From: Nanobdellota archaeon
Lineage (GTDB): Archaea > Nanobdellota > Nanobdellia > Parvarchaeales > Parvarchaeaceae
NCBI GenBank assembly: GCA_021818905.1
Contig: JAKASS010000003.1
Location: 10,445-74,444 of the forward strand
Length of the DNA: 64,000 bases
Direction: 5' to 3'
The notes under the pieces were generated by a model, which ran no database searches, was not told where the DNA came from, and saw nothing but the letters and a program-made list of their open reading frames with translations. Positions 1 through 64,000 of the stretch are shown piece by piece (position 1 is the stretch's first letter; the number at the start of each line of letters is the position of its first letter). The position numbers were made by a program, and so were the translations under genes.

Positions 1-263
1 TTCTTGAATTTCGGCGCCTGACCGTCGAATACGAACGATGGCTTTATGTCATTTATCAAAAGATTCATCGACCTGTAGAAAAGACCGTTCAGATGCGTCG
101 TGATGTTCCCTTCTTTATCTGTCAGATATGAACCGTCCGCTAATCTTATCGTTGTAAGAAATTGATATATCCAATTGAAAGCGTCTACTGCGATTGACTT
201 GCCAGCTAAGTCCTTAAGCTCTATTTCTCTGCCGTGGACAATGTCTTTTAATTTTACTCCCAT
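1..263 (-). CDS. fen1: Flap endonuclease FEN-1, N-terminal part; the gene runs off the window start
   Basis: Minus-strand ORF that the supplied track does not list. It reads MGVKLKDIVHGREIELKDLAGKSIAVDAFNWIYQFL...VFDGQAPKFK. This matches the conserved FEN-1/XPG N-domain (GK.IA.DA..LYQFL, FDG.PP.K). Confidence 0.8.
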   Translation of the reverse strand, partial: MGVKLKDIVHGREIELKDLAGKSIAVDAFNWIYQFLTTIRLADGSYLTDKEGNITTHLNGLFYRSMNLLINDIKPSFVFDGQAPKFK

Positions 264-264
264 A

Positions 265-1155
265 TCACATTGTAGTCACTATAACTTCTCCAGAATCAAA
301 CAGGAGGGTGTGTTCAAATTGCGCCACTAATCCATTGTCCCTTTCTTTCAGCACGTTAAATTCATACAGCGCGCCTGAGTTTACCATGCCCTTCAATTCT
401 AGGTCTGCAAATTTGCCGAACTTTTCAAGTATCCAGCGCTTCGCGAATGGAAGACCATGATATTCTTTTGATATAAAATCCAAGATCTCCCGGCCAAGTT
501 TGGCCCTCGGCGATTTCAGGTTATTAAGCATCAGTATCTGTACTTCTGAACTGTCTACTACGTAACCTCCCCCGGTGGTTGCAAAAGGTTCTATAGCTAT
601 GACTCCTTCTTTTCTTAAGGTCTTTTTAGATCCTGTAGCACAGTTCGGTATAAAATCTCCTTCGTGTATCTCATAACGCTTTATCCCATGCCCGCCTAGG
701 TTTACTATCGGTGAAAAACCTCGCGACCTTATTGTTTCTTCTATGGCATGACTTATATCGTCTATTTTCCCTACTGGTTTCGCGACCTTTATAGCCTCTG
801 CTAGGGCGGCATGAGCAGCTTTGACTAGGTCATTGTTATTCTGACCGACTACGACTGTTGCGGCGGTATCAGAAACGAATCCGTCTATGCTTGCGCCGAC
901 ATCTATTTTTAGAATGTCGCCTTCTTTAAGAACGATTTCATCGTTAAATTTCGGCGTGTAATGTGCAGCTATCTGGTTGATCGAAAGGTTCGGAGGGAAA
1001 GCGGGCTTTACGTTTAATTCGGCCATTTTTTTTTCTATTTCTCTTGCTAACCTAAGGAGAGATTCGCCCGGTTTGACCAATGAGACTGCGTATTCTCTTA
1101 TTGTCTTTCCCGCCTTTCCTGCTAGGATCCACTTCTCCCTTTCTTGTGCTTCCAT
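265..1155 (-). CDS. map: Methionine aminopeptidase, type 2 (archaeal)
   Basis: 296 aa with a MetAP2-like pita-bread fold pattern: HYTP...D.GA.IDGF..D.A.T..VG. It sits between fen1 and polB. Confidence 0.8.
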   Translation of the reverse strand: MEAQEREKWILAGKAGKTIREYAVSLVKPGESLLRLAREIEKKMAELNVKPAFPPNLSINQIAAHYTPKFNDEIVLKEGDILKIDVGASIDGFVSDTAATVVVGQNNNDLVKAAHAALAEAIKVAKPVGKIDDISHAIEETIRSRGFSPIVNLGGHGIKRYEIHEGDFIPNCATGSKKTLRKEGVIAIEPFATTGGGYVVDSSEVQILMLNNLKSPRAKLGREILDFISKEYHGLPFAKRWILEKFGKFADLELKGMVNSGALYEFNVLKERDNGLVAQFEHTLLFDSGEVIVTTM

Positions 1156-1192
1156 ATTACATAGTGTAGTAACCAGAATTAAAAATTATCTA

Positions 1193-3511
1193 TTAGAAAT
1201 TCGACAGCGACTCGTTCTTCCTTCCGACTATATCGTCTTCAGAATAACCCAATACGCTTAGTATCTGCATCACAGATGGAACCAGCTGCTGGTTGATGTA
1301 ATAGTCTGGATCATACTTTATCTTATTTTTCTTGGCAATGTCAAAGAGAACCGAACGGCTCGACACGTTTTCTCCTGGCCGTCCTTTTGATATTATGTAT
1401 TTTATGGTATCTCCGCTAGCAAATTCTATTCCGCTTTTAGATGCAGCTGAGATATGCCTGTTCGTCTGTTTGTAAGAGGATATATCCTTATGGAGCCGTG
1501 TGAATATCGTCAGTTTTTCCAGCGGAGTTTCGCCGCCTTTTATTTCCTTTATTATTTGCCTGACGTACTCTACCGCACCTTCTTTGTCATCATTTACCAA
1601 AATCCTCTTCAATATCTCTTTTTGTGTCTCTTTGGCTATTACGGCCCAATCACGCCTGACAGACTGAAAACCCTTTATCATTAAGTTGCCCTTCTCATCC
1701 GACATTGCATATTTCTTCTTCGCGCCTTTTTCACCTGCTTTTGAACTTACGAAAAGCGCGTGGCTGTATATACCTTGAAGCTCTAGCTCCATCGGATAAG
1801 GCAGGGTCTTATTTATTCCAGCTACGAAATCGTTTATGAAAGCTTTCATCCCGTTCTTGTGCATAAATGCGCTATCTGTGTCAGCGTATATTACATCGGC
1901 TCCGTCTTTTTCTGCTTCGCTTATTACTTTGTGCACGTATTCTCGGCCCAAAGCCGTGACTTCTCCTGCACATTCAAAACAGTACCATCTTGCATTGTAA
2001 TATCCGAGATAGCCATAAAATCCATTAGCAATCAGTTTCAATACCATAACTCTCGCATTAAGCTGTTGATTCTCCTTGTCGGCTTTCAACTTCTGCTTGG
2101 CGTCTACCCTAAGCCGTATAACTTCGTCGACAGTAGATGGTATGAATCCGAGTCTTTCTTCCTTTGACTTAAAAAGCATCTTTCCATTTTCGAAGTGTAT
2201 AGTAGACGGACATATGTTATGCGATACTATTATGCTGGGATAAAGACTTCTAAAATCCACGACTGCAACGTCCTTGTATAGGCCTGGCTTTGGCTGAAAG
2301 ACAAATGCTCCCACATTTATTCTCCTTATTCTTTCGTTGACTTCAAATTCGGAGGGTTTATTCGGTATAACTTCTCCTAGTTCGATAGCTTTTTTCATTA
2401 TAAAGTGCTCGACAACCGCGCCAGTAGTCATTCTAGAGATGTCGGATATCGTTTGACCGACTAGTTTATTCAATTCGCCGAAAAGATTGTACATCCTCTC
2501 GTATAGCCTGAAAGTTATGTAAGAATCTTTTATACAGTAAGTACATAGAGCGCCGGCGGTTTCCCGATTTGAGAATACGCTATCTATTTTAGCCCAGTCA
2601 AACTCTCCTTTTTTCTCGCCAAGAGTCTCAGCAGCGACTTCCTTCAGACTCAAAACTTCTGTCTTAAGATTATAGATCGCGTATATGTTGCGTATGAAAT
2701 TGAGTATGTCTATGTGAACGCTGCCATTTATTTCTGAGACTTTCCTCTTTTCTCCTTTTATCTTTATTTCGAACCCGCTAAAAAGCGGCTTTATGCCAAG
2801 AACGTCGGCTCGCTGTTTTATGTATGGCAGGTCAAAGGTGTCCGAATTATAACCGATTAAAGTATTGAAGCCGTTTTCGGACACGAACTTTGCAAATCTT
2901 AGGATGACTTCTTTTTCGTCCTCTACTTTTTCTATGCCCTCTCCTTCCGCATCTAGCCAAGTAAAACATTTGTTTACGTTATAATTTGAAAGTGATATGG
3001 CCAAAATAGGGTCGGCCTTTGCATCTGGAAAGGCCCTTTTGGAATAAGTCTCTATATCAAATGCTATCGCTTTCAATGGAGGATTGCCGATTTCTACGCC
3101 CATTATTTTCTTTATCCTGTCGCCGTCAACGTTCACCTTTACCCTCGAAGAAGTGCCTATTCCCTTGTCTAGAAGATATCTCTTATAAAATGGAATGTCC
3201 GCATCGTATATCTTTACGTTTAACTGCCTAAGCTTTGGCACATCCTCCGGTAATTTTGTGAAGATCTTTGATACTATTATTTTGTCTCCAAGCCTTAGTT
3301 TTTCCGTCTGCTCTATCCTTCCTATAAAAGACATGCCTGCGGTCATCTGCTCTACGCGTTCTTTGCTAGCTCCTATGTAGCAGTATGGCTCAAAAGAATC
3401 GTCGTATAATATTTTCCTCTCGCCTTTCTCGACGATCCCGAACAGTCTAACTACCGGTTTCCCATCTATAACTATGTAATCGGCGTCTATTGGAAACATC
3501 TCTAATTCCAC
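1193..3511 (-). CDS. polB: Family B DNA polymerase
   Basis: 772 aa. The exonuclease motif FDIETY and the polymerase motif C YADTDS (YxDTDS) are present, together with KKKY. Confidence 0.9.
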   Translation of the reverse strand: MELEMFPIDADYIVIDGKPVVRLFGIVEKGERKILYDDSFEPYCYIGASKERVEQMTAGMSFIGRIEQTEKLRLGDKIIVSKIFTKLPEDVPKLRQLNVKIYDADIPFYKRYLLDKGIGTSSRVKVNVDGDRIKKIMGVEIGNPPLKAIAFDIETYSKRAFPDAKADPILAISLSNYNVNKCFTWLDAEGEGIEKVEDEKEVILRFAKFVSENGFNTLIGYNSDTFDLPYIKQRADVLGIKPLFSGFEIKIKGEKRKVSEINGSVHIDILNFIRNIYAIYNLKTEVLSLKEVAAETLGEKKGEFDWAKIDSVFSNRETAGALCTYCIKDSYITFRLYERMYNLFGELNKLVGQTISDISRMTTGAVVEHFIMKKAIELGEVIPNKPSEFEVNERIRRINVGAFVFQPKPGLYKDVAVVDFRSLYPSIIVSHNICPSTIHFENGKMLFKSKEERLGFIPSTVDEVIRLRVDAKQKLKADKENQQLNARVMVLKLIANGFYGYLGYYNARWYCFECAGEVTALGREYVHKVISEAEKDGADVIYADTDSAFMHKNGMKAFINDFVAGINKTLPYPMELELQGIYSHALFVSSKAGEKGAKKKYAMSDEKGNLMIKGFQSVRRDWAVIAKETQKEILKRILVNDDKEGAVEYVRQIIKEIKGGETPLEKLTIFTRLHKDISSYKQTNRHISAASKSGIEFASGDTIKYIISKGRPGENVSSRSVLFDIAKKNKIKYDPDYYINQQLVPSVMQILSVLGYSEDDIVGRKNESLSNF

Positions 3512-3583
3512 AAGTTATTAAGAACTGGCTTCAAAATATAACCTTAAATTTTTATTTGGTAGTATCTAAAAATAAACTAAGAT

Positions 3584-3603
3584 GCTAGTTATGCACAGGC
3601 GTA
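3584..3603 (-). repeat. Solo copy of the terminal inverted repeat of the IS5-family element at 5428-6532
   Basis: gctagttatgcacaggcgta is 19/20 identical to the IS right end at 6513-6532. It lies 11 nt after the glmS stop and 80 nt upstream of the polB start. Confidence 0.6.
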
Positions 3604-3613
3604 CGGTATATCT

Positions 3614-5368
3614 TTATAATACCGTTACGGTTTTGGCTAAATTGCGTGGATGATCAATGTCTAAACCTTTTAGCATAGCAGTTTTATAGGCTAAGAGTTG
3701 TAAAATAATGGCGTGCATAACAAACGTAAATGCCCCTCCATTTTGTGTCCTTATGAACATGTCGAAAACGTTTTCATTTTTATCCGAAATGCCTATTATG
3801 TTCCCGCCCCTCGCCTTAACTTCCTGTAGGTTATAGAGCATATCGTTTCTTGTGACTTCAGATACAACAGCTGCAGCATATACCTTATCCGATATTAATG
3901 CCAAAGGTCCATGTTTGAAAGTCGCTGCGTCTATGGCTTCTGCATGTATGTAAGATACTTCCTTAAGTTTAAGCGCCCCTTCCAATGCTGTTATATAGTT
4001 TGCGTCTCTCCCTAGGAAGAAAACATTTTCTAATCCCTTTATCTTCTCTGCGACTTTGTCTATTGCCGATAAGACCGAAGGAACCAGAAGATTATACATG
4101 TTAATGTTCATCAGTTTCAAATCGCGTATCGCTTCTTCTCCCCTGCCTGCCGCGAACATGCCGATAAAAGTTAAATATACCCCCGATAATGTGAAAGATT
4201 TTGTGGAAGCTACGGCTTTCTCAAGCCCTGCGCCGATTGGTATTAACACGTCTACGTCCTTGGCTAGAGTAGAGCCTTCAGAGTTTATTACGCCAATTTT
4301 TTGGTTCTTGTATATCAATGGAAGAACGTTTATTATGTCGGCCGTTTCGCCGCTCTGCGATATTAGTATGAAAACGTCTTCAGCGGATATTACTTTCCTG
4401 TACGTGATAAGATCCTGTCCTTGGACAGCTACTGCGTTTATTCCATTTTCTCTCAAGACTTTTGCTCCAAGCATGGCGGCATGATAAGAAGTGCCTGCCC
4501 CCATAAGATATACTTGTTTAGCGTGCTTTACAAGTTCGGCTGCCCTTACAACGTTCTTTAGGTCTGCGCTTTCTAGGTTTTTCATAAGGCCCGGTTGTTC
4601 CATTATTTCCTTGATCATAAAATGTTCATAGTCCCCTTTTTCTGCTTGTTGGTAAGAAAAGTTAACGGTCGAAACGTCGTGGTTGACGTCTCTGTTCATT
4701 AGGTTTGTTATAGTATAATTCTTCTTGCCCAATACTACCATGTCGCTGTCAGACAAGTAGACGACTTTATTCGTATGCCTTACAAACGATGGGACGTCGC
4801 TAGAAAGGAAATTGCCGTTTTTTGCGATTCCCAGAACAAGCGGAGAACCTTTCTTTACTGCAATCAAGTCATCGGATTGTTTATCTAGAACGATGAACGA
4901 AGAAGAACCTTTTATCTTATTGAACGCGTCTTTCACGGCGGATTGTATGTCTGCGCCGTCGTTTAATTTTTCCTCTATAAGGTGCGATAAAACTTCTGTG
5001 TCTGTGTCGGATACGAATCTGTGCGCGCCTAAGGATTCCTTAAGCTCGGCCCAATTTTCTATTATGCCGTTATGTGCCACTGCTATCCTGTGCGTACAGT
5101 CGACCATCGGGTGCGCATTTTCAGCCTTTATGCCCCCATGTGTCGCCCATCTCGTGTGGAATATGGCTTTTGAAGAAGAGAAATCCTGTATTTTGTATTT
5201 GTTTATTACGTCATCTACCTTCCCTATATCTTTCTTTATTATTATGCCGACTTTAGAATCAATTGCACAGCCAAAGCTATCGTAACCCCTGTATTCCAAG
5301 TTACGTATCCCTTCCAAAAGATATGGGATTGCATCGTCTTGCCCATTATAGGCTATAATTCCACACAT
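3614..5368 (-). CDS. glmS: Glutamine--fructose-6-phosphate aminotransferase
   Basis: N-terminal MCGIIAY (Ntn glutaminase Cys1), followed by two SIS domains. Confidence 0.9.
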   Translation of the reverse strand: MCGIIAYNGQDDAIPYLLEGIRNLEYRGYDSFGCAIDSKVGIIIKKDIGKVDDVINKYKIQDFSSSKAIFHTRWATHGGIKAENAHPMVDCTHRIAVAHNGIIENWAELKESLGAHRFVSDTDTEVLSHLIEEKLNDGADIQSAVKDAFNKIKGSSSFIVLDKQSDDLIAVKKGSPLVLGIAKNGNFLSSDVPSFVRHTNKVVYLSDSDMVVLGKKNYTITNLMNRDVNHDVSTVNFSYQQAEKGDYEHFMIKEIMEQPGLMKNLESADLKNVVRAAELVKHAKQVYLMGAGTSYHAAMLGAKVLRENGINAVAVQGQDLITYRKVISAEDVFILISQSGETADIINVLPLIYKNQKIGVINSEGSTLAKDVDVLIPIGAGLEKAVASTKSFTLSGVYLTFIGMFAAGRGEEAIRDLKLMNINMYNLLVPSVLSAIDKVAEKIKGLENVFFLGRDANYITALEGALKLKEVSYIHAEAIDAATFKHGPLALISDKVYAAAVVSEVTRNDMLYNLQEVKARGGNIIGISDKNENVFDMFIRTQNGGAFTFVMHAIILQLLAYKTAMLKGLDIDHPRNLAKTVTVL

Positions 5369-5427
5369 AATCGATAAAACAAATATTACTAAGATTATAG
5401 CTAGTATTTAAGCCTATATCCAGAGTT

Positions 5428-6532
5428 TACGCTTGTGCATAAGTGCTTTATAGGATCACTGCTTCTGCAAGGATATGGCGTCTAATATCGCTAAAAACAG
5501 GGTAGAAAGGAGTGGAGGCTGCCTTGACAAACGGAGTAAACCATATGACAAGGGATCGTCGCCTCCAGAAATGTGAGGCAGTGATAGGTAATATAGTCGA
5601 CTGGAAGCAAAATGAGCGCCCTGCGCTGCTTTCAATGGACGAAGACGAGTCCGGGAGGCCTTTCCTTTATTCGGACGAGCTTATCACAAAGATAAGCTTC
5701 TTGAGGTCCATGTTCTGCGACAAGCTTATCCCCACCGAAGCTTTGACGAGGAGGCTTTACGGCAGCTCTCCAGACCATACCACGATAAGCAGGAGGCTTT
5801 ACCGCCTTGATGTGAAATGGATCATCGACAAGAAACGCAGGAAAGGAAGGCTCTTGGCGATAGACGCCACAGGGATGTCCATCTGCCGTACGGGAAGCTA
5901 CAGGCATTCAAAATACGGGGGAACGCCTAGATTCTGCAAACTACATGCTTTGATCGACCCCGATACCAAAGAGATCGTGGACTTAAGGGTCACCACAGAC
6001 CGCTGTCATGACAATAGGAAGTTCCGTCCCATAGTCAGGGAAGCCGCGAAAAGAGGGGACACCGTCTACGCCGACGGAGCTTATGATTCAAAGGAGAACT
6101 TTGACTATCTCGCAAGGAACGGCATCAGAAGCGGCATAAAGATAAGGAGGAACTTCTCCACCAAGGCTGGAGGGAGCTACGCCAGGCAGAAAGCCGTGAT
6201 GGAGCAGTTCGGGATATCGACTGTGCGTCTTAAGGGAAGGCTCCATTTCCTGCCTACCGAAGGGGTCGTCTTCGACAAGATAGGATACTACCAGCAAAAA
6301 TGGAAGGAAAAGGTGGGATATGGAAAAAGATGGCTGGTCGAGTCCTTCTTCTCCGCCTTCAAACGCCGCTTTGGAGAGCACGTATGCTCCCGGAGATGGA
6401 GGTCTGTGCAGAACGAGCTCAAGCTGAAGGCGATGCCTTACAATAAGCTTCTCGAAACGTAAGCCGATACGAGAAAGATGAAAGACCGCTAGCTGTGGCT
6501 ATCGCCTTCTAGGCTAGTCATGCACAGGCGTA
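5428..6532 (+). mobile_element. IS5-family insertion sequence, about 1.1 kb, with 13-bp terminal inverted repeats TACGCYTGTGCAT
   Basis: The left end is tacgcttgtgcat at 5428-5440. The right end is atgcacaggcgta at 6520-6532, which is the reverse complement with one mismatch. It encloses a single DDE transposase ORF. Confidence 0.7.
5512..6462 (+). CDS. DDE transposase, IS5 family (DDE_Tnp_1-like)
   Basis: 316 aa. Candidate DDE residues are LLAIDATG, VYADGAYD and a C-terminal KRWLVESFFSAFKRRFG block typical of IS5/IS4-type transposases. Confidence 0.75.
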   Translation: MEAALTNGVNHMTRDRRLQKCEAVIGNIVDWKQNERPALLSMDEDESGRPFLYSDELITKISFLRSMFCDKLIPTEALTRRLYGSSPDHTTISRRLYRLDVKWIIDKKRRKGRLLAIDATGMSICRTGSYRHSKYGGTPRFCKLHALIDPDTKEIVDLRVTTDRCHDNRKFRPIVREAAKRGDTVYADGAYDSKENFDYLARNGIRSGIKIRRNFSTKAGGSYARQKAVMEQFGISTVRLKGRLHFLPTEGVVFDKIGYYQQKWKEKVGYGKRWLVESFFSAFKRRFGEHVCSRRWRSVQNELKLKAMPYNKLLET

Positions 6533-6717
6533 TTGTCTTTCTAAAACCATTTAAATCCACACTGCTGCTTTTACAATAATTACATCGGTTTTCCATTTTC
6601 ACCTTAAATAAAGATGGCAGCCGGTGTAATTAAGATTCACCAACCGTATTTGGTAACAGTGCCCAACGCCCGTGGATAGCAAACGTTTTTATAATAATGT
6701 ATGCCTAATATACGTTT

Positions 6718-7644
6718 ATGAAGACGTTCATATTGAAAACTGATGAGAACGGCTATTTTATAAACGACACCAAGATCGTAGACAACATCGAAGATTTAAG
6801 ACCTATCGTAAACTCGACTTCGATTGATATATTGAAGGTGCTTGTAAAGAAACCTGCGTCGCTAGATGAAATAGCAAAAACCACCAAACTATCGAAGAAG
6901 AAAACTGCTGATCTTATCAAGAATCTCGAAAAAGCCGGATTGATAACGATACAAAATAAAACGGCCAAACGAGGCAACATATACAAATCCGTTACGAACT
7001 CGTTCGCATTCGAGGTTTCCGATGCCAAGGTGAAGTTGGCGATAAGGGAACAAAGCATTGGCGACGAAGGCACCGCTAGATTTTTCAGAAAATTCATAAA
7101 AGACGGGAAATTTGACGGATATATCTGCGTCGGTTCTACGGACCCACATGGAGAATACAGATCTATCGCAAGGGACACGCACTATGCCCTTTATCTTGCG
7201 ATGTTTCTGGGGCAGTTCTGTGAACTTCCAAAGGATTTCCCCATAGTATTAGACACCGACGTTATAGCCAAAAATCTATTCAAACAAAATCTCATAGTCA
7301 TCGGCGGTCCAGTAACGAATCTAGTGACAAGAGACGTAAACAACTTTTTGCCGATGAAATTTGAAAAAGCCGAAGGATGGGCGCTTAAAGATAAGGGCGG
7401 GGTACACAGCAGGGACTATGAGGGCGCTATAGAGAAGATAAGGAACCCCTTTGAAAAGACAAAGGACATGCTAGTGCTTGGCGGGATAAGAAACATAGGT
7501 ACGCTCTCGTCGATACTTGCTGCGACCAGATTTTCTAAGCTTACATTTAGAAGCTACAACGACGAACCGATTTGGAACGTGCTGGTCAGAGGATACGACA
7601 TAGACGGCGACGGCGAGATAGATTCTGTAGAAACCGTAAGATGA
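6718..7644 (+). CDS. Winged-helix DNA-binding protein with an uncharacterized C-terminal domain
   Basis: The N-terminus has an ArsR-like wHTH (IDILKVLVKKPASLDEIAKTTKLS...LEKAGLI). The remaining 200 aa have no recognizable motif. The stop codon overlaps the ligT start (ATGA). Confidence 0.5.
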   Translation: MKTFILKTDENGYFINDTKIVDNIEDLRPIVNSTSIDILKVLVKKPASLDEIAKTTKLSKKKTADLIKNLEKAGLITIQNKTAKRGNIYKSVTNSFAFEVSDAKVKLAIREQSIGDEGTARFFRKFIKDGKFDGYICVGSTDPHGEYRSIARDTHYALYLAMFLGQFCELPKDFPIVLDTDVIAKNLFKQNLIVIGGPVTNLVTRDVNNFLPMKFEKAEGWALKDKGGVHSRDYEGAIEKIRNPFEKTKDMLVLGGIRNIGTLSSILAATRFSKLTFRSYNDEPIWNVLVRGYDIDGDGEIDSVETVR

Positions 7645-8126
7645 GACGACTTTTCATCGCAATAGAATTAAAACCGGAAATCTCAAATGAGATCTGGACA
7701 TCAATATCTAAGATAAAAGCGAAAGTAAACGGCGCCTTTGTAGAAAAAGAAAAATTGCACATAACACTTCTCTTCCTTGGTGACCCAAAGCTTTCAAATG
7801 GAGACATAATAAACGCAGTAAAGTCACAGACTATAGACCGCGACATCGAAATAAGCGGACTTGATGCTTTTCCTAGCTGGGCTGGGCCAAGGCTACTTTT
7901 TATAGACATTAAGACTAATCTCTCAGATGTTTATCGCGAACTTTGCCAAAAACTTGGCGTTAAAGAAGAAAGGTCTTTTCGCCCGCATATAACGATATGT
8001 AGAATAAAAGGAAATATGGCATCCAAGATGGAGCTGCAGACCAGTTTCTATGTAGACGAAAGATTCAGGGTCAAAAAACTAAGCCTATTCGATAGCGATT
8101 TTAGGAACTATCACCAGCTTTATTAA
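7641..8126 (+). CDS. thpR: 2'-5' RNA ligase / 2',3'-cyclic phosphodiesterase (LigT/ThpR, 2H family)
   Basis: Two H-x-T/S-x motifs are present (HITLLFLG and HITICRI). The start was moved to the Met of MRRLFIAIEL, because the track ORF carries an Arg-rich N-terminal overlap with the upstream gene. Confidence 0.75.
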   Translation: MRRLFIAIELKPEISNEIWTSISKIKAKVNGAFVEKEKLHITLLFLGDPKLSNGDIINAVKSQTIDRDIEISGLDAFPSWAGPRLLFIDIKTNLSDVYRELCQKLGVKEERSFRPHITICRIKGNMASKMELQTSFYVDERFRVKKLSLFDSDFRNYHQLY

Positions 8127-8788
8127 GCGCCTTTTTCTCTGGTCATGAAGTATACTGCAACTGCCATAGCGGCCAAAGTCAAAAGAAGCGACATTACGCT
8201 TGGTGCGGTAAGTATCGAGATTACATACGCACTTGTAATATAATCAAGCGAGTGGTTTACAGTAACGCTACCCGAGCTGCTGTTCGAAGAAGTAGAGTTT
8301 GCGGCAGTGCTGGAGCTACCACAATTGGCTATGCAGGCTGTAGATGCGACCGGCGTAGTGCCAAGCTGTTGGCTTGCGGCGCCATATGCTATCAGGCCGA
8401 ATATAAACATAATGAAGACTATAAGCACTGGAACGAGCGTACTTTTCTTAAGGTATGCACCGACGCTTTCCTGTGGTATCGTTGCTGTGTTAAACAAAAG
8501 CATTATCAGGAACAGAAACACGAGTATGGCAAGAACGTACGGGAGAAAAGCTATTACGAAGTCTACAAAGAAAGCCGATGCAAGCGAAACCAATGCTACT
8601 GCTATAGCTATCAATGCCGGGATATCAGATTTGTCAAAAAATCTAGACCTCGATAATACTGCGTACACCAGTGCGAAGACCAGCACAAATATCACTAAAT
8701 CGTATATACCAAATATCTGTAAACTTAGTGCCATATATATGGTAATTGTTAAATCGTTAATCTTTCGAACCTGCGCTTGAACCGCCAA
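8123..8788 (-). CDS. Hypothetical polytopic membrane protein
   Basis: 221 aa with several hydrophobic helices and a Ser/Thr/Asn-rich loop. Confidence 0.5.
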   Translation of the reverse strand: MAVQAQVRKINDLTITIYMALSLQIFGIYDLVIFVLVFALVYAVLSRSRFFDKSDIPALIAIAVALVSLASAFFVDFVIAFLPYVLAILVFLFLIMLLFNTATIPQESVGAYLKKSTLVPVLIVFIMFIFGLIAYGAASQQLGTTPVASTACIANCGSSSTAANSTSSNSSSGSVTVNHSLDYITSAYVISILTAPSVMSLLLTLAAMAVAVYFMTREKGA

Positions 8789-9356
8789 ACAACCATGCTA
8801 CCACTACTATTATGGCTATAACAACAACGAGCAAGGCGATGTTCCCAGAATTGCTGAAGAACGTAGACAGTACCGTGCCCATCTGGCTAGTCGCCGAAGT
8901 CGCCCCTGTGGTCCCAGCATTGCCGCCTGCGCCTGCTGGTACGACTGCGTAAGAGAACAGCCCCCCTGCGAAAACAACTATTATCGCCCCGACAAAAAGC
9001 CATTGCGCGGCTTTTCCTTGTTTTAGTTTATCATCATATCCCACAAGAGCAGCCACTATGAGTATTGCTACAAGTATCATGGCCGTGACCGCTAGCGTAG
9101 ATGCCATGTACATAAGCACCGGGCCTACCCATGCCGCGGTAACTGCGAAGAACGATATTATAAGCGCGGTCAAAGCTCTAGCGCCTTTATTCTCGTTTTC
9201 TTGGAAAAAGCTTACTTTCTTTAGGACCGTGTTGAGTATGGCTAGTACAAGTAAGAATGATAACCAAAATTCTACTGGATTCGTTACGTTTGCTGGAGTT
9301 ATCACTTGTAGCGCACTCTGTATAGAGGTGTACAACGACCCCGCTTCTACTACCAT
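8757..9356 (-). CDS. Hypothetical polytopic membrane protein
   Basis: 199 aa, hydrophobic throughout. It is in tandem with its neighbours, with overlapping ends. Confidence 0.5.
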   Translation of the reverse strand: MVVEAGSLYTSIQSALQVITPANVTNPVEFWLSFLLVLAILNTVLKKVSFFQENENKGARALTALIISFFAVTAAWVGPVLMYMASTLAVTAMILVAILIVAALVGYDDKLKQGKAAQWLFVGAIIVVFAGGLFSYAVVPAGAGGNAGTTGATSATSQMGTVLSTFFSNSGNIALLVVVIAIIVVVAWLFGGSSAGSKD

Positions 9357-9430
9357 ATTAGTTTATTGGTAGGTTATAGTATTTATACCTTTATCTGTTT
9401 ATTTTCACTGTAAAGTAGAAGGAATTTTTA

Positions 9431-9994
9431 TTACTTAGAAAGCAGGTATCCTATCACTACCAAGAAGATTAAAACGGCCGCGTAAGGTCCATAGTTATAC
9501 AATCCATTTAAGATAGCTTGCTGGCTGAGCCCCGCAAACCCGAAGTTAGACCCTACAAGTACCCATAATATAAGTATTACTGAGATTATCGCTGCGAGTA
9601 TTATTATTATCTTCTTTCCGCTGCGTGGAAAGTCGCTTCCAGCGGTGTCCCCGTAGACCATTGATGCGAGGACCAAAAGCATGAATATGATTATCGCGAC
9701 TATGCCGGCTATAGGCAATATTATGTATGTCAGATTTAAGGTGTAGCTCGTCGTTGCGAAAACTATGCCCAATACGAACGCTATTATCGATTCTACGTCT
9801 CTCTTGCCCTCGAACATCTTGCTTTTTTCAAGGACGCCGTATACTATCGCAAAAATCAGAAGAAACGGGAAAAGGAAAGACCCTATCCCGGAGTAAAGCA
9901 ACGAAACCGATGCCGGTGTAGAAGTAAGCGTGTGCGTTATATTAGTCGTATTACTAACCGTTGAATTGAATAATGTCGCTAAAGTGCTGAACAT
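9431..9994 (-). CDS. Hypothetical polytopic membrane protein
   Basis: 187 aa with about five TM helices. The N-terminus is Thr/Ser/Asn-rich. Confidence 0.5.
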   Translation of the reverse strand: MFSTLATLFNSTVSNTTNITHTLTSTPASVSLLYSGIGSFLFPFLLIFAIVYGVLEKSKMFEGKRDVESIIAFVLGIVFATTSYTLNLTYIILPIAGIVAIIIFMLLVLASMVYGDTAGSDFPRSGKKIIIILAAIISVILILWVLVGSNFGFAGLSQQAILNGLYNYGPYAAVLIFLVVIGYLLSK

Positions 9995-10045
9995 AATATA
10001 TGTTATTGGCTGTTCTATTTAAATGCTGACTAATTTATTATCTGC

Positions 10046-10330
10046 ATGAAACACTCGCTAAAGCCAGTGCTTTTTATCGTGACGGCATTCGCTGGTCTAG
10101 CGGTGGGAATCGTGCTAGTTTCATTCACTTTATACCAATATCTCAGTCTAACCTCGCTCATCGGCGGAAGCCCAGCGTACACCATAGTCCTGGGACAGAG
10201 CGTTGTAAACTCTGAGGAGACAAATTATCTAGTAATAATGATCGCGGCGGTCCCTCTGATCTGCTTAAGCGCGTTCCTGATGTATCGCAGCGTTAGACGT
10301 CTAAGGCACCAGACGAAAAAAGCCCGCTAA
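10046..10330 (+). CDS. Small membrane protein
   Basis: 94 aa with two predicted TM helices and a basic C-terminus. Confidence 0.4.
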   Translation: MKHSLKPVLFIVTAFAGLAVGIVLVSFTLYQYLSLTSLIGGSPAYTIVLGQSVVNSEETNYLVIMIAAVPLICLSAFLMYRSVRRLRHQTKKAR

Positions 10331-11225
10331 TGAAGTCTTTTGCTTCATCTTTTTCATAGCCAGTAAACAGAAAGTCTCCCATATTCGATACGAAGACCGT
10401 CTTTTCCTCGTCTTTATACAAAAGTGCACTTCTGCCGTCTTTGAAATCTCCACCTTTGAGTTCTTGACTAAGTTTTCCCAGGTCTACCGGCCTTTGAATG
10501 GAAAATTTTATCCCGTTCCCGCACATCTGTATAAAGCCATTTTCAAGTCTATGTCTATAAGCATGTGCAGAACATGTTTCACACCTTTCGTCCTGGTTTA
10601 TCCTTACGGCAAAAATAGAAATCGGGTCTACTGAAAAACTGGTAAAAAGGTTCTGGCCCGTTTTTCGCTCCAAAAATGCGATGAGCCCGTCTGATATTAA
10701 TTTCCCCGCCGTAGCCGCAGAGTGCGCCGATATCCTGCTGCAGTCTTCTGCATCTTTCGGCTTTGAGTTACGGTATATGCAATTGAAGCATGCGTACTTC
10801 CAATCAACTATACAAAATAGTCCGTTGTTTCCTCTTAAAGATGCGAACAGAAATGGGATTTTTCGACGGGAACACGCATCGTTTATTATCAATCGTGTAC
10901 GGATGTTATCGGTTGCGTCTATTACCATATCGGCGCCCCCTATAACGCCATCTATTCTTAATTCGCCTACATAGAAGTGTTCGCTTATGAAATTTGTTTT
11001 GCTATTTTTACTTTCTAGGGCGGATTTCGCCGCATCGGATTTATACCTGAGAAATCGTGCGTCGTCTTCGGAGTAAAGTGCCTGGTTTTTTAGATTATCC
11101 TTGCTCACTATGTCCCCATCGACTATCTTTATGGAGGACAAATCTATTTTTCCCAGGTTTTCTAGGATTGCGCACCCCAACGCGCCTGCCCCTATCACGA
11201 CCAAATTAAATGTATTTAAATGCAT
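10293..11225 (-). CDS. ThiF/MoeB/HesA-family E1-like adenylyltransferase with a C-terminal extension
   Basis: Nucleotide-binding loop VIGAGALGCAILENL. CxxC-like pairs CFNC and CETC. About 150 extra C-terminal residues. Confidence 0.65.
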   Translation of the reverse strand: MHLNTFNLVVIGAGALGCAILENLGKIDLSSIKIVDGDIVSKDNLKNQALYSEDDARFLRYKSDAAKSALESKNSKTNFISEHFYVGELRIDGVIGGADMVIDATDNIRTRLIINDACSRRKIPFLFASLRGNNGLFCIVDWKYACFNCIYRNSKPKDAEDCSRISAHSAATAGKLISDGLIAFLERKTGQNLFTSFSVDPISIFAVRINQDERCETCSAHAYRHRLENGFIQMCGNGIKFSIQRPVDLGKLSQELKGGDFKDGRSALLYKDEEKTVFVSNMGDFLFTGYEKDEAKDFISGLFSSGALDV

Positions 11226-11249
11226 ATGCGCTCTATAACCTAATTAACA

Positions 11250-11266
11250 AATTATTTATATTTAAC
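11250..11266 (+). promoter_or_regulatory. TATA-box-like element of the rpoE operon promoter (leaderless-type spacing)
   Basis: ttatttatatttaa lies about 30-40 nt upstream of the rpoE ATG. Confidence 0.3.
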
Positions 11267-11293
11267 GAATATAGAAATTCGATGGAGGCATGA

Positions 11294-11848
11294 ATGTACG
11301 AAATTGTTACTTTAAGGGACAAGATAAGGGTAGAACCAAAGTCCCTTGGTAAAAATTATAAAGAAGCCATAAATAATCTTATAAAACAAAATTACGTGGG
11401 AAAAGTAATCGAGGACAAGATGCTTCTGGTCGGATTGATGTCCATAGACCGCGTTGAAGAAGGTCTAATAATACCGAATGATGCCTCTATATACTACGAT
11501 ACGGTTTTTAAGATGGTCGCTTTCGTCCCGTTGCTGCACGAAACGCTAAAAGGCCAGATTTCAAACATAAGTGAGATTGGTGCGATAGTAAACATAGGGC
11601 CGATAGATGGGCTTGCGCACATTTCACAGGCCATGGATGATTTTGTAGACTTCACAAGGAATGCATTGATCGGCAGGAAGACGAAGACCTCGCTGAAGGT
11701 CGGCGATTCTGTGCTGACAAACGTAATAGCAGTAAGTACGAGAGGGATAATGAAGATCGGACTTACAATGAGATCGCCTGGCTTGGGAAAACAGGGCGGA
11801 AAGAAAAAGGAAGAACGACCAAAGGCTGAAAAGCCCAAGAAAGAGTAA
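11294..11848 (+). CDS. rpoE: DNA-directed RNA polymerase subunit E' (Rpo7)
   Basis: N-terminal Rpb7-like domain plus an S1 domain. It is followed by Spt4, S24e and S27ae in the canonical archaeal order. Confidence 0.85.
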   Translation: MYEIVTLRDKIRVEPKSLGKNYKEAINNLIKQNYVGKVIEDKMLLVGLMSIDRVEEGLIIPNDASIYYDTVFKMVAFVPLLHETLKGQISNISEIGAIVNIGPIDGLAHISQAMDDFVDFTRNALIGRKTKTSLKVGDSVLTNVIAVSTRGIMKIGLTMRSPGLGKQGGKKKEERPKAEKPKKE

Positions 11849-11853
11849 TAATT

Positions 11854-12039
11854 ATGTCACTAAAGGCTTGCAAAGTTTGCAGTTATCTAACGGAAGAGAA
11901 AAAATGCCCTATGTGCGGCGGCGATGAACTTTCACTTAAGTGGAAAGGCCAAGTTGTAATATCAAATCCAGAAAAATCAGAGACCGCAAAGAAACTCGGG
12001 ATAACAAAGCCTGGCAAATACGCGCTTTCGGTAGCTTAA
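11854..12039 (+). CDS. spt4: Transcription elongation factor Spt4 / RNA polymerase subunit E''
   Basis: 61 aa zinc ribbon with CKVC...CPMCG. Confidence 0.8.
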   Translation: MSLKACKVCSYLTEEKKCPMCGGDELSLKWKGQVVISNPEKSETAKKLGITKPGKYALSVA

Positions 12040-12040
12040 G

Positions 12041-12352
12041 ATGGAATTAAAAATAACATCAAAAACGAACGATAAGTATCTCGATAGAACCCTAATAAAT
12101 TTCTCCTTAAAGACCGAACCGAAAGAAACGGTCAAAATAGACGACGTTAAAAAGAAACTCGCGGAACATTTCCCAGAAGGTTTCTTGGTAGTTTACACTT
12201 TAAAAAATGTATACGGTTCACGAGAGATAAACGGGGTCGCGCATGTTTACAAAGATGAAGAAAGCGCCAAGAAAGTGCTGCAAAAATTTATCCTGAAGAA
12301 GAATGGTGTAGTATATGCCGAAAAGCAAAAAGAAGAAAAGGGAACCAAGTAA
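12041..12352 (+). CDS. rps24e: Ribosomal protein eS24
   Basis: 103 aa with the S24e pattern and the operon position. Confidence 0.8.
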
Positions 12353-12503
12353 CGTTTGGGGGCTGTATAAAGTAGACGACGGAAGAGCCGTTACAAAGAA
12401 CAAGAGCTGTCCTAAATGTGGCTCCGGCGTTTTTCTGGCAGAACATGGCAATAGGGAAAGCTGCGGCAAATGCGGTTACACCGTCTTTAAAACGAAAAAG
12501 TAG
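12315..12503 (+). CDS. rps27ae: Ribosomal protein eS31 (S27ae)
   Basis: 62 aa with a basic N-terminus and a CPKCG...CGKCG zinc ribbon. It overlaps S24e by 38 nt in another frame. Confidence 0.8.
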
Positions 12504-12514
12504 CTTTGGTTCTT

Positions 12515-13261
12515 TTAGTTTTTGATGCACTTGAATATTATAGTCGGTGGAACCATGTGCACCAATTTCCTCCTGTAACCATGACCCCATACTTTATCAT
12601 CTGGATCAAAAGGCTCTATTATTTTTACCAGCTTAAGTCCACTGTCGGTTATACTATCGCAAATGCCGCTTATTTTTCTTCTGTACATAAAGAATTTATG
12701 TTTACTCCCGTCTGGCCAGGTCTCTTCTTCTTTTGTCTGCCCAGTCTTTTGATAGCTATTGGATAGTGTCATGCCGTTTGGCTCTATCAAAAGATAGAAA
12801 GGGTGTTCAAAACTAAATACAAAAATCCCGTTTTTCTTCAATATTCTTTTCACTTCTGTAAAAACTTTGCTTAAGTCTCCAGCATACTGCAGCGCAAGGA
12901 TGGAAACTACGATGTCATAAGAATTGTTTCTAAAGATTTTTAGATTAGAAAATGAATTTTTTATGAACTTTACGTCCACGGAATTCGCATTTGCAAGTTT
13001 GGCTGCGTATCCTAACTGCTTCGCCGAGATATCTATACCGGTACAAATTGCGCCTTTTTTCGCTAGCGAAATTGCGCACTGACCGCCTCCACAGCCTAAG
13101 TCTAAAACCTGCTTGCCGTTTACACTTCCAAGTAACTTGAGTTTATTTTCTGTAGAAGCAAATGGACCATAACTGACGGTCTTCAATCTGTCGCCGCTTA
13201 TTTCTTTTTGGTAGTATTCCGCTGCTTCGTCCCACCATCTTTCTATCTCTTTTTCAGTCAT
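12515..13261 (-). CDS. Class I SAM-dependent methyltransferase
   Basis: Motif I VLDLGCGGG with the acidic residue after strand beta2. Methyltransf_11-like. Confidence 0.7.
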   Translation of the reverse strand: MTEKEIERWWDEAAEYYQKEISGDRLKTVSYGPFASTENKLKLLGSVNGKQVLDLGCGGGQCAISLAKKGAICTGIDISAKQLGYAAKLANANSVDVKFIKNSFSNLKIFRNNSYDIVVSILALQYAGDLSKVFTEVKRILKKNGIFVFSFEHPFYLLIEPNGMTLSNSYQKTGQTKEEETWPDGSKHKFFMYRRKISGICDSITDSGLKLVKIIEPFDPDDKVWGHGYRRKLVHMVPPTIIFKCIKN

Positions 13262-13328
13262 ACCCCTATCACTTTGACCTAAGGCTAAAAATATAAAGTT
13301 AAATTTGACTGGACATTATTGATAGACT

Positions 13329-14291
13329 ATGTACGTATTAGGAATAGAGAGTACCGCACATACTTTTGGAGTGGGCATAATAAAAGACGGCGAAGTATTA
13401 GCAAATGAAAGAGACATTTACAGGCCAAAGGCCGGCGGGATAATACCGGGCGAGGCTGCTCTCCATCATTATGAACTTGGACCCATCATACTAAAACGCG
13501 CGCTGGACAAAGCGAAAGTATCCCTGAGCCAAATCGATTTATTTGCCTTTTCCCAAGGGCCTGGCCTGCTGCCTTGCCTTAAAGTAGGATACCAAATGAC
13601 AAAATTCTTGGCAGATAAGTATGATAAAAAGATAATTGGAGTAAATCACTGTGTAGCCCATATAGAGATAGCTAGAAAAGTCACGGGTCTAAACGATCCC
13701 GTCATGCTATATGTAAGTGGCGGAAACACCCAAGTTGTAACCTACGAAAACGGCAGGTATGTAGTTTTTGGGGAGACTCAAGACATAGGTATAGGCAATC
13801 TTTTAGACAAGACTGGTCGAAGGCTCGGAATCCCTTTTCCTGCTGGTCCTAAGATCGAGGAACTAGCAAAGCAGGGTAAAAATTACATAAAGTTACCGTA
13901 CGTGATAAAAGGCATGGACGTAAGTTTTTCTGGCATAGAAACTTTCGTTTCGCAGATAATTGGAAAGCATAAGATGGAAGACATATGTTTTTCGCTGCAA
14001 GAAACCGTCTTTGCGATGCTTATGGAAGCAAGCGAGAGAGCGATGGCTTACTGTAAAAAAGACAGCTTGATAATAGCGGGGGGTGTCGCGGCAAACACGC
14101 GTTTAAACAAGATGGGAAAAATAATGTGCGATGAACGCAATGCAAGATTCGAGTTTATGAAAAAGGAATACGCCGGAGACAACGGTGCGATGATCGCCTT
14201 TACTGGTTATTTGATGCGTGATTATGTTCAGGACGATTTAAGTCCCAGACCAGATTTTAGAACAGACGCGGTTGAAATAAAATACAGGTAA
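13329..14291 (+). CDS. kae1: tRNA N6-threonylcarbamoyladenosine synthase Kae1
   Basis: N-terminal MYVLGIESTAHTFGVGI. Kae1/TsaD family, 320 aa. Confidence 0.9.
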   Translation: MYVLGIESTAHTFGVGIIKDGEVLANERDIYRPKAGGIIPGEAALHHYELGPIILKRALDKAKVSLSQIDLFAFSQGPGLLPCLKVGYQMTKFLADKYDKKIIGVNHCVAHIEIARKVTGLNDPVMLYVSGGNTQVVTYENGRYVVFGETQDIGIGNLLDKTGRRLGIPFPAGPKIEELAKQGKNYIKLPYVIKGMDVSFSGIETFVSQIIGKHKMEDICFSLQETVFAMLMEASERAMAYCKKDSLIIAGGVAANTRLNKMGKIMCDERNARFEFMKKEYAGDNGAMIAFTGYLMRDYVQDDLSPRPDFRTDAVEIKYR

Positions 14292-14292
14292 T

Positions 14293-14988
14293 ATGCCGAT
14301 AAACGCCCCTCAAGAATATTACGACCTAGAAATTAAGTATAGCCGGGAGAAAAATCTTGATGAAAAGAAGAAAATTCTACAACAGATGATGCGAGTGCTG
14401 CCTAAACACAAAGGAACAGATAAGGCATTTGCTTTTCTTAAGAGGAAAATGTCTCTTTTGAAAAAAGAAATGAGTTATTCTCCCCAAGTTCATAAAACGA
14501 TTTCGATTAGAAAACGCTGGCCGAGAGTTTGCCTTGTCGGTTATGAACCTGAACTAATCCTGAAGGATTTCAATCTCGCCAAAGTAGCTACCGTATACTA
14601 TGGAATCATCAGGATAAACGACATGAAGATACAGCTTCTTTTGGTGCCAAACTTCGAGAAATATAAAGAATTCGTAAATTCGAGTGAAGTCGTGATATCA
14701 AAAAACGCGATAGCTGATTTAAAGGTCTTTGAAATAGTTACCGATTCACCGGATGTAGAATCGTCAATAAAAAGCTATGGGATAATAGGCGTGTACACGG
14801 AGAAATCGGACGAAGCCGTACCTATAATGAAAGGCGATACCGTATACGACATTGCAAAAACCCTGGGGCTAAAAACAGGAAAGGACGGCTACGCAGTAGT
14901 CTATGGAAAAAATCTAAAATTCCAAGGCCAGCGGGTAGGGATGAAATACAAACTAAACGACGGGGACAGGGTGTCGATAAAAGCATGA
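14293..14988 (+). CDS. DRG/Rbg1-like protein with a degenerate (probably inactive) G domain and a C-terminal TGS domain
   Basis: A DRG-like N-terminal helix is followed by RVCLVGYEPELIL where the P-loop GxPxxGKST is expected, and LLLVPN where the G3 DxxG motif is expected. The C-terminal TGS domain reads GDTVYDIAKTL...DGDRVSIK. The gene is translationally coupled to bud32. Confidence 0.5.
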   Translation: MPINAPQEYYDLEIKYSREKNLDEKKKILQQMMRVLPKHKGTDKAFAFLKRKMSLLKKEMSYSPQVHKTISIRKRWPRVCLVGYEPELILKDFNLAKVATVYYGIIRINDMKIQLLLVPNFEKYKEFVNSSEVVISKNAIADLKVFEIVTDSPDVESSIKSYGIIGVYTEKSDEAVPIMKGDTVYDIAKTLGLKTGKDGYAVVYGKNLKFQGQRVGMKYKLNDGDRVSIKA

Positions 14989-15581
14989 AAGTAATAGCAC
15001 GCGGTGCAGAGGCGATAGTTTACGAAAACGGGGACGAAATAGTAAAATACCGCGAAGAAAAGAAATACAGGGTCCCGGAAATAGACCTCCCCCTGAGAAA
15101 AGGCAGGACAAAAAGAGAGTTTACCGCCTTGAGCACATGCAGCAGGGCGGGATTGAAAGTACCAAAACCGATAAAGATCTCATCAGAAGGCGATAAGCTC
15201 CATATGGAAAAAATCGATGGGAAACAGTTTGACTATGTGTTTTCCGTAGATAAGATGAAGGACATAGGGATTCTCCTGGCGTCTATAAACGAACTTGGCA
15301 TAGTACATGGAGACCTGACGACCGCAAACATCCTCGCTAAAGGCGAAGAAATCTATTTCATAGATTTTGGATTAAGCTACTTCTCCAAAAAAGACGAAGA
15401 CCATGCAACCGACCTTTTCCTGTTCAAAAACGCCCTAAAAGCGAGGCACCCAAATGAATTCAAAAAGGCCTACCGGCTATTTATCGAAGGTTATGAGAAG
15501 ACGATGGGAAAAGAATTTAAAGGGATAGAGACACATCTTAAAGATATAGAACGTAGAGGAAGATATCATGAAAATGGTTAA
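14985..15581 (+). CDS. bud32: Bud32/PRPK atypical protein kinase (KEOPS subunit)
   Basis: 198 aa with an HGDLTTANIL catalytic loop and DFG-like IDFG. It is adjacent to kae1. Confidence 0.85.
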   Translation: MKVIARGAEAIVYENGDEIVKYREEKKYRVPEIDLPLRKGRTKREFTALSTCSRAGLKVPKPIKISSEGDKLHMEKIDGKQFDYVFSVDKMKDIGILLASINELGIVHGDLTTANILAKGEEIYFIDFGLSYFSKKDEDHATDLFLFKNALKARHPNEFKKAYRLFIEGYEKTMGKEFKGIETHLKDIERRGRYHENG

Positions 15582-15993
15582 GATAAAAAGTAAATTCGTG
15601 CCACACTGGCTCAATTATACCCCCGAAGAGGTAGAAAAGATGATACTCAACAAGTACCAGAAGGGGATGACGAAGTCACAGATAGGCTTGGCTTTGAGGG
15701 ACCAATACGGTATCCCTTCCGTCAAAGACCTTACAAAAAGCAACGTAGGAAAGATACTAAAAAGCAGAGAAATAAAGGAAGAGCTTCCAGAAGATCTTGT
15801 CGCGCTTTATAAAAAGGCTGTAAAATTACATATGCACGTCGATAAAGAGAAAAAGGACAAGGCCTCAAAAAGAAGTTTGGTAGTCTTAGAAAACAGGATA
15901 AAAAGGCTGATAAATTATTACAAAGACAGGAAAACGCTGCCTCCGGCCTATGCTTACAGCCTTGAAAATGCAAGATTGGTAGTCAAGTTATGA
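15568..15993 (+). CDS. rps15: Ribosomal protein uS15 (S15P/S13e)
   Basis: Matches S13e: VPHWL..TPEEVEK.I....KGMT.SQIGL.LRD..G..SVK, and a C-terminal RKTLPP. Confidence 0.8.
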   Translation: MKMVKIKSKFVPHWLNYTPEEVEKMILNKYQKGMTKSQIGLALRDQYGIPSVKDLTKSNVGKILKSREIKEELPEDLVALYKKAVKLHMHVDKEKKDKASKRSLVVLENRIKRLINYYKDRKTLPPAYAYSLENARLVVKL

Positions 15994-16523
15994 ACGAAAA
16001 TAATTCTTGGTTTAAAGTCATCGTGCCGCATCTCGACAATTTCAATGTCGGGGAAATATTCGGAAACGAAGACAATGTCGTTGGCCGAAAGGTTTCGTGC
16101 AGCGCATCGGAACTGAGGGAAATAAAAGCAAGGATGGGCTATAGACTTGTTTTTAGGGTCGCGTCCGTATCCGGATCTGAATGCAAAGCGGATCTTGATT
16201 CGCTTATACTATCAAGAGAGCAAGTAGGAAGACTGGTTAGACATAATGTATCAAAGATGGATATTGTCATACCAGTAACCATAGAAGGAAAACCTTATGC
16301 CGTAAAAATCGTCTGCGCGATAAACAAAGCCGAGAACAAATATAAAAAGGCAGTCAAGAGAGAGATAAAAGACTTTGTTGAAGCTGAAGTAAAAGACGCA
16401 AAATTAAAAGACGTTTTCGCTGACGCTATGACTAACAAGACTCAAAATAAACTGCACAAGAAACTTGAGAAGATATACCCGACAAGAGTCGCTGAGATAA
16501 GAGCAATAACGCCTAGAGCCTAA
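15990..16523 (+). CDS. rps3ae: Ribosomal protein eS1 (S3Ae)
   Basis: WFKVIVP..F......G......GRKVS.SASEL pattern. Translationally coupled to uS15. Confidence 0.75.
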   Translation: MNENNSWFKVIVPHLDNFNVGEIFGNEDNVVGRKVSCSASELREIKARMGYRLVFRVASVSGSECKADLDSLILSREQVGRLVRHNVSKMDIVIPVTIEGKPYAVKIVCAINKAENKYKKAVKREIKDFVEAEVKDAKLKDVFADAMTNKTQNKLHKKLEKIYPTRVAEIRAITPRA

Positions 16524-16596
16524 ACGTTTTAAACCTTCTTTTGGCGATTATTTCTACTTAGCTAATTTTTATTCACCTTTAAAATGTATGCCGAAA

Positions 16597-16679
16597 TGGA
16601 CTCGGGGGGATTTGAACCCCCAGTCTTTCCCAATCTGGATCTTTGCCATGGGAACGCGGTGCCGTTGCGCCACGAGCCC
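16597..16679 (-). tRNA. tRNA-Ala(GGC) with an 11-nt insert in the anticodon arm, likely an archaeal intron; CCA is not encoded
   Basis: Cloverleaf folded by hand. Acceptor stem GGGCUCG/CGAGUCC with the G3:U70 Ala identity pair. T arm GGGGG-UUCAAAU-CCCCC. Anticodon stem UUCCC/GGGAA around the loop AUGGCA(A/U). 83 nt total. Confidence 0.65.
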
Positions 16680-16784
16680 TATAATTATAGCAGCCCTCAA
16701 AAGTAATCCTACACTCCGTCCTTTAATGTCTTTCTGAGAGGATTCAGAGAGCACACGCTCATCGCCTCTTCCGAAGACACGGAC

Positions 16785-17243
16785 TTGACGAACCTCGCCA
16801 TCGCAAAGGCCATTTGCCTTGCGGACCTAAAGAAGCGGTTGTTAAGCAGCTTCCCGCGGATATGGTTCACCGGTATTCCTGTGGATCGAGCCAACTCCCT
16901 TCCCTTCAAGATAAAGCTGGAGGCTCTTCGTGTCCCACATTGTGATGCTGAAGTGGAAACACGAGAAGACGCTGTCGGACAAGCCCAGAGAGGGAAGACC
17001 GCCATCCTTTGGAGAGAAGGAGAAGAAAGGGATGAAGAAGCTGATAGAGGAGAACGATCCTTCAAAGCACGGTTATAATATTACGTCGTATACCGTAGAA
17101 CGGTCGACCATACAGAATCTGGCTGCCGCGGTTATTTCCTCTCCCGTGCTTATAGAATGAAGGACAAAGTACCTTATCTTTTCGTTCGGATCCCTGCACT
17201 CCTTTGCCCTTCTCCTCAATAACTCTTCATCTTCTTCTAACAT
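16785..17243 (+). pseudogene. Degenerate IS630/Tc1-family transposase remnant (HTH plus GRP-hinge fragments, no DDE domain), GC-richer than its flanks
   Basis: Plus-strand frames give LKWKHEKTLSDKPREGRPPSF...LIEENDPSKHGY (IS630 DKPRSGRPP and E..P..GY motifs) across frameshifts. The minus strand at 17243-17075 gives an HTH-like MLEEDEELLRRRAKE...ISTGEEITAAARFCMVDRSTVYDV. The region sits immediately beside tRNA-Ala. Confidence 0.45.
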
Positions 17244-17375
17244 CTGAAAAGCCCCTTTCCCTCCGACTTTGGCTTTCCTCCACCTTCTTATGCTATTATT
17301 AAGAACGTTACCTCCCGAAATCCTTTTCGGTTCCCTATTTTGGTGTCGGATTACTTCTGTGGAGAGCTATAATTA

Positions 17376-18503
17376 TCATTTCTTGTAATCTTCGGAGTCT
17401 ACGAAATGACCCCCCCTGTCTTTCTTGTCTCCGGCTTTCCAGCGGAAAATCGTTTTGCCCCCCTTGTCTACTTCTATTCTTTTACCTTTTAAGTCTAGGT
17501 CCTTAAGCTTAGTAGTCCCTTTTCCTGATCCACCCCAAAATCCCGTTTTTTCTTTGGCTGGCGGCGTCCATTCTTTCAATGGGCCTTTATCCGACTTTAG
17601 AGCAGGTGGTGGCAACCATTCTTTTATTGGGCCACGAGTCGACCTGGGTGCCGGTGGAGGGAGGTGCTCTATTTTTATACCACTCGTGCCTTTCTCCCGG
17701 ACAACGTTTGTCGATTTACCATGCGCAAAGATATACCAGACTATTATTCCCACGAATACTAAGCCATAGAATATTAGCGAAAGCGGGCTAAGCAGGAATG
17801 CGCCTGCCCCTGGCACGAAGAAGAATATTATCAAGCCTAAGATCAATATTGGGATTATCGCCTTTAGTCCTGGGTGGGTCGTACTTCTGAAAGCTCTTAT
17901 CAAGAGCACTATTACTCCTACAACCAAGGCACCGACTATTATGAGCGGCAATATGCCTAGTACGTTTACATGCAATGCGTTATCAACCGAACTTGCTAAA
18001 GAGGAATTATTCGACAGCAGAAGATAGAACAATACCGCTAAAAGGATCAGGCCGACTACTCTAGAAAAAGCTGAGCCACCTCTTCTTGTGGGTATCAAAA
18101 GCACTATCAAGAGTATCGCCATTACCGCCGCCATCACGGAGACTGTAAGGAAAAGACTCAAGTAAGAAGAGTTAGTGTAAAGGAATACGAAAGTTATGGC
18201 TGCAAAAACGAACGCTATTGCCGCTGCACCGCCACCAAGCGTCGTCCTCTGGAGCATCTGGTAGAATATCACGAATATTACAAGTGCAAAAAGAGCTGCG
18301 TATATCGGCGTACTTTGAGAGCCTATGGTGAATGCGCCGAAAAGGCTGCTACTGCTGCTAGAACTTGTTCCAGTGCTTAGTGCATTTACCGAAGGCACGA
18401 CTGCAAGTATCGCTAAAAGCCCTAACGTCCACAAAAGCTTTGACATAATAACTATTGAACGGGATACATATTTAACGATGTGAACTGCCCCGAGCTTCCG
18501 CAT
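17376..18503 (-). CDS. Polytopic membrane protein with a Pro-rich tandem-repeat C-terminal tail
   Basis: 375 aa with 8-9 TM helices. The tail repeats are EHLPPPAPRSTRGPIKEW / LPPPALKSDKGPLKEW / TPPAKEKTGFW. Confidence 0.55.
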   Translation of the reverse strand: MRKLGAVHIVKYVSRSIVIMSKLLWTLGLLAILAVVPSVNALSTGTSSSSSSSLFGAFTIGSQSTPIYAALFALVIFVIFYQMLQRTTLGGGAAAIAFVFAAITFVFLYTNSSYLSLFLTVSVMAAVMAILLIVLLIPTRRGGSAFSRVVGLILLAVLFYLLLSNNSSLASSVDNALHVNVLGILPLIIVGALVVGVIVLLIRAFRSTTHPGLKAIIPILILGLIIFFFVPGAGAFLLSPLSLIFYGLVFVGIIVWYIFAHGKSTNVVREKGTSGIKIEHLPPPAPRSTRGPIKEWLPPPALKSDKGPLKEWTPPAKEKTGFWGGSGKGTTKLKDLDLKGKRIEVDKGGKTIFRWKAGDKKDRGGHFVDSEDYKK

Positions 18504-18686
18504 GGAGCTTCTCGTTTCAACGTCCCGTAGCCTTGTTCTTCCATATCTTTCTTATTATTCTCATAGTATTATACAATAATTATTGTTATAAAATACTGTT
18601 ATTTACCGCCTTTCATCCCGTTAAAGCTTAGCCTTGGAAAGGTTTATTATTATATACTCTTATATAAAATTATAGCAATTTACACT

Positions 18687-18926
18687 ATGAAAGAGGAAGA
18701 TTTGGTGCTTAAGGGTAAAAATAAGAAATTGATGATAAAACGCTCAGAAGAAGCGCCTTCCGAAGAAGAAACTCTTTCTCAGACGGAATTTGAGGACATG
18801 AATTGCCCTAAATGCAATAAAAAGAAGGTAATCTCATGGATGGAACAGACCAGGGCTTCTGACGAGCCTCCGACAAGATTCTATAAATGTCTTAACTGCA
18901 ACCACACTTGGCGTGAATACAGCTGA
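18687..18926 (+). CDS. tfs: TFIIS/TFS-type C-terminal zinc-ribbon protein (TFS/RpoM-like) lacking the N-terminal zinc ribbon
   Basis: CPKCNKKKVISWMEQTRASDEPPTRFYKCLNCNHTW has a TFIIS-type C4 ribbon with an acidic SDE hairpin. The first 40 aa are acidic and contain no Cys. Confidence 0.6.
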   Translation: MKEEDLVLKGKNKKLMIKRSEEAPSEEETLSQTEFEDMNCPKCNKKKVISWMEQTRASDEPPTRFYKCLNCNHTWREYS

Positions 18927-18937
18927 GATAAAAACTA

Positions 18938-19936
18938 ATGGAAGAAGTTGAATTAGTAATAATAGGAGCAGGACCTACGGGTCTTTTTGCGACGTTCTGT
19001 GCAGGATTAAGGGCGGTAAAAAGCGTGACGCTGGAAGGTCTGGAAACTTATGGCGGCCAGATGCACGAACTCTATCCAGAGAAGAAGGTGTATGACGTCC
19101 AGGGCGTACCAAAGGTCATATCTTACGAACTAGCAAAAAAAATGTATGAACAAGCTGCTATGTTCAATCCAAAAATAGTTTTCAATTCGGACGTAACCGA
19201 CATAATCCCGACAGAAGGCAACAGATTCATATTAGAAGTAAACGGCGAGCAAGCTTATACTGCAAGAGCCATATTGATATGTGCAGGGGTCGGATATTTT
19301 ACTCCGAACAAATTAAACGTAGAAGGCGAAGCTACTTACGCAGACAAAGGAGTTTATTACACGGTAAAATCGATAGCCGATTTTAAAGATGCCAGCGTCC
19401 TAATAGTCGGGGGGGGCGATTCGGCCTTTGATTATGCGCTGCAAATAGAACCTGTCGTCAAGAACGTGATAATCGCACAGCATAACGGTGTTCTAAAGGC
19501 TGCAGAGAGCAGCGTAGTTGCCGCCAAGAACAAGCCGAAAATAAGGGTGATGCTAAACACAGAAATAAAGGAAATCGTAGGTGACGGCAAAAAAGTAATC
19601 AAAGCCGACGCATTTGACAATGTCTCAAAAACCAATGACCGCCTTGATGTAGATTCCGTAATCGTAACCATAGGCCACAAGGCAAATCCGGACATATTCA
19701 AGTCTATTACATTTGAAAGCGTAAATGGGAGATACATAAAAGTCGACACAAACTATAAGACAAACGTAGACGGCATCTACGCCGCTGGAGACATAGCAAA
19801 CGTCAGCAACGAACCAAAATTCGCACTTCTGGCGGTGGGCGGTGCGGAAGCGTATGTCGCAATAAATAATATAAAAAAATATCTTTCGCCCCGGGCTTCT
19901 CTTACGGGGGGGCACAGCAGTAACCTTGAACTATGA
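18938..19936 (+). CDS. FAD-dependent pyridine nucleotide-disulfide oxidoreductase, thioredoxin-reductase-like but without a redox CxxC (FNR-type)
   Basis: Rossmann GxGxxG motifs IIGAGPTG and IVGGGDSAFD are present. No CAxC is present where TrxR carries it. Confidence 0.65.
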   Translation: MEEVELVIIGAGPTGLFATFCAGLRAVKSVTLEGLETYGGQMHELYPEKKVYDVQGVPKVISYELAKKMYEQAAMFNPKIVFNSDVTDIIPTEGNRFILEVNGEQAYTARAILICAGVGYFTPNKLNVEGEATYADKGVYYTVKSIADFKDASVLIVGGGDSAFDYALQIEPVVKNVIIAQHNGVLKAAESSVVAAKNKPKIRVMLNTEIKEIVGDGKKVIKADAFDNVSKTNDRLDVDSVIVTIGHKANPDIFKSITFESVNGRYIKVDTNYKTNVDGIYAAGDIANVSNEPKFALLAVGGAEAYVAINNIKKYLSPRASLTGGHSSNLEL

Positions 19937-20784
19937 GCTATCAGATTATAAATCAGAGCTGGATAAAAAGAGTCTACAAAAAACGGGACAACTGGTCACA
20001 TAAAGGAGACTTCGGAAAAATCCTGGTCTTTGGGGGCAGCCTTGAGTATACGGGTGCACCGGCGACAGTCGCTTTGGCCGCAGTTAGAGCAGGCGCCGAC
20101 GTGGCAAAAATATTCGCACCAAAAAGAGCGGCAGACATCGCTGCATCGTTTTCGCCGGAGATAATAGCCATACCTTTTGAGAAAGAATATTTTGATTCGG
20201 ACGCATTTTATGCTGCAAGAAAACTTTCCTCCTGGGCTAATGTAATCGAGATAGGAAACGGCATGGGGACCGGCAGCAACCAAGGAGATTTTGTCAACAT
20301 GGTGTTAAAAGACATAAAGAAAAGGTTAGTGGTAGACGCAGATGGGGTAAAATTAATGAACCGAAACCTTTTAGGCAGCGAAATTCTGATAACTCCCAAT
20401 ACATACGAGTTTAACGTCCTTTTTGGCACAAACCTTTCTACAAACGTAGATGAGCGAGCAAAGACTGTAAAAGAAAAGGCTAAAGAATATGGCACTAATA
20501 TTTTGCTAAAAGGACATGTAGACGTAATATCAGACGGCGACCAGATTTTTCTAAACAAAGTAAACAGCGTTTATATGACGAAGGGCGGCACCGGCGACAG
20601 CTTGTCTGGCATATGTGCTGGCTTAATCGGACAAGGCGCAAAAATAATAGACGCTGCATGCGCAGGGGCCTTCATAAATGGCTACACCGGGAAATATCTG
20701 GCCAGATTAAAAAGAGAATCTTTATCGTCACTTGATATAATCGATAACATCTATTCTACCATAACGAAATGGCGCTATCAATGA
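19933..20784 (+). CDS. nnr: ADP-dependent NAD(P)H-hydrate dehydratase (YjeF C-terminal-domain family)
   Basis: HKGDFGKILVFGGS..YTGAP and GTGD..SG motifs. Confidence 0.75.
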   Translation: MSYQIINQSWIKRVYKKRDNWSHKGDFGKILVFGGSLEYTGAPATVALAAVRAGADVAKIFAPKRAADIAASFSPEIIAIPFEKEYFDSDAFYAARKLSSWANVIEIGNGMGTGSNQGDFVNMVLKDIKKRLVVDADGVKLMNRNLLGSEILITPNTYEFNVLFGTNLSTNVDERAKTVKEKAKEYGTNILLKGHVDVISDGDQIFLNKVNSVYMTKGGTGDSLSGICAGLIGQGAKIIDAACAGAFINGYTGKYLARLKRESLSSLDIIDNIYSTITKWRYQ

Positions 20785-22292
20785 ACTTCAAATTTCTTCT
20801 TTAAAGTTTCAAAGTCGTTATCAAGACTATCTTTTATCAGAGAGTCCATATTTTTTGAGTCAAATCTAAACTGTGACATAGTGTCTCTGTCCCTCAAGGT
20901 AACTGTCCCATTCTCGATAGTCTTAAAGTCTACTGTGATTTCTATAGGTATTCCTATTTCATCCGCTTTGCGGTACATTTTCCCTATGCTCCCGGAGTGT
21001 AGGTAATACAAATCATCTTTGTAAACAGAAGTTTCTAGAAGTTTCTCCGCAAATCCTTCCAGTTCTTCCTTTGAAAGCAATGGAAAGACTGCAGCTTTGA
21101 ACGGCGCTATCCTGTTTCTTAACGCAAACCATGTTCTTTCGCCGTCTGATCTTATTGCTTTGTAAAGCGCGAGATAAAAAAGTCTATCGGTACCCGCGGA
21201 CATTTCGAATACATTTGGTATCTTACCGTCCACTTTTACTATGTCTCCGCCTAGTTTTGAATAAGAAGACAAGTCGTAATCTCCCCTGTGGTTGCAGGCG
21301 ATCATCTCTACCCAATCGCCGTCCTTCTTTACTTCTACATCAAAAGACTCTTTTGAGTAGAAGGCTTTATCCTCATAAAGTCTCCTGAATCTTACATCTT
21401 CATTCTTGAAACCTACAGTTCCCAAGAAGCTGGCGAGTACGGATATTCCATAAGCCGCTACATTTGTTTCTATCAGTCCTTTTTTGAGAGCTTCCGATAT
21501 TCTAATTTTATCGATGTCTGTATTCTTTTTATCAAATAGATGTATTTCGTTATCATCCAAAATCTTGAACTGGCTGTCATCTAAGAAGAATATCTCTATG
21601 TCATTTTGATAAAATTCCCTTTGTCTTATAAGATTGTTCCTCGGTGAAATTTCGTTCCTAAAAGCTTTACCGACTTGGGCAATAACAAAGGGGAGATGCT
21701 TCCCGTATAGCGAGAATAGCCTCCTGAAATCTAGGAATATTGATTGACATGCTTCAGGTCTTAGGTAAGCGTTAACGCCTTTTCCATCCGTATTTTGCAC
21801 ACCTACGTCCAGACCGAACATCGAACCGAATTTTTGGATCTTTGTAAGTTGACCGCCGCATTTTTCGCAGGTTATCCCGTAAGTCTTTATCCAACTGAGA
21901 TAATCCTCGTCGCTTAGACCCTCATAGTTCCTGCCGGGGTCAACTTCTTCCAGTAGTTTATCTACCCTATAAATAGAATTGCACTGCGAACATACCACTG
22001 CTACATCAAAAAAATTAGTTTCGTGACCAGAAGCCTGTAAAACTATCCTCGGCAGTATAACGCCCCCGGAGATCTCTACCGCGCCAATCCTATGTAGGAC
22101 ATTCCGCCATTCTTTTAGAAGGTTATTGAATATCGCTAAGCCTATCGGGCCGTAGTCCCATACTCCGCCGAGTGAATTACCAAACGCCTCCGCTGATGGG
22201 AAGAACATACCCCGTGATAAGGCTATCTTTACGAGCTCGTCGTCTTGATTGCTCTTTACAGGTGTTGTATTTTTATTTGGCTGTTCTGACAT
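20778..22292 (-). CDS. glyS: Glycyl-tRNA synthetase, archaeal/eukaryotic class II type
   Basis: 504 aa with class II aaRS motifs and an anticodon-binding domain. N-terminal FFPSAEAFGNSLGGVWDYGP. Confidence 0.85.
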   Translation of the reverse strand: MSEQPNKNTTPVKSNQDDELVKIALSRGMFFPSAEAFGNSLGGVWDYGPIGLAIFNNLLKEWRNVLHRIGAVEISGGVILPRIVLQASGHETNFFDVAVVCSQCNSIYRVDKLLEEVDPGRNYEGLSDEDYLSWIKTYGITCEKCGGQLTKIQKFGSMFGLDVGVQNTDGKGVNAYLRPEACQSIFLDFRRLFSLYGKHLPFVIAQVGKAFRNEISPRNNLIRQREFYQNDIEIFFLDDSQFKILDDNEIHLFDKKNTDIDKIRISEALKKGLIETNVAAYGISVLASFLGTVGFKNEDVRFRRLYEDKAFYSKESFDVEVKKDGDWVEMIACNHRGDYDLSSYSKLGGDIVKVDGKIPNVFEMSAGTDRLFYLALYKAIRSDGERTWFALRNRIAPFKAAVFPLLSKEELEGFAEKLLETSVYKDDLYYLHSGSIGKMYRKADEIGIPIEITVDFKTIENGTVTLRDRDTMSQFRFDSKNMDSLIKDSLDNDFETLKKKFEVH

Positions 22293-22851
22293 AATCTATA
22301 ATGAAATTTATGCCTTATTAATATTTCTTTGCTATCTGGCCAGTTAAAAGATATTTTAATCATGCTCTAAGCTCCAGATATTTTTTCTATATTTTTATAG
22401 CAGATATTCTTTGAATTAGATTGGTAATATGTTCGTTTCAGATAATAGTTTAACTTCTGGTTTTGTTTTGCATAAAATGAACTCTCCTTTGTATGATGTA
22501 TTATCGTTATACTCTGGACCAGATCTTTTTTTGAAAGAATATTTCTCTACATCACAAAGATAAAACTCTTGTATTATCATAGTACCATTCTTCTCTTCTG
22601 ATAACTCGAATAATTTTTTCTTTATTTTAACTAAGGATGCTCCAATCTCTTCTTTTAATTCACTCTTTAATGCAGCTAGTGGGTTACTATCTGTAGACTC
22701 TATTCCCCGCCCGGAGCAACAAAATATGGCGGGGTATTTCGTTTAACTCGCTTTATTAGAAGCAACTTACCTTTGTTAAATGCCAGTGCCCTTACGCGCA
22801 TATTCACCATAAAGTTCGCTGCTATGTAGATTATCTGGATCTTACTTCTAA

Positions 22852-24771
22852 CTATTTCTTATTTCTTCTGCGTCTTTGTTTAGTATTATTCTTACGTTTT
22901 CTAGACCTTGGTCCATTATTAATGAGCTTAGCCAAAGCATTCTTTCTGACCAATCTGAAGAGCCTATATTCGTATAGAAGCCCGCTTACGAGTACGCCTA
23001 TCGCAAAGCCCAATACTGCGTATCCGAAAATTTCCCAGTCGACGTTCGTCGGTGCCGGTACTGATATCGGCTGCAAAACCGGGGTGAATGGCAAAGAAGA
23101 AGCGTTGACTAGACCTGCTTCAAAATTTGTATAAGTCATTGATAATGCTTCAAAATCCAAATAATATGTCAAAGAAGTGTTTTCAAAGCTATTACCATAT
23201 TGGTAATAGCTTAGTCCTAGAAATGGCGTTATCCCTGCTTTTTCCGCTTCGTCTATCGCTCTCAAAGCGGATAGAGATATTTGATTTTCTACCACTGAAA
23301 CCGACCCGTTTATGCTTATGCTATTTTCCTCGATCAATTGGTCTGCGGTTGCGATAGTGCCGAGAGAATTAAATATGGACGCAATGAAATGTCCTTCGCC
23401 CTGATAGTTTTCCGCTGCGCCGAAGGATGACTTCATTCCGTTCACTTGGGCCGGATTATTGACGCCCAATAGCTCTGCGTAATTTATGAACGATGATGCC
23501 CTATAAATATAGTAGTTGCTTAGATTTGCATAATACGCTTCCGAGAAGTTAGAGCTTCCGGTCGGCAAACTGCCTACCCAGAATAAAGACGAGGCTCTTT
23601 TCACCTCTGCAAAAGAATAATTGATTGCTGACGAAAACAAATCTGAATCTAAAGTCGACTCCGACGAATTAAGATAAGAGGAAGCTTCAGCCAGACGGTC
23701 TATGGCAATCAGCTTAAGGTCTATGGTAGAAGAATTTGTAAGATGATCTTGAGTCACTTCGCCGTAAGTATTTTGTATGGAAGTATTCTCAGATGATATT
23801 AGACCGGCCATAAATTGCGAAGGGTCTGCGGAAGTGCCTAATTGCTCCAAAGTTTTAGCTACCAATAAGTAACTCGCGGATTCTACCATCTCGCTTGCTG
23901 CAACGTAGTAATCCCCGCTAGCCGCATATGCCGATTCATTTTGTATCAATATATCCGCTTGCCGTATAAAGGACTCTACTGTCGAATTTGTACTCGTCTT
24001 CTCCGGCAAAGAAGAATAAATCGATTGCTGATAAGCATTAAACTCCTGGTATGTAGATTTCATAACGAGATTGTATAAGCTTGTATATATGTCTGAATTC
24101 GCCGCCGGCGTTATGTTATATCCCGTGAAGTATTGGTATGCCTGATAAACAGAACTTATAGGCACCGCGACCATGCCTAAGCTTTCATCGTAAGCCAGCG
24201 CTGCAGGAGTCATGTTATCGGGGCTTGGTTCGTCTGATGGATACAAAAATATTTTCATTCCCTGGGCCGCTGCTGCTTCACTTTTTGTAGCTACATCGCC
24301 GACTATCCCCATGCTTCCATCAGGATTTGCAGTTCCGGTCATAGCTATTTTGGGATTCAGCGGTTTTCCTGTCAGAACGGCCATAGCCGCTATCGCAAAG
24401 GCGGCTCCTGCACTTGGGCCGCTGACCTCAGATGAAGATGAGGTTATGTAAAAGTAAAAGTTGTAGTGGTTGCAGTTAACGTTCACAAGCCGACACGCCA
24501 CCAAAGTAGAAAGCGTCGCTTGTGCCTGTGTGCCTGTCCCTGTCAGAGGCGTCGATCCTAGAAAAACTTGCCCGGTCCCATTAGTAACTTTCAGTGATAA
24601 GATCGCTGGCACGCCGACGGTGGTACCGTTTGATAAAGTCGAAACGCCGAATATGTACAGGCTGGCATTGCCTAGCTGGTCTACCTGTTGTAATGGCGAG
24701 GCATGTACTAGTGCAAACGCGGACAAAAAAATCAGTGCAACTAAAGGAATCAATGACCAGATTAATTTCAT
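22852..24771 (-). CDS. Secreted, membrane-anchored Lon-protease S16-domain protein (no AAA+ module)
   Basis: A signal peptide is followed by the Lon proteolytic motifs GPSAG (Ser) ... AMTG ... GIVGDVATK (Lys). The C-terminus has a TM helix and the basic tail RSRKRKNNTKQRRRRNKK. Asn/Ser/Thr-rich. Confidence 0.65.
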   Translation of the reverse strand: MKLIWSLIPLVALIFLSAFALVHASPLQQVDQLGNASLYIFGVSTLSNGTTVGVPAILSLKVTNGTGQVFLGSTPLTGTGTQAQATLSTLVACRLVNVNCNHYNFYFYITSSSSEVSGPSAGAAFAIAAMAVLTGKPLNPKIAMTGTANPDGSMGIVGDVATKSEAAAAQGMKIFLYPSDEPSPDNMTPAALAYDESLGMVAVPISSVYQAYQYFTGYNITPAANSDIYTSLYNLVMKSTYQEFNAYQQSIYSSLPEKTSTNSTVESFIRQADILIQNESAYAASGDYYVAASEMVESASYLLVAKTLEQLGTSADPSQFMAGLISSENTSIQNTYGEVTQDHLTNSSTIDLKLIAIDRLAEASSYLNSSESTLDSDLFSSAINYSFAEVKRASSLFWVGSLPTGSSNFSEAYYANLSNYYIYRASSFINYAELLGVNNPAQVNGMKSSFGAAENYQGEGHFIASIFNSLGTIATADQLIEENSISINGSVSVVENQISLSALRAIDEAEKAGITPFLGLSYYQYGNSFENTSLTYYLDFEALSMTYTNFEAGLVNASSLPFTPVLQPISVPAPTNVDWEIFGYAVLGFAIGVLVSGLLYEYRLFRLVRKNALAKLINNGPRSRKRKNNTKQRRRRNKK

Positions 24772-24805
24772 AAAACTGATAGTCGCGGGAAACTTATAAG
24801 CATTT

Positions 24806-25087
24806 CTACTCGAAATCCTTCGATTCGAGCTTCTTCCTGAAAGATTCGAGCGCTTCTATGAGGAGAGGTAACTCGTCAAAACTCAGGGATAGGCTAGTTT
24901 TTATCCTTTCTTCCGGCTTTCCAGATTGCATAGAGACATAGCCTTTCTTCAGGCTTATGAACGTTATTTCTTTTTCGCCTTCTTTGCCGCGGGTAAGGTT
25001 TATCTTTATGAAGTTATTTGAGCCTTCCCTCGTTATTTTTTCTGTAGGTTCTGCCAGATCCTTGAATTCCATAAAAGAAAAATGCAC
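24806..25087 (-). CDS. Hypothetical protein
   Basis: 93-aa ORF with no recognizable motif. Confidence 0.35.
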   Translation of the reverse strand: MHFSFMEFKDLAEPTEKITREGSNNFIKINLTRGKEGEKEITFISLKKGYVSMQSGKPEERIKTSLSLSFDELPLLIEALESFRKKLESKDFE

Positions 25088-25103
25088 GCGGAGCTTAAAT
25101 AAT

Positions 25104-25925
25104 TTACTTCTTTTCTAATACGGCTTTAGCTCTTTCTACGTCTTCTCTCGCCCTTACGTGGATCCAATTACCATTATATAGATAACCATATAGCAGCCCA
25201 TCTTTCGCTAAAAGCGGTAACAGATCCCTCTTTATGTCCCATTCCATCTCGCCGGGCGGTATATATTTGAACATTTCATGGTCAAAAATGAACGCAGAAG
25301 TCGGCAAAAGTTTTGAATGAAACGGCATCTGTGATCTTTCATACAAGACGACCCGATTGCCTTTCACTACTAATCTATCTTTTACCTCTTCAGAAGACGA
25401 AGTCGATATCGCCATCGAAGCTACGCTGTTATGCGCTGTGTGGAACCTTAGCATGTCTTTTAGGTCTATATCAAATACAACGTCTCCCGGCACGAAAAGG
25501 GTCGTTGAACCGACATACTGTTTTATCCTTTCCAGGGCCTTTGCACTACCTCTGAGGTTATTATCATCGATGTATTTTATGTCAACACCGTAGCCTTCAC
25601 CGTTTCTTAACAGCCTGAACACGCTTTTTAGAAGCTCGGTCTGGCCCGATATAAAAACATTCCTGAATCCGTTAAGCCTTAGTATGCTTAAAGTATTTTC
25701 TATTATGGTCTGATTCCCAACTTTTAATAGCGGCCTGTATATATCTGTGCCTTCAACTGTAAAATTGCCGCCGCAGAGAATTATCGCGGTATGTTGTCGC
25801 TCAAAGAATTTTCTCAATATGTCTTCTACCGCTTCGCTTTTTGATTTGTAATTTATGTTGTCGACTACCGAATCCAGCTTGGAAAGAACGTCTCCGTCTA
25901 TCGTAAACGATGCCCTAGATTTCAT
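25104..25925 (-). CDS. Sugar-phosphate nucleotidyltransferase fused to an N-terminal ribbon-helix-helix domain
   Basis: The N-terminus is CopG/RHH-like (ASFTIDGDVLSKLDSVV). It is followed by IILCGG....L.VGNQTIIE and GYLYNGNWIHVRAREDVE, which resembles the GlmU/RmlA N-terminal domain. Confidence 0.55.
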   Translation of the reverse strand: MKSRASFTIDGDVLSKLDSVVDNINYKSKSEAVEDILRKFFERQHTAIILCGGNFTVEGTDIYRPLLKVGNQTIIENTLSILRLNGFRNVFISGQTELLKSVFRLLRNGEGYGVDIKYIDDNNLRGSAKALERIKQYVGSTTLFVPGDVVFDIDLKDMLRFHTAHNSVASMAISTSSSEEVKDRLVVKGNRVVLYERSQMPFHSKLLPTSAFIFDHEMFKYIPPGEMEWDIKRDLLPLLAKDGLLYGYLYNGNWIHVRAREDVERAKAVLEKK

Positions 25926-26292
25926 ATTACAGTATTACTTTGGCGGACGAAATATTTAAACCAATACTTGCTATCTAAAGCGGATCTAAGTAAAGTTAAA
26001 AATCACCTAAACGGGTCATAGTGAAATAATCACGCGTGGCAATCTAGTTTGCAGTCTAAAAATCTAATAATGGAATAATAAAAACGTAAATAGCCGGGTA
26101 TTCGTATAAGACATGGGAAAGGATTCTATAACTTATACTATCGAACTTAATACACAAAAAATTTGGGGTTGGCATTTCGCAAAAAGCCGTATTCTCGATT
26201 GATCGGCAATTCGAAAAGTTGCCCAAGCGAAAGCCGATTATGAGCCTACATTTAATGTTTCACAAGAGCGAAATCCAAAGACGGCCCAAAGA

Positions 26293-26580
26293 ATGCTGGG
26301 AGCAATCTTAACTGATTCTGCAAGTATACCCAGCACGATAGGGGCCGTTATGACATATCTTACACAGTCCGTTCCAATTGGTGTGATATGCGGTGCGACG
26401 GCGTCTTTAGGGGTTTTGTTTTTTAATGGGGGCGGTGTTATAAACACTCTTGAAAAATATAACAAGGATTACATACGCGAGTGGGTGGCATATTACCAAC
26501 GGGTAAACATAAAAGTAAAGGCTAAAACGGCGATAGCAACTATAACAATTCCCTGGGGGCGAATTAAAAACGACAACTAG
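26293..26580 (+). CDS. Possible small membrane protein (uncertain; it overlaps an antisense ORF)
   Basis: 95 aa and hydrophobic. It lies in a 680-bp intergenic gap, and the reading strand is uncertain. Confidence 0.2.
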   Translation: MLGAILTDSASIPSTIGAVMTYLTQSVPIGVICGATASLGVLFFNGGGVINTLEKYNKDYIREWVAYYQRVNIKVKAKTAIATITIPWGRIKNDN

Positions 26581-26604
26581 AAGAATAAACCAAATTTATT
26601 TAGT

Positions 26605-26910
26605 TTACTCTAAACGCTTGATTATATGATATCCAAACTGCGTTTTTACTATGGGAGAAACTTCTCCCTTATTCAATGCGAACGCTGCCCTCTCAAATTC
26701 TTTTACCATCATCCCTCGACCGAAAAACCCTAGGTCCCCGCCGTGCTTGCTGGACCCGTCTATAGAATATTTTTCGGCGAGCGACGAAAAGCTTTTTCCC
26801 TCCTTTAAAAGACTCATTACTTCTTCAGCCGTTGCCTGGTTTTTTACAAGGATATGCGCGCATCTTATTTTATCTACCATAAGAATTATTGGTTTCCGAT
26901 TATTTAACAA
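26605..26910 (-). CDS. Parvulin-type peptidyl-prolyl cis-trans isomerase
   Basis: 101-aa single-domain Par10-like protein with CAHILV...GGDLGFF...FGYHIIK. Confidence 0.8.
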
Positions 26911-26957
26911 TTAACTTCTAATAAACTATTAATACTGGCTGGAGTCAATTATCTCAA

Positions 26958-27830
26958 ATGAAGCCGCCATCCCAAAGCAATCTGGATAACATAGTCGATA
27001 GTATATACAGAGATAACAGGCCAGAGGTGTCGATAAAATTAAAAGACAACGGCGCAGGTCTCCCTATAGCTTACAACCCTTTCACGAATGCGATTGAAGT
27101 AAGTCCTTCTGTCGTAAGCGCAATCGAAACTGGGCGGGAGAAAGGTAGTCTTCATGCTATATTGCACCTATCCCGGGGCGTAAGGACTTTGATGAATCAC
27201 GAGATAGGACATTATTATCAGGCTCAGACTATAGCAGAATTAATAAAAGACGAACTCGTCCTTAGAGGGAAGTACACGCCAAAAAGAGCCGAGATACTTT
27301 CTAAATTGGGTAAGGGGGACATAAGCGATTATTTGAGATTGCGCCACTTTTTTACGATTTATCCTATCGGTAAGGCATTCCAAAAAGTGTTTGAAAAATA
27401 TATGGATGGGGCAGAGGCAGGAGCTACTTTATACGCATTGAGTCTGAGTAAAAATCCTACGAACGATTATGCATCATCAATAGGCTTAACGGTCGCATAC
27501 CTTGCAATGAAAGGCGGCAAAAAAATGAAGATCCCTGTAAAAGCCTCTGACAACGACATGTCGTCACCTCTAAGCGCATACAGAATAGAATATAAGAACT
27601 GGGCGGAGGCATCCTTAGACGAACGCATAGATTTCCTAGTAGGCCAACTACTTAGGCATCACGGCTCTGACCGTTTTGGCGATGCAAAATTCATTGAAGA
27701 AGCTTCGAAGTTATACTACGGCAAAAAGAAAGATTTTAGCGATGTGGATGTAGATGAAGCCGTAAAGAACGGGAAGCTAGCTGCGAGAAGATTGATAAAA
27801 GAAATGAATTCTTTGGGAATAAAATTCTGA
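26958..27830 (+). CDS. HExxH-motif protein (putative zincin-like metallopeptidase fold)
   Basis: 290 aa with a single HEIGH motif (LMNHEIGHYYQ). It is 10 nt upstream of the ART-like gene on the same strand. Confidence 0.4.
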   Translation: MKPPSQSNLDNIVDSIYRDNRPEVSIKLKDNGAGLPIAYNPFTNAIEVSPSVVSAIETGREKGSLHAILHLSRGVRTLMNHEIGHYYQAQTIAELIKDELVLRGKYTPKRAEILSKLGKGDISDYLRLRHFFTIYPIGKAFQKVFEKYMDGAEAGATLYALSLSKNPTNDYASSIGLTVAYLAMKGGKKMKIPVKASDNDMSSPLSAYRIEYKNWAEASLDERIDFLVGQLLRHHGSDRFGDAKFIEEASKLYYGKKKDFSDVDVDEAVKNGKLAARRLIKEMNSLGIKF

Positions 27831-27840
27831 TTAATAAGAT

Positions 27841-28419
27841 ATGGCGGAAACTAAGCTTAACCAAATAATAGAAATAGAAAAAGGAGAAGAGCTATATCAC
27901 GGTTCTAATGTAAAAAACATCGAGCATTTTTTGCACTCTGAATATGGCTCACTTGGGACTGGTTTCTATATCACAAGAAGCCTTGATAAGGCGAAATACT
28001 ACGCAAAAAAGAAAGCAAAAAATCGTGGCGGGGAACCCGTAGTCTACGCAGCCGAGTCGTCCGGGGCGAAATTCTTTAATCTGGCTTATACTGACGGCAA
28101 AGAAATACTGGTGCATTTTGGTGGATATCTTTTGGAACGCTCAAAAATCGGGCGTGAAAACTGCCGGTCATTGGATAGACGCTACGATGCCGTAATCGTC
28201 GGCGATGAGGTAAATGCTCTATGCGAGTCCCTCGGGAAAGAGATGGTGCAAAATCCATCGAGTTTTCTTATGCTTCTGCCGACATTGACAGATTTCGGAG
28301 AATATAATTTAGCGCTAATCGATTTCTTAAAGAATCGCGGATATGACGGTATGACTCTAGACGAGGATTATGTGCTATTCGATCCCTCTGATTTTAAGCA
28401 CGCACACATTATCAATTGA
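27841..28419 (+). CDS. Putative PARP-like (H-Y-E clade) ADP-ribosyltransferase-fold protein
   Basis: ELYHGSN resembles PARP WHGS. GTGFYITRSLDKAKYYA resembles PARP GKGIYFADMVSKSANY. DEDYVLFD is a candidate catalytic Glu. 192 aa. Confidence 0.35.
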   Translation: MAETKLNQIIEIEKGEELYHGSNVKNIEHFLHSEYGSLGTGFYITRSLDKAKYYAKKKAKNRGGEPVVYAAESSGAKFFNLAYTDGKEILVHFGGYLLERSKIGRENCRSLDRRYDAVIVGDEVNALCESLGKEMVQNPSSFLMLLPTLTDFGEYNLALIDFLKNRGYDGMTLDEDYVLFDPSDFKHAHIIN

Positions 28420-28468
28420 ACGTCTGCGGCAACAAAAAGCTTTTATACTATGTCAATTATATAAATAA

Positions 28469-29101
28469 TTGATTCTGATAAAATCTATGGACTCAGTAAA
28501 GACAGGTACTACGACGTTGGGCTTGATATACAAAGACGGAGTCGTCTTAGCCGCAGATAGAAGGGTTTCCGCCGGGAACTTGGTTTTTGGACACTACGAG
28601 AAAATCGCCAAACTAAGTCCTAGCATGGGTATAACTATGGCGGGCTCGGTGGCTGATGTGCAGACCCTCATAAAGATAATGCAGTCAGAAATAGCGCTTT
28701 ATGAGATCCGTTCTGGAAATAGGATGACTACAAAGGCCGCGGTCGGATTATTTGCTACCATACTTTTTAATAACAGGTTCTCGCTCATAGGCAGCGGCTT
28801 CATAGTCGGCGGCTATGACACAAAACCAGAAATTTTCAGTTTAGAGACTGCGGGTTCTAAATTACCGGATAAGTATGCATCTATAGGAAGCGGAAGCGTT
28901 GTCGCTCTTGGTGTATTAGAGGCCGAATACAAAGACGACATGCAAGAAGATGATGCGATAAAACTTGCCCACAGGTCGATTTCTACAGCGATAAAAAGAG
29001 ACGTTTATACAGGCGATGGCGTCGATATAGTATTAGTAGACAAAAAAGGTTACAGGAAATTATCCGATGCCGAAGTAAGCAGAGCCCTTGCTTCTAAGTA
29101 A
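28469..29101 (+). CDS. psmB: Proteasome beta subunit
   Basis: A propeptide is followed by TTTLGLIYKDGVVLAADRR (Thr1 active site). Confidence 0.9.
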   Translation: MILIKSMDSVKTGTTTLGLIYKDGVVLAADRRVSAGNLVFGHYEKIAKLSPSMGITMAGSVADVQTLIKIMQSEIALYEIRSGNRMTTKAAVGLFATILFNNRFSLIGSGFIVGGYDTKPEIFSLETAGSKLPDKYASIGSGSVVALGVLEAEYKDDMQEDDAIKLAHRSISTAIKRDVYTGDGVDIVLVDKKGYRKLSDAEVSRALASK

Positions 29102-29135
29102 GTTAAATCCTAATCAGTTATTTTTAGTGCGTTTT

Positions 29136-31025
29136 ATGGAGATTAAAAAAGACATAATCGAACTTATCGGAGATGCCGCGCTTGTCGAAGACATAAACTT
29201 CGAAGTATCAAACATAATAGTATACACTAAAAATAGGAAATTCTTTCTAGGCTGCTCTGACTTGATAAAGACCATGGTAAGCAAAGAGAAAAAACGCATA
29301 GAGGTGCGGCTCGACCCATCGCTTTTGATGGATGAAAAGGAAGCTGAGAATGCTATAAAGAAAATAGTCCCTAAAGAAGCCGAACTAAAAGAGATCTGGT
29401 TCGATAAAGAAAGGAGCGTTGTTTCTCTAGAAGCCGTTAGACCAGAAATGATAACCAACAATAATAAAAAGGTAATAAATAACATACGCGAAGAGACTGG
29501 CTGGTCTATTTTCCTCAGTAGATATCCTTTGATAAAATCGGACGTACTTAGAGCGATAAGAGAGATGCTTTATTCCAGCTCAAAGTTTAGAACGAAGCTA
29601 CTCAATTCTATAGGAGAAAAAATATACAATTCTAAAGTCGACGTAAACGACAAATATTGGGTGAGGTTGAGCGCGCTTGGCGGATTCAGACACGTTGGCA
29701 GGTCGTGCATGCTCGTGCAGACACCGATAAGCACGATAATGTTGGATTGCGGAATAGACGTAAGCAACTCACGAGAACCTGTGCCAAGGATAGACGCTCC
29801 TGAGTTTGACATATCAAAATTGGACGCCGTAGTAATAACCCACAGCCACTTGGACCACTGCGGCTTTCTACCGACGTTATATAAATACGGTTACAAAGGA
29901 CCGGTCTATTCGACGCTGCCTACAAGGGACGTGATGACCCTGCTTCATCTTGATTACATAGCCTTAGGCAATAAGACGAACTCTAAAGCAATGTTCGCCG
30001 TCGCTGATATAAAAGAGATGCTGAAGTATTCTATACCCCTTTCATACAGAGAAGTAACTGACATCACTCCGGACATAAGGGTTACGTTGCACAATGCCGG
30101 ACACATACTTGGGTCTTCCATGGTACACCTAAACATCGGCAGCGGCTTTTACAACGTACTATATACAGGCGACTTCAAATACGCAAATTCGAAGACTCTG
30201 AATAAGGCGGACAATATCTTTGACAGGGTAGAGGCCTTGATAATGGAAAGCACGTACGGCGGCGACCAGGATCAACAGCCGGTAAGAGAAGACGCAGAAC
30301 AATTCTTCTTAGACATAATAACAAAAACTGTGGAGAAAAAAGGCAAGGTGCTCGTGCCGGTACTTGGTGTCGGCCGTGCGCAGGAACTGATGTTGCTGAT
30401 AGAAGAGTGGGAACGATTCGGTCTTATGCCGGATATCCCTGTTGTAGTAGACGGAATGCTTTGGGACGTCACTGCGATTTATACGGCCTACCCAGAGTTT
30501 ATGAACACCGAGACGAAAAAAAGGATAATCGAACACAACAACAATCCATTCATATCTCCCAACTTCAAACACACCGTTAGCGAAGAAGAGAGACAACAGA
30601 TACTTGCTGGTGGGCCTGCGATTATAATCGCCACGTCCGGGATGTTGAACGGCGGCCCGTCTGTAAGTTACTTTGCAAACCTGTGCGAAGACGAAAGGAA
30701 TTCCGTCGTGCTAGTATCATACCAAGGCGCTGGAACCTTGGGCAGAACACTCCAGAACGGGGGGAGAGAAGTAGACATAGAATTCAACGGGAAGATAAGG
30801 CACTTCACCGTGAATTCGCTCATATATTCTATAGAGGGATTCTCGGGCCATTCGGACAGGAACCAGCTTGAACGATACATAAATGACATAAAACCAAGGC
30901 CTAGAAAGTTGATACTTGACCACGGGGAAGAGAGCAAGATAATCTCACTCGCACACTTCATGAGAAAAAGATTCAAAGTCGAGACCTTAGCACCGCACGT
31001 GCTTGACGCAATCAGATTGAAGTGA
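29136..31025 (+). CDS. aCPSF1 beta-CASP ribonuclease with N-terminal KH domains
   Basis: Metallo-beta-lactamase motif HSHLDHCG, beta-CASP and an RMMBP region. The conserved psmB-aCPSF1 adjacency holds. The start was chosen at MEIKKD. Confidence 0.85.
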   Translation: MEIKKDIIELIGDAALVEDINFEVSNIIVYTKNRKFFLGCSDLIKTMVSKEKKRIEVRLDPSLLMDEKEAENAIKKIVPKEAELKEIWFDKERSVVSLEAVRPEMITNNNKKVINNIREETGWSIFLSRYPLIKSDVLRAIREMLYSSSKFRTKLLNSIGEKIYNSKVDVNDKYWVRLSALGGFRHVGRSCMLVQTPISTIMLDCGIDVSNSREPVPRIDAPEFDISKLDAVVITHSHLDHCGFLPTLYKYGYKGPVYSTLPTRDVMTLLHLDYIALGNKTNSKAMFAVADIKEMLKYSIPLSYREVTDITPDIRVTLHNAGHILGSSMVHLNIGSGFYNVLYTGDFKYANSKTLNKADNIFDRVEALIMESTYGGDQDQQPVREDAEQFFLDIITKTVEKKGKVLVPVLGVGRAQELMLLIEEWERFGLMPDIPVVVDGMLWDVTAIYTAYPEFMNTETKKRIIEHNNNPFISPNFKHTVSEEERQQILAGGPAIIIATSGMLNGGPSVSYFANLCEDERNSVVLVSYQGAGTLGRTLQNGGREVDIEFNGKIRHFTVNSLIYSIEGFSGHSDRNQLERYINDIKPRPRKLILDHGEESKIISLAHFMRKRFKVETLAPHVLDAIRLK

Positions 31026-31127
31026 TCATCTCTAAAATAGGCACATTATCTCTTCATACGCTTTCATATACCATCGAAAGTTTCCGGTTAATTAAAGTTT
31101 TTAATATAGGCTAATTTATGTATAGAC

Positions 31128-31703
31128 ATGAGCGGCAGAAATAAAACGATTGTAGTCGGTCTAAGTTCTTTACCCGGCGGAGGAAAAGATTACATAGCTG
31201 ACATATTAGTCGCCGACTACGGTTTCTACAAAGTTTCTCCTGGAGACATAACGCGTGAACTACTAAGACAAGCCAGCAAGTCTGTAACTATGACGAGAGA
31301 AGTCCAAGAACAACTGACAAAGAACCTGATAAAAAAATACGGCCAAAATTATCTTATGGAGCTTTGCTACAGAAAGATACGAAAATCAAAAAAGCAAAGG
31401 ATAGTTATCCCGGGGCTGAGATATGCATCTGATGTCAACTTTTACAGGGAACATTTTGACGGAGCATTTACCAATATATTCATATACGCATCCAAAAAAA
31501 CTCGTTACTCCAGATTGACAGCTAGGGACAGGGAAGACGCGCCATCTTCATACGCAGAGTTCAACAGGCAAGACGAAGCCCAGGAGAAGCGATACAATCT
31601 GCAAAAAACTAAGGAAGTTTCTGATTACGGGGTGTATAATGACCATAAAAATAAAAGACAGATAAGGTCAGAACTAGAAAAAATATTGGAAAAACTTTCT
31701 TAA
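31128..31703 (+). CDS. P-loop nucleoside/nucleotide kinase-like protein
   Basis: Walker A-like GLSSLPGGGKDY. 191 aa. The kinase subtype is not resolved. Confidence 0.45.
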   Translation: MSGRNKTIVVGLSSLPGGGKDYIADILVADYGFYKVSPGDITRELLRQASKSVTMTREVQEQLTKNLIKKYGQNYLMELCYRKIRKSKKQRIVIPGLRYASDVNFYREHFDGAFTNIFIYASKKTRYSRLTARDREDAPSSYAEFNRQDEAQEKRYNLQKTKEVSDYGVYNDHKNKRQIRSELEKILEKLS

Positions 31704-32392
31704 GACTTGTCTTCTAAGACGGCGTTTTGTATTTCTAGATAACCAGTTTTATCTTTTTCATCCCACATCTTGGCAGAACTTCCGACCTCTATTTTCTTTG
31801 CAAAAATCGGACAATCGATTACAAGGCTTTCATATTCTCCCCCTTCACCTGAAACGTTTATACCAAACTTCTTATTCAGTTTTACCAATTCCGTAACGGC
31901 TGATTCATCGAGCATCCTACCAAGCCAGTCTTTGCCAAGCCCGTCTGCCGCTACTTTGATTATAATAACTTTGAAATTTGATTTTAGTAGTGTTCTTAGA
32001 TATACCTCCTGATTTATTCCCCATATGGGGGCGATGCTCGCTATTCCTAGTTCTTCGCAGATTTTATCTACCCTGGACTTTTGGTACTGACTGGCTATCG
32101 CACCGCTGACTATCCCGTCAAGACCGTATTTTTCTTTCATCTTTTTTAGGAAGGCGGTTAAATCTCCCAGTTCCTTTTCTTTCTCTCCTTTAGTATGAAA
32201 GCGCTCTAGCGGGATTCCTAAAGCCTCTGCTTGTCTATCCAATAGCGCAGAGCCGACGGTATGGAACATGTAAGAATCTTTATTTTCGGAGTCTGCATTT
32301 ATCAGACAGCTTATCTCGTTTTCTTTGGAAGCCAAGAACATTGAATAAGTCGAGTCTTTTCCACCGGTGAACAATACGCCAAGTCTCATCAA
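31700..32392 (-). CDS. Diphthine-ammonia ligase-like PP-loop ATPase (Dph6 / MJ0570 family)
   Basis: VLFTGGKDS PP-loop. 230 aa, matching the N-terminal domain of the diphthamide synthetase family. Confidence 0.65.
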   Translation of the reverse strand: MMRLGVLFTGGKDSTYSMFLASKENEISCLINADSENKDSYMFHTVGSALLDRQAEALGIPLERFHTKGEKEKELGDLTAFLKKMKEKYGLDGIVSGAIASQYQKSRVDKICEELGIASIAPIWGINQEVYLRTLLKSNFKVIIIKVAADGLGKDWLGRMLDESAVTELVKLNKKFGINVSGEGGEYESLVIDCPIFAKKIEVGSSAKMWDEKDKTGYLEIQNAVLEDKS

Positions 32393-32616
32393 TTAAGTCC
32401 AACAGTCGGTCTCGGCAGCTAAACGGCTCGCGGAAGCCATCTTTCTCTTTTTTATGTTCTCAAAGTCGAATATGCCCCACTTTGTATAGACTTTATCAAG
32501 TAACCCCGTTAAATCAACCATAGAAATATTTCTGAGGTTTTTTAGTATATAAGCCTTTCAGGCAAAGATATGCCGGCCAAAAGAAAATTTATAACCGCCA
32601 AAATCATAGACCTTAT

Positions 32617-33276
32617 ATGCGAAATGACATACTACTACCCGACGAAAAAATAATAAATTACAGAAAGCCATCGATTTTAGGAGAATCAAAATTCTGGCTA
32701 GGCTCTATAATATTGGCATTGTCGTTGGTGACTTTTGTAATTTTTTCACTAAGCTACCCGCAGTATAACTCAACCCTTTCCAACCTATACGGCTACTTGC
32801 ACCTAAGTGGTGGTACTTCTCCGCTTAACAGTATACCACTAGTGCCTACCGTTTTGCTAGTCATAGGTTTTTTTTATATATTATACTCGGAATTCGAGGT
32901 CTACTTCAAGGAATTCACGGTAACGAACATGCGCGTGATATTCCAACATGGTATACTTGTAAGAGACGCGAACATAGTCCTGCCGCGCATGGTGTCCGAC
33001 GTAGCAGTCGATGTAAGCATATTAGACAGGATACTTGGGCTTGGAAAAATAATAATAAGGTCGCTTGATACGGGCCGCCCAGATGTCGTGATAAGCGGGA
33101 TAACAGAACCTTACAAATTCCAAGATGACATAATAAAGTTAGTATCAAAAGGACCTTCTACTGATTCATCTACGACTACCGCGTCGCCTCCTCCCTCGCT
33201 ACCGCCCCCGGCGGCAGAAGAAAAAGAAGAGAACGGTAATAAAGAGCAGAACGATGGAACTGGCGAAACTAATTAG
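32617..33276 (+). CDS. Membrane protein with a bacterial-PH (DUF304/YdbT-like) domain
   Basis: Two TM helices are followed by FTVTNMRVIFQHGIL...IIIRS. The tail is Pro/Ser-rich. Confidence 0.5.
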   Translation: MRNDILLPDEKIINYRKPSILGESKFWLGSIILALSLVTFVIFSLSYPQYNSTLSNLYGYLHLSGGTSPLNSIPLVPTVLLVIGFFYILYSEFEVYFKEFTVTNMRVIFQHGILVRDANIVLPRMVSDVAVDVSILDRILGLGKIIIRSLDTGRPDVVISGITEPYKFQDDIIKLVSKGPSTDSSTTTASPPPSLPPPAAEEKEENGNKEQNDGTGETN

Positions 33277-33874
33277 AGCGTCTGGTTTTTTCCTATCAAG
33301 TGCGGTTACTATAAGTTTAGCGATAATGTTTTTTGATATAATCCATTCAACCTTGATATCCCTGTCAGTATTCATTTTTATAATTCCACTATTCGCAGGC
33401 AGCATAATATTGAGGGCTTTTGCTTGGAAAAGGCTGTACGATGTATCAAGAAAAGTCCTTTATTTTATCACGGCGGCGCTCGTTCTCGTGCTCGGATTTG
33501 CACTGCTGATATGGTTCCTGTTGTGGGTTTCGACACAGACGATATTGTACCCGCTTTCTGATTATGCCGGAATGTCCATAGTGATAGGCATGTCGCTGCT
33601 TTGGGCGGCCTATTCTCTTGCAGAATTTGTTTCTGTATATGGCCTTTTCCAAAATAAAATCTACAATCTATCCAAGATGCTCCTTGTCCCGATAATATTG
33701 ATAGAAGCCTCACTAGTTTTCCTTGCAGGAGACTTCAGTTACGCACTGCCAATAGGCCTTCTGATTCTTGCGGCATCTACGGCGATGATAGGGCTTGGAT
33801 TCCTGTTTGATAATCCTAAAATAAATTCTGTAAACTCAAGGGGACCTACTTCCTCAGGTCGATTATATCCATAG
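33254..33874 (+). CDS. Hypothetical polytopic membrane protein
   Basis: 206 aa with about six TM helices. Confidence 0.45.
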
Positions 33875-34841
33875 CGTCTTCACCAGTGCCTATAAGAGTT
33901 ATCGGGACGTTGATGGAATCTTCCACGGTTTTTAGCCATTTTCTCGCCTCTACCGGCAAATCTTTATATTTTCTTTTTTTGTAAGCATCTTTGAACATGG
34001 CGTCTATTTTTGTTATAGCAACCTGATTCGCCGAATTAACCCTTACTACGTTCCTAGCCAATTCTTTATCAAAGGGGGCAACCCTTCTTTTTCGTCCTGT
34101 CACTGTGCCGTGTTCTTCAAACTCTTTTTTTACAGAATTCTCTTCTACTTCGCCATCCAATGGCCCGCCACCGACCCTAGTTATAAAAGATTTGAATATG
34201 ACAATGACGTTTTCAACGTATCTTGGACCTACGCCGACTTCGCTTAGTACTCCAGAAGAAGTCGTATTTCTGCTTGTGACGTAAGGATATGCACCGTGGT
34301 AGAGACTTATCATGTGTCCTTGCGTACCTTCTGCGATTACTTTTTTGCCTTTCTCTAAAGCGCCCGTGACGATTTCGGGTACATTAGCTAAATATTTAGA
34401 AAGCCCAGGATAAGATTCTGCAAGTTTTAGTTTTCTCAAAACCCTTTTTGCTTCGGCCGTGCCTACGCCCTGCTTTGTACTTCCAACTTTCCCGCTCAAG
34501 AATGGATCGTTTTCTTCTTCTTTCGCCTCTTGATCGGTTATGACCGCGGTATGCGGATCTATTATGACTCTATTTTCAGTACCAGTCTCTTCAATCTCCT
34601 TGAATAGAATCTCTCGTCTTATCAGTGCGCCTGGTGATATGGCCAAAGTAGTTTTCTTATTAACGAAAGCTCCTGGTAGCGTCCTTAACTTGAAAGTCTT
34701 TCCATCAAAAACGACCGTGTGGCCTGCATTCGTACCGCCGGTCCTTACTGCAATAACTGGATCATCTTTCAGGGCCAAGTAGGAAGCTATTTTACCCTTG
34801 CCTTCGTCGCCATAGAAACCGCCGACGAGTATATCTAGCAT
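33846..34841 (-). CDS. purA: Adenylosuccinate synthetase (short archaeal form)
   Basis: GDEGKGK P-loop, GTNAGHTV and the GTP-binding KxD motif. Confidence 0.85.
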
Positions 34842-34921
34842 ATATTTAATCCAAAAATATTATGTTTATCGAAAACATCAACTTTTGTTGCGTCTAGTCT
34901 TTTAGTCATCATAGACAATCA

Positions 34922-35467
34922 CTATAGCTTCGTAGCATCAGAAAGCTTTACCCTCACCCTTTCCGACATATCATTGGTGCTAACATAAGCAAGCACATCG
35001 ATATCTGGGTCATAAAGCTCAACCATATCAAGATCAGTTCGATCCATTATCCTCGCTCCTTTCACCTTCCTTCCGTCTTTTAGAGATTGTTTAAGCGCTG
35101 CGTATTTCTTTGGTTCTAGATAAAAGTCCACATCTCCAACATGATGACGATATGGGTCTGGTCTTCTTATGTAAAGATAAGCGTAAGTCGTTTCTGGCAC
35201 ATCACCACTAGCAGGAATGACTATTGGTTCATATAAGTGGAAGTATTTTTGGTTAAGATTATAAGATGGTTCTGTTAGTGCTTTTCTAAGTTTGATAAGT
35301 GCATCATATTCATTATCGTAGTGGCAAAAAATTCCCATATTCCCTGCGTTTTTAAGATATCGGCCAAATGACTGTTTACAAAGTTTGTGACACTCGAAAT
35401 GAACGTGCTCTATAGCTTTGAACAATTTATCTTTATTAGTTATAGGGCTGAATCTATACAATTTCAT
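34922..35467 (-). CDS. Hypothetical protein
   Basis: 181-aa ORF with no recognizable motif. Confidence 0.4.
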   Translation of the reverse strand: MKLYRFSPITNKDKLFKAIEHVHFECHKLCKQSFGRYLKNAGNMGIFCHYDNEYDALIKLRKALTEPSYNLNQKYFHLYEPIVIPASGDVPETTYAYLYIRRPDPYRHHVGDVDFYLEPKKYAALKQSLKDGRKVKGARIMDRTDLDMVELYDPDIDVLAYVSTNDMSERVRVKLSDATKL

Positions 35468-35613
35468 TTAATCACTTCCTTATTACACTAAATTAGTGCC
35501 ACTACTTCTGATGCGTTGCATCATCATAGAGACAGCTCTAGTCGGAGTCTTGAGAGTTGTTATCACCATACTTAGTTAAACAGAAGGGCCGTTAAATAGG
35601 TTTCCTCGAATGG

Positions 35614-35722
35614 TACGCGTGTGCATAAGTGCTTTATAGAATGGCTGCTTCTGCAAGGATATGACGTCTAATATCGCTAAAATAAAGTCGTATGGTAGTG
35701 GAGGCGACTTTACACAAGCCTG
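35614..35722 (+). repeat. Solo copy of the left end of the IS5-family element (TIR plus about 95 nt of 5' leader), with no transposase
   Basis: About 85-90% identical to 5428-5530 (…gtgcataagtgctttatag…ctgcttctgcaaggatatg.cgtctaatatcgctaaaa…). It lies upstream of the mazE-like gene on the same strand. Confidence 0.6.
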
Positions 35723-35782
35723 GGTGCCTACTTATGAACATTAAGTTTATATAGTGTATTATACATTAACTATATGTAAACT

Positions 35783-36013
35783 ATGGTAAAGGAGATCAGC
35801 ACGATACAGTTAGATAAGTCTGTCATATCGGATTTAAAGAAACTTAAAAGATCGCCCAGGGAGACGTACGTAGAATTGATAAGATACTTGATTACTCTAG
35901 CTAAAAGAGACGACCTAAAGAACCAATACGATGAATTTTTACACAAGACCCAGCAAAAAAAGATGAAAGAATTATGGGACAACAAAGAAGATGAGAAGTG
36001 GGAAAATGTTTGA
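35783..36013 (+). CDS. Putative antitoxin partnered with the MazF-like toxin
   Basis: 76-aa charged protein. Its stop overlaps the toxin start by 23 nt. Confidence 0.5.
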   Translation: MVKEISTIQLDKSVISDLKKLKRSPRETYVELIRYLITLAKRDDLKNQYDEFLHKTQQKKMKELWDNKEDEKWENV

Positions 36014-36320
36014 CCCCGGTGATGTAGTTATAACCGAGGTGCAGTTTACAGATACGTTTGAAATAAAAAGACGCCCCGCACTTGTCCTGTTCGAAGAATT
36101 TGATAATGTAGTGATAGCCGGGATAACCAGTAATACTGGCATGGAAGGAGTCTCTATATCTAAAAAGGACGGTGCTGTCAAGGATAGCGTGATAAAGTTA
36201 AATTATATTTTTACCGTTTCAACAAAAATGATTGAAAGGAAACTTTTCACATTAAACAAAGAGAAAAAGAGATTGGTCTTTCAAGAACTTACAAAACGCT
36301 TGAGCCCGCTTAACAGTTAA
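35991..36320 (+). CDS. mazF: MazF/PemK-family endoribonuclease toxin
   Basis: FDPGDVVITEVQFTDTFEIKRRPALVL... is a PemK-like N-terminal signature. 109 aa. Confidence 0.7.
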   Translation: MRSGKMFDPGDVVITEVQFTDTFEIKRRPALVLFEEFDNVVIAGITSNTGMEGVSISKKDGAVKDSVIKLNYIFTVSTKMIERKLFTLNKEKKRLVFQELTKRLSPLNS

Positions 36321-36327
36321 ATCGCAT

Positions 36328-36372
36328 TCTGTGGAGCAGATTGCCCAAAAATCGCTTTCGGAACTACTGGGA
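36328..36372 (+). repeat. Left copy of a 45-46 nt direct repeat, a candidate att-like boundary
   Basis: tctgtgGagcagattgcccaaaaatcGctttcggaactactggga, compared with the copy at 42705-42750, has 2 mismatches and 1 indel. It is immediately followed by a CTTTCGGA/TCCGAAAG hairpin. Confidence 0.6.
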
Positions 36373-36442
36373 ATCAGTACCTCCGAAAGTGAAAAATAAC
36401 AAACTTCTAACATATAAATAGTATTACCTACATTTAAACAAA

Positions 36443-36712
36443 ATGCAAGGAAAACATAAAAATCATAACTTGGTAAGGTTCGCTTGGCTTCTAATTGGAA
36501 TCGGCGCACTGATAGTTATACTGGATATCATTGGTCCTAGTGGTGGTTGCGCTGTGGGATTGCCGATTTTTCCAATAAATGCGACAAGCACCACAGGTTC
36601 TCAATGTGCGTCTTTAGCGGTAAATTATAATCCATATAATTGGTTTTTAGGTCTTGGGTTTGCGCTCATTATTATTGGTGCTGCAATAGAGATTGTTCTC
36701 TATTACCAATAA
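36443..36712 (+). CDS. Small membrane protein
   Basis: 89 aa with two TM helices. Its stop abuts the end of the IS4-family transposase. Confidence 0.4.
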   Translation: MQGKHKNHNLVRFAWLLIGIGALIVILDIIGPSGGCAVGLPIFPINATSTTGSQCASLAVNYNPYNWFLGLGFALIIIGAAIEIVLYYQ

Positions 36713-36714
36713 AG

Positions 36715-38247
36715 TTATCCGTCTGGATTCTTAGTAGCTAAAAGTCTGATAGAAAACATTCTAGCGGTTATCATCGTCTTAGTCGTCCTTATGCCTAAAA
36801 ATGCCATAATTAGTAGGTCCACCAATATCCAACAGTTGTATAATATTACTGAAAGCATAAAGTAGAAGTATCTTATAATATAGTTTATCGATGTCGTCTT
36901 GCCCCTGAAATTATACTTCTTTACACGATATCCTGTCTCAATCTGCCAACGCCTTCTGTACATATCCGCGATTTTCTGCGCAAAAAGGATGTCCTGCGGA
37001 CCTATGTCGATGTTAGTTGCAAATCCTTGTCTGCCTCGGTCGCCTTCTATGACCGCCAAGTTGAACTTGCAATCTCCCATAACTGCATTTCTTTGTATAA
37101 ATGGCGTGACTCTGGTCTTACTGTTCTTCATTGCATTATTGCTTTCCTTCATCGGCATTATAAACTTTACGTCTAGTTTGTTTAGTCTTCTTATGCACTC
37201 AGACCCTAGAAAACCTCTATCAAGAAGTATTGTACCTATATGGATTCTTTCTTTTGCAAACGACACTAATCTTTCGACTAAATCATTCTAATCGTCTTGT
37301 GGAAAGACTGGCAGGGCGAATAAAGTTAACCTTTGACCATGATTTACTATGTCAATTGTGATGAACTTGAAACACCATTTCGTGCCTCTTTCTGGTTTGG
37401 TGCCGATGATTGCTGGATGTTCGGGATTTCCGTAGAAGAACCAGGGTGTTGCGTCTATTGCTAAATCTAGTTTACGGCCCAGAATCGAGCCGCCTTTCTT
37501 AGCCATTTTGAAGACCATGTCAAACAGATCATAGAATATCCTTTGTATTTCTCCGTAATCGAACTTCTTAAGGTGGTAGAATAGCGTGTCTGCGGATGGC
37601 ATTCTTTTTGACGATGTTTCCGCCAATATCTTTGATCCGCCTTCTGCGAAGTTTTGAGTTGCTGCGATGTTTATAAGCAAACCAAGAAAATCATCTTCTT
37701 TAAAGACGGAGTTTTGCTTAATGTTAAAACTTAGTTTTTGTCTGAGTTTTGTCCTGACTAACCTGAGTAGTTCTTTTTCCTTAACATTCTTGTTTTGTAT
37801 TACGGAGTTCTCTTTGCGCAGTTCCTTTGACTTATTTTCTAAAGAAACGTCATCGAATATGATGTTAAATTTATTTGTAAGTTCTTTTATTATTGCTATA
37901 ACTTGATTAGCTAACTCTAAGATTTCTGGGTTTAGTGTAAAAATAAAGTGTGAAAAATCTCGTCGCATTGGTAAAATTACTTTATCGGCATCTTTGTCGA
38001 AACCAATGTTTATTGCATCTTCAAGATGACCATTTAGATAAACTATCAGTTTTCTCTGCGACTTAATCCCTTTAATTATCATAAAAATGTAAGCTTTGAT
38101 CAGCGAATCGGAAGAATATTTTCGCTTTGAGGATATTTTCGGTAATAAGTCAATTTGTTTTAAAATGTCGGATAACAGAAACATTTTGGATTTGGAACTA
38201 ACAAAAATCGAACGAATTTTACGCATTAACTCGTTATTTTCTTTCAT
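36715..38247 (-). mobile_element. IS4/ISH3-family transposase gene split by a frameshift at about 37266-37288 (pseudogene or programmed frameshift)
   Basis: The N-terminal ORF (37288-38247) carries LAIDATPWFF (first D). The C-terminal ORF (36715-37266) carries LLDRGF (second D) and the RWQIETGYR E-motif. The two frames are adjacent. Confidence 0.65.
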
Positions 38248-38333
38248 ACAAGTGATTTACTTACAAGTCATTCACTTATATTATAAAAACGAAAAATATA
38301 TAAGCTTTTCGCTTGTAAGTTAATAAGTGTGAT

Positions 38334-38591
38334 ATGGTGAAGTATATCCCAAAATGGTTAATAAAACGTCTAAGTAAATTATGGGCAGCGTATAAAGAAA
38401 AGGAATTTACTTTTGAGGAGGCAACAAAGGCGCTGCCTGAAGACGACCCTAGAAACTTAGCTATGGTGCTTTCTGACTTAAATAAAAGTGGGTGGATAGA
38501 AACCAAACAAGATCCAAAAAATAAGAGGAAGACCCTTTACAAAATAAAGCAAGGTTCTATCGTAAATGAGCTTATAAAAATAGAGCTTTAA
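38334..38591 (+). CDS. Small winged-helix-like protein (possible regulator of the downstream helicase-nuclease)
   Basis: 85 aa. It lies 69 nt upstream of the 958-aa gene on the same strand. Confidence 0.4.
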   Translation: MVKYIPKWLIKRLSKLWAAYKEKEFTFEEATKALPEDDPRNLAMVLSDLNKSGWIETKQDPKNKRKTLYKIKQGSIVNELIKIEL

Positions 38592-38660
38592 TTATCGTTT
38601 TAAAGCAGATGAAATTTGAAACTAAAATTAGTATTATATTAGCTTTAACTTAAGTAACTT

Positions 38661-41537
38661 ATGGGTTACTATAGCGATTCAGAATTAATTAGAAAGCTAA
38701 AGGTAAGACAACATAAAAATTATATTTCTACAAAGGAACATAAATTTGAGGGAATTTTATTTAAAAAACGGATCACTAACCCAGACGACTTGCCTGCCGA
38801 AATAAGAAAAATGGATACATTTAATAAAATACGCAATTTTTTCCCGATACAGATTAAAGCATTCGACGCCGGAATTTTAAATCACAGAAATTTAGTACTT
38901 TGCGCACCGACTGGTATGGGAAAAACTCTACCAATAGACATTTCAGCTATTAAGACCGTTGTTGATGGTCATAAAAAAGTAATATTTTTAGAACCTTATC
39001 TCGCAATAACGAACCAAAAGGTAGGAACGTTAGCTAATGAAACTTTAAATATAATTCCTGGACAATTTACTGGAGAAACGAATGATAATCCTTCTAGATC
39101 AAATATAATTTACGCCACCGCTGAAAAACTGTTTCTAGCGATACAAAATAGAGAAATCTGGTTAAATGATGTTGGTTTACTAGTTGTTGATGAATGTGAC
39201 ATTCTGAATGATATTAACCGGGGCGCAATTCTAGAAGAAGTAATTAGTTGCTTTATAACTCTATACAAAGATGCACAGATTGTGATGTTGTCGGCGACAT
39301 TATCTAATGGAGAAGATTTGGCCAAATGGATTGGGGGAACATACATAAGTGATAATACGCGTAATGTTAAGATAAAATACGAACTTTATCCGACATTTGA
39401 TTTCACTGTAGAAGAATTAAAAAAGATTGAAGAGCAAGAAAATCAAATCTTTATCACATTAGAAAATCCGATAAAACCGCTAGAAAATAAAAACCCGTCT
39501 GAAAATGAGATATTAGTTGCCACCTCCACTAGAAAGGAGGCAAAAAAACTATGTTGGAAATTACTAAAATCTAGAGGTACTCACTCATCTACTCAAGACC
39601 TTGGTAGATATTTAAGTGAATTAGGAAAAAAAATAAAAAGGGAAGCAAAGTATGGGATGGATAAGATTTCTAAGATGGTGTCTATAACCGTTCATGCTGA
39701 AGTTGCAGTTCATAACGCGGGTTTAACAAGAAAGCAAAGAACTTTAATAGAAAGCGCATTCGAAGAAAAACTTATAAAAATATTAGTATGTACCCCAACT
39801 CTAAATAGAGGAATTAATTTGCAGCTTAAAAAACTTATTTTATACAATGGAATAAAAAAAGCGGAGGGATTGATGACTGTATCAGAATTCCATCAGCTAT
39901 GTGGGCGTGTTGGGAGACCTGGTCAAGAAAACGTGGGTGAGGTTATAATATGTTGCAATAGCTTTGAGGAGATGGTCGTTGCGAAGGAGAAAATAATGGG
40001 ACGATATGAACTCGTTGAATCCAAATTAAAACCGCACATCGCAAGTTTTATTATTCTTCTTGTAGGTGCGGGATACTCTCTCAAGATAATAAGCCAAATT
40101 TTAATGAATACTCTATTCGCTTCTATGAATTTTGAGTCACCCATAGTTAAAGATTTTAATGAAGCGGCTTTGCTGTCTACTATAAAAAGTGCGCCAACAA
40201 TTTTCGATTTAATAAATGAAACGCCAAAATTAACAAAATTCGGGGAACTATGTTTTAGGTATAGTGGCTACGAACTAAAGGATATAAAAGAACTATGTAA
40301 GTCAATAACTAAGAAAGCAAAGGATGAGACACTGAATAAAAGTGATTTAATTGAGCTAATAAACACTTTGATTTCTAAAAGAAAAAGTCAACATGCGGAA
40401 TGGACTTTGCTTCTAAATGCTTGGTTAAGTGGTGATAAAAATGTTCCTAAGCCTCTAGAAACTGAAAAAACGGATTTTGGAACGAAAGACTTTAAAGAGT
40501 TTAAAAAACGATCTAAAAATATAAGTAATCTAATTTGTTCACTTATAGAATATAATGACATTGATAAATCTTCAATTTTTTGGATATTCGGATTACCAAA
40601 TTGCATTGAATTCGGGCTGGACCCTATTAAATACGGAGAGTTAGCCGCGATATCGAATAATAGAAAGCAGGCATGTTTACTTACAGAGGGTTTTGATGGC
40701 AGCATAAAAATAGCGAGCGAAAAAACGCTTAATGAATACAGAGAGATATTAGGACATAACTCATTTGCATCTTCTATGGGTATACTTAAAAAATTAAATA
40801 AAATATTAGGAAAACCGGAGCGAGTGAGCGTCGGCGAAGCAGTTAATTTTATTCATTGTCCGTTGTCGTTTTTATTAGACTATTATTACAGCTTAAAGAA
40901 TATGGAAATGCTAGAGAAAGATATACAAGAAAAAACAGAAATTGGGGGAAATGTACATAAATATATACATAAGTTCTGTGAATATTGGAATCACGTAGGA
41001 ACGATAGTAAAGGCAAAAGGGCTTACATTAGACTTAATTGGAAGAGATTCTCCTAATAATATTGACGAAATAACCTCTGCTTTTAATAATTTCTGTAATT
41101 TTTTACTATCAAATAATTTTAAAGCTGCGAACTCCTCTGAAAAAGTTATAGAAAGTAAAAAATTGGAAATTCAAGGCATATTAGATTTAGTGCTTTTGGA
41201 TTATAATAATTATTTAACATTAATAGAAATAAAATCTGGCGACTTTCAGGAATACAGATATGAACAATGGGACCAAAATCAAATTTATTTGTATTATCTT
41301 ATTTTAAGAGACTGCGACATAGATATAAAAGATGCCTTTGTTTTATATTTAAAACCTCTAACTGCGTCATATGTTGATTTAAGCGAAGAAAAATTACGAA
41401 AAATTTCTTCTTATATAGGAGCGATGCGTAATTTAATGAGTCGCGTGGACGCACTTAAAGATGAGAATCTAAGAGGACTTTGTACTTGCAGAAACTCTTC
41501 TCATAAATGCGTATGCAATCAACTTTTTGATGAATAA
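38661..41537 (+). CDS. Ski2/Hel308-like SF2 helicase fused to a C-terminal Cas4/RecB-type Fe-S PD-(D/E)xK nuclease
   Basis: Helicase motifs: Q motif FPIQ, I APTGMGKT (aa 82-89), II DECD (177-180), III SAT (211-213), IVa HNAGL (351-355), VI QLCGRVGRPG (412-421). Nuclease motifs: CPLSF (Cys733), D842/D847...E856-I-K858, Q-x3-Y (872-878), and a terminal C-x-C-x6-C-x-C (941-952). Confidence 0.7.
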   Translation: MGYYSDSELIRKLKVRQHKNYISTKEHKFEGILFKKRITNPDDLPAEIRKMDTFNKIRNFFPIQIKAFDAGILNHRNLVLCAPTGMGKTLPIDISAIKTVVDGHKKVIFLEPYLAITNQKVGTLANETLNIIPGQFTGETNDNPSRSNIIYATAEKLFLAIQNREIWLNDVGLLVVDECDILNDINRGAILEEVISCFITLYKDAQIVMLSATLSNGEDLAKWIGGTYISDNTRNVKIKYELYPTFDFTVEELKKIEEQENQIFITLENPIKPLENKNPSENEILVATSTRKEAKKLCWKLLKSRGTHSSTQDLGRYLSELGKKIKREAKYGMDKISKMVSITVHAEVAVHNAGLTRKQRTLIESAFEEKLIKILVCTPTLNRGINLQLKKLILYNGIKKAEGLMTVSEFHQLCGRVGRPGQENVGEVIICCNSFEEMVVAKEKIMGRYELVESKLKPHIASFIILLVGAGYSLKIISQILMNTLFASMNFESPIVKDFNEAALLSTIKSAPTIFDLINETPKLTKFGELCFRYSGYELKDIKELCKSITKKAKDETLNKSDLIELINTLISKRKSQHAEWTLLLNAWLSGDKNVPKPLETEKTDFGTKDFKEFKKRSKNISNLICSLIEYNDIDKSSIFWIFGLPNCIEFGLDPIKYGELAAISNNRKQACLLTEGFDGSIKIASEKTLNEYREILGHNSFASSMGILKKLNKILGKPERVSVGEAVNFIHCPLSFLLDYYYSLKNMEMLEKDIQEKTEIGGNVHKYIHKFCEYWNHVGTIVKAKGLTLDLIGRDSPNNIDEITSAFNNFCNFLLSNNFKAANSSEKVIESKKLEIQGILDLVLLDYNNYLTLIEIKSGDFQEYRYEQWDQNQIYLYYLILRDCDIDIKDAFVLYLKPLTASYVDLSEEKLRKISSYIGAMRNLMSRVDALKDENLRGLCTCRNSSHKCVCNQLFDE

Positions 41538-41587
41538 ATCTTATATTATTTAATTTTAATGCCAACGCTCTCTGGTCCAATTATTAT

Positions 41588-41617
41588 CTGAGCACAGAAT
41601 TAACACATGGTGCTCAG
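41588..41617. terminator. Hairpin between convergent genes (candidate bidirectional terminator)
   Basis: CTGAGCAC-14 nt-GTGCTCAG with T-rich flanks, between the helicase-nuclease (+) and the multi-HTH gene (-). Confidence 0.35.
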
Positions 41618-42582
41618 TTTTCATAGGTTCTCCTATTTTTTAGCGCCATTTGTATTTCGCTTATTTTTCGCTTACTAAAACCATTAGGTTGTTTGATATC
41701 CAAGAAAGCTTTTATAGCAACTGCTTCTTTTCCTGGAAGACAGTAAATTGCCACCTTGCCGATTATTACTGATTTAATGAGTGCATTTTTCCCTATTCGC
41801 TTGAATATCATTATATTTTTGCGGTTAGATATTACATACCCTCTGTTTATCAGATTGCACAGGATTTGAAAATAAACTCCGCCTATCCTACTGTGTTTTC
41901 CTTTTAAGTCAGACGTCCACCTGACTATTGTCGGATAGCTCACTTTTAGCATGTTAGATAGTTCAGTCTTCTGAACACCGCTCTTTATCAGCCGTCTTAC
42001 CTTTTTCTTAAACTTGTCTGGATACCTTTTGAGTTCTGGCGCGCGGTTTAGCCACTTGTTAAGGGTTTTTAGGTTTATTCCTAGCTCCGCTGCGGTCTTA
42101 AGTCTGGACTTTCCTGAAGCGACTAAATCTAGCGCTTTTTTTCTAAATTCGTCCGTATAGATTACTTGCTTGTTTGATATCGGTATGTTCCATCTGTTTA
42201 TAGTGCTTATCGCTATTCCAAGACGCCCAGCCGTTTCGGTCCTGCTGAGCCCAGAAGAAAGCATTTCTACGGCTCTTTGTTTTACGCTTTCTGGTAACCT
42301 GTGATAGGTTGAAATGCCATAAAGCCATTTTGCAAGAGTTCCGTACGGGATGCCAAGTTCCGCTGATATTTTGTATCTCGACTTGCCTTCTAAAGCAAGG
42401 GCTTTAGCTTTCTCTTTTACCTCTTGCGGATAAATTCGTGCGTTAATACTTGGTATCTGCCAAGTACTTAACGTGCCTAGGGGTACACCTAATTGCAGAG
42501 CAGTAGCATATTTTGTCATTCCTGACGTTATAAGTTCCTTTGCTTTGCTTCTGATATCGTCGGGATACTTGCTTCCTTTCAT
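41614..42582 (-). CDS. Protein with five tandem about 45-aa helix-turn-helix repeats and a C-terminal domain of unknown function
   Basis: The repeats follow the pattern x.K.KA.EL..SG.S....A..LGI...TL..W (transposase-type HTH). No DDE, tyrosine-recombinase or serine-recombinase catalytic motifs were seen. The gene is next to the att-like repeat and tRNA-Leu. Confidence 0.5.
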   Translation of the reverse strand: MKGSKYPDDIRSKAKELITSGMTKYATALQLGVPLGTLSTWQIPSINARIYPQEVKEKAKALALEGKSRYKISAELGIPYGTLAKWLYGISTYHRLPESVKQRAVEMLSSGLSRTETAGRLGIAISTINRWNIPISNKQVIYTDEFRKKALDLVASGKSRLKTAAELGINLKTLNKWLNRAPELKRYPDKFKKKVRRLIKSGVQKTELSNMLKVSYPTIVRWTSDLKGKHSRIGGVYFQILCNLINRGYVISNRKNIMIFKRIGKNALIKSVIIGKVAIYCLPGKEAVAIKAFLDIKQPNGFSKRKISEIQMALKNRRTYEN

Positions 42583-42704
42583 AGTATTTCATGAAAACGC
42601 ATATTAAAACCGTCTTCGGTCGTTGCCCAAAACAGGCTATTTTTAGAGGGAGCTTTTTGCGAACCGATTTTCAGAAATGGGCACTGGCGGGCAATCAGTA
42701 ACGT

Positions 42705-42750
42705 TCTGTGAAGCAGATTGCCCAAAAATCACTTTCGGAACTACTGGGGA
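42705..42750 (+). repeat. Right copy of the 45-46 nt direct repeat, abutting the 3' end of tRNA-Leu
   Basis: tctgtgAagcagattgcccaaaaatcActttcggaactactgggga. It ends 1 nt before the tRNA discriminator base. Confidence 0.6.
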
Positions 42751-42751
42751 A

Positions 42752-42836
42752 TGCAGGGAGAGGGATTTGAACCCTCGAAGGCCTAAGCCACTAGCCCCTG
42801 AAGCTAGCACGTTTGACCGGGCTTCGCTATCCCTGC
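42752..42836 (-). tRNA. tRNA-Leu(CAG), class II with a long variable arm; CCA is not encoded
   Basis: Cloverleaf folded by hand. Acceptor stem GCAGGGA/UCCCUGC. Anticodon stem CUAGC/GCUAG around the loop UUCAGGG. T arm GAGGG-UUCAAAU-CCCUC. 85 nt. Confidence 0.75.
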
Positions 42837-42880
42837 GCCGTATTATATCTTTACCTCTATGCGGATTAAGAAGATGATTT

Positions 42881-43279
42881 TTATTTGTACCCTAACGTAT
42901 TTTTTACAGTTATTACGAACTCTTCGGCGTTCTTCAAAGTGTTTTCTACGGCTACTTTATCAGGTTCTATTGTCACATCATATGTACTAGCTTGTCTTAT
43001 AGCCAATGCGCGATTCAAATATCTAGAAAATTTCTTTTCTAATTTTCCCGTTTTTATGTAATAGTTACTGAAAGAGGCTACAACGCCTCGGTGCGTTTTT
43101 GGAGGCCTTATTCTTGCGCTTATTAGCGCTGCGGTGGCGGAATAGAACATTGCATAATAAGCCAGGCTTGCGGCCGGTCTAAGCAGTGAGTTCTCAAAAT
43201 TAAGATAGGACTCCTCGAGTGTCTTATCCGCTAGTTTTACGTAGCTTTCCAGTAAGCTTTTCGAATACACTTCTTCCAT
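42881..43279 (-). CDS. HEPN-domain protein (toxin half of a HEPN-MNT pair)
   Basis: 132-aa alpha-helical protein whose reading frame overlaps the upstream MNT gene. Confidence 0.55.
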   Translation of the reverse strand: MEEVYSKSLLESYVKLADKTLEESYLNFENSLLRPAASLAYYAMFYSATAALISARIRPPKTHRGVVASFSNYYIKTGKLEKKFSRYLNRALAIRQASTYDVTIEPDKVAVENTLKNAEEFVITVKNTLGYK

Positions 43280-43721
43280 AAAGTCCTATTGCGTCTTCAC
43301 TAACATTTCTTATAAACGGTGTGCCTAGCATCACCGATTTCCTCAAAGTTTCTGGCGTTACAAAAAATAAAGATATAAAAAACGCGAAATCGTTCTCCAA
43401 TTCGAAGTCTACCAAGGTGTCATATGCCCTAGACGTGAAATTTAGGTCATTAGCATATTTAGTTAAGACCATGATGTCTATGTCGCTGCTTCTTTTGGCA
43501 TGGCCTCTCGAAACAGAGCCATAGAGCACTATTGCGTCTATCTTTTTGCCAAATTTCAAAGATAGTCGCCCCGCAAATTCTTGCGCTACCCTTCTATATT
43601 CTAAGCTGATGGTCTTTGCCATATTTTTCATTGGGTGCTTAAACAATTTAAGCTTTTTAGATTTTAGAAGGCGCATTCTAATTGCTGTGAAGCCTAAGCC
43701 ACTGGCCCCTGAAGCTAGCAC
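43224..43721 (-). CDS. Minimal nucleotidyltransferase (MNT antitoxin-like)
   Basis: GSVSRGHAKRSSDIDI matches the GS-x9-13-D-x-D motif of pol-beta-superfamily NTases. The true start is probably an internal Met (MKNMAK). Confidence 0.65.
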   Translation of the reverse strand: MLASGASGLGFTAIRMRLLKSKKLKLFKHPMKNMAKTISLEYRRVAQEFAGRLSLKFGKKIDAIVLYGSVSRGHAKRSSDIDIMVLTKYANDLNFTSRAYDTLVDFELENDFAFFISLFFVTPETLRKSVMLGTPFIRNVSEDAIGLYGRSVFEKLTGKLRKTSG

Positions 43722-43747
43722 ATTTGACCGGGCTTCGCTATCCCTGC
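43692..43747 (-). repeat. Degenerate duplicate of the 5' half of tRNA-Leu, in direct orientation to the intact gene
   Basis: 56 nt with 2 mismatches relative to 42781-42836 (tRNA positions 1 to about 56). The mismatches break the anticodon and D stems. Confidence 0.7.
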
Positions 43748-43804
43748 ATGTATCTAAATAGGTTGTAATGAATTTATTTAAAGCCTCTGCGGATAAAATA
43801 TACC

Positions 43805-44224
43805 ATGAAAGTTTTGTTTATCTGCAAATACAATGCTGGCAGGAGCAGGATGGCGGAAGCATTTTTCAATGAATTTTCAAAGGAAAATACTGCCCTGAGT
43901 CGGGGGATAGAGCCCTATCCTGATTCGCCATCGGCTGAGCGTGGACTTAAAGGGACGATAGAAGTGATGAAGGAGGTCGGCATAAAAATCCCATATAAAC
44001 CCGGAAGTCCAGTTACAAAAGAAGACGTCGAAGAAGCCAATCTAGTGGTAGTCTTATTGGACGAGAAACAACGGAATATCCTGCCCGAGTACATAACAAA
44101 TTCTCCAAAGACGAGATACGACGGCGTAGTCGATTCCGACTCGAGGAGCGCAGATTTCCTAGACCAGCATAGGGCAAACAGGGATAAAATCCAAAAAATC
44201 GTCTTAAACCTGCTTAAACAATAG
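43805..44224 (+). CDS. Low-molecular-weight phosphotyrosine phosphatase / ArsC-family protein
   Basis: CX5R(S) P-loop VLFICKYNAGRSRMAEAFF. 139 aa. The downstream ArsC cysteines are absent. Confidence 0.6.
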   Translation: MKVLFICKYNAGRSRMAEAFFNEFSKENTALSRGIEPYPDSPSAERGLKGTIEVMKEVGIKIPYKPGSPVTKEDVEEANLVVVLLDEKQRNILPEYITNSPKTRYDGVVDSDSRSADFLDQHRANRDKIQKIVLNLLKQ

Positions 44225-44303
44225 AACGGACACGCACCAATATTTCTTTCTAGAAGACTTTTTCGTCTGGGAAAGTCGTGAAGGGGGGTACTTTGCCAGA
44301 TAT

Positions 44304-44320
44304 TACGCTTGTGCATAACT
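44304..44320 (+). repeat. Short solo copy of the IS5-element terminal repeat
   Basis: tacgcttgtgcataact, about 110 nt upstream of the RHH gene. Confidence 0.45.
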
Positions 44321-44432
44321 CCATTAAATAAGCCTAACTTCGTCTGACTTGCTTTGGACTTTCTTTCCTGCTGCGCCCAGCCGGAGAAGAAAAAAGTATT
44401 TATACTATGATTATTCTTAATTATCTATAATT

Positions 44433-44651
44433 ATGGGGAATAAAAACAGCAGATTTACGACCGTTTCTATACCAAAGCCTTTGGCGGACAAGGCGAAAAA
44501 AATAATAGAAAAAACTGGCTTTACTTCTCTCTCAAGTTTTGTTGAATACCTTCTTAGGGAGATCGCCTCTGAAAGAAGAGGGGGCACTAAGGGAAAGGGG
44601 GAGGATTTAAAGGGCGTCGAAGAAAGGCTGAGGCGCCTTGGCTATCTATGA
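44433..44651 (+). CDS. Ribbon-helix-helix (CopG/Arc-like) DNA-binding protein
   Basis: VSIPKPLADKAKKIIEKTGFTSLSSFVEYLL. 72 aa. Its stop overlaps the next start. Confidence 0.6.
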   Translation: MGNKNSRFTTVSIPKPLADKAKKIIEKTGFTSLSSFVEYLLREIASERRGGTKGKGEDLKGVEERLRRLGYL

Positions 44652-44941
44652 GTAAAATAAAGGAACTGTCAGAAGCTCTATGGAAACTTCCTAGCCAGAA
44701 AAACTGGGCTGCCTTTTCAAAGGGTTTAAAAAGCAGCGGACTTAGATACTACAAAATAGTATTTGCAAACGAGGGGAAACTAAATAGAATGCAAGATCTC
44801 ACAAAATCCTTTGTCGAACTGTACGATTCTAAATATGCGCTAATAACAAAGGTGCCACTTTTCAGAAAAACCGGAAATAAAGTAGACGGCGCCACAATCT
44901 ATCTAATCGGACTATCTGTTTCAAATAAGGGGAAAATATGA
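44648..44941 (+). CDS. Hypothetical protein translationally coupled to both the RHH gene and cysD
   Basis: 97 aa with ATGA overlaps at both ends. Confidence 0.4.
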   Translation: MSKIKELSEALWKLPSQKNWAAFSKGLKSSGLRYYKIVFANEGKLNRMQDLTKSFVELYDSKYALITKVPLFRKTGNKVDGATIYLIGLSVSNKGKI

Positions 44942-45726
44942 TAAAGCAGGATTTAAAGAGTTTAGAGGGGAAGAGCATCTACATTATAAGAGAAGCCAAA
45001 TTAAAGTTCAAAAACGTGGCGGCGCTATGGAGCATGGGCAAAGATTCAACAACTATGCTCGCCTTGACTAGAAAGGCCTTTTTAGGCAAAGTCCCATTTC
45101 CAGTCATACACATAGATAACAGCATAGATTTTCCGGAAACGTACAAATTTAGACAGGATCTAGCAAAAAAATGGGGCTTAAACCTTATAGTGGCTAGAAG
45201 CGAAATAAAACCGGACATTATCGGTTCTGCTTGCTGCGGAAAAAATAAACCGGAAACGCTCAAGAAAGTCATGAAAGAATACGGCTTTGATGCACTTATA
45301 GTTTCCATAAGACGAGATGAGCATGGCATACGAAGCAAAGAGAGGTACATGAGCCCAAGAGACGAAAAATTTCGATGGAATTTCAAGGATCAACCGGCAG
45401 AACTGTGGGATGATTACTCCTCGAAGCTTGACGAAGCGGGGCACGTGCGGGTCCATCCGATACTTGACTTTAACGAGATTGACATATGGAATTATATAAA
45501 AAAGGAGCGCGTACCAGTCAATCCACTATACTTTTCAAGAGACGGCTACCGATACAGAAGTCTAGGTTGCACGCACTGCACGACCCCTATAAAGTCCGCC
45601 GCAAAAAACGTTGACGACATAATAAAAGAGCTATCGACTACAAAAACCGAAGAAAGATCTGGGAGGAGCATGGACAAAGAAAACGCATATGTGATGGAGC
45701 GATTGCGCCAATTTGGATACATGTGA
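44938..45726 (+). CDS. cysD: Sulfate adenylyltransferase subunit 2 (CysD, PAPS-reductase-like PP-loop)
   Basis: SMGKDSTTMLAL PP-loop and PFPVIHIDN, matching the CysD pattern. Confidence 0.7.
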   Translation: MIKQDLKSLEGKSIYIIREAKLKFKNVAALWSMGKDSTTMLALTRKAFLGKVPFPVIHIDNSIDFPETYKFRQDLAKKWGLNLIVARSEIKPDIIGSACCGKNKPETLKKVMKEYGFDALIVSIRRDEHGIRSKERYMSPRDEKFRWNFKDQPAELWDDYSSKLDEAGHVRVHPILDFNEIDIWNYIKKERVPVNPLYFSRDGYRYRSLGCTHCTTPIKSAAKNVDDIIKELSTTKTEERSGRSMDKENAYVMERLRQFGYM

Positions 45727-45745
45727 AAGACCATAGACGATTTGT

Positions 45746-46969
45746 ATGAAAGTTTACCCGATATCTCTGCTAGGACATAAAGACCACGGAAAATCTACAC
45801 TTATTGGCAGCTTGCTGATGCAAACCGGTGCCGCTACGCAAGCCAGAATTCAAGAAGCGGAACAATACAGTAAAAAATTGCATAAAGACTTCGAACCTGC
45901 TTTCATACTCGACAGCTTCGCTGAGGAACGAACCGGAGAGATGACCATAGATACTACAAGGGCAGAGATAACCTACAAAGGGCTTGCTTTTGCACTGATA
46001 GACGTGCCCGGGCATGAAGAACTGATAAAAAATATGATAAGCGGGGCCAGCTACGGTGAAATAGCGATTCTACTTGTCTCCGCAAAGGGGGGAGAAGGTA
46101 TACAGCCGCAAACGAAGAGACATCTCTACATCGCAAGAATGCTCGGAATAGACACACTGATAGTCGCGGTAAATAAAATGGACCTAATCGACTATGACCA
46201 AGAAAAATTCGAGGAGATAAGACACGATTTATCGAGTTTCATAGAAAAAATAGGCTTTGAAAGAAGCAAAGTGCACTTTGTGCCGATTTCTGCTTACAAA
46301 GGAGAAAACTTAGTGAAAACCTGCAAGAGTCTGGATTGGTACGGCGAGGGAACACTTTTAGACGTGATTTACAGAAGCGTTAAAAAAGAAGAAAAAGCTG
46401 TCGGTGGTCCCTTAAGGATCGTAGCACAAGGCAGCATAGTCAGTGCCGGAAAAAGCATGGTGGTCGGTAGAGTGATAAACGGGAGCATAAAGAAGGGAGA
46501 AAGAGTATGCTTTCTACCATCTAAAATCGCCGCTGTCGTCAGTGATATAGTCGTAAATGGGAAAAAAGTAGGCAGAGCTTTTTCTGGAGATAACGTAGCC
46601 CTTGCCTTTAAAAATAAGATCAATGGAGAAACGCGCGGCTCTGTGATATATAGCGGTGAGAATAAACCATCACTAAAAGATTCTATAAACGCCAGGATAT
46701 TCCTGGCCGGGAAACTCGGGAAGGATTTAAAAATAAAATTTAACGGTATCGATGTCGGATGCAAGGGGATAAAGATTTTGCGTAAGATAGACCCGACTAC
46801 CGGCGATAGCAGCAGTGCTAAAAATATAAAACCACTAGACGCGGCAGAGGCCGAGGTGACTTTAATCAAAAATATACCCACAGAGGATTATAATATTACA
46901 AGAGAGCTCGGAAGATTCGTCTTTTACAGCGGAAATAAGTTTTTGGGTATCGGGATAATAGAACGATAA
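45746..46969 (+). CDS. cysN: Sulfate adenylyltransferase subunit 1 GTPase (CysN/NodQ-like, no APS-kinase domain)
   Basis: GHKDHGKSTLIG, DVPGHE, NMISGAS..IAILLVSA, QTKRHLYIARMLGI and NKMDL, matching the CysN signature. Confidence 0.7.
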   Translation: MKVYPISLLGHKDHGKSTLIGSLLMQTGAATQARIQEAEQYSKKLHKDFEPAFILDSFAEERTGEMTIDTTRAEITYKGLAFALIDVPGHEELIKNMISGASYGEIAILLVSAKGGEGIQPQTKRHLYIARMLGIDTLIVAVNKMDLIDYDQEKFEEIRHDLSSFIEKIGFERSKVHFVPISAYKGENLVKTCKSLDWYGEGTLLDVIYRSVKKEEKAVGGPLRIVAQGSIVSAGKSMVVGRVINGSIKKGERVCFLPSKIAAVVSDIVVNGKKVGRAFSGDNVALAFKNKINGETRGSVIYSGENKPSLKDSINARIFLAGKLGKDLKIKFNGIDVGCKGIKILRKIDPTTGDSSSAKNIKPLDAAEAEVTLIKNIPTEDYNITRELGRFVFYSGNKFLGIGIIER

Positions 46970-46975
46970 GTTTAT

Positions 46976-48310
46976 CTAAACTTCTGGCATTTTGAAATTT
47001 TCTTTGCCTTTAAATCCCTCCAATCTATTCAGAAGCCCCTTTACGACATCAGACCTATCTTTAGGATCTAGGCTTCTTCCATTTTCTAAGAATTCTTCTA
47101 TTCTCCCATCTGTGCCGTTGACAGTCAGCTTGAATCTATCATTATAAATGGCCTTTCTGACTTTTTCGTATTTTTGCTTTACGTACGCCCTTCTGTCTTT
47201 ATATCCCCCCGGAAGTATTGTGACATCCCCATACGCTTCGGAAAATGCCGTTTCTTTTGTAAGTGCGCTATCGTTTCCTCCTTCCAGTATACTTTTTATT
47301 AGATCAGATAAGTTTACAAGGCTCTGGTATCCGTTCCTTTTGGGAAACTTTCTACTTTTAGGGTATTTTATTATCATTGGTATTCTGGTTATCTCATCGT
47401 AAAGATAAGTATTATGATACATGTAACCATGTTCATTGAAAGCCTGGCCGTGGTCAGATGTTATTATGAGCATCGTATCGTCATATACCCCCCTGCGTTT
47501 TAAGGTGCTGATGATCTCTCCTAACTGGGAATCTAAATATTCGGCTTCTAATATGTATTGTTTTTTAAGATGCTTCGCCTTAGATCTTCCTATAGAGCGG
47601 ATACCAGTAAAATCGTCCCATGTTTCCTTCGGTTTGTAACCTACGTACGGTTCGTGCATCTCGACGAAATTAATGAATTTAAAGAAGTGTTCCCCCCACT
47701 TACTGTTGGCAAAAATATCGTTTATTAAATAAGCGCCTTTGTCCAATGGATAGTTAGAAACTTTTTCAAGGCGACGTATCTTCGTCCACGCCTTTGCATA
47801 CCTATACAGTTCCTTAAACTTTCCGTGTTTCAAAAGCGCCGCGGCTATTGCGCCCGGACTCGGACCTAATTTTCTAGCCTCTAAAAAGAGCTCGCTCGCC
47901 CATTTTTCCCTCATTTTCGGGATTGGGTCTAAGCTTACGAAAGATTGAAAACCGATATCAAAGGCGGTGAAGGGCGAGACCATTATATTTGTAGACAGCC
48001 CGTCTGTGGCATATCCGTTTTCTGAAAAGCGTTCTGCTAACCTTTCGGCTCTTAGATCTCGATGATATTTTGTAAGTCCAAGCAGTTTTATTTTATCCGT
48101 TTCGTGAACTCCATGTTGGCTAGGGTAAAGGCCAGTAAACAATGATACATGAGAAGGATAAGTCCATGGAGAAGGCGCGATCGCGTTCTCGTACACCATC
48201 GCATCTTTTGCGAGCAGTTTAAGCGACGGCGTTTTTGCATCCCCGCCATAAAGGCCTAGAATATCCTTTCGCATCGTATCGCAAACTATCAATAGCACAT
48301 TTGACGCCAT
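46976..48310 (-). CDS. Sulfatase-family (alkaline phosphatase superfamily) protein lacking the catalytic Cys/Ser
   Basis: LLIVCDTMRKD is followed by TYPSHVSLFTGLYPSQHGV, which aligns to the sulfatase CTPSRAALLTGRYPHRHGV with Cys changed to Thr and Arg changed to His. Confidence 0.6.
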   Translation of the reverse strand: MASNVLLIVCDTMRKDILGLYGGDAKTPSLKLLAKDAMVYENAIAPSPWTYPSHVSLFTGLYPSQHGVHETDKIKLLGLTKYHRDLRAERLAERFSENGYATDGLSTNIMVSPFTAFDIGFQSFVSLDPIPKMREKWASELFLEARKLGPSPGAIAAALLKHGKFKELYRYAKAWTKIRRLEKVSNYPLDKGAYLINDIFANSKWGEHFFKFINFVEMHEPYVGYKPKETWDDFTGIRSIGRSKAKHLKKQYILEAEYLDSQLGEIISTLKRRGVYDDTMLIITSDHGQAFNEHGYMYHNTYLYDEITRIPMIIKYPKSRKFPKRNGYQSLVNLSDLIKSILEGGNDSALTKETAFSEAYGDVTILPGGYKDRRAYVKQKYEKVRKAIYNDRFKLTVNGTDGRIEEFLENGRSLDPKDRSDVVKGLLNRLEGFKGKENFKMPEV

Positions 48311-48357
48311 ATTGCTGTTTAATTACATATTATATATAAGGCTTAGGTAAAATTGTA

Positions 48358-48460
48358 GGCGTGTGCATAACTCGGCCAGTAAACCTTTATTCTAAGCCAA
48401 ACTATGACTGATATTGCGTCTAATACCGCTAAAAAGGGATCGATAAGAAGTGGAAGCGGG
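48358..48460 (+). repeat. Diverged solo copy of the IS5-element left end
   Basis: aggcgtgtgcataact...gatattgcgtctaataccgctaaaaag...agtggaagcgggg. It lies about 250 nt upstream of EF-2. Confidence 0.5.
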
Positions 48461-48672
48461 GACGATCCCCAGGGAAGCCGCGAAAAGGAGTGCTTCGTCA
48501 AATATCAATAGTATTTATCCTAGTTCTAATCTTATAATACTCTGTATTTAGATGATTTTCCCATTAGAGTGGAGGTCATCCTAAAGTGTGCAAGGTCCGA
48601 GACTTTGCACATATTTTTCTAACACCGCGTTATACTCTTTCGGCGTCATAAAAAACTTATTTGTCAAATAAA

Positions 48673-48682
48673 GCTATAAATA
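48673..48682 (+). promoter_or_regulatory. TATA-box-like element upstream of EF-2
   Basis: ctataaatag lies about 25-30 nt upstream of the EF-2 ATG. Confidence 0.3.
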
Positions 48683-48704
48683 GAATAAGATGTATTTTTA
48701 GGAA

Positions 48705-50888
48705 ATGCCCGAAAAGGAATCTCTTACTGAGAAGGTAGTTAGGCTGATGACGCAGCAACGACGGATAAGAAACATCGGCGTCATCGCTCATGTCGACCAT
48801 GGGAAAACTACGACCTGCGACAGCTTGCTTGCGGGATGCGGCATGCTTTCCGAAGAAAAGGCTGGAAAGCAGCTTTACTTAGACTCGGAAAAAGTAGAGC
48901 AGGAAAGGCAGATGACCGTAAAATCCTCCAACGTAAACATGGTCTACGAGCTAAAGGAAGGGGACGAATATCTTATAAACCTCATTGACACGCCCGGCCA
49001 CGTGGATTTTGGCGGACACGTCACCCGCGCGGTCAGGGCTATCGATGGCGCGATAGTAGTCATGGATTCGGTAGAGGGCGTGATGCCGCAGACGGAAATG
49101 GTCCTGAAACAGGCGTTAAAAGACAAGGTAAAACCGATCTTATACATAAACAAGATAGACAGGTTGATCACGGAATTGAGGCAGACCCCCGACCAGATGC
49201 AAAAGCACCTCATAAAATTGATACTTCAGATAAACTCTTTCATAAAAGACCTCGCCCCTGCGGAGATGCGGGAAAAATGGCAGGTAAACGTCCAGGATAA
49301 CACGGTCGCCTTCGGCGCATCAAGAGAGAATTGGGCTCTTTCCTTCAAAAGGATGAAAGAGACCGGTCTTTCATTCAAAGACATATACGACGCCTACACC
49401 GCAAATGACAAGGAAAAGATAAAAGAGCTTTCTAAGAAGACCCCCGTGCACAAGGTCCTTTTGGATATGGTGATAGAACACCTGCCGAGTCCACTCGACG
49501 CCCAGAGATACAGGATCCCGATAATATGGCATGGGGACATGGAAAGCGAAGTCGGCAAGGGACTTGTCAACTGCGATGTAAACGGGCAGCTTATGCTATC
49601 CGTCACCAACATAGAGATAGACCCGCAAGCGGGAGAGGTCGCCGTCGGCAGGATATTCTCTGGAAAAGTAAACAAGGGCCAGGACGTGTTTTTGGTGAAC
49701 AACAAGCAAGTGAACAAGATACAAAATATATACATCTGGAAAGGCCCTCAAAAGTTCCAAGTAGACACCGCAAACGCGGGCAACCAAATAGGGATGGCAG
49801 GGTTAAAAAACATAGTCGCAGGCGAGACGCTTTCTTCAAGCCAGGACGCGACTCCGTTTGAGCCAGTAAGGCACATATTGCAGCCAGTGATGGTGAAAGC
49901 CATAGAGACAAAAAATCCAAAAGACCTGCCAAAATTAGTGCAGGCGCTTCATGAGCTAAGCGTTTACGACATAACGTTAAAAGTCTCGATAAACCACGAG
50001 ACTGGAGAGAACCTGATCGCCGGGCTCGGGACATTGCATCTGGAGATCGTGGAAGACAAGCTTAGGCGTACTTATGGGATAGACATAGTAAGTTCGCAAC
50101 CGATAGTAGTCTACAAGGAGAGCATCTCGACGAGAGGGGCCGTGGTCGAAGGCAAGTCCCCGAACAAACACAACCGATTCTACTTATACGTAGAGCCGAT
50201 CAGCCAGGAAGTCTCGACCGCTATGGAAGAGACTGGGATGCAGACTGGAAAAATAAAGAGCCTTACTCCAGAACAACTTAACGCTTTGATGGCCGCGGGG
50301 ATGTCAAGAGACGAAGCAAAAAGGATAGCCGCGGTCTATGGCAATAATATCTTCATAGACGGGACGAAGGGGGTCATACACATCGGCGAGATAATGGAGA
50401 TGTGCATAGAAGCTTTCAATGACGTAATGAAGACCGGGCCACAGGCAAAAGAAGAGGTCTGGGGGGTAAAAGCCGTGCTTACCGATACGATATTGCACGA
50501 AGATGCGATACACCGCGGGCCCGCACAGGTCATACCTGCGGTAAGGGACGCTATAAAGGACGCATTTATGACGGCTGGCCCCGTCCTATTGGAGCCTATA
50601 CAGCTGATAAGGATAGACATGCCCATGGCTTTCCTAAGCAACGTAAGCCCGCTCATACAATCAAAGAGGGGGATGATAAACGACGTAAAAGAGGACGGCG
50701 ACAAGGTGGTCATCCTCGCAGACCTGCCAGTGGCTTCGTCTTTCGATTTTACGAATGAACTGAGATCCGGCACGGAAGGAAGAGGTTCCTGGTCTTTGTC
50801 GGGAGAAAAATTCAGAAAAGTGCCAAAGGATCTTTATCCCGGCGTGTTAAAGCAGATAAGGGAAAGAAAAGGATTGCCCCCGCTTTGA
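48705..50888 (+). CDS. fusA: Translation elongation factor aEF-2
   Basis: IRNIGVIAHVDHGKTT, DTPGHVDF, and domains II-V. 727 aa. Confidence 0.9.
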   Translation: MPEKESLTEKVVRLMTQQRRIRNIGVIAHVDHGKTTTCDSLLAGCGMLSEEKAGKQLYLDSEKVEQERQMTVKSSNVNMVYELKEGDEYLINLIDTPGHVDFGGHVTRAVRAIDGAIVVMDSVEGVMPQTEMVLKQALKDKVKPILYINKIDRLITELRQTPDQMQKHLIKLILQINSFIKDLAPAEMREKWQVNVQDNTVAFGASRENWALSFKRMKETGLSFKDIYDAYTANDKEKIKELSKKTPVHKVLLDMVIEHLPSPLDAQRYRIPIIWHGDMESEVGKGLVNCDVNGQLMLSVTNIEIDPQAGEVAVGRIFSGKVNKGQDVFLVNNKQVNKIQNIYIWKGPQKFQVDTANAGNQIGMAGLKNIVAGETLSSSQDATPFEPVRHILQPVMVKAIETKNPKDLPKLVQALHELSVYDITLKVSINHETGENLIAGLGTLHLEIVEDKLRRTYGIDIVSSQPIVVYKESISTRGAVVEGKSPNKHNRFYLYVEPISQEVSTAMEETGMQTGKIKSLTPEQLNALMAAGMSRDEAKRIAAVYGNNIFIDGTKGVIHIGEIMEMCIEAFNDVMKTGPQAKEEVWGVKAVLTDTILHEDAIHRGPAQVIPAVRDAIKDAFMTAGPVLLEPIQLIRIDMPMAFLSNVSPLIQSKRGMINDVKEDGDKVVILADLPVASSFDFTNELRSGTEGRGSWSLSGEKFRKVPKDLYPGVLKQIRERKGLPPL

Positions 50889-50931
50889 TTTGAAACGCTA
50901 CGAGGTATATTGAATAAATTTCTTGACGAGA

Positions 50932-51333
50932 TCAACTTTCAATCACAGACGCTAAAAGGTTTATCAACTTTTTAACTATCGGCAGCGTCTCTTCCACCTC
51001 CGCTTTGAAGTTATTTTTTATCGGAGAAAATCCATAGCCAGCCATATTCCGTGATGCCAGCAATTCGCTGTATGTCCTTATTATCTCGGGCAGATTTGCT
51101 TTCAACGCAGAAAACTTTTTTTTATTATTTACCAAGTCTTTGAATTGATCTATTACGTCGTGCTTCTTTGGAAAATTTACCTCCTCTTCCAGTAAAACGG
51201 CCTTCACGCTTATCTCCAACGCCATTTCAAGAGAGTACAAAGCTATGCTAAAATTACGACCGTTCGCCTCGAGTTCTGCGGATAAGAGCCAATCATTCGC
51301 CATCCGCATCGCTTCTTTAGCTACGTTTTCCAT
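50932..51333 (-). CDS. HEPN-domain protein (pair 2)
   Basis: 133 aa and alpha-helical. Paralogous to 60498-60923 (EMALEISVKAVLL versus EMSLELAIKAVML). Overlaps the MNT gene by 13 nt. Confidence 0.55.
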   Translation of the reverse strand: MENVAKEAMRMANDWLLSAELEANGRNFSIALYSLEMALEISVKAVLLEEEVNFPKKHDVIDQFKDLVNNKKKFSALKANLPEIIRTYSELLASRNMAGYGFSPIKNNFKAEVEETLPIVKKLINLLASVIES

Positions 51334-52043
51334 GATAACATTTCGCCTTTTTCTGAAAATCGCCTCTCGTGTTTTATCCTTCGCATCGACATCAAAAAAT
51401 CGGCAAGTGTTTCATTGCAGTCATAGAGTATCAATCCATAGTCCAGAAGATCCAGATATATCGGCCTGAATGTCTTTAAATCTTCGATGGCCAATAGCAA
51501 AACGCTTATCCTCAAGTGGAATCCTCGCTTCACGAAAGCGTCCCGCAGAGGTTCTATTTGCTGTTGTATTTTTGAAAGTCTGCTACGTAAATTTCTGGTC
51601 GCGTCTTCCGCTATCACGAGAATGTCTATATCGCTGTATTCATTGAACGTCCCCTTTATTACGGAACCGAAAAGCATGATGCCGACTACGTCGCGTTCCT
51701 TTGAAGCGGACTTGACAAAAGTCTCTATATAATTTCGTATGTCGGCTGGTAAGGCGATAAAGCGCAGCTGTTTACCCATAAAGTCTTCTATGATCTCGTT
51801 AAACGTGATCTTTCTGCCCGCCGCCTTCGAAAACTCTTCTTTCAGCGCCTTGATCTTAGAATAAGCCGTTGCGCGCAGCAATAGCTGTTTATTCTTTTCC
51901 ATATTAATTATATATATAATTTTATATATAAACTTTACCATGTTAAATTCTTTAAGCGATAAAGGCCGCCTGTTCGCACAGGCTAAATTATTAAAATGAC
52001 GGGCGCCGCAAGTGTATATGGCATGTCCGTTCTGCGACGACAC
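51321..52043 (-). CDS. Minimal nucleotidyltransferase (pair 2) with an N-terminal extension
   Basis: GIMLFGSVIKGTFNEYSDIDILVIA. Paralogous to 60911-61504. Confidence 0.65.
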   Translation of the reverse strand: MSSQNGHAIYTCGARHFNNLACANRRPLSLKEFNMVKFIYKIIYIINMEKNKQLLLRATAYSKIKALKEEFSKAAGRKITFNEIIEDFMGKQLRFIALPADIRNYIETFVKSASKERDVVGIMLFGSVIKGTFNEYSDIDILVIAEDATRNLRSRLSKIQQQIEPLRDAFVKRGFHLRISVLLLAIEDLKTFRPIYLDLLDYGLILYDCNETLADFLMSMRRIKHERRFSEKGEMLSWKT

Positions 52044-52488
52044 AAATATAAACCTCCGAAAATTCTATGAGAATGATCTCTTTGTCGGGATATACAATCT
52101 TAGGCCTTTCGTAGAAGGGCACGTCCTTTTTATGCCCAAGAGGCATGTCGACAGCATATTTAAACTTAATGACATGGAGAAAAAAGGTCTGATGTCTTTC
52201 GCCGACAGATGCGTCTTTATAGCCCTAAAATACGCCGGCGCTTATCAGTTCGATCTTCTGCTACAAGAGGGTGGATCCGCGGGGCAGAGCATACCGCACG
52301 CGCATTTTCATGTCCTGCCTAGGAAATTCGACGACAAAGTGGCTACAAGCAAAAAGGAATGGCTTGCAGAGTTTGGCAAAAGGGAAAAAAGCTCTAGAGG
52401 CAACCTAACAAACGAAGAAACAGAAAAAATAGTCAAAAGACTCAGGTTTATAGCAAAAGAACACGCGATACAACTCGAAACGCTTTAG
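52012..52488 (+). CDS. HIT-family (histidine triad) hydrolase
   Basis: HAHFHVLPR (HxHxHxx) motif. 158 aa. Confidence 0.75.
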   Translation: MYMACPFCDDTNINLRKFYENDLFVGIYNLRPFVEGHVLFMPKRHVDSIFKLNDMEKKGLMSFADRCVFIALKYAGAYQFDLLLQEGGSAGQSIPHAHFHVLPRKFDDKVATSKKEWLAEFGKREKSSRGNLTNEETEKIVKRLRFIAKEHAIQLETL

Positions 52489-53162
52489 ATGGTGCTATCG
52501 CAAAAGCTGCTGACATTTGTATCCGCACAAATGTCCTGTAAAATTTGGGGAAGCGTCTGGTAACCTTTGACCACGTATTTTCCGTTTATTACTAACGTCG
52601 GGAATGTAGTTATATTAAACGCCCGATTAAGAGATGAAACCACTTGTAGATTTACAGTGCCATCTAAAACTACCCCGATGGAAGCGTTAGTTTCAGACGA
52701 TAGGTATGCTATTTCATTGCCCTCGGTGACACAATTCGGACAATTCTTCGGTGAATAAAACATAAGTTCCGTAACTATCTTATTGCCACATTGGTCATTT
52801 ATTCTTTGGGCGATCAACCAGTAACTTACACGTGTATAGGCCAGTTGGACGATCACCCCCGTATAGTTCACACCTGGAGTCGGCTGGCTTGTGAGATCTA
52901 TTGCTTCTGTCGATAGGGTGTTAAGTTGTGAAGATAGACTTGACAGGCTGGAATAAAGTATACCGCATGACGCGGATGAATTCGAATTGCCGAGCGATGC
53001 CGCTAGAAGCAGGTTATCCAAGTCTCCGTTATATTGTTGCAAAGAGTTTAAAAGAGACGGGACCTGCACCCGCCCGATATTATATCCTAAAGAAAAAGCC
53101 AAAGAAACCACTAAAACTGTGCATATCGCAGCCAACATCAATTTTTGATTTTTGCTTTCCAT
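52485..53162 (-). CDS. Secreted thioredoxin-fold protein with a CxxC motif (DsbA-like)
   Basis: Signal peptide, then FYSPKNCPNCVTEG. The start is assumed at MESKNQK. Confidence 0.5.
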   Translation of the reverse strand: MESKNQKLMLAAICTVLVVSLAFSLGYNIGRVQVPSLLNSLQQYNGDLDNLLLAASLGNSNSSASCGILYSSLSSLSSQLNTLSTEAIDLTSQPTPGVNYTGVIVQLAYTRVSYWLIAQRINDQCGNKIVTELMFYSPKNCPNCVTEGNEIAYLSSETNASIGVVLDGTVNLQVVSSLNRAFNITTFPTLVINGKYVVKGYQTLPQILQDICADTNVSSFCDSTI

Positions 53163-54412
53163 TCTGAACCTTGCTTCCCCGTAAATAAATACTGTATAAA
53201 TGCATAAAGCCAAGTGAATGCAAGTATGTAAGAATAAACAAATATATATAGTAGCAAACCGAGGACGTCTCTTTTTATATCAAACTTCTTTTTGACGCCG
53301 TGCAAAGCGTAGAACAACATGTAAGCCCCCACGGCTAATACCGCCAATCCCAACACGGACAATGCATCAAAACTAAATAAAAAGTAGTTTACATTTAATG
53401 AATTTGCCATCACGTATAAAATACTGGTGTTCGCCGCGGTAACATAGAAAGCATAAGCGTAAGTCCAAATAACGTATATAAACGTAGGGATCACTAAGAT
53501 CGAAAGCGCAACGGACGAGAATATAAGTCCAAAGACCGTAATATCTAACCTGCCGTCTTTCGTAGAGAAGATATTTTTTCTGTATTTAGCCATGTTGAAG
53601 AAGAAACCGTAATACCACCTTACTCTCTGTTTTACGAAACTTGACAAAGTCCTAGGGACTACCGTCAAGGATACGGCCTCCAAAGAATTCTCGACCTTGT
53701 AACCTCTGCTCAAAAGTCTTAACGCTATCTCCATATCTTCCGTCTTATTATGCTCGTCGAAGTAACCTATTTTTTTGATTATGGCCGTTCTAAAAAGCGA
53801 GCCGGGGCCCGGCGCTACAGTAAGCGTACCGATATAACTAAACGCCTTTCTCAAGGCGACCGAAAGCAGATAATCGTATTCTTGAAAAAACTCTATCCAG
53901 TTCCCGACATTTAGAGCTTTTACCGCGGGAGTGACCGCTCCGACGTTTTTATCGTCGGCATGGGATAAAAGTTCTACGAGTATTGCTTTATCGAATATCG
54001 TATCCGCATCCATAGTCAAGATAAATTCTTCTTTCACAAAGTTCTGGATAGTGTAATTCATTACTCTTGCCTTTCCGTCAAACGGCGCGTCTATTATTTT
54101 TACCCTTTTATCTCTAAATGACCTGGCGGCAGCTATTGTGGCGGCATCCGCGGACTTATTAAGCACTACGTAGATCTTGTATTTGTCTTGCGGATATTTT
54201 ATTTTTAAAGCACTGTCTACACAAGTTTTAAGAAAACCGCCTTCAAATATCGTGGGTATGATCACCGCGACATCCGGGTCCATGCGATTTCTCTTCTCCC
54301 CCTTCTCCGAAGAGAATATATCATAATAAACGAATATCCAAAAAAAGATTATAAAAAGTGCCACGCCTATGATTATATAAAGATATAATAAAACTGGATA
54401 AGAGTATTGCAT
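53138..54412 (-). CDS. Family 2 glycosyltransferase, membrane-integrated
   Basis: The GT-A motif MDADT is present within LTMDADTIFD. A C-terminal Q.RW-like motif is also present. N- and C-terminal TM helices flank the catalytic domain. Confidence 0.7.
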   Translation of the reverse strand: MQYSYPVLLYLYIIIGVALFIIFFWIFVYYDIFSSEKGEKRNRMDPDVAVIIPTIFEGGFLKTCVDSALKIKYPQDKYKIYVVLNKSADAATIAAARSFRDKRVKIIDAPFDGKARVMNYTIQNFVKEEFILTMDADTIFDKAILVELLSHADDKNVGAVTPAVKALNVGNWIEFFQEYDYLLSVALRKAFSYIGTLTVAPGPGSLFRTAIIKKIGYFDEHNKTEDMEIALRLLSRGYKVENSLEAVSLTVVPRTLSSFVKQRVRWYYGFFFNMAKYRKNIFSTKDGRLDITVFGLIFSSVALSILVIPTFIYVIWTYAYAFYVTAANTSILYVMANSLNVNYFLFSFDALSVLGLAVLAVGAYMLFYALHGVKKKFDIKRDVLGLLLYIFVYSYILAFTWLYAFIQYLFTGKQGSEWKAKIKN

Positions 54413-54457
54413 TAAATTTATATAAGGCCAGGTTTTTAAAGTCTTTTTTGCACAGAC

Positions 54458-55660
54458 TCAAAACCGTTTAAACATCTCCAGCAAAAATATCGTGGCGTAA
54501 GCGCCTTTCTTTAAATCAAAATGCAGGATGACATCGTTGCCGTCCGAGTCGTACGCCAGGTTTTCTGGGTATACCAACGTTTCCCTTTCGAAAGTCTTTA
54601 GACTGGCTTCTGGCATCTCTTTTATTTCCAGTTTTGCCAGGTCGTCTAGTTTTTCTTCCGCCAGGACCGAATCCACCGCGTCCCTGACGTTCGGCGTCAG
54701 TTTGCTTAATTCCAAGTCATACCCTATCGTCGGTAACGTCTCTGAGAGGTCGCCTTTTGGATCCAGCCTGCTCAGCGTCAAATTGAAAACGTAGGCCTGA
54801 AGCGACTGTATTATAAGCAGAAGGAAATATTTAGGCACAGATCTTAGCGCGCCTATATAATCGTGCCTATTGCCTAATAAGTGCCTGATCATGCTTGTCT
54901 CGGAGTGCATGAATCCCGGCAAGGAACTTAAGACTTCGTTTGCCTTTACGTGGTCCAGATCCGAATCGCCTGTCACGTAATCATAGAAAGTATCTTTCAA
55001 AGTGCCCCTGGCGGACTTTGCGACCCCGCTTTCGTCGCGTTCTGTGAAGGCAAAGTCGATCATCGCCTGTTTAAAATTCCGCCCTACGACGGATTTCGAT
55101 ATCGCGATGTTCAGTGCGGAGGTGCCAAAATGCTGCGGGCCATAAAAATTCGGCATGCCGTCCCTTATTTCGCTTAAAAACGCGTCCAGATCCTTTTTTC
55201 CGATAAAATCCCTTATGCGTATCGTAAACCGATTACCATATAGCGCGCCTATTTTGCATCCGCTATCCGCATATGCCAGGTCCTTTATGAAAAACCTGCC
55301 ATATCCTTTCTTTAGCGTATTTGCATCCCCTTTGAAAAGGCTTATCCGTTGGGAGGTTATCGCGTTCCTATCCTTGTTACCCAGATATCCGATCCGTTTT
55401 ATGCCGACGTGGTTGTCTCGGGATATCGTCTTTAACGCATCCTGCGTAGAGACCCCTTTTTTTATGAGGGTAAAAATAAGAAAGTCCTTTTTATTTTCGG
55501 GGATTATTGCGCCGCTATCGTTTGTGTTTGTGGAGAGTATCTCCCCGTCGTTTTCTATCTCTTGGACTATGAAATCTTCTTTTTCTTTGAATAATCCGCC
55601 ATTAAAATCGAAGTTTGTGGTCCTGAAAGAGGTTATGCCTATCTTCTCCGAAGGATACAT
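54458..55660 (-). CDS. truD: tRNA pseudouridine synthase TruD/Pus7
   Basis: IGYLGNKDRNAIT matches the TruD GxKDR catalytic motif. 400 aa. Confidence 0.65.
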   Translation of the reverse strand: MYPSEKIGITSFRTTNFDFNGGLFKEKEDFIVQEIENDGEILSTNTNDSGAIIPENKKDFLIFTLIKKGVSTQDALKTISRDNHVGIKRIGYLGNKDRNAITSQRISLFKGDANTLKKGYGRFFIKDLAYADSGCKIGALYGNRFTIRIRDFIGKKDLDAFLSEIRDGMPNFYGPQHFGTSALNIAISKSVVGRNFKQAMIDFAFTERDESGVAKSARGTLKDTFYDYVTGDSDLDHVKANEVLSSLPGFMHSETSMIRHLLGNRHDYIGALRSVPKYFLLLIIQSLQAYVFNLTLSRLDPKGDLSETLPTIGYDLELSKLTPNVRDAVDSVLAEEKLDDLAKLEIKEMPEASLKTFERETLVYPENLAYDSDGNDVILHFDLKKGAYATIFLLEMFKRF

Positions 55661-55667
55661 AGGCGCT

Positions 55668-56075
55668 TCAACTTAGTCGCTGGCAGACGCCTTGGTTCGC
55701 AGCGAGCACCTCGTTGGATCGCAGAGCATCGCATACGCAGCTTAATACGCTAGTGTTGGTCTCACCCGCTTTTTCGCATGCGGCCGCCGAGTAATAGCAA
55801 TAAAATACCGCACCACAGCTCGGCAATTTACTGCCGTTTTGATTCTGGCAGGCGGGGGTATCGAGATTTGAAGCGGCCGCACTCGTAAGCTGCTGACCGT
55901 ATCCTGCGCATTCTAGATTTAAAGTGCTTATCTGCTGTTGAGTCTTCGCATTGTTGACAGAAACGGAAACAAAGTACGCAAGTGCGATGGCGGTCACGAG
56001 TATAGCTACCGTGATCATAAGCCATTTATTTATCGGCCTGCTTTCTTTTCGGCCCTTTTTTATCAATATCCTCAT
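55668..56075 (-). CDS. Small Cys-rich secreted or membrane protein
   Basis: 135 aa with an N-terminal TM or signal segment and about 8 Cys. It lies downstream of the S-layer-like gene. Confidence 0.4.
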   Translation of the reverse strand: MRILIKKGRKESRPINKWLMITVAILVTAIALAYFVSVSVNNAKTQQQISTLNLECAGYGQQLTSAAASNLDTPACQNQNGSKLPSCGAVFYCYYSAAACEKAGETNTSVLSCVCDALRSNEVLAANQGVCQRLS

Positions 56076-56160
56076 ATAAAACTAATGATCAAACGCGATC
56101 AGATTATAAAAAGAAGCCTCGTAATCTTAAATAACTTAGCTAAGAAAATCCTAACCATTA

Positions 56161-56197
56161 AATAAAAAAAATAAACTTGGGCCTTTTTTAAGGGCCC
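56161..56197 (-). terminator. Hairpin plus oligo-T terminator of the S-layer-like gene
   Basis: On the minus strand GGGCC-cuuaaaaaa-GGCCC is followed by U8, just downstream of the stop codon of the large surface-protein gene. Confidence 0.5.
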
Positions 56198-56219
56198 ATT
56201 AAATTGTCTAATGTATCGC

Positions 56220-58820
56220 CTAAGACTTTTCACTTACTACCTTTACACCAGTATAACTGGATGCTGAAGTACTAAGTACCATCTGTGTCCCGTTAAGAGC
56301 GACGACCGGGGTCCCCAGCAATGCCTCTGCGACTACTTCTGCAGCGTTCAATGTGTCATCAGGATTATAACCTGCTACCCAAAGTGCGTTTTGCTTACCA
56401 AATGCCGAAACGTTTGTGAACCATTGTACTAATGCTTCGCCTGCGACTACGCCCGTCAAGTTAGTAAATTGGGGTCCGCCACCGTAACCAGTGACATTGT
56501 ATTCACTGTCATACAACGTTTCTGCTAATGTGTTGACTGCTGGGCCACCGACCACGACTACTGGTACCGAATTTGTCGCACCAGCGAATGACGCATCTGT
56601 TTCTGCAAGAGGGAATACCCCTGTCCCGAATAAGCCTGCTGCTGTGAATGAAGAGCCACCGACGCCGATGACCTCCAGCTTTTCATTTGCGGATGCCGTA
56701 AGTACGGCTCCTGCCGTATAATTAGCAATCGATGTAAGTACGGATATTCCTCCAAGGGCCACCGTGTAATTCTGCGCCGGGATTGCGAACGTAGCATGCG
56801 CAGCACTTACAGTTGTTACATAGTCTCCCCATGTGTTTGCAGTTGTATTTGCTGTTGCTGGAAGAGCTACAGATGTAGCGAAGTTACTCTTATTTTCAGC
56901 TACAGTAACTGTCTGCGCAGCATTAAGTGGGTCCGTGTATGTAAGTACGCTTCCACTAAATGAAAGTTGACCGAACGCAACTGTAGACGAAACGTTTACT
57001 TTAGTCAGTTCCTTTCCGGTGCTCGAATACAGTCCCGGGTACCCTGGCACTAGACTGTACGTATCAACCGGAGTTGTGGCTGTTGCGACTGGTCCAGTCA
57101 AGTTAAAGTCAACCAACTTATTATTATATATGCCAAACGTCAAGTTATAACCGCCCATACCAATCGTGTTATGACCCGGGACCACATCGACTAATGATAC
57201 CGTCGGGTTACCGGTCGTAGAAGCAGTGTAGGTAAGCACTTTCGTTATATTCCATCCCTTCGTATCCCCCCCAGCAGACAGCCCAACCTGCGCGAACTGG
57301 AGTGCGAAATCATTGCCATTAGGTAATTCGTAAACTAATCTAACCATAGCTTTACTCGAAGTTTTATTTAGGAAGGTGAAGTTGGCGTCGCCTACAGGCG
57401 TATACCAGTCTGTCGCTGCCCCAACTATAGGTTTAGGCCAGATATACTCCGAAGAGTAGTTGACATACTGCCCGCTAGTAGAGTTAAATAAGGATTCATT
57501 TCCCTCTAAAAGCAGATTTGGAGCGCCTGCACCAGATGACGAAGGAGTACCTCTGTCGTTGACACCGAATGCTACGCCAGACAAGCCATGAGTGGCGTTA
57601 AATGTGACATTCGTTAGGGGCGCGACTAGTGTGGTTGTATTGCTAACTGATATAAACCTGTCCATACCGGACGCGCCGGTCGTTACTGTAACGTTGTTAG
57701 CGTCGTGATAATCGTGTGTCAATGGCCTAAGCTCAATGTTCTTAAGAGAATCTGGCAATGCGAAGCTGCTCGTAGCCGAAAACGAGTAATTTAATGTCTC
57801 GTTTGCGTCATTTTTAAATCCAAGTCTACCGGCACCAGGAGAAGCAGCAGTAGTTGCATTCCATGCGCCTAGTCCAAATTTATTCATTGCGGACCAGTTT
57901 TGCACTATGCTCGCACTTGATACGCCAAGATGCGCTAGATAGGTACCTGACGAGTTTGTAAAAACCAAATCAGATGCGCCGAAGGTCAATGTTACTGGTC
58001 CGGTGGTTACATAGCTTGTCAAGTTTGTATAACTCGATGCTCCACCGTTCACTGCGTATTCAAGTTTATAGTATGATGTCGAAGGAGAGGTTCCCACTGT
58101 TGCTATTCCCTGAAGAGCTACCGTATTTGTCCCTACTGTAAGAGTACTTGGCACTTTAGCATTCGTAAGTTCCGTCATTACACCAGCGGTGTAATTTGCG
58201 GAATTTTCTGCTACTAATGTCTCAAGAGTTGTTCCTACTTCGTATTCAAGTCCTGGTGTCCATGTTACGACTGTCGCGTTAGCGTCGGATCTGTTAACTA
58301 CTGACGAAACAAGTTCCAATGATCTAGCCGGTACTATTACGTTAAGTCCAGACGGTGCTATTGGACCACCTGAATCAAATACCGGACTTGATAGGAACGT
58401 AACGTTCTCGACTGCAGAATAATTTTCTTTACCCGCACCTTGGTAGTTTACTTTTAATAATGCTACGGTCGATGGAGACCATGATGTAAATGAACTGCTT
58501 CCGGTGTGTGCAAAGCTTGATGCGTTTGCTGGCAGACTAAGTATTCCTAGCTTTACGACTCCGTTACCAGTCACGTGACTTGCTGCCGCCGAAGCTGTAA
58601 GCGCACTTGCGATGTCTATTGAACCAAGGACGTCCGTCGCCTGTGAATTCGCCCCCACTACTACGACTGCATTTACTGCACCGTTGTGTACAAGGTTCGC
58701 TGGTAATGTACTAAGTCCACTACCGAACACGCCCGCTATGCCTAATGTCGCTCCTACAAAAAGAGCGCCCGTCGTTATAGCTGCTAATTTTTTTACACTA
58801 TTCATTACTTTCACTTTCAT
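56220..58820 (-). CDS. Large secreted surface protein, S-layer-glycoprotein-like
   Basis: 866 aa, Thr/Ser/Asn/Gly/Val-rich with many N-x-S/T sequons. Signal peptide. A TATA-like element at 58887-58896 on the minus strand. Confidence 0.6.
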   Translation of the reverse strand: MKVKVMNSVKKLAAITTGALFVGATLGIAGVFGSGLSTLPANLVHNGAVNAVVVVGANSQATDVLGSIDIASALTASAAASHVTGNGVVKLGILSLPANASSFAHTGSSSFTSWSPSTVALLKVNYQGAGKENYSAVENVTFLSSPVFDSGGPIAPSGLNVIVPARSLELVSSVVNRSDANATVVTWTPGLEYEVGTTLETLVAENSANYTAGVMTELTNAKVPSTLTVGTNTVALQGIATVGTSPSTSYYKLEYAVNGGASSYTNLTSYVTTGPVTLTFGASDLVFTNSSGTYLAHLGVSSASIVQNWSAMNKFGLGAWNATTAASPGAGRLGFKNDANETLNYSFSATSSFALPDSLKNIELRPLTHDYHDANNVTVTTGASGMDRFISVSNTTTLVAPLTNVTFNATHGLSGVAFGVNDRGTPSSSGAGAPNLLLEGNESLFNSTSGQYVNYSSEYIWPKPIVGAATDWYTPVGDANFTFLNKTSSKAMVRLVYELPNGNDFALQFAQVGLSAGGDTKGWNITKVLTYTASTTGNPTVSLVDVVPGHNTIGMGGYNLTFGIYNNKLVDFNLTGPVATATTPVDTYSLVPGYPGLYSSTGKELTKVNVSSTVAFGQLSFSGSVLTYTDPLNAAQTVTVAENKSNFATSVALPATANTTANTWGDYVTTVSAAHATFAIPAQNYTVALGGISVLTSIANYTAGAVLTASANEKLEVIGVGGSSFTAAGLFGTGVFPLAETDASFAGATNSVPVVVVGGPAVNTLAETLYDSEYNVTGYGGGPQFTNLTGVVAGEALVQWFTNVSAFGKQNALWVAGYNPDDTLNAAEVVAEALLGTPVVALNGTQMVLSTSASSYTGVKVVSEKS

Positions 58821-58940
58821 AACACCTCACTTGATTTCTCGGACTGATTTAAACAGGCATTTTGCCTAACTACTCGATGATTTGGGTATTTATAAACCTT
58901 TCTTAAATTAAAAAGTCACTATTTTAGAGTGAATCGATCG

Positions 58941-59378
58941 TCATTTCGTGCCTTCCAATTTCTTTTTCAGCTGCGAGTTCTCATTGCCGAGGATCACGCT
59001 CTGCGCGGAAAACGTCTTTATGCTCTGGTCCATCTGGTTTAACCTGCCGGATATGTCGTTCAATATCCCTTGGAGGTCGGACATCGACAGTTTTAGTTCC
59101 CTCGTATTTAGCACCTCTATGCTGGAAGGGGCGTAATCGAGAACGAACCCGAATATGGAAGTGGGGTCCGCTTTTATCTTAAAAGTGGCGAAGGCGCTGT
59201 AAAAATCCGCTTCCACTTTCTGCGGTTCGCTGTAAGTGACGTCCTTTACGCCGAGCTTATTGCCTTCTTCCTCTATATTTGAAAGTATCTTTTTTAATGC
59301 GTCGACGGCGACTTCTTTTGGTTTCGCCAAAAGCTCCAGCATGCATCTCAATTCTATCTGCGGTTCTTCCACGTTCAT
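58941..59378 (-). CDS. Hypothetical coiled-coil protein
   Basis: 145-aa ORF. No catalytic motif was seen. Confidence 0.4.
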   Translation of the reverse strand: MNVEEPQIELRCMLELLAKPKEVAVDALKKILSNIEEEGNKLGVKDVTYSEPQKVEADFYSAFATFKIKADPTSIFGFVLDYAPSSIEVLNTRELKLSMSDLQGILNDISGRLNQMDQSIKTFSAQSVILGNENSQLKKKLEGTK

Positions 59379-59413
59379 AACAGAATCCTATGAGTTTTTA
59401 CTATTATTAACTT

Positions 59414-59499
59414 TGCGCCGACCGGGAATCGGACCCGGATTAATGAATTTTCCTCATCGCTGTGGGAATCCATTGTTCTGACCGTTAAACCATCGGCGC
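59414..59499 (-). tRNA. tRNA, probably Gly(CCC), with a 14-nt insert in the anticodon arm likely to be an archaeal intron; CCA is not encoded
   Basis: Cloverleaf folded by hand. Acceptor stem GCGCCGA/UCGGCGC. D stem GUUU/GAAC. Anticodon stem AUGGA/UUCAU around UUCCCA. T arm CCGGG-UCCGAUU-CCCGG. The T-loop sequence is atypical. Confidence 0.5.
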
Positions 59500-59610
59500 A
59501 CTTGATGAATTAGATCGTATTATTATTTATAGGATCTTTTTATTGTTGATCCAAAATATTCTGTAACTGCATAGCAAGTATTTAAAAGTCTGGCGTATTA
59601 AATTATTATT

Positions 59611-60105
59611 ATGTTATTCGGAAAAAAGAAAGGCGCGACTCCCGCAAATCCTTATTATAACGGCGATAACGCCAAACCTGCGACGCCGGCTACCCCACAA
59701 ACGCCGTCCTTCCCTGCACTGCCGCAAGCCCAGAATGCACAGAATAATATGGTGCCGCGGACGCCTTTTCCGGTCCCTTTACTTCCTACCCCCGAACCGA
59801 TAAACCTGCCGAATCCGCAGCCGGAGCCGATAAAAATCAGCGGCGGGCTTAGCGCCTTTGATATGATGAAGATGGGGGCTGAAACAAAATCATTTGCGTT
59901 CGTAAAATTAGGCGATTTTAAGAGGATCCTTGACGACATAAAAATGCTTGAAAACAAGATAAGCGAATCGCAAGGCGACCTAGAAGAATTCTCAAAGGTA
60001 GTAAAAGAGCAGGAAGAATATCTTAACAGGTACGCGACTGTTATAAGAGACTTGAGAAGGACTATAAGCGAAATTTCCTCTTCTTTGTCCCGCGTAGAAG
60101 ATTAA
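59611..60105 (+). CDS. Hypothetical protein with a Pro-rich N-terminus and a coiled-coil C-terminus
   Basis: 164-aa ORF. Confidence 0.4.
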   Translation: MLFGKKKGATPANPYYNGDNAKPATPATPQTPSFPALPQAQNAQNNMVPRTPFPVPLLPTPEPINLPNPQPEPIKISGGLSAFDMMKMGAETKSFAFVKLGDFKRILDDIKMLENKISESQGDLEEFSKVVKEQEEYLNRYATVIRDLRRTISEISSSLSRVED

Positions 60106-60111
60106 TTTCTT

Positions 60112-60459
60112 ATGGCTGGGCAAAGCCAAAATGATTTGATCGATATTGACTATTTTGAAAAAATGAAGATGAAAGTAGGAAAAGTAATTTCTGCTGAAAC
60201 CCTAGAAAAGAGCGGCAAGCTCTTGAAATTAAGAATCTCTCTGGGCGATAAGGAAAGGACCATACTAAGCGGGATAAGGAAATACTACAAACTGGAAGAC
60301 CTCATCGGCAAGAAGGTGATTATATTAGATAATCTTAAGCCTGCGAAAATGTTGGGGATAGATTCGGAAGGCATGGTGCTGGCGGCAATGGATGACGCCG
60401 GAAACCTTTCGTTGCTTTCTTTAGATAAGGACCTCAAAGAAGGAAGCGAGATTTCTTGA
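60112..60459 (+). CDS. tRNA-binding OB-fold protein (Trbp111/CsaA-like)
   Basis: KVGKVISAE...KLLKL.I.LGD..RTILSGI..YY matches the EMAP/MetRS C-terminal tRNA-binding domain. Confidence 0.7.
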   Translation: MAGQSQNDLIDIDYFEKMKMKVGKVISAETLEKSGKLLKLRISLGDKERTILSGIRKYYKLEDLIGKKVIILDNLKPAKMLGIDSEGMVLAAMDDAGNLSLLSLDKDLKEGSEIS

Positions 60460-60497
60460 GATGCTTACCGATGCAAGGAACATTTTGTATCGGTTTC

Positions 60498-60923
60498 TTA
60501 TCGTTTATTCATAAAGCTTACGGCGCGCTCGCATAGTCCTATCGAATTTACCGCCTTATTATGATACTTTTTAGAAAAAGCTTTGAAGTCTTCCTTGCTC
60601 ACGTCACTTTCAAAGTTATAACCGCTTGCGGCCTTAAGCTCCAGAAGCTCGTTGAATGTCGTTTCTATTTCTTCTAAAGATTCGTTTAATTCTTTCGGTA
60701 GCTTATTTTTATTCGCGATCGCTGTCTGTCTGAATAAAGTACCTATCTCATGCTTTTTGGGAAAATTCTTCCCTAGGGCTAGCATCACCGCTTTTATAGC
60801 GAGTTCCAGCGACATTTCCAGATCGTATAAGTTTTTGGCGTAATTGTCGTTGTCCCTATTCAACGTAGCACTCTTGAGCCATTCCTTTGCACGTTCTATC
60901 GCTGCTTTACTTACACCTTCCAT
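60498..60923 (-). CDS. HEPN-domain protein (pair 3)
   Basis: 141 aa. Paralogous to 50932-51333. Overlaps its MNT partner by 13 nt. Confidence 0.55.
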   Translation of the reverse strand: MEGVSKAAIERAKEWLKSATLNRDNDNYAKNLYDLEMSLELAIKAVMLALGKNFPKKHEIGTLFRQTAIANKNKLPKELNESLEEIETTFNELLELKAASGYNFESDVSKEDFKAFSKKYHNKAVNSIGLCERAVSFMNKR

Positions 60924-61504
60924 TCCAAAACCTCCCCAGACTCTGTAAACTTTCTTGAATATTTTATTTTTTCTATATTGTCAATAAAGTCTGTCAGGAC
61001 AGCGCCGCGTTCAAACAATGGCACCCCATAATCTACAAGATCGAAGTATATCGGCTCTAATTTATCCAGAGAGCCGATTTTAAGTATTAACGGGTTTATG
61101 CGAAGGTATAATCCTCTGTCTTCCAGCAATCTCTTTTTTTCTTCTTTAAGGGAATATATGGCCTTATTCACGGCCGTGAAGGCGTTCGGAAAACTATCAT
61201 TTGCGATTATCGCTATGTCAATGTCGCTATACTTAGAGAAATTGCCTTTGGCGACCGATCCAAAGAGCATGATGCCGAGAACGTTTTTATTGAGCGAAAT
61301 CTTCGATACAAAAAGGGATATGTAGTTTTTTATTCCAATGTCCAGATGCAATAAACGTAGGTCTCTTGTTAGCAGCTTCTTTATTATATCGCCAAAGGTA
61401 AGTTTTTTGCCGGTCTCCTTCGATATATCCACTCTCGATTGCTTGAGTCTCGCGTATACGTCCTCGTCGAGCATCACTGGTTTTCTTTTTTCCATAGTAT
61501 ACAA
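60911..61504 (-). CDS. Minimal nucleotidyltransferase (pair 3)
   Basis: GIMLFGSVAKGNFSKYSDIDIAIIA. Confidence 0.65.
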   Translation of the reverse strand: MYTMEKRKPVMLDEDVYARLKQSRVDISKETGKKLTFGDIIKKLLTRDLRLLHLDIGIKNYISLFVSKISLNKNVLGIMLFGSVAKGNFSKYSDIDIAIIANDSFPNAFTAVNKAIYSLKEEKKRLLEDRGLYLRINPLILKIGSLDKLEPIYFDLVDYGVPLFERGAVLTDFIDNIEKIKYSRKFTESGEVLEWKV

Positions 61505-61588
61505 AATTTGTATACATTTATAGCATAAATATGTATCGCTATGCGATAAATGATTTCTTATCGCAATGAAACAAGCTAAAAACCGAAA

Positions 61589-63355
61589 TCAGTTAAAGCC
61601 AGACTCGTTTATAAGTCTGATCGGGCTTCCATTTACCGTCTTTACGCCAGAAGGAAGATATTTTCTGAAGACCCCCGATTCAAATCTAGAATCTATCAGC
61701 AGTATTACAGCACGGTCTTTTGATGATCTTATCGCGCGGCCCGCGGCTTGCAAAGTTTTTATCATAGAAGGCAGGACCTGCGCGTACTCAAACCCGTTTA
61801 AAAATTTGTTCTGATAATAATTTTGCAGGGCCTTCAATTTTATCGATGGCGGTTCAAAGGGGACTCCTACGATAGCTATCAACCTTATTACATTGTCCTT
61901 TATCCCTATACTTTCGGAAAAATTGCCGCCTATTACCGCGAATAGGCATCTGCCTGGCTTGCTTAACTCTGAGATTATTCTTTGTTTCTCTTCACGCTCG
62001 ATCTTAGGCGCTTCTTTTATTATTCTGTCCTTGTTCTGCATCAGACGCGATACAGACTCCATGAAAGAGTAAGACGGGAAAAATATTATCATATTATGCT
62101 TGAAACTTTCTAGCAGGTCGTCTATCCTAGCAGCTATTAATTCGAACTGCAAGCCGCGGCTAATGAATCTTGAGGTTAAGTCGGTTTCATTTATTATTAA
62201 CCTGTTGGAGTCGGTGTTTTTATCCTCTATGACGAGCTTTTTTGCATCCGGTATGCCGAGAAGATTGGCAAACATTTCCATTGGTTTGAAAGTACCGCTT
62301 ATGAGTATCGTAGAGGCAAAAGAGTTCATTGTGCTTCCGGCGTAAACCGATGGGTCCAGCGAAAAAACGTTCACCTTCACATGCCCATTCTCATTTAAAG
62401 CATATTGGACATACGAATCGTCCGCCTTAAGGAGAAAAGCGATGAATTTTTCCAGCGTAAATGACGCAGGTATGTTATAGCCTTTTTCGTTTTGCTTTGT
62501 TATTGAGGCCGCCTTGTCTAAATCCGATTCTTTGAAAATTTCGTTCAGGTCTATCTTTTCTTCTCGTTCTGTTTTTCTTACCCGAGCTATAATCCTGTCT
62601 ATTTTCGCAGCGAGTGTGTTTTCATTCGCAACGAGAGCTTCATTGTAAGCTCTTTCTAGCGTACGCAGCGATATTGAAAAAGAGTTCATGTCTATTATTT
62701 TATTGTGCAGGTTGTGTGCTTCGTCGACTATTATTATAGTATTCTTTGGGTCTATCCCCGTTTTTGACATAAAACTTTTTGACGTGTCTGGGTCGAATAT
62801 ATGAGAATAATTTGCGATTATCACGTCCGATTGCTTGGCATTCAGGAGCGATATTTCATAAGGACACACTTCAAACTTCCTGCCGGCTTCCATTATCGAC
62901 TCGGGGTCCGACAATCCTTGGCTTAGCGCCTCGATCGCATTTGGTTTTATATCTTTTGACTTTGAGAAAGTGTTTTTGTAGAAGTCGCATAAGTTCTGTT
63001 CTCTAACCGCCCTGCAGAATTCTATAAACAGCGATGGTTCTACGTTGTTCTCGAAAAGACACATTGATCTTTTCCCATTCACTCCTGTGAAAATTACTTT
63101 ATCTGTCGAAGCGCCGTTAATCTTCCTCAATGTCTCGTAAACTATATTCTGGTGCGTATGCTTGGCCGTCAAGAAAACCAGCCTTAAGCCTTGCTCTTTG
63201 GCTGCGCTCAAGGCGCCAAAAAGCACTGGTGCGGTCTTGCCCATACCGGTAGAAGCCTGTATCATCAATTTTTCTCTTTTCTTTATTACATTCTGGACCG
63301 CGTCCACTATATTTTGTTGTCCTTCTCTAAGTTCGGAAAAAGGGAATGAGAGCAT
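61589..63355 (-). CDS. xpd: XPD/Rad3-family SF2 helicase with a 4-Cys Fe-S domain
   Basis: Motif I ASTGMGKT. Motif II VDEAHNL (DEAH). Four Cys between motifs Ia and II, from MCLF to VCPY. 588 aa. Confidence 0.75.
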   Translation of the reverse strand: MLSFPFSELREGQQNIVDAVQNVIKKREKLMIQASTGMGKTAPVLFGALSAAKEQGLRLVFLTAKHTHQNIVYETLRKINGASTDKVIFTGVNGKRSMCLFENNVEPSLFIEFCRAVREQNLCDFYKNTFSKSKDIKPNAIEALSQGLSDPESIMEAGRKFEVCPYEISLLNAKQSDVIIANYSHIFDPDTSKSFMSKTGIDPKNTIIIVDEAHNLHNKIIDMNSFSISLRTLERAYNEALVANENTLAAKIDRIIARVRKTEREEKIDLNEIFKESDLDKAASITKQNEKGYNIPASFTLEKFIAFLLKADDSYVQYALNENGHVKVNVFSLDPSVYAGSTMNSFASTILISGTFKPMEMFANLLGIPDAKKLVIEDKNTDSNRLIINETDLTSRFISRGLQFELIAARIDDLLESFKHNMIIFFPSYSFMESVSRLMQNKDRIIKEAPKIEREEKQRIISELSKPGRCLFAVIGGNFSESIGIKDNVIRLIAIVGVPFEPPSIKLKALQNYYQNKFLNGFEYAQVLPSMIKTLQAAGRAIRSSKDRAVILLIDSRFESGVFRKYLPSGVKTVNGSPIRLINESGFN

Positions 63356-63358
63356 AGC

Positions 63359-64000
63359 TCATTTCTTCGGCGGCGGTATGGATCTTGGCGTTTCTCCACC
63401 ATGCCACGTAAATCTTGGTTTTATTTGGACGGGGTATATCCTTTCAGAGTTGTCATCCAATATTATGCACGCACCCGGTAGCTTTGGCAAGTCCATAAGG
63501 TACTTTTTAATGTCGGATGACATGTAAATTTGCATTACCGTATTAAGCGCATCTATATCCAGTTTTGCCGTTACGTGCTGGGATATTATTAGGTCAGATT
63601 GAGTTATTATGTCCGTATCTAATTTTCCTGGTTGCTGCGTGGCTATCACTAAGCCTATGCCCGGCTGCCTGCCTCCCTTTATTAGTCTCGAAAGAGCCGG
63701 TGTCGCTGCTGTCCTGCTATTCGCGGGCAGGAACTCATGCACCTCATCTATAAACAACCATACTATCGGTATCTGCTTTTTAGACGACTCTTCCCTTAGC
63801 ATTATAGTAGAATTTATTTCTTGAAGTTCTTCTGAGCGTCGCTCAAAAGTCCTAAGCTCAAGTATTTTCTGTGAAAGCAGCCCTATGACAAGTGCGCGCA
63901 GGTTAAATTCACCCAGGGAGTGCGCATAAAGGCTTATGTCTAATATGTTTATGTAACCGGGGGTAAGTATCGACTCTATAGGCGTGCCTATCTTCTCGAA
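63359..64000 (-). CDS. HerA-like ATPase, C-terminal part; the gene continues past the window end
   Basis: Walker B WLFIDEVHEF and the HerA/FtsK-type GGRQPGIGLVIATQQPGKLD. The frame stays open upstream of the track's Met as far as position 64000. Confidence 0.6.
   Translation of the reverse strand, partial: FEKIGTPIESILTPGYINILDISLYAHSLGEFNLRALVIGLLSQKILELRTFERRSEELQEINSTIMLREESSKKQIPIVWLFIDEVHEFLPANSRTAATPALSRLIKGGRQPGIGLVIATQQPGKLDTDIITQSDLIISQHVTAKLDIDALNTVMQIYMSSDIKKYLMDLPKLPGACIILDDNSERIYPVQIKPRFTWHGGETPRSIPPPKK

Follow-up and report, generated by a model that had tools for sequence, protein, structure and literature searches.

An MNT-HEPN gene pair between a tRNA-Leu(CAG) gene and a partial copy of its 5' part in a DPANN archaeon

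Integration at tRNA-Leu and small mobile cassettes

Classical integration sites in tRNA genes lie at the 3' end, in the T loop (Williams, 2002, as cited in PMC6563490 and PMC8371274), and integration on the 5' side is rare but known (PMC6563490). The pTN3-like integrases target the 5' half of tRNA-Leu, with a minimal site at positions 2-44 and a 41-bp att, such that the restored tRNA loses its promoter; in vitro, IntpTN3 alone can excise an 849-bp segment flanked by two direct tRNA-Leu repeats as a circle and insert it again (PMC5495485, PMC8371274). CIMEs keep attL and attR, have lost their integration and transfer genes, and are decay products of ICEs or IMEs (PMC5704250; ICEberg 2.0, PMC6323972).

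The locus described here comes from a Parvarchaeota-like DPANN archaeon and was analysed within a stretch of 64,000 nucleotides (the window), in which a pair of genes encoding a nucleotidyltransferase (MNT) and a HEPN protein separates an intact tRNA-Leu(CAG) gene from a partial copy of it. As in pTN3 and TKV4 (SSV-type elements of Thermococcales), a tRNA-Leu gene serves as the target, the att sequences share its 5' half including the anticodon arm (here positions 1-56), and the restored gene, which has the element on its upstream side, is separated from the promoter that it originally had. Unlike those elements, however, the cassette has no integrase gene and no split integrase halves at its ends, its 0.86 kb hold a toxin-antitoxin pair only, and the host is not a member of the Thermococcales. 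The likeness to CIMEs lies in the attL- and attR-like boundaries and in the absence of integration and transfer genes of its own, but CIMEs are bacterial (Firmicutes) and usually several kb long, and a decay origin of the cassette is partly contradicted by a sister cassette (L019 type, described below); no larger relative was found. The sister cassette shows the classical 3'-end layout, in which an intact tRNA is followed by an insert and then by 24-29 nt that copy the T arm and 3' end, whereas the window cassette is placed at the other end of its tRNA and, again in contrast to classical sites, has no integrase.

Few archaeal genes are as mobile horizontally as toxin-antitoxin pairs, yet the movement of a bare pair is rarely visible. 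Type VII HepT-MntA is the studied model of HEPN-MNT toxin-antitoxin pairs. The window pair resembles HEPN-MNT pairs (UPF0332/PF05168 plus PF01909) in that MNT lies upstream of HEPN and overlaps it, both motifs are present and each protein has about 130 aa; unlike HepT, it falls into the UPF0332 branch (closest solved structure, AF0298) rather than DUF86, and its toxicity and the neutralisation of this by AMPylation are putative. Among the papers searched, none reports a link between HEPN-MNT pairs and tRNA-derived repeats. The toxin-antitoxin cassettes of chromosomal integrons offer another parallel, as they are small, bring their own promoter, adjoin a recombination site and depend for movement on a recombinase whose gene lies elsewhere. 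The window cassette is likewise a small, self-promoted unit on a recombination site, for which we propose a recombinase encoded elsewhere, but it has no attC hairpin, IntI or cassette array, and its recombination site is tRNA-derived.

A tRNA-confined repeat and the empty site

The intact tRNA-Leu(CAG) gene lies at 42752-42836 on the minus strand (ARAGORN and Rfam, 52.2 bits) and comprises the attR-like repeat copy (42781-42836) and the resident T arm and acceptor 3' strand (42752-42780). Its 56-nt 5' part is matched on the same strand at 43692-43747, the attL-like partial copy of positions 1-56, with two mismatches (54/56 identity; 0 matches expected by chance in 100 shuffles). The two copies are in direct orientation, 911 bp from start to start with 855 bp between them and the partial copy upstream, and Pfam finds nothing between them except HEPN (PF05168) and MNT (PF18765/PF01909). 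The preliminary description, which had reported the two-mismatch repeat, a direct orientation at a distance of about 850 bp and a HEPN/nucleotidyltransferase module as the sole intervening content, is borne out on these points. The partial copy itself is not called as a tRNA by ARAGORN, nor by Rfam at E<=1.

That description had also held both mismatches to be stem-breaking, which applies to one of them. In the Rfam alignment U44->C turns the A32:U44 pair of the anticodon stem into A.C, but C26->U merely converts a G12:C pair of the D stem into a G.U wobble. Both substitutions are derived, since the full copy and 11/11 relatives have C26 and a paired 32:44; they could have arisen by decay after insertion or been inherited from an already diverged attP (with a crossover within positions 1-25), two histories that leave the same sequence behind. 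A decayed T arm 3' of the partial copy was considered and rejected, the next 22 nt bearing no convincing T-arm similarity by eye.

An empty site is found in a related Parvarchaeota contig (L011), where the order is a low-molecular-weight phosphotyrosine phosphatase (LMW-PTP) gene, a 57-nt spacer, an intact tRNA-Leu, 83 nt and an adenylosuccinate synthetase gene. The window retains both ancestral neighbours, LMW-PTP upstream (43805-44224, plus strand; PF01451; 82% aa identity to the L011 gene) and adenylosuccinate synthetase downstream (33846-34841, minus strand; 91% aa identity), the family of the latter, PF00709, being found in the window and in the loci of two relatives. The intact window tRNA is identical to the L011 tRNA at 84/85 positions. 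Relative to this empty site the DNA between the repeats is an insertion, and the L011 junctions coincide with the repeat boundaries, as expected of the att-type duplication of the tRNA 5' half around inserted DNA that had been proposed.

The repeat consists of tRNA sequence only. In local alignments both pairs of flanks of the two copies are similar at chance level, and because the repeat is confined to the tRNA and its flanks are unrelated, a tandem duplication including flanks is ruled out. The earlier text had named, as evidence against its reading, a partial copy absent from all relatives that belonged instead to a local duplication with non-tRNA flanks; the first half of this was found, in that 11/11 related genomes have one tRNA-Leu(CAG) copy, no partial copy and no HEPN or MNT nearby, and the second half was not.

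The native promoter stays with the partial copy. The 57-nt spacer next to the latter (43748-43804) is 82.5% identical to the spacer upstream of the L011 tRNA, including a TATA box, TTTAAATA (43775-43782, minus strand), read from the sequence at -35 to -28 from the first base of the partial copy; a TATA box stands at a similar distance in relatives and at the window tRNA at 59499. Since the ancestral spacer and TATA box are retained there, the partial copy is best read as the displaced 5' part, ancestral and apparently inactive, stranded at the native promoter. The working tRNA, by the same reading, now lies downstream of the cassette and is separated from that promoter. Directly upstream of it is the 44-nt 3' non-coding end of the cassette (42837-42880, minus strand, read from the sequence), which shows no relation to the native spacer apart from a few bases and lacks both a TATA box at the canonical position and a T-run terminator.

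The well-placed promoter would also suit a partial copy that works as a split-tRNA 5' half or a regulatory tRNA fragment. Split tRNA genes occur in some archaea, Nanoarchaeum included. This alternative is disfavoured and has very little chance of being correct, because there is an intact gene at a distance of 855 bp, the anticodon stem of the copy has been disrupted by a derived change, the window contains no complementary leader and no orphan T arm, and the copy is missing from all 11 relatives; in addition, neither a second copy nor a complement of the first 22 nt of the cassette 5' end occurs in the window.

An assembly artefact that duplicated part of the tRNA might be suspected, given that the source is metagenome-assembled and that short contigs break near the tRNA, but its probability is close to negligible. 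The junctions are reproduced in three independent assemblies, namely Logan (L002/L003, window 42802-44370), ENA (L006, 41945-43506) and L001 (43638-46621). The Logan contigs, from two runs, span everything from the tRNA interior through HEPN, MNT and the partial copy to LMW-PTP at 99.8-100% identity, and the ENA contig spans the other side.

Cassette genes and a sister cassette

The cassette between the repeats measures ~0.86 kb and contains two adjacent, co-oriented genes on the minus strand, MNT first and HEPN second, with a 56-nt overlap at the MNT 3' end. The antitoxin-type MNT (43224-43622, 132 aa; PF18765/PF01909; PADLOC PDC-S09/PDC-M05A), the start of which was set by alignment with the L019 MNT (73% identity), has an intact GSx10DxD motif, GSVSRGHAKRSSDID, and the toxin-type HEPN (42881-43279, 132 aa; PF05168, 1.6e-14), which aligns with P0012 at 77% identity, has an intact Rx4H motif, RPPKTH. 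Compared with the L019 cassette, MNT has a dN/dS of ~0.05, and pN is 0.13-0.14 (HEPN, 0.13) with synonymous sites saturated, which suggests that both cassette lineages are old and functional. The genes are thus intact and, to judge from these substitution patterns, under purifying selection, their toxin and antitoxin roles being predicted. The 69-nt 5' non-coding end (43623-43691, minus strand) aligns with the upstream regions of L019-type and L111-type cassettes and includes a conserved promoter-like sequence, TCTAAAAAGCTTAAATT, with its box at 43645-43652, ~21 nt before the MNT ATG. A transposon or MITE was ruled out, as neither cassette type has terminal inverted repeats and the duplications are of 56 nt and 24-29 nt.

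The closest cassette (HEPN 77%, MNT 73% aa identity) has the same gene order and orientation and follows the 3' end of a tRNA-Leu(UAG). It is bounded by a 24-nt stretch that repeats the T arm and 3' end exactly, 843 bp downstream of the tRNA's own copy. L110 is its empty site, being 99.77% identical to L019 up to the tRNA end and 99.71% identical to L018 from the T arm onward, so that presence or absence of the sister cassette varies between strains that are ~99.7% identical. Neither cassette encodes a recombinase. As the sister cassette comes and goes at another tRNA-Leu, the pair seems to move about as a very small mobile unit with no integrase of its own, and these comparisons place it in a recurrent, tRNA-Leu-associated cassette family.

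The window-type cassette was found in a single genome lineage, and in a third lineage, L111, the cassette is accompanied by neither a tRNA nor a repeat. A scan of JGI metagenomes yielded only distant HEPN relatives (<=43% identity), which were used as a background set; 2/80 of these loci have any tRNA within 3 kb and 0/80 a tRNA-Leu. In one further contig, L026, a chimera of tRNA-Leu(CAG) is joined to the sister cassette; as this could reflect either genuine recombination or faulty assembly, the contig was kept out of the evidence.

Entry of the cassette and the load on the tRNA gene

The account that we favour, with a probability of roughly 60%, is an att-type integration of a ~0.9-kb MNT-HEPN circle into the 5' half of the resident tRNA-Leu gene, with a recombinase acting in trans. 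Besides the gene pair, the circular DNA would have carried tRNA-Leu positions 1-56 in a copy of its own, with a junction reading from the HEPN 3' end (...ATAATACGGC) through tRNA 1-56 to TTCACAGCAATT... and MNT. Recombination with the tRNA gene in Campbell fashion would leave the original 5' part at the native promoter and produce the order promoter, dead 1-56, MNT, HEPN, working tRNA (incoming 1-56 joined to resident 57-85) and native trailer. As the cassette has no recombinase, the likeliest catalyst of the exchange is a tyrosine integrase with its site in the tRNA-Leu 5' half, supplied in trans; the cassette would then be an att-flanked, integrase-less mini-element akin to a CIME. The sister cassette, sitting at the opposite tRNA end, does not require that the two share a recombinase. 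Owing to the loss of the canonical TATA box and the co-orientation of the tRNA with MNT-HEPN, the tRNA is probably transcribed by read-through, which could start from the old tRNA promoter, the cassette promoter, or both.

Integrases were sought at several levels. None was found in the cassette, in the island, among the top 25 families listed for 59 window ORFs or in 20 further ORFs, and none was evident near tRNA-Leu in the 11 relatives among the top 25 families listed; the 44-nt and 69-nt cassette ends contain no integrase domain and no split integrase gene. Integrative elements that use the tRNA-Leu 5' half, for which the preliminary description had advised a search, do exist in the form of the pTN3-like integrases (PMC8371274, PMC5495485). 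Neither a circular excised form nor an attP junction was seen, and IMG/VR returned no tRNA-Leu 5' half, nor the cassette promoter, an attP-like junction or a HEPN relative.

The main rival holds that the cassette is the remnant of a larger, integrase-bearing plasmid or virus-like element in the tRNA-Leu 5' half, from which deletions left the toxin-antitoxin pair and the att copies, the enzyme being possibly a 'suicidal' integrase of SSV/pTN3 type, the kind that splits its own gene as it integrates. In keeping with this, the DNA between the repeats encodes no recombinase, and toxin-antitoxin pairs resist loss. In addition, pTN3-type integration leaves the integrase gene disrupted and the element trapped (PMC5495485, PMC8371274), bacterial CIMEs arise in exactly this way (PMC5704250), and a neighbouring 6.3-kb insert likewise has no integrase and carries a broken transposase. 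Nevertheless, we regard a remnant as less likely. The sister lineage has the identical two-gene content and a near-equal repeat spacing (843 versus 911 bp), at a different tRNA-Leu and with presence varying between strains at ~99.7% identity, which makes independent decay to one and the same minimal unit improbable; furthermore, the 44-nt and 69-nt non-coding ends are too short for an integrase fragment.

Less probable again is an entry free of any recombinase and of any dedicated att system: a looped-out circle may have recombined homologously over the 56 nt, or the target may have been duplicated during repair by microhomology or template switching. Looping out and re-entry are both feasible with direct repeats of 56 nt, homologous recombination over them could give the same product, the left junction has a possible 3-nt microhomology (TTC) and a 1-nt deletion, and the integrase searches were negative in the island and in the window ORFs scanned. 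Against this, the sister repeat of only 24-29 nt matches the classical T-loop-to-3'-end integrase site, pTN3-type integrases act on the region that is duplicated in the window (PMC5495485), and 56 nt far exceeds any transposase-type target duplication, with terminal inverted repeats also missing.

The trans-mobilised circle may tentatively be extended, at somewhat less than even odds, to 0.85-kb MNT-HEPN cassettes of DPANN archaea that carry a tRNA-Leu att and hop among isoacceptor genes by means of trans-acting integrases, as the smallest integrative elements. Each unit would consist of a promoter, two genes and a tRNA-Leu-derived att site (from the 5' or the 3' part of the tRNA), with no recombinase, and would explain in concrete terms how toxin-antitoxin pairs move on their own, as has long been assumed. 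A 5'-type cassette, in severing an essential tRNA from its own promoter, would take over tRNA transcription and render the cell doubly dependent, on control of the toxin and on the supply of tRNA-Leu(CAG). Integration into the tRNA-Leu 5' half, earlier described as unique to the pTN3-like integrases of Thermococcales, would be extended to DPANN. The att-like repeats, the empty site and the strain-variable sister cassette make such trans-mobilised mini-elements directly testable.

The 3' side of the same tRNA gene bears two further inserts relative to L011, so that the earlier suggestion of a repeatedly used hotspot holds, and one tRNA gene has gathered defence and toxin-antitoxin cargo at both ends. 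The first, a low-GC insert of 6.3 kb (36378-42703; 31-35% GC versus about 42%) that is absent from L011, lies between 51-nt direct repeats. The right copy (42704-42755) comprises the last ~4 nt of the tRNA and its 3' trailer, which is taken as native because its first 16 nt are conserved after tRNA-Leu in two other loci (L009 and L014); the left copy (36327-36377) differs by 2 substitutions and 2 single-base indels. This divergence is similar to that of the 56-nt repeat (3.6%), which gives no support to the preliminary description of the latter as an 'older' scar. Judged against the split between the window and L011 hosts (82.5% spacer identity, 64% at third codon positions), both repeats appear far younger. 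A tRNA remnant after the left 51-nt copy was rejected because the match is not significant, as was a resemblance of the 51-nt repeat to the L011 3' flank, which MAFFT suggested and local alignment did not confirm.

The 6.3-kb insert encodes a split DDE transposase (37288-38247 and 36715-37266), a HamB-like helicase fused to a Cas4-like nuclease (38661-41537) and a multi-HTH protein (41614-42582). The remaining insert (34879-36326) occupies the interval that in L011 amounts to 83 nt between the tRNA and adenylosuccinate synthetase, and encodes a 181-aa protein to which no function could be assigned, together with a MazE-like gene (35783-36013) and MazF (35991-36320).

A tRNA-Leu gene parted from its own 5' copy

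The tRNA-Leu(CAG) gene (42752-42836, minus strand), called by both ARAGORN and Rfam, is accompanied by a partial copy of itself: a 56-nt pattern of its 5' part, as the preliminary description had claimed, matches 43692-43747 with two mismatches, where no match is expected in shuffled sequence. The partial copy lies on the same strand as the full gene's own 5' part, runs from position 1 to 56 of the tRNA, taking in the 5' acceptor strand, the D and anticodon arms and the greater part of the variable arm, ends immediately ahead of the T arm, and receives no tRNA call from ARAGORN or Rfam. The assertion that both mismatches break stems holds for only one of them in the Rfam alignment, as U44->C breaks the A32:U44 pair, whereas C26->U converts the pair of G12 with C to a G.U wobble. 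The flanks of the two copies align with a score at chance level, so the repeat is limited to tRNA sequence; this contrasts with the local tandem duplication, including non-tRNA flanks, that had been raised as an alternative. The arrangement is recovered across both junctions in three independent assemblies.

The 855 bp between the copies consist, as had been proposed, of a HEPN/nucleotidyltransferase module only, namely two overlapping minus-strand genes encoding an MNT protein (43224-43622; 132 aa; PF18765/PF01909; GSx10DxD motif) and a HEPN protein (42881-43279; 132 aa; PF05168; Rx4H motif). Among solved structures, AF0298 (UPF0332) and a HEPN-nucleotidyltransferase complex come closest. The pair has the orientation of the tRNA, giving the minus-strand order partial copy, MNT, HEPN, full tRNA. 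The full tRNA is without a canonically placed TATA box, which is found roughly 25-40 nt upstream in the window tRNA at 59499 and in most relatives. Because there is no T-run between HEPN and the full tRNA, the latter is likely, by inference, to be co-transcribed with the cassette. A 15-nt inverted repeat (43590-43604/43657-43671, 87% complementary) surrounds the MNT start codon and promoter, and may be an operator for autoregulation. Two further HEPN-MNT pairs (50932-52043 and 60498-61504, both minus strand) bring the number in the 64-kb window to three; their MNT genes have in common a 70-nt stretch of 70% identity (51622-51691 and 61215-61284).

The empty site in related genomes

The window derives from a DPANN archaeon, kin to Parvarchaeota and 'Nanoarchaeota' MAGs. 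Scanning species-representative genomes for the stretch of tRNA-Leu(CAG) from D arm to anticodon found 11 loci, all with a single tRNA-Leu(CAG) and none with a HEPN or MNT relative. At the locus of Parvarchaeota JOPF222 (L011), both ancestral neighbours still adjoin the tRNA: LMW-PTP (82% at the amino acid level), transcribed divergently, lies 57 nt upstream and adenylosuccinate synthetase (91%) 83 nt downstream. In the window, the 57 nt that separate the partial copy from the LMW-PTP start codon match the L011 spacer at 82.5% identity, and this match includes a TTTAAATA box at -35 to -28, whereas the sequence upstream of the full tRNA has only a few bases in common with an L011-type spacer and is otherwise unrelated. 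This comparison places the partial copy at the ancestral position, with the native promoter, and shows that the T arm, 3' end and trailer of the full gene are the ancestral ones. The original gene has been split open after about position 56, with positions 1-56 duplicated. The partial copy's two substitutions are both derived, and, as the copies diverge by 3.6% while third codon positions are 64% identical to those of L011, the duplication is much younger than the split from L011.

In nine of the 11 relatives an EF-2 gene lies within the 8-kb locus around tRNA-Leu(CAG), as does a diphthamide synthase gene in several. The window EF-2 (48705-50888) is 5 kb distant, beyond sulfate-assimilation and sulfatase genes, and the upstream side of the tRNA is therefore also plastic.

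A sister cassette at tRNA-Leu(UAG)

The nearest homologues of the HEPN (P0012, 77%) and MNT (P0022, 73-74%) proteins occur together on at least 17 contigs, where the pair lies after tRNA-Leu(UAG), its gene order and orientation being those of the window. Downstream of this sister pair, the T arm and 3' end of the tRNA recur as an exact 24-nt copy (about 29 nt when extended), 843 bp beyond the same sequence in the tRNA itself; this is the classical T-loop/3'-end att layout. The two cassettes can be aligned over their full length, with about 72% of nucleotides identical, and have in common a promoter-like TCTAAAAAGYTTAAATT about 21 nt upstream of the MNT ATG. Furthermore, an empty site is available (L110), in which the downstream gene directly follows the tRNA. 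This contig is 99.77% identical to the occupied L019 across the 5,967 nt leading up to the end of the tRNA, and 99.71% identical to the occupied L018 across the 6,575 nt that start at the T arm. Between near-identical strains, the 843-bp unit is thus gained or lost exactly where its repeats lie. The two kinds of tRNA fragment (positions 1-56/60 and 58-85) meet at the variable arm/T stem junction.

Between the two lineages synonymous sites are saturated, with pN of 0.13-0.14 and dN/dS of about 0.05 for MNT, and both are old and subject to purifying selection. A third lineage (53-59% at the amino acid level) has the same promoter motif and lies between prefoldin and ftsY, where tRNA and repeat are both absent. 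Among more distant JGI loci, any tRNA is found within 3 kb in 2 of 80 and tRNA-Leu in none of the 80. The association with tRNA-Leu is specific to the two closest lineages.

Several individual contigs vary this arrangement. L026 (447-531) has a chimeric tRNA-Leu(CAG) in which the upstream region and positions 1-46 are identical to L016, and positions 47-85, the cassette and the downstream sequence match the tRNA-Leu(UAG) locus of L019/L110, resulting in an A7.C66 mismatch; either two tRNA-Leu genes have recombined or the assembly is chimeric. In one JGI sample (L118, 622-927), the sister-cassette HEPN is cut to 101 aa beside an intact MNT, which looks like toxin decay. On an unrelated JGI contig (L107, 838-1605), tRNA-Pro precedes a distant MNT-HEPN pair, whose HEPN is truncated, by 80 nt, and in L106 a tRNA and an MNT-HEPN pair are bracketed by a 23-nt GC-rich repeat.

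Insertion at a repeatedly used tRNA

Neither cassette contains recombinase genes or terminal inverted repeats and, among the matches listed, no integrase was found in the inserts on the 3' side of the full tRNA or in the scanned window ORFs, and none is evident near tRNA-Leu in relatives. In Thermococcales, pTN3-like integrases have their attB in the 5' half of tRNA-Leu (41 bp of identity, with positions 2-44 as the minimal site), their integration parts the restored tRNA from its promoter, and purified IntpTN3 excised and reinserted an 849-bp circle between two direct tRNA-Leu repeats (PMC5495485; PMC8371274), a substrate of almost the same geometry as the window locus. In view of this precedent and the recombinase-less cassette, att-type recombination with an integrase supplied in trans is favoured: conservative recombination of a circle bearing tRNA positions 1-56 with the ancestral gene would be expected to give the observed product. 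Homologous recombination across the 56 nt, with a circle that had looped out, would yield the same product. With att-type recombination in trans, the cassette would be a mini-element without an integrase, much like a CIME (PMC5704250). The main rival, in which a larger element has decayed until only its addictive MNT-HEPN pair is left, is made less likely by the identical minimal content of the sister cassette and its strain-level polymorphism. The integration mode is the 5'-half type, known but otherwise rare on the tRNA 5' side (PMC6563490), in a new host group, and the cargo unusually small, integrase-less and of a recurrent tRNA-Leu-linked cassette family.

The suggestion that this tRNA is a repeatedly used site is supported by 7.8 kb of extra DNA on its 3' side relative to L011, and the cassette is a real insertion at such a site. 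A low-GC 6.3-kb insert (36378-42703; 36327-42755 with repeats) is bounded by a 51-nt direct repeat consisting of the last ~4 nt of tRNA-Leu(CAG) and its trailer. The right copy is native, since the first 16 nt of the trailer are kept after tRNA-Leu in L009 and L014. This CAGTAGTTCCGAAAGT (window 42732-42747, L009 5398-5413, L014 3476-3491), directly after tRNA-Leu(CAG), is the same in three genomes that differ in their other flanks, and may be a conserved processing signal or att-related sequence. The insert encodes a 958-aa HamB-like DEAD helicase fused to a Cas4-like PD-(D/E)XK nuclease, a 322-aa multi-HTH protein and a split DDE transposase (ORFs of 319 and 183 aa); an integrase is absent from this cargo. 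The partial copy had been described as looking like an older integration scar; the greater age is not supported, because the repeats that bound the two att-flanked inserts have diverged to a similar degree. A 1.4-kb segment (34879-36326) separates the adenylosuccinate synthetase gene from the 51-nt repeat. It is absent from L011, no bounding repeat was found, and it encodes MazF beside a MazE-like protein and one of 181 aa whose function is unknown.

The MazEF segment also contains a remnant of a 92-nt repeat (5428-5519 and 35614-35705, 84% identity) that corresponds to the 5' end of an IS with a DDE transposase (5512-6462); the first part of the repeat, ACGC(G/T)TGTGCATAA, recurs upstream of two other genes (44296-44326 and 48351-48370) and may be a promoter or operator motif. 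Elsewhere in the window, Rfam identifies a minus-strand tRNA with anticodon CAU and an intron-like 14-nt insert (16597-16679), missed by ARAGORN, which reports a minus-strand 'tRNA-???' with a 4-base anticodon at 59414-59499.
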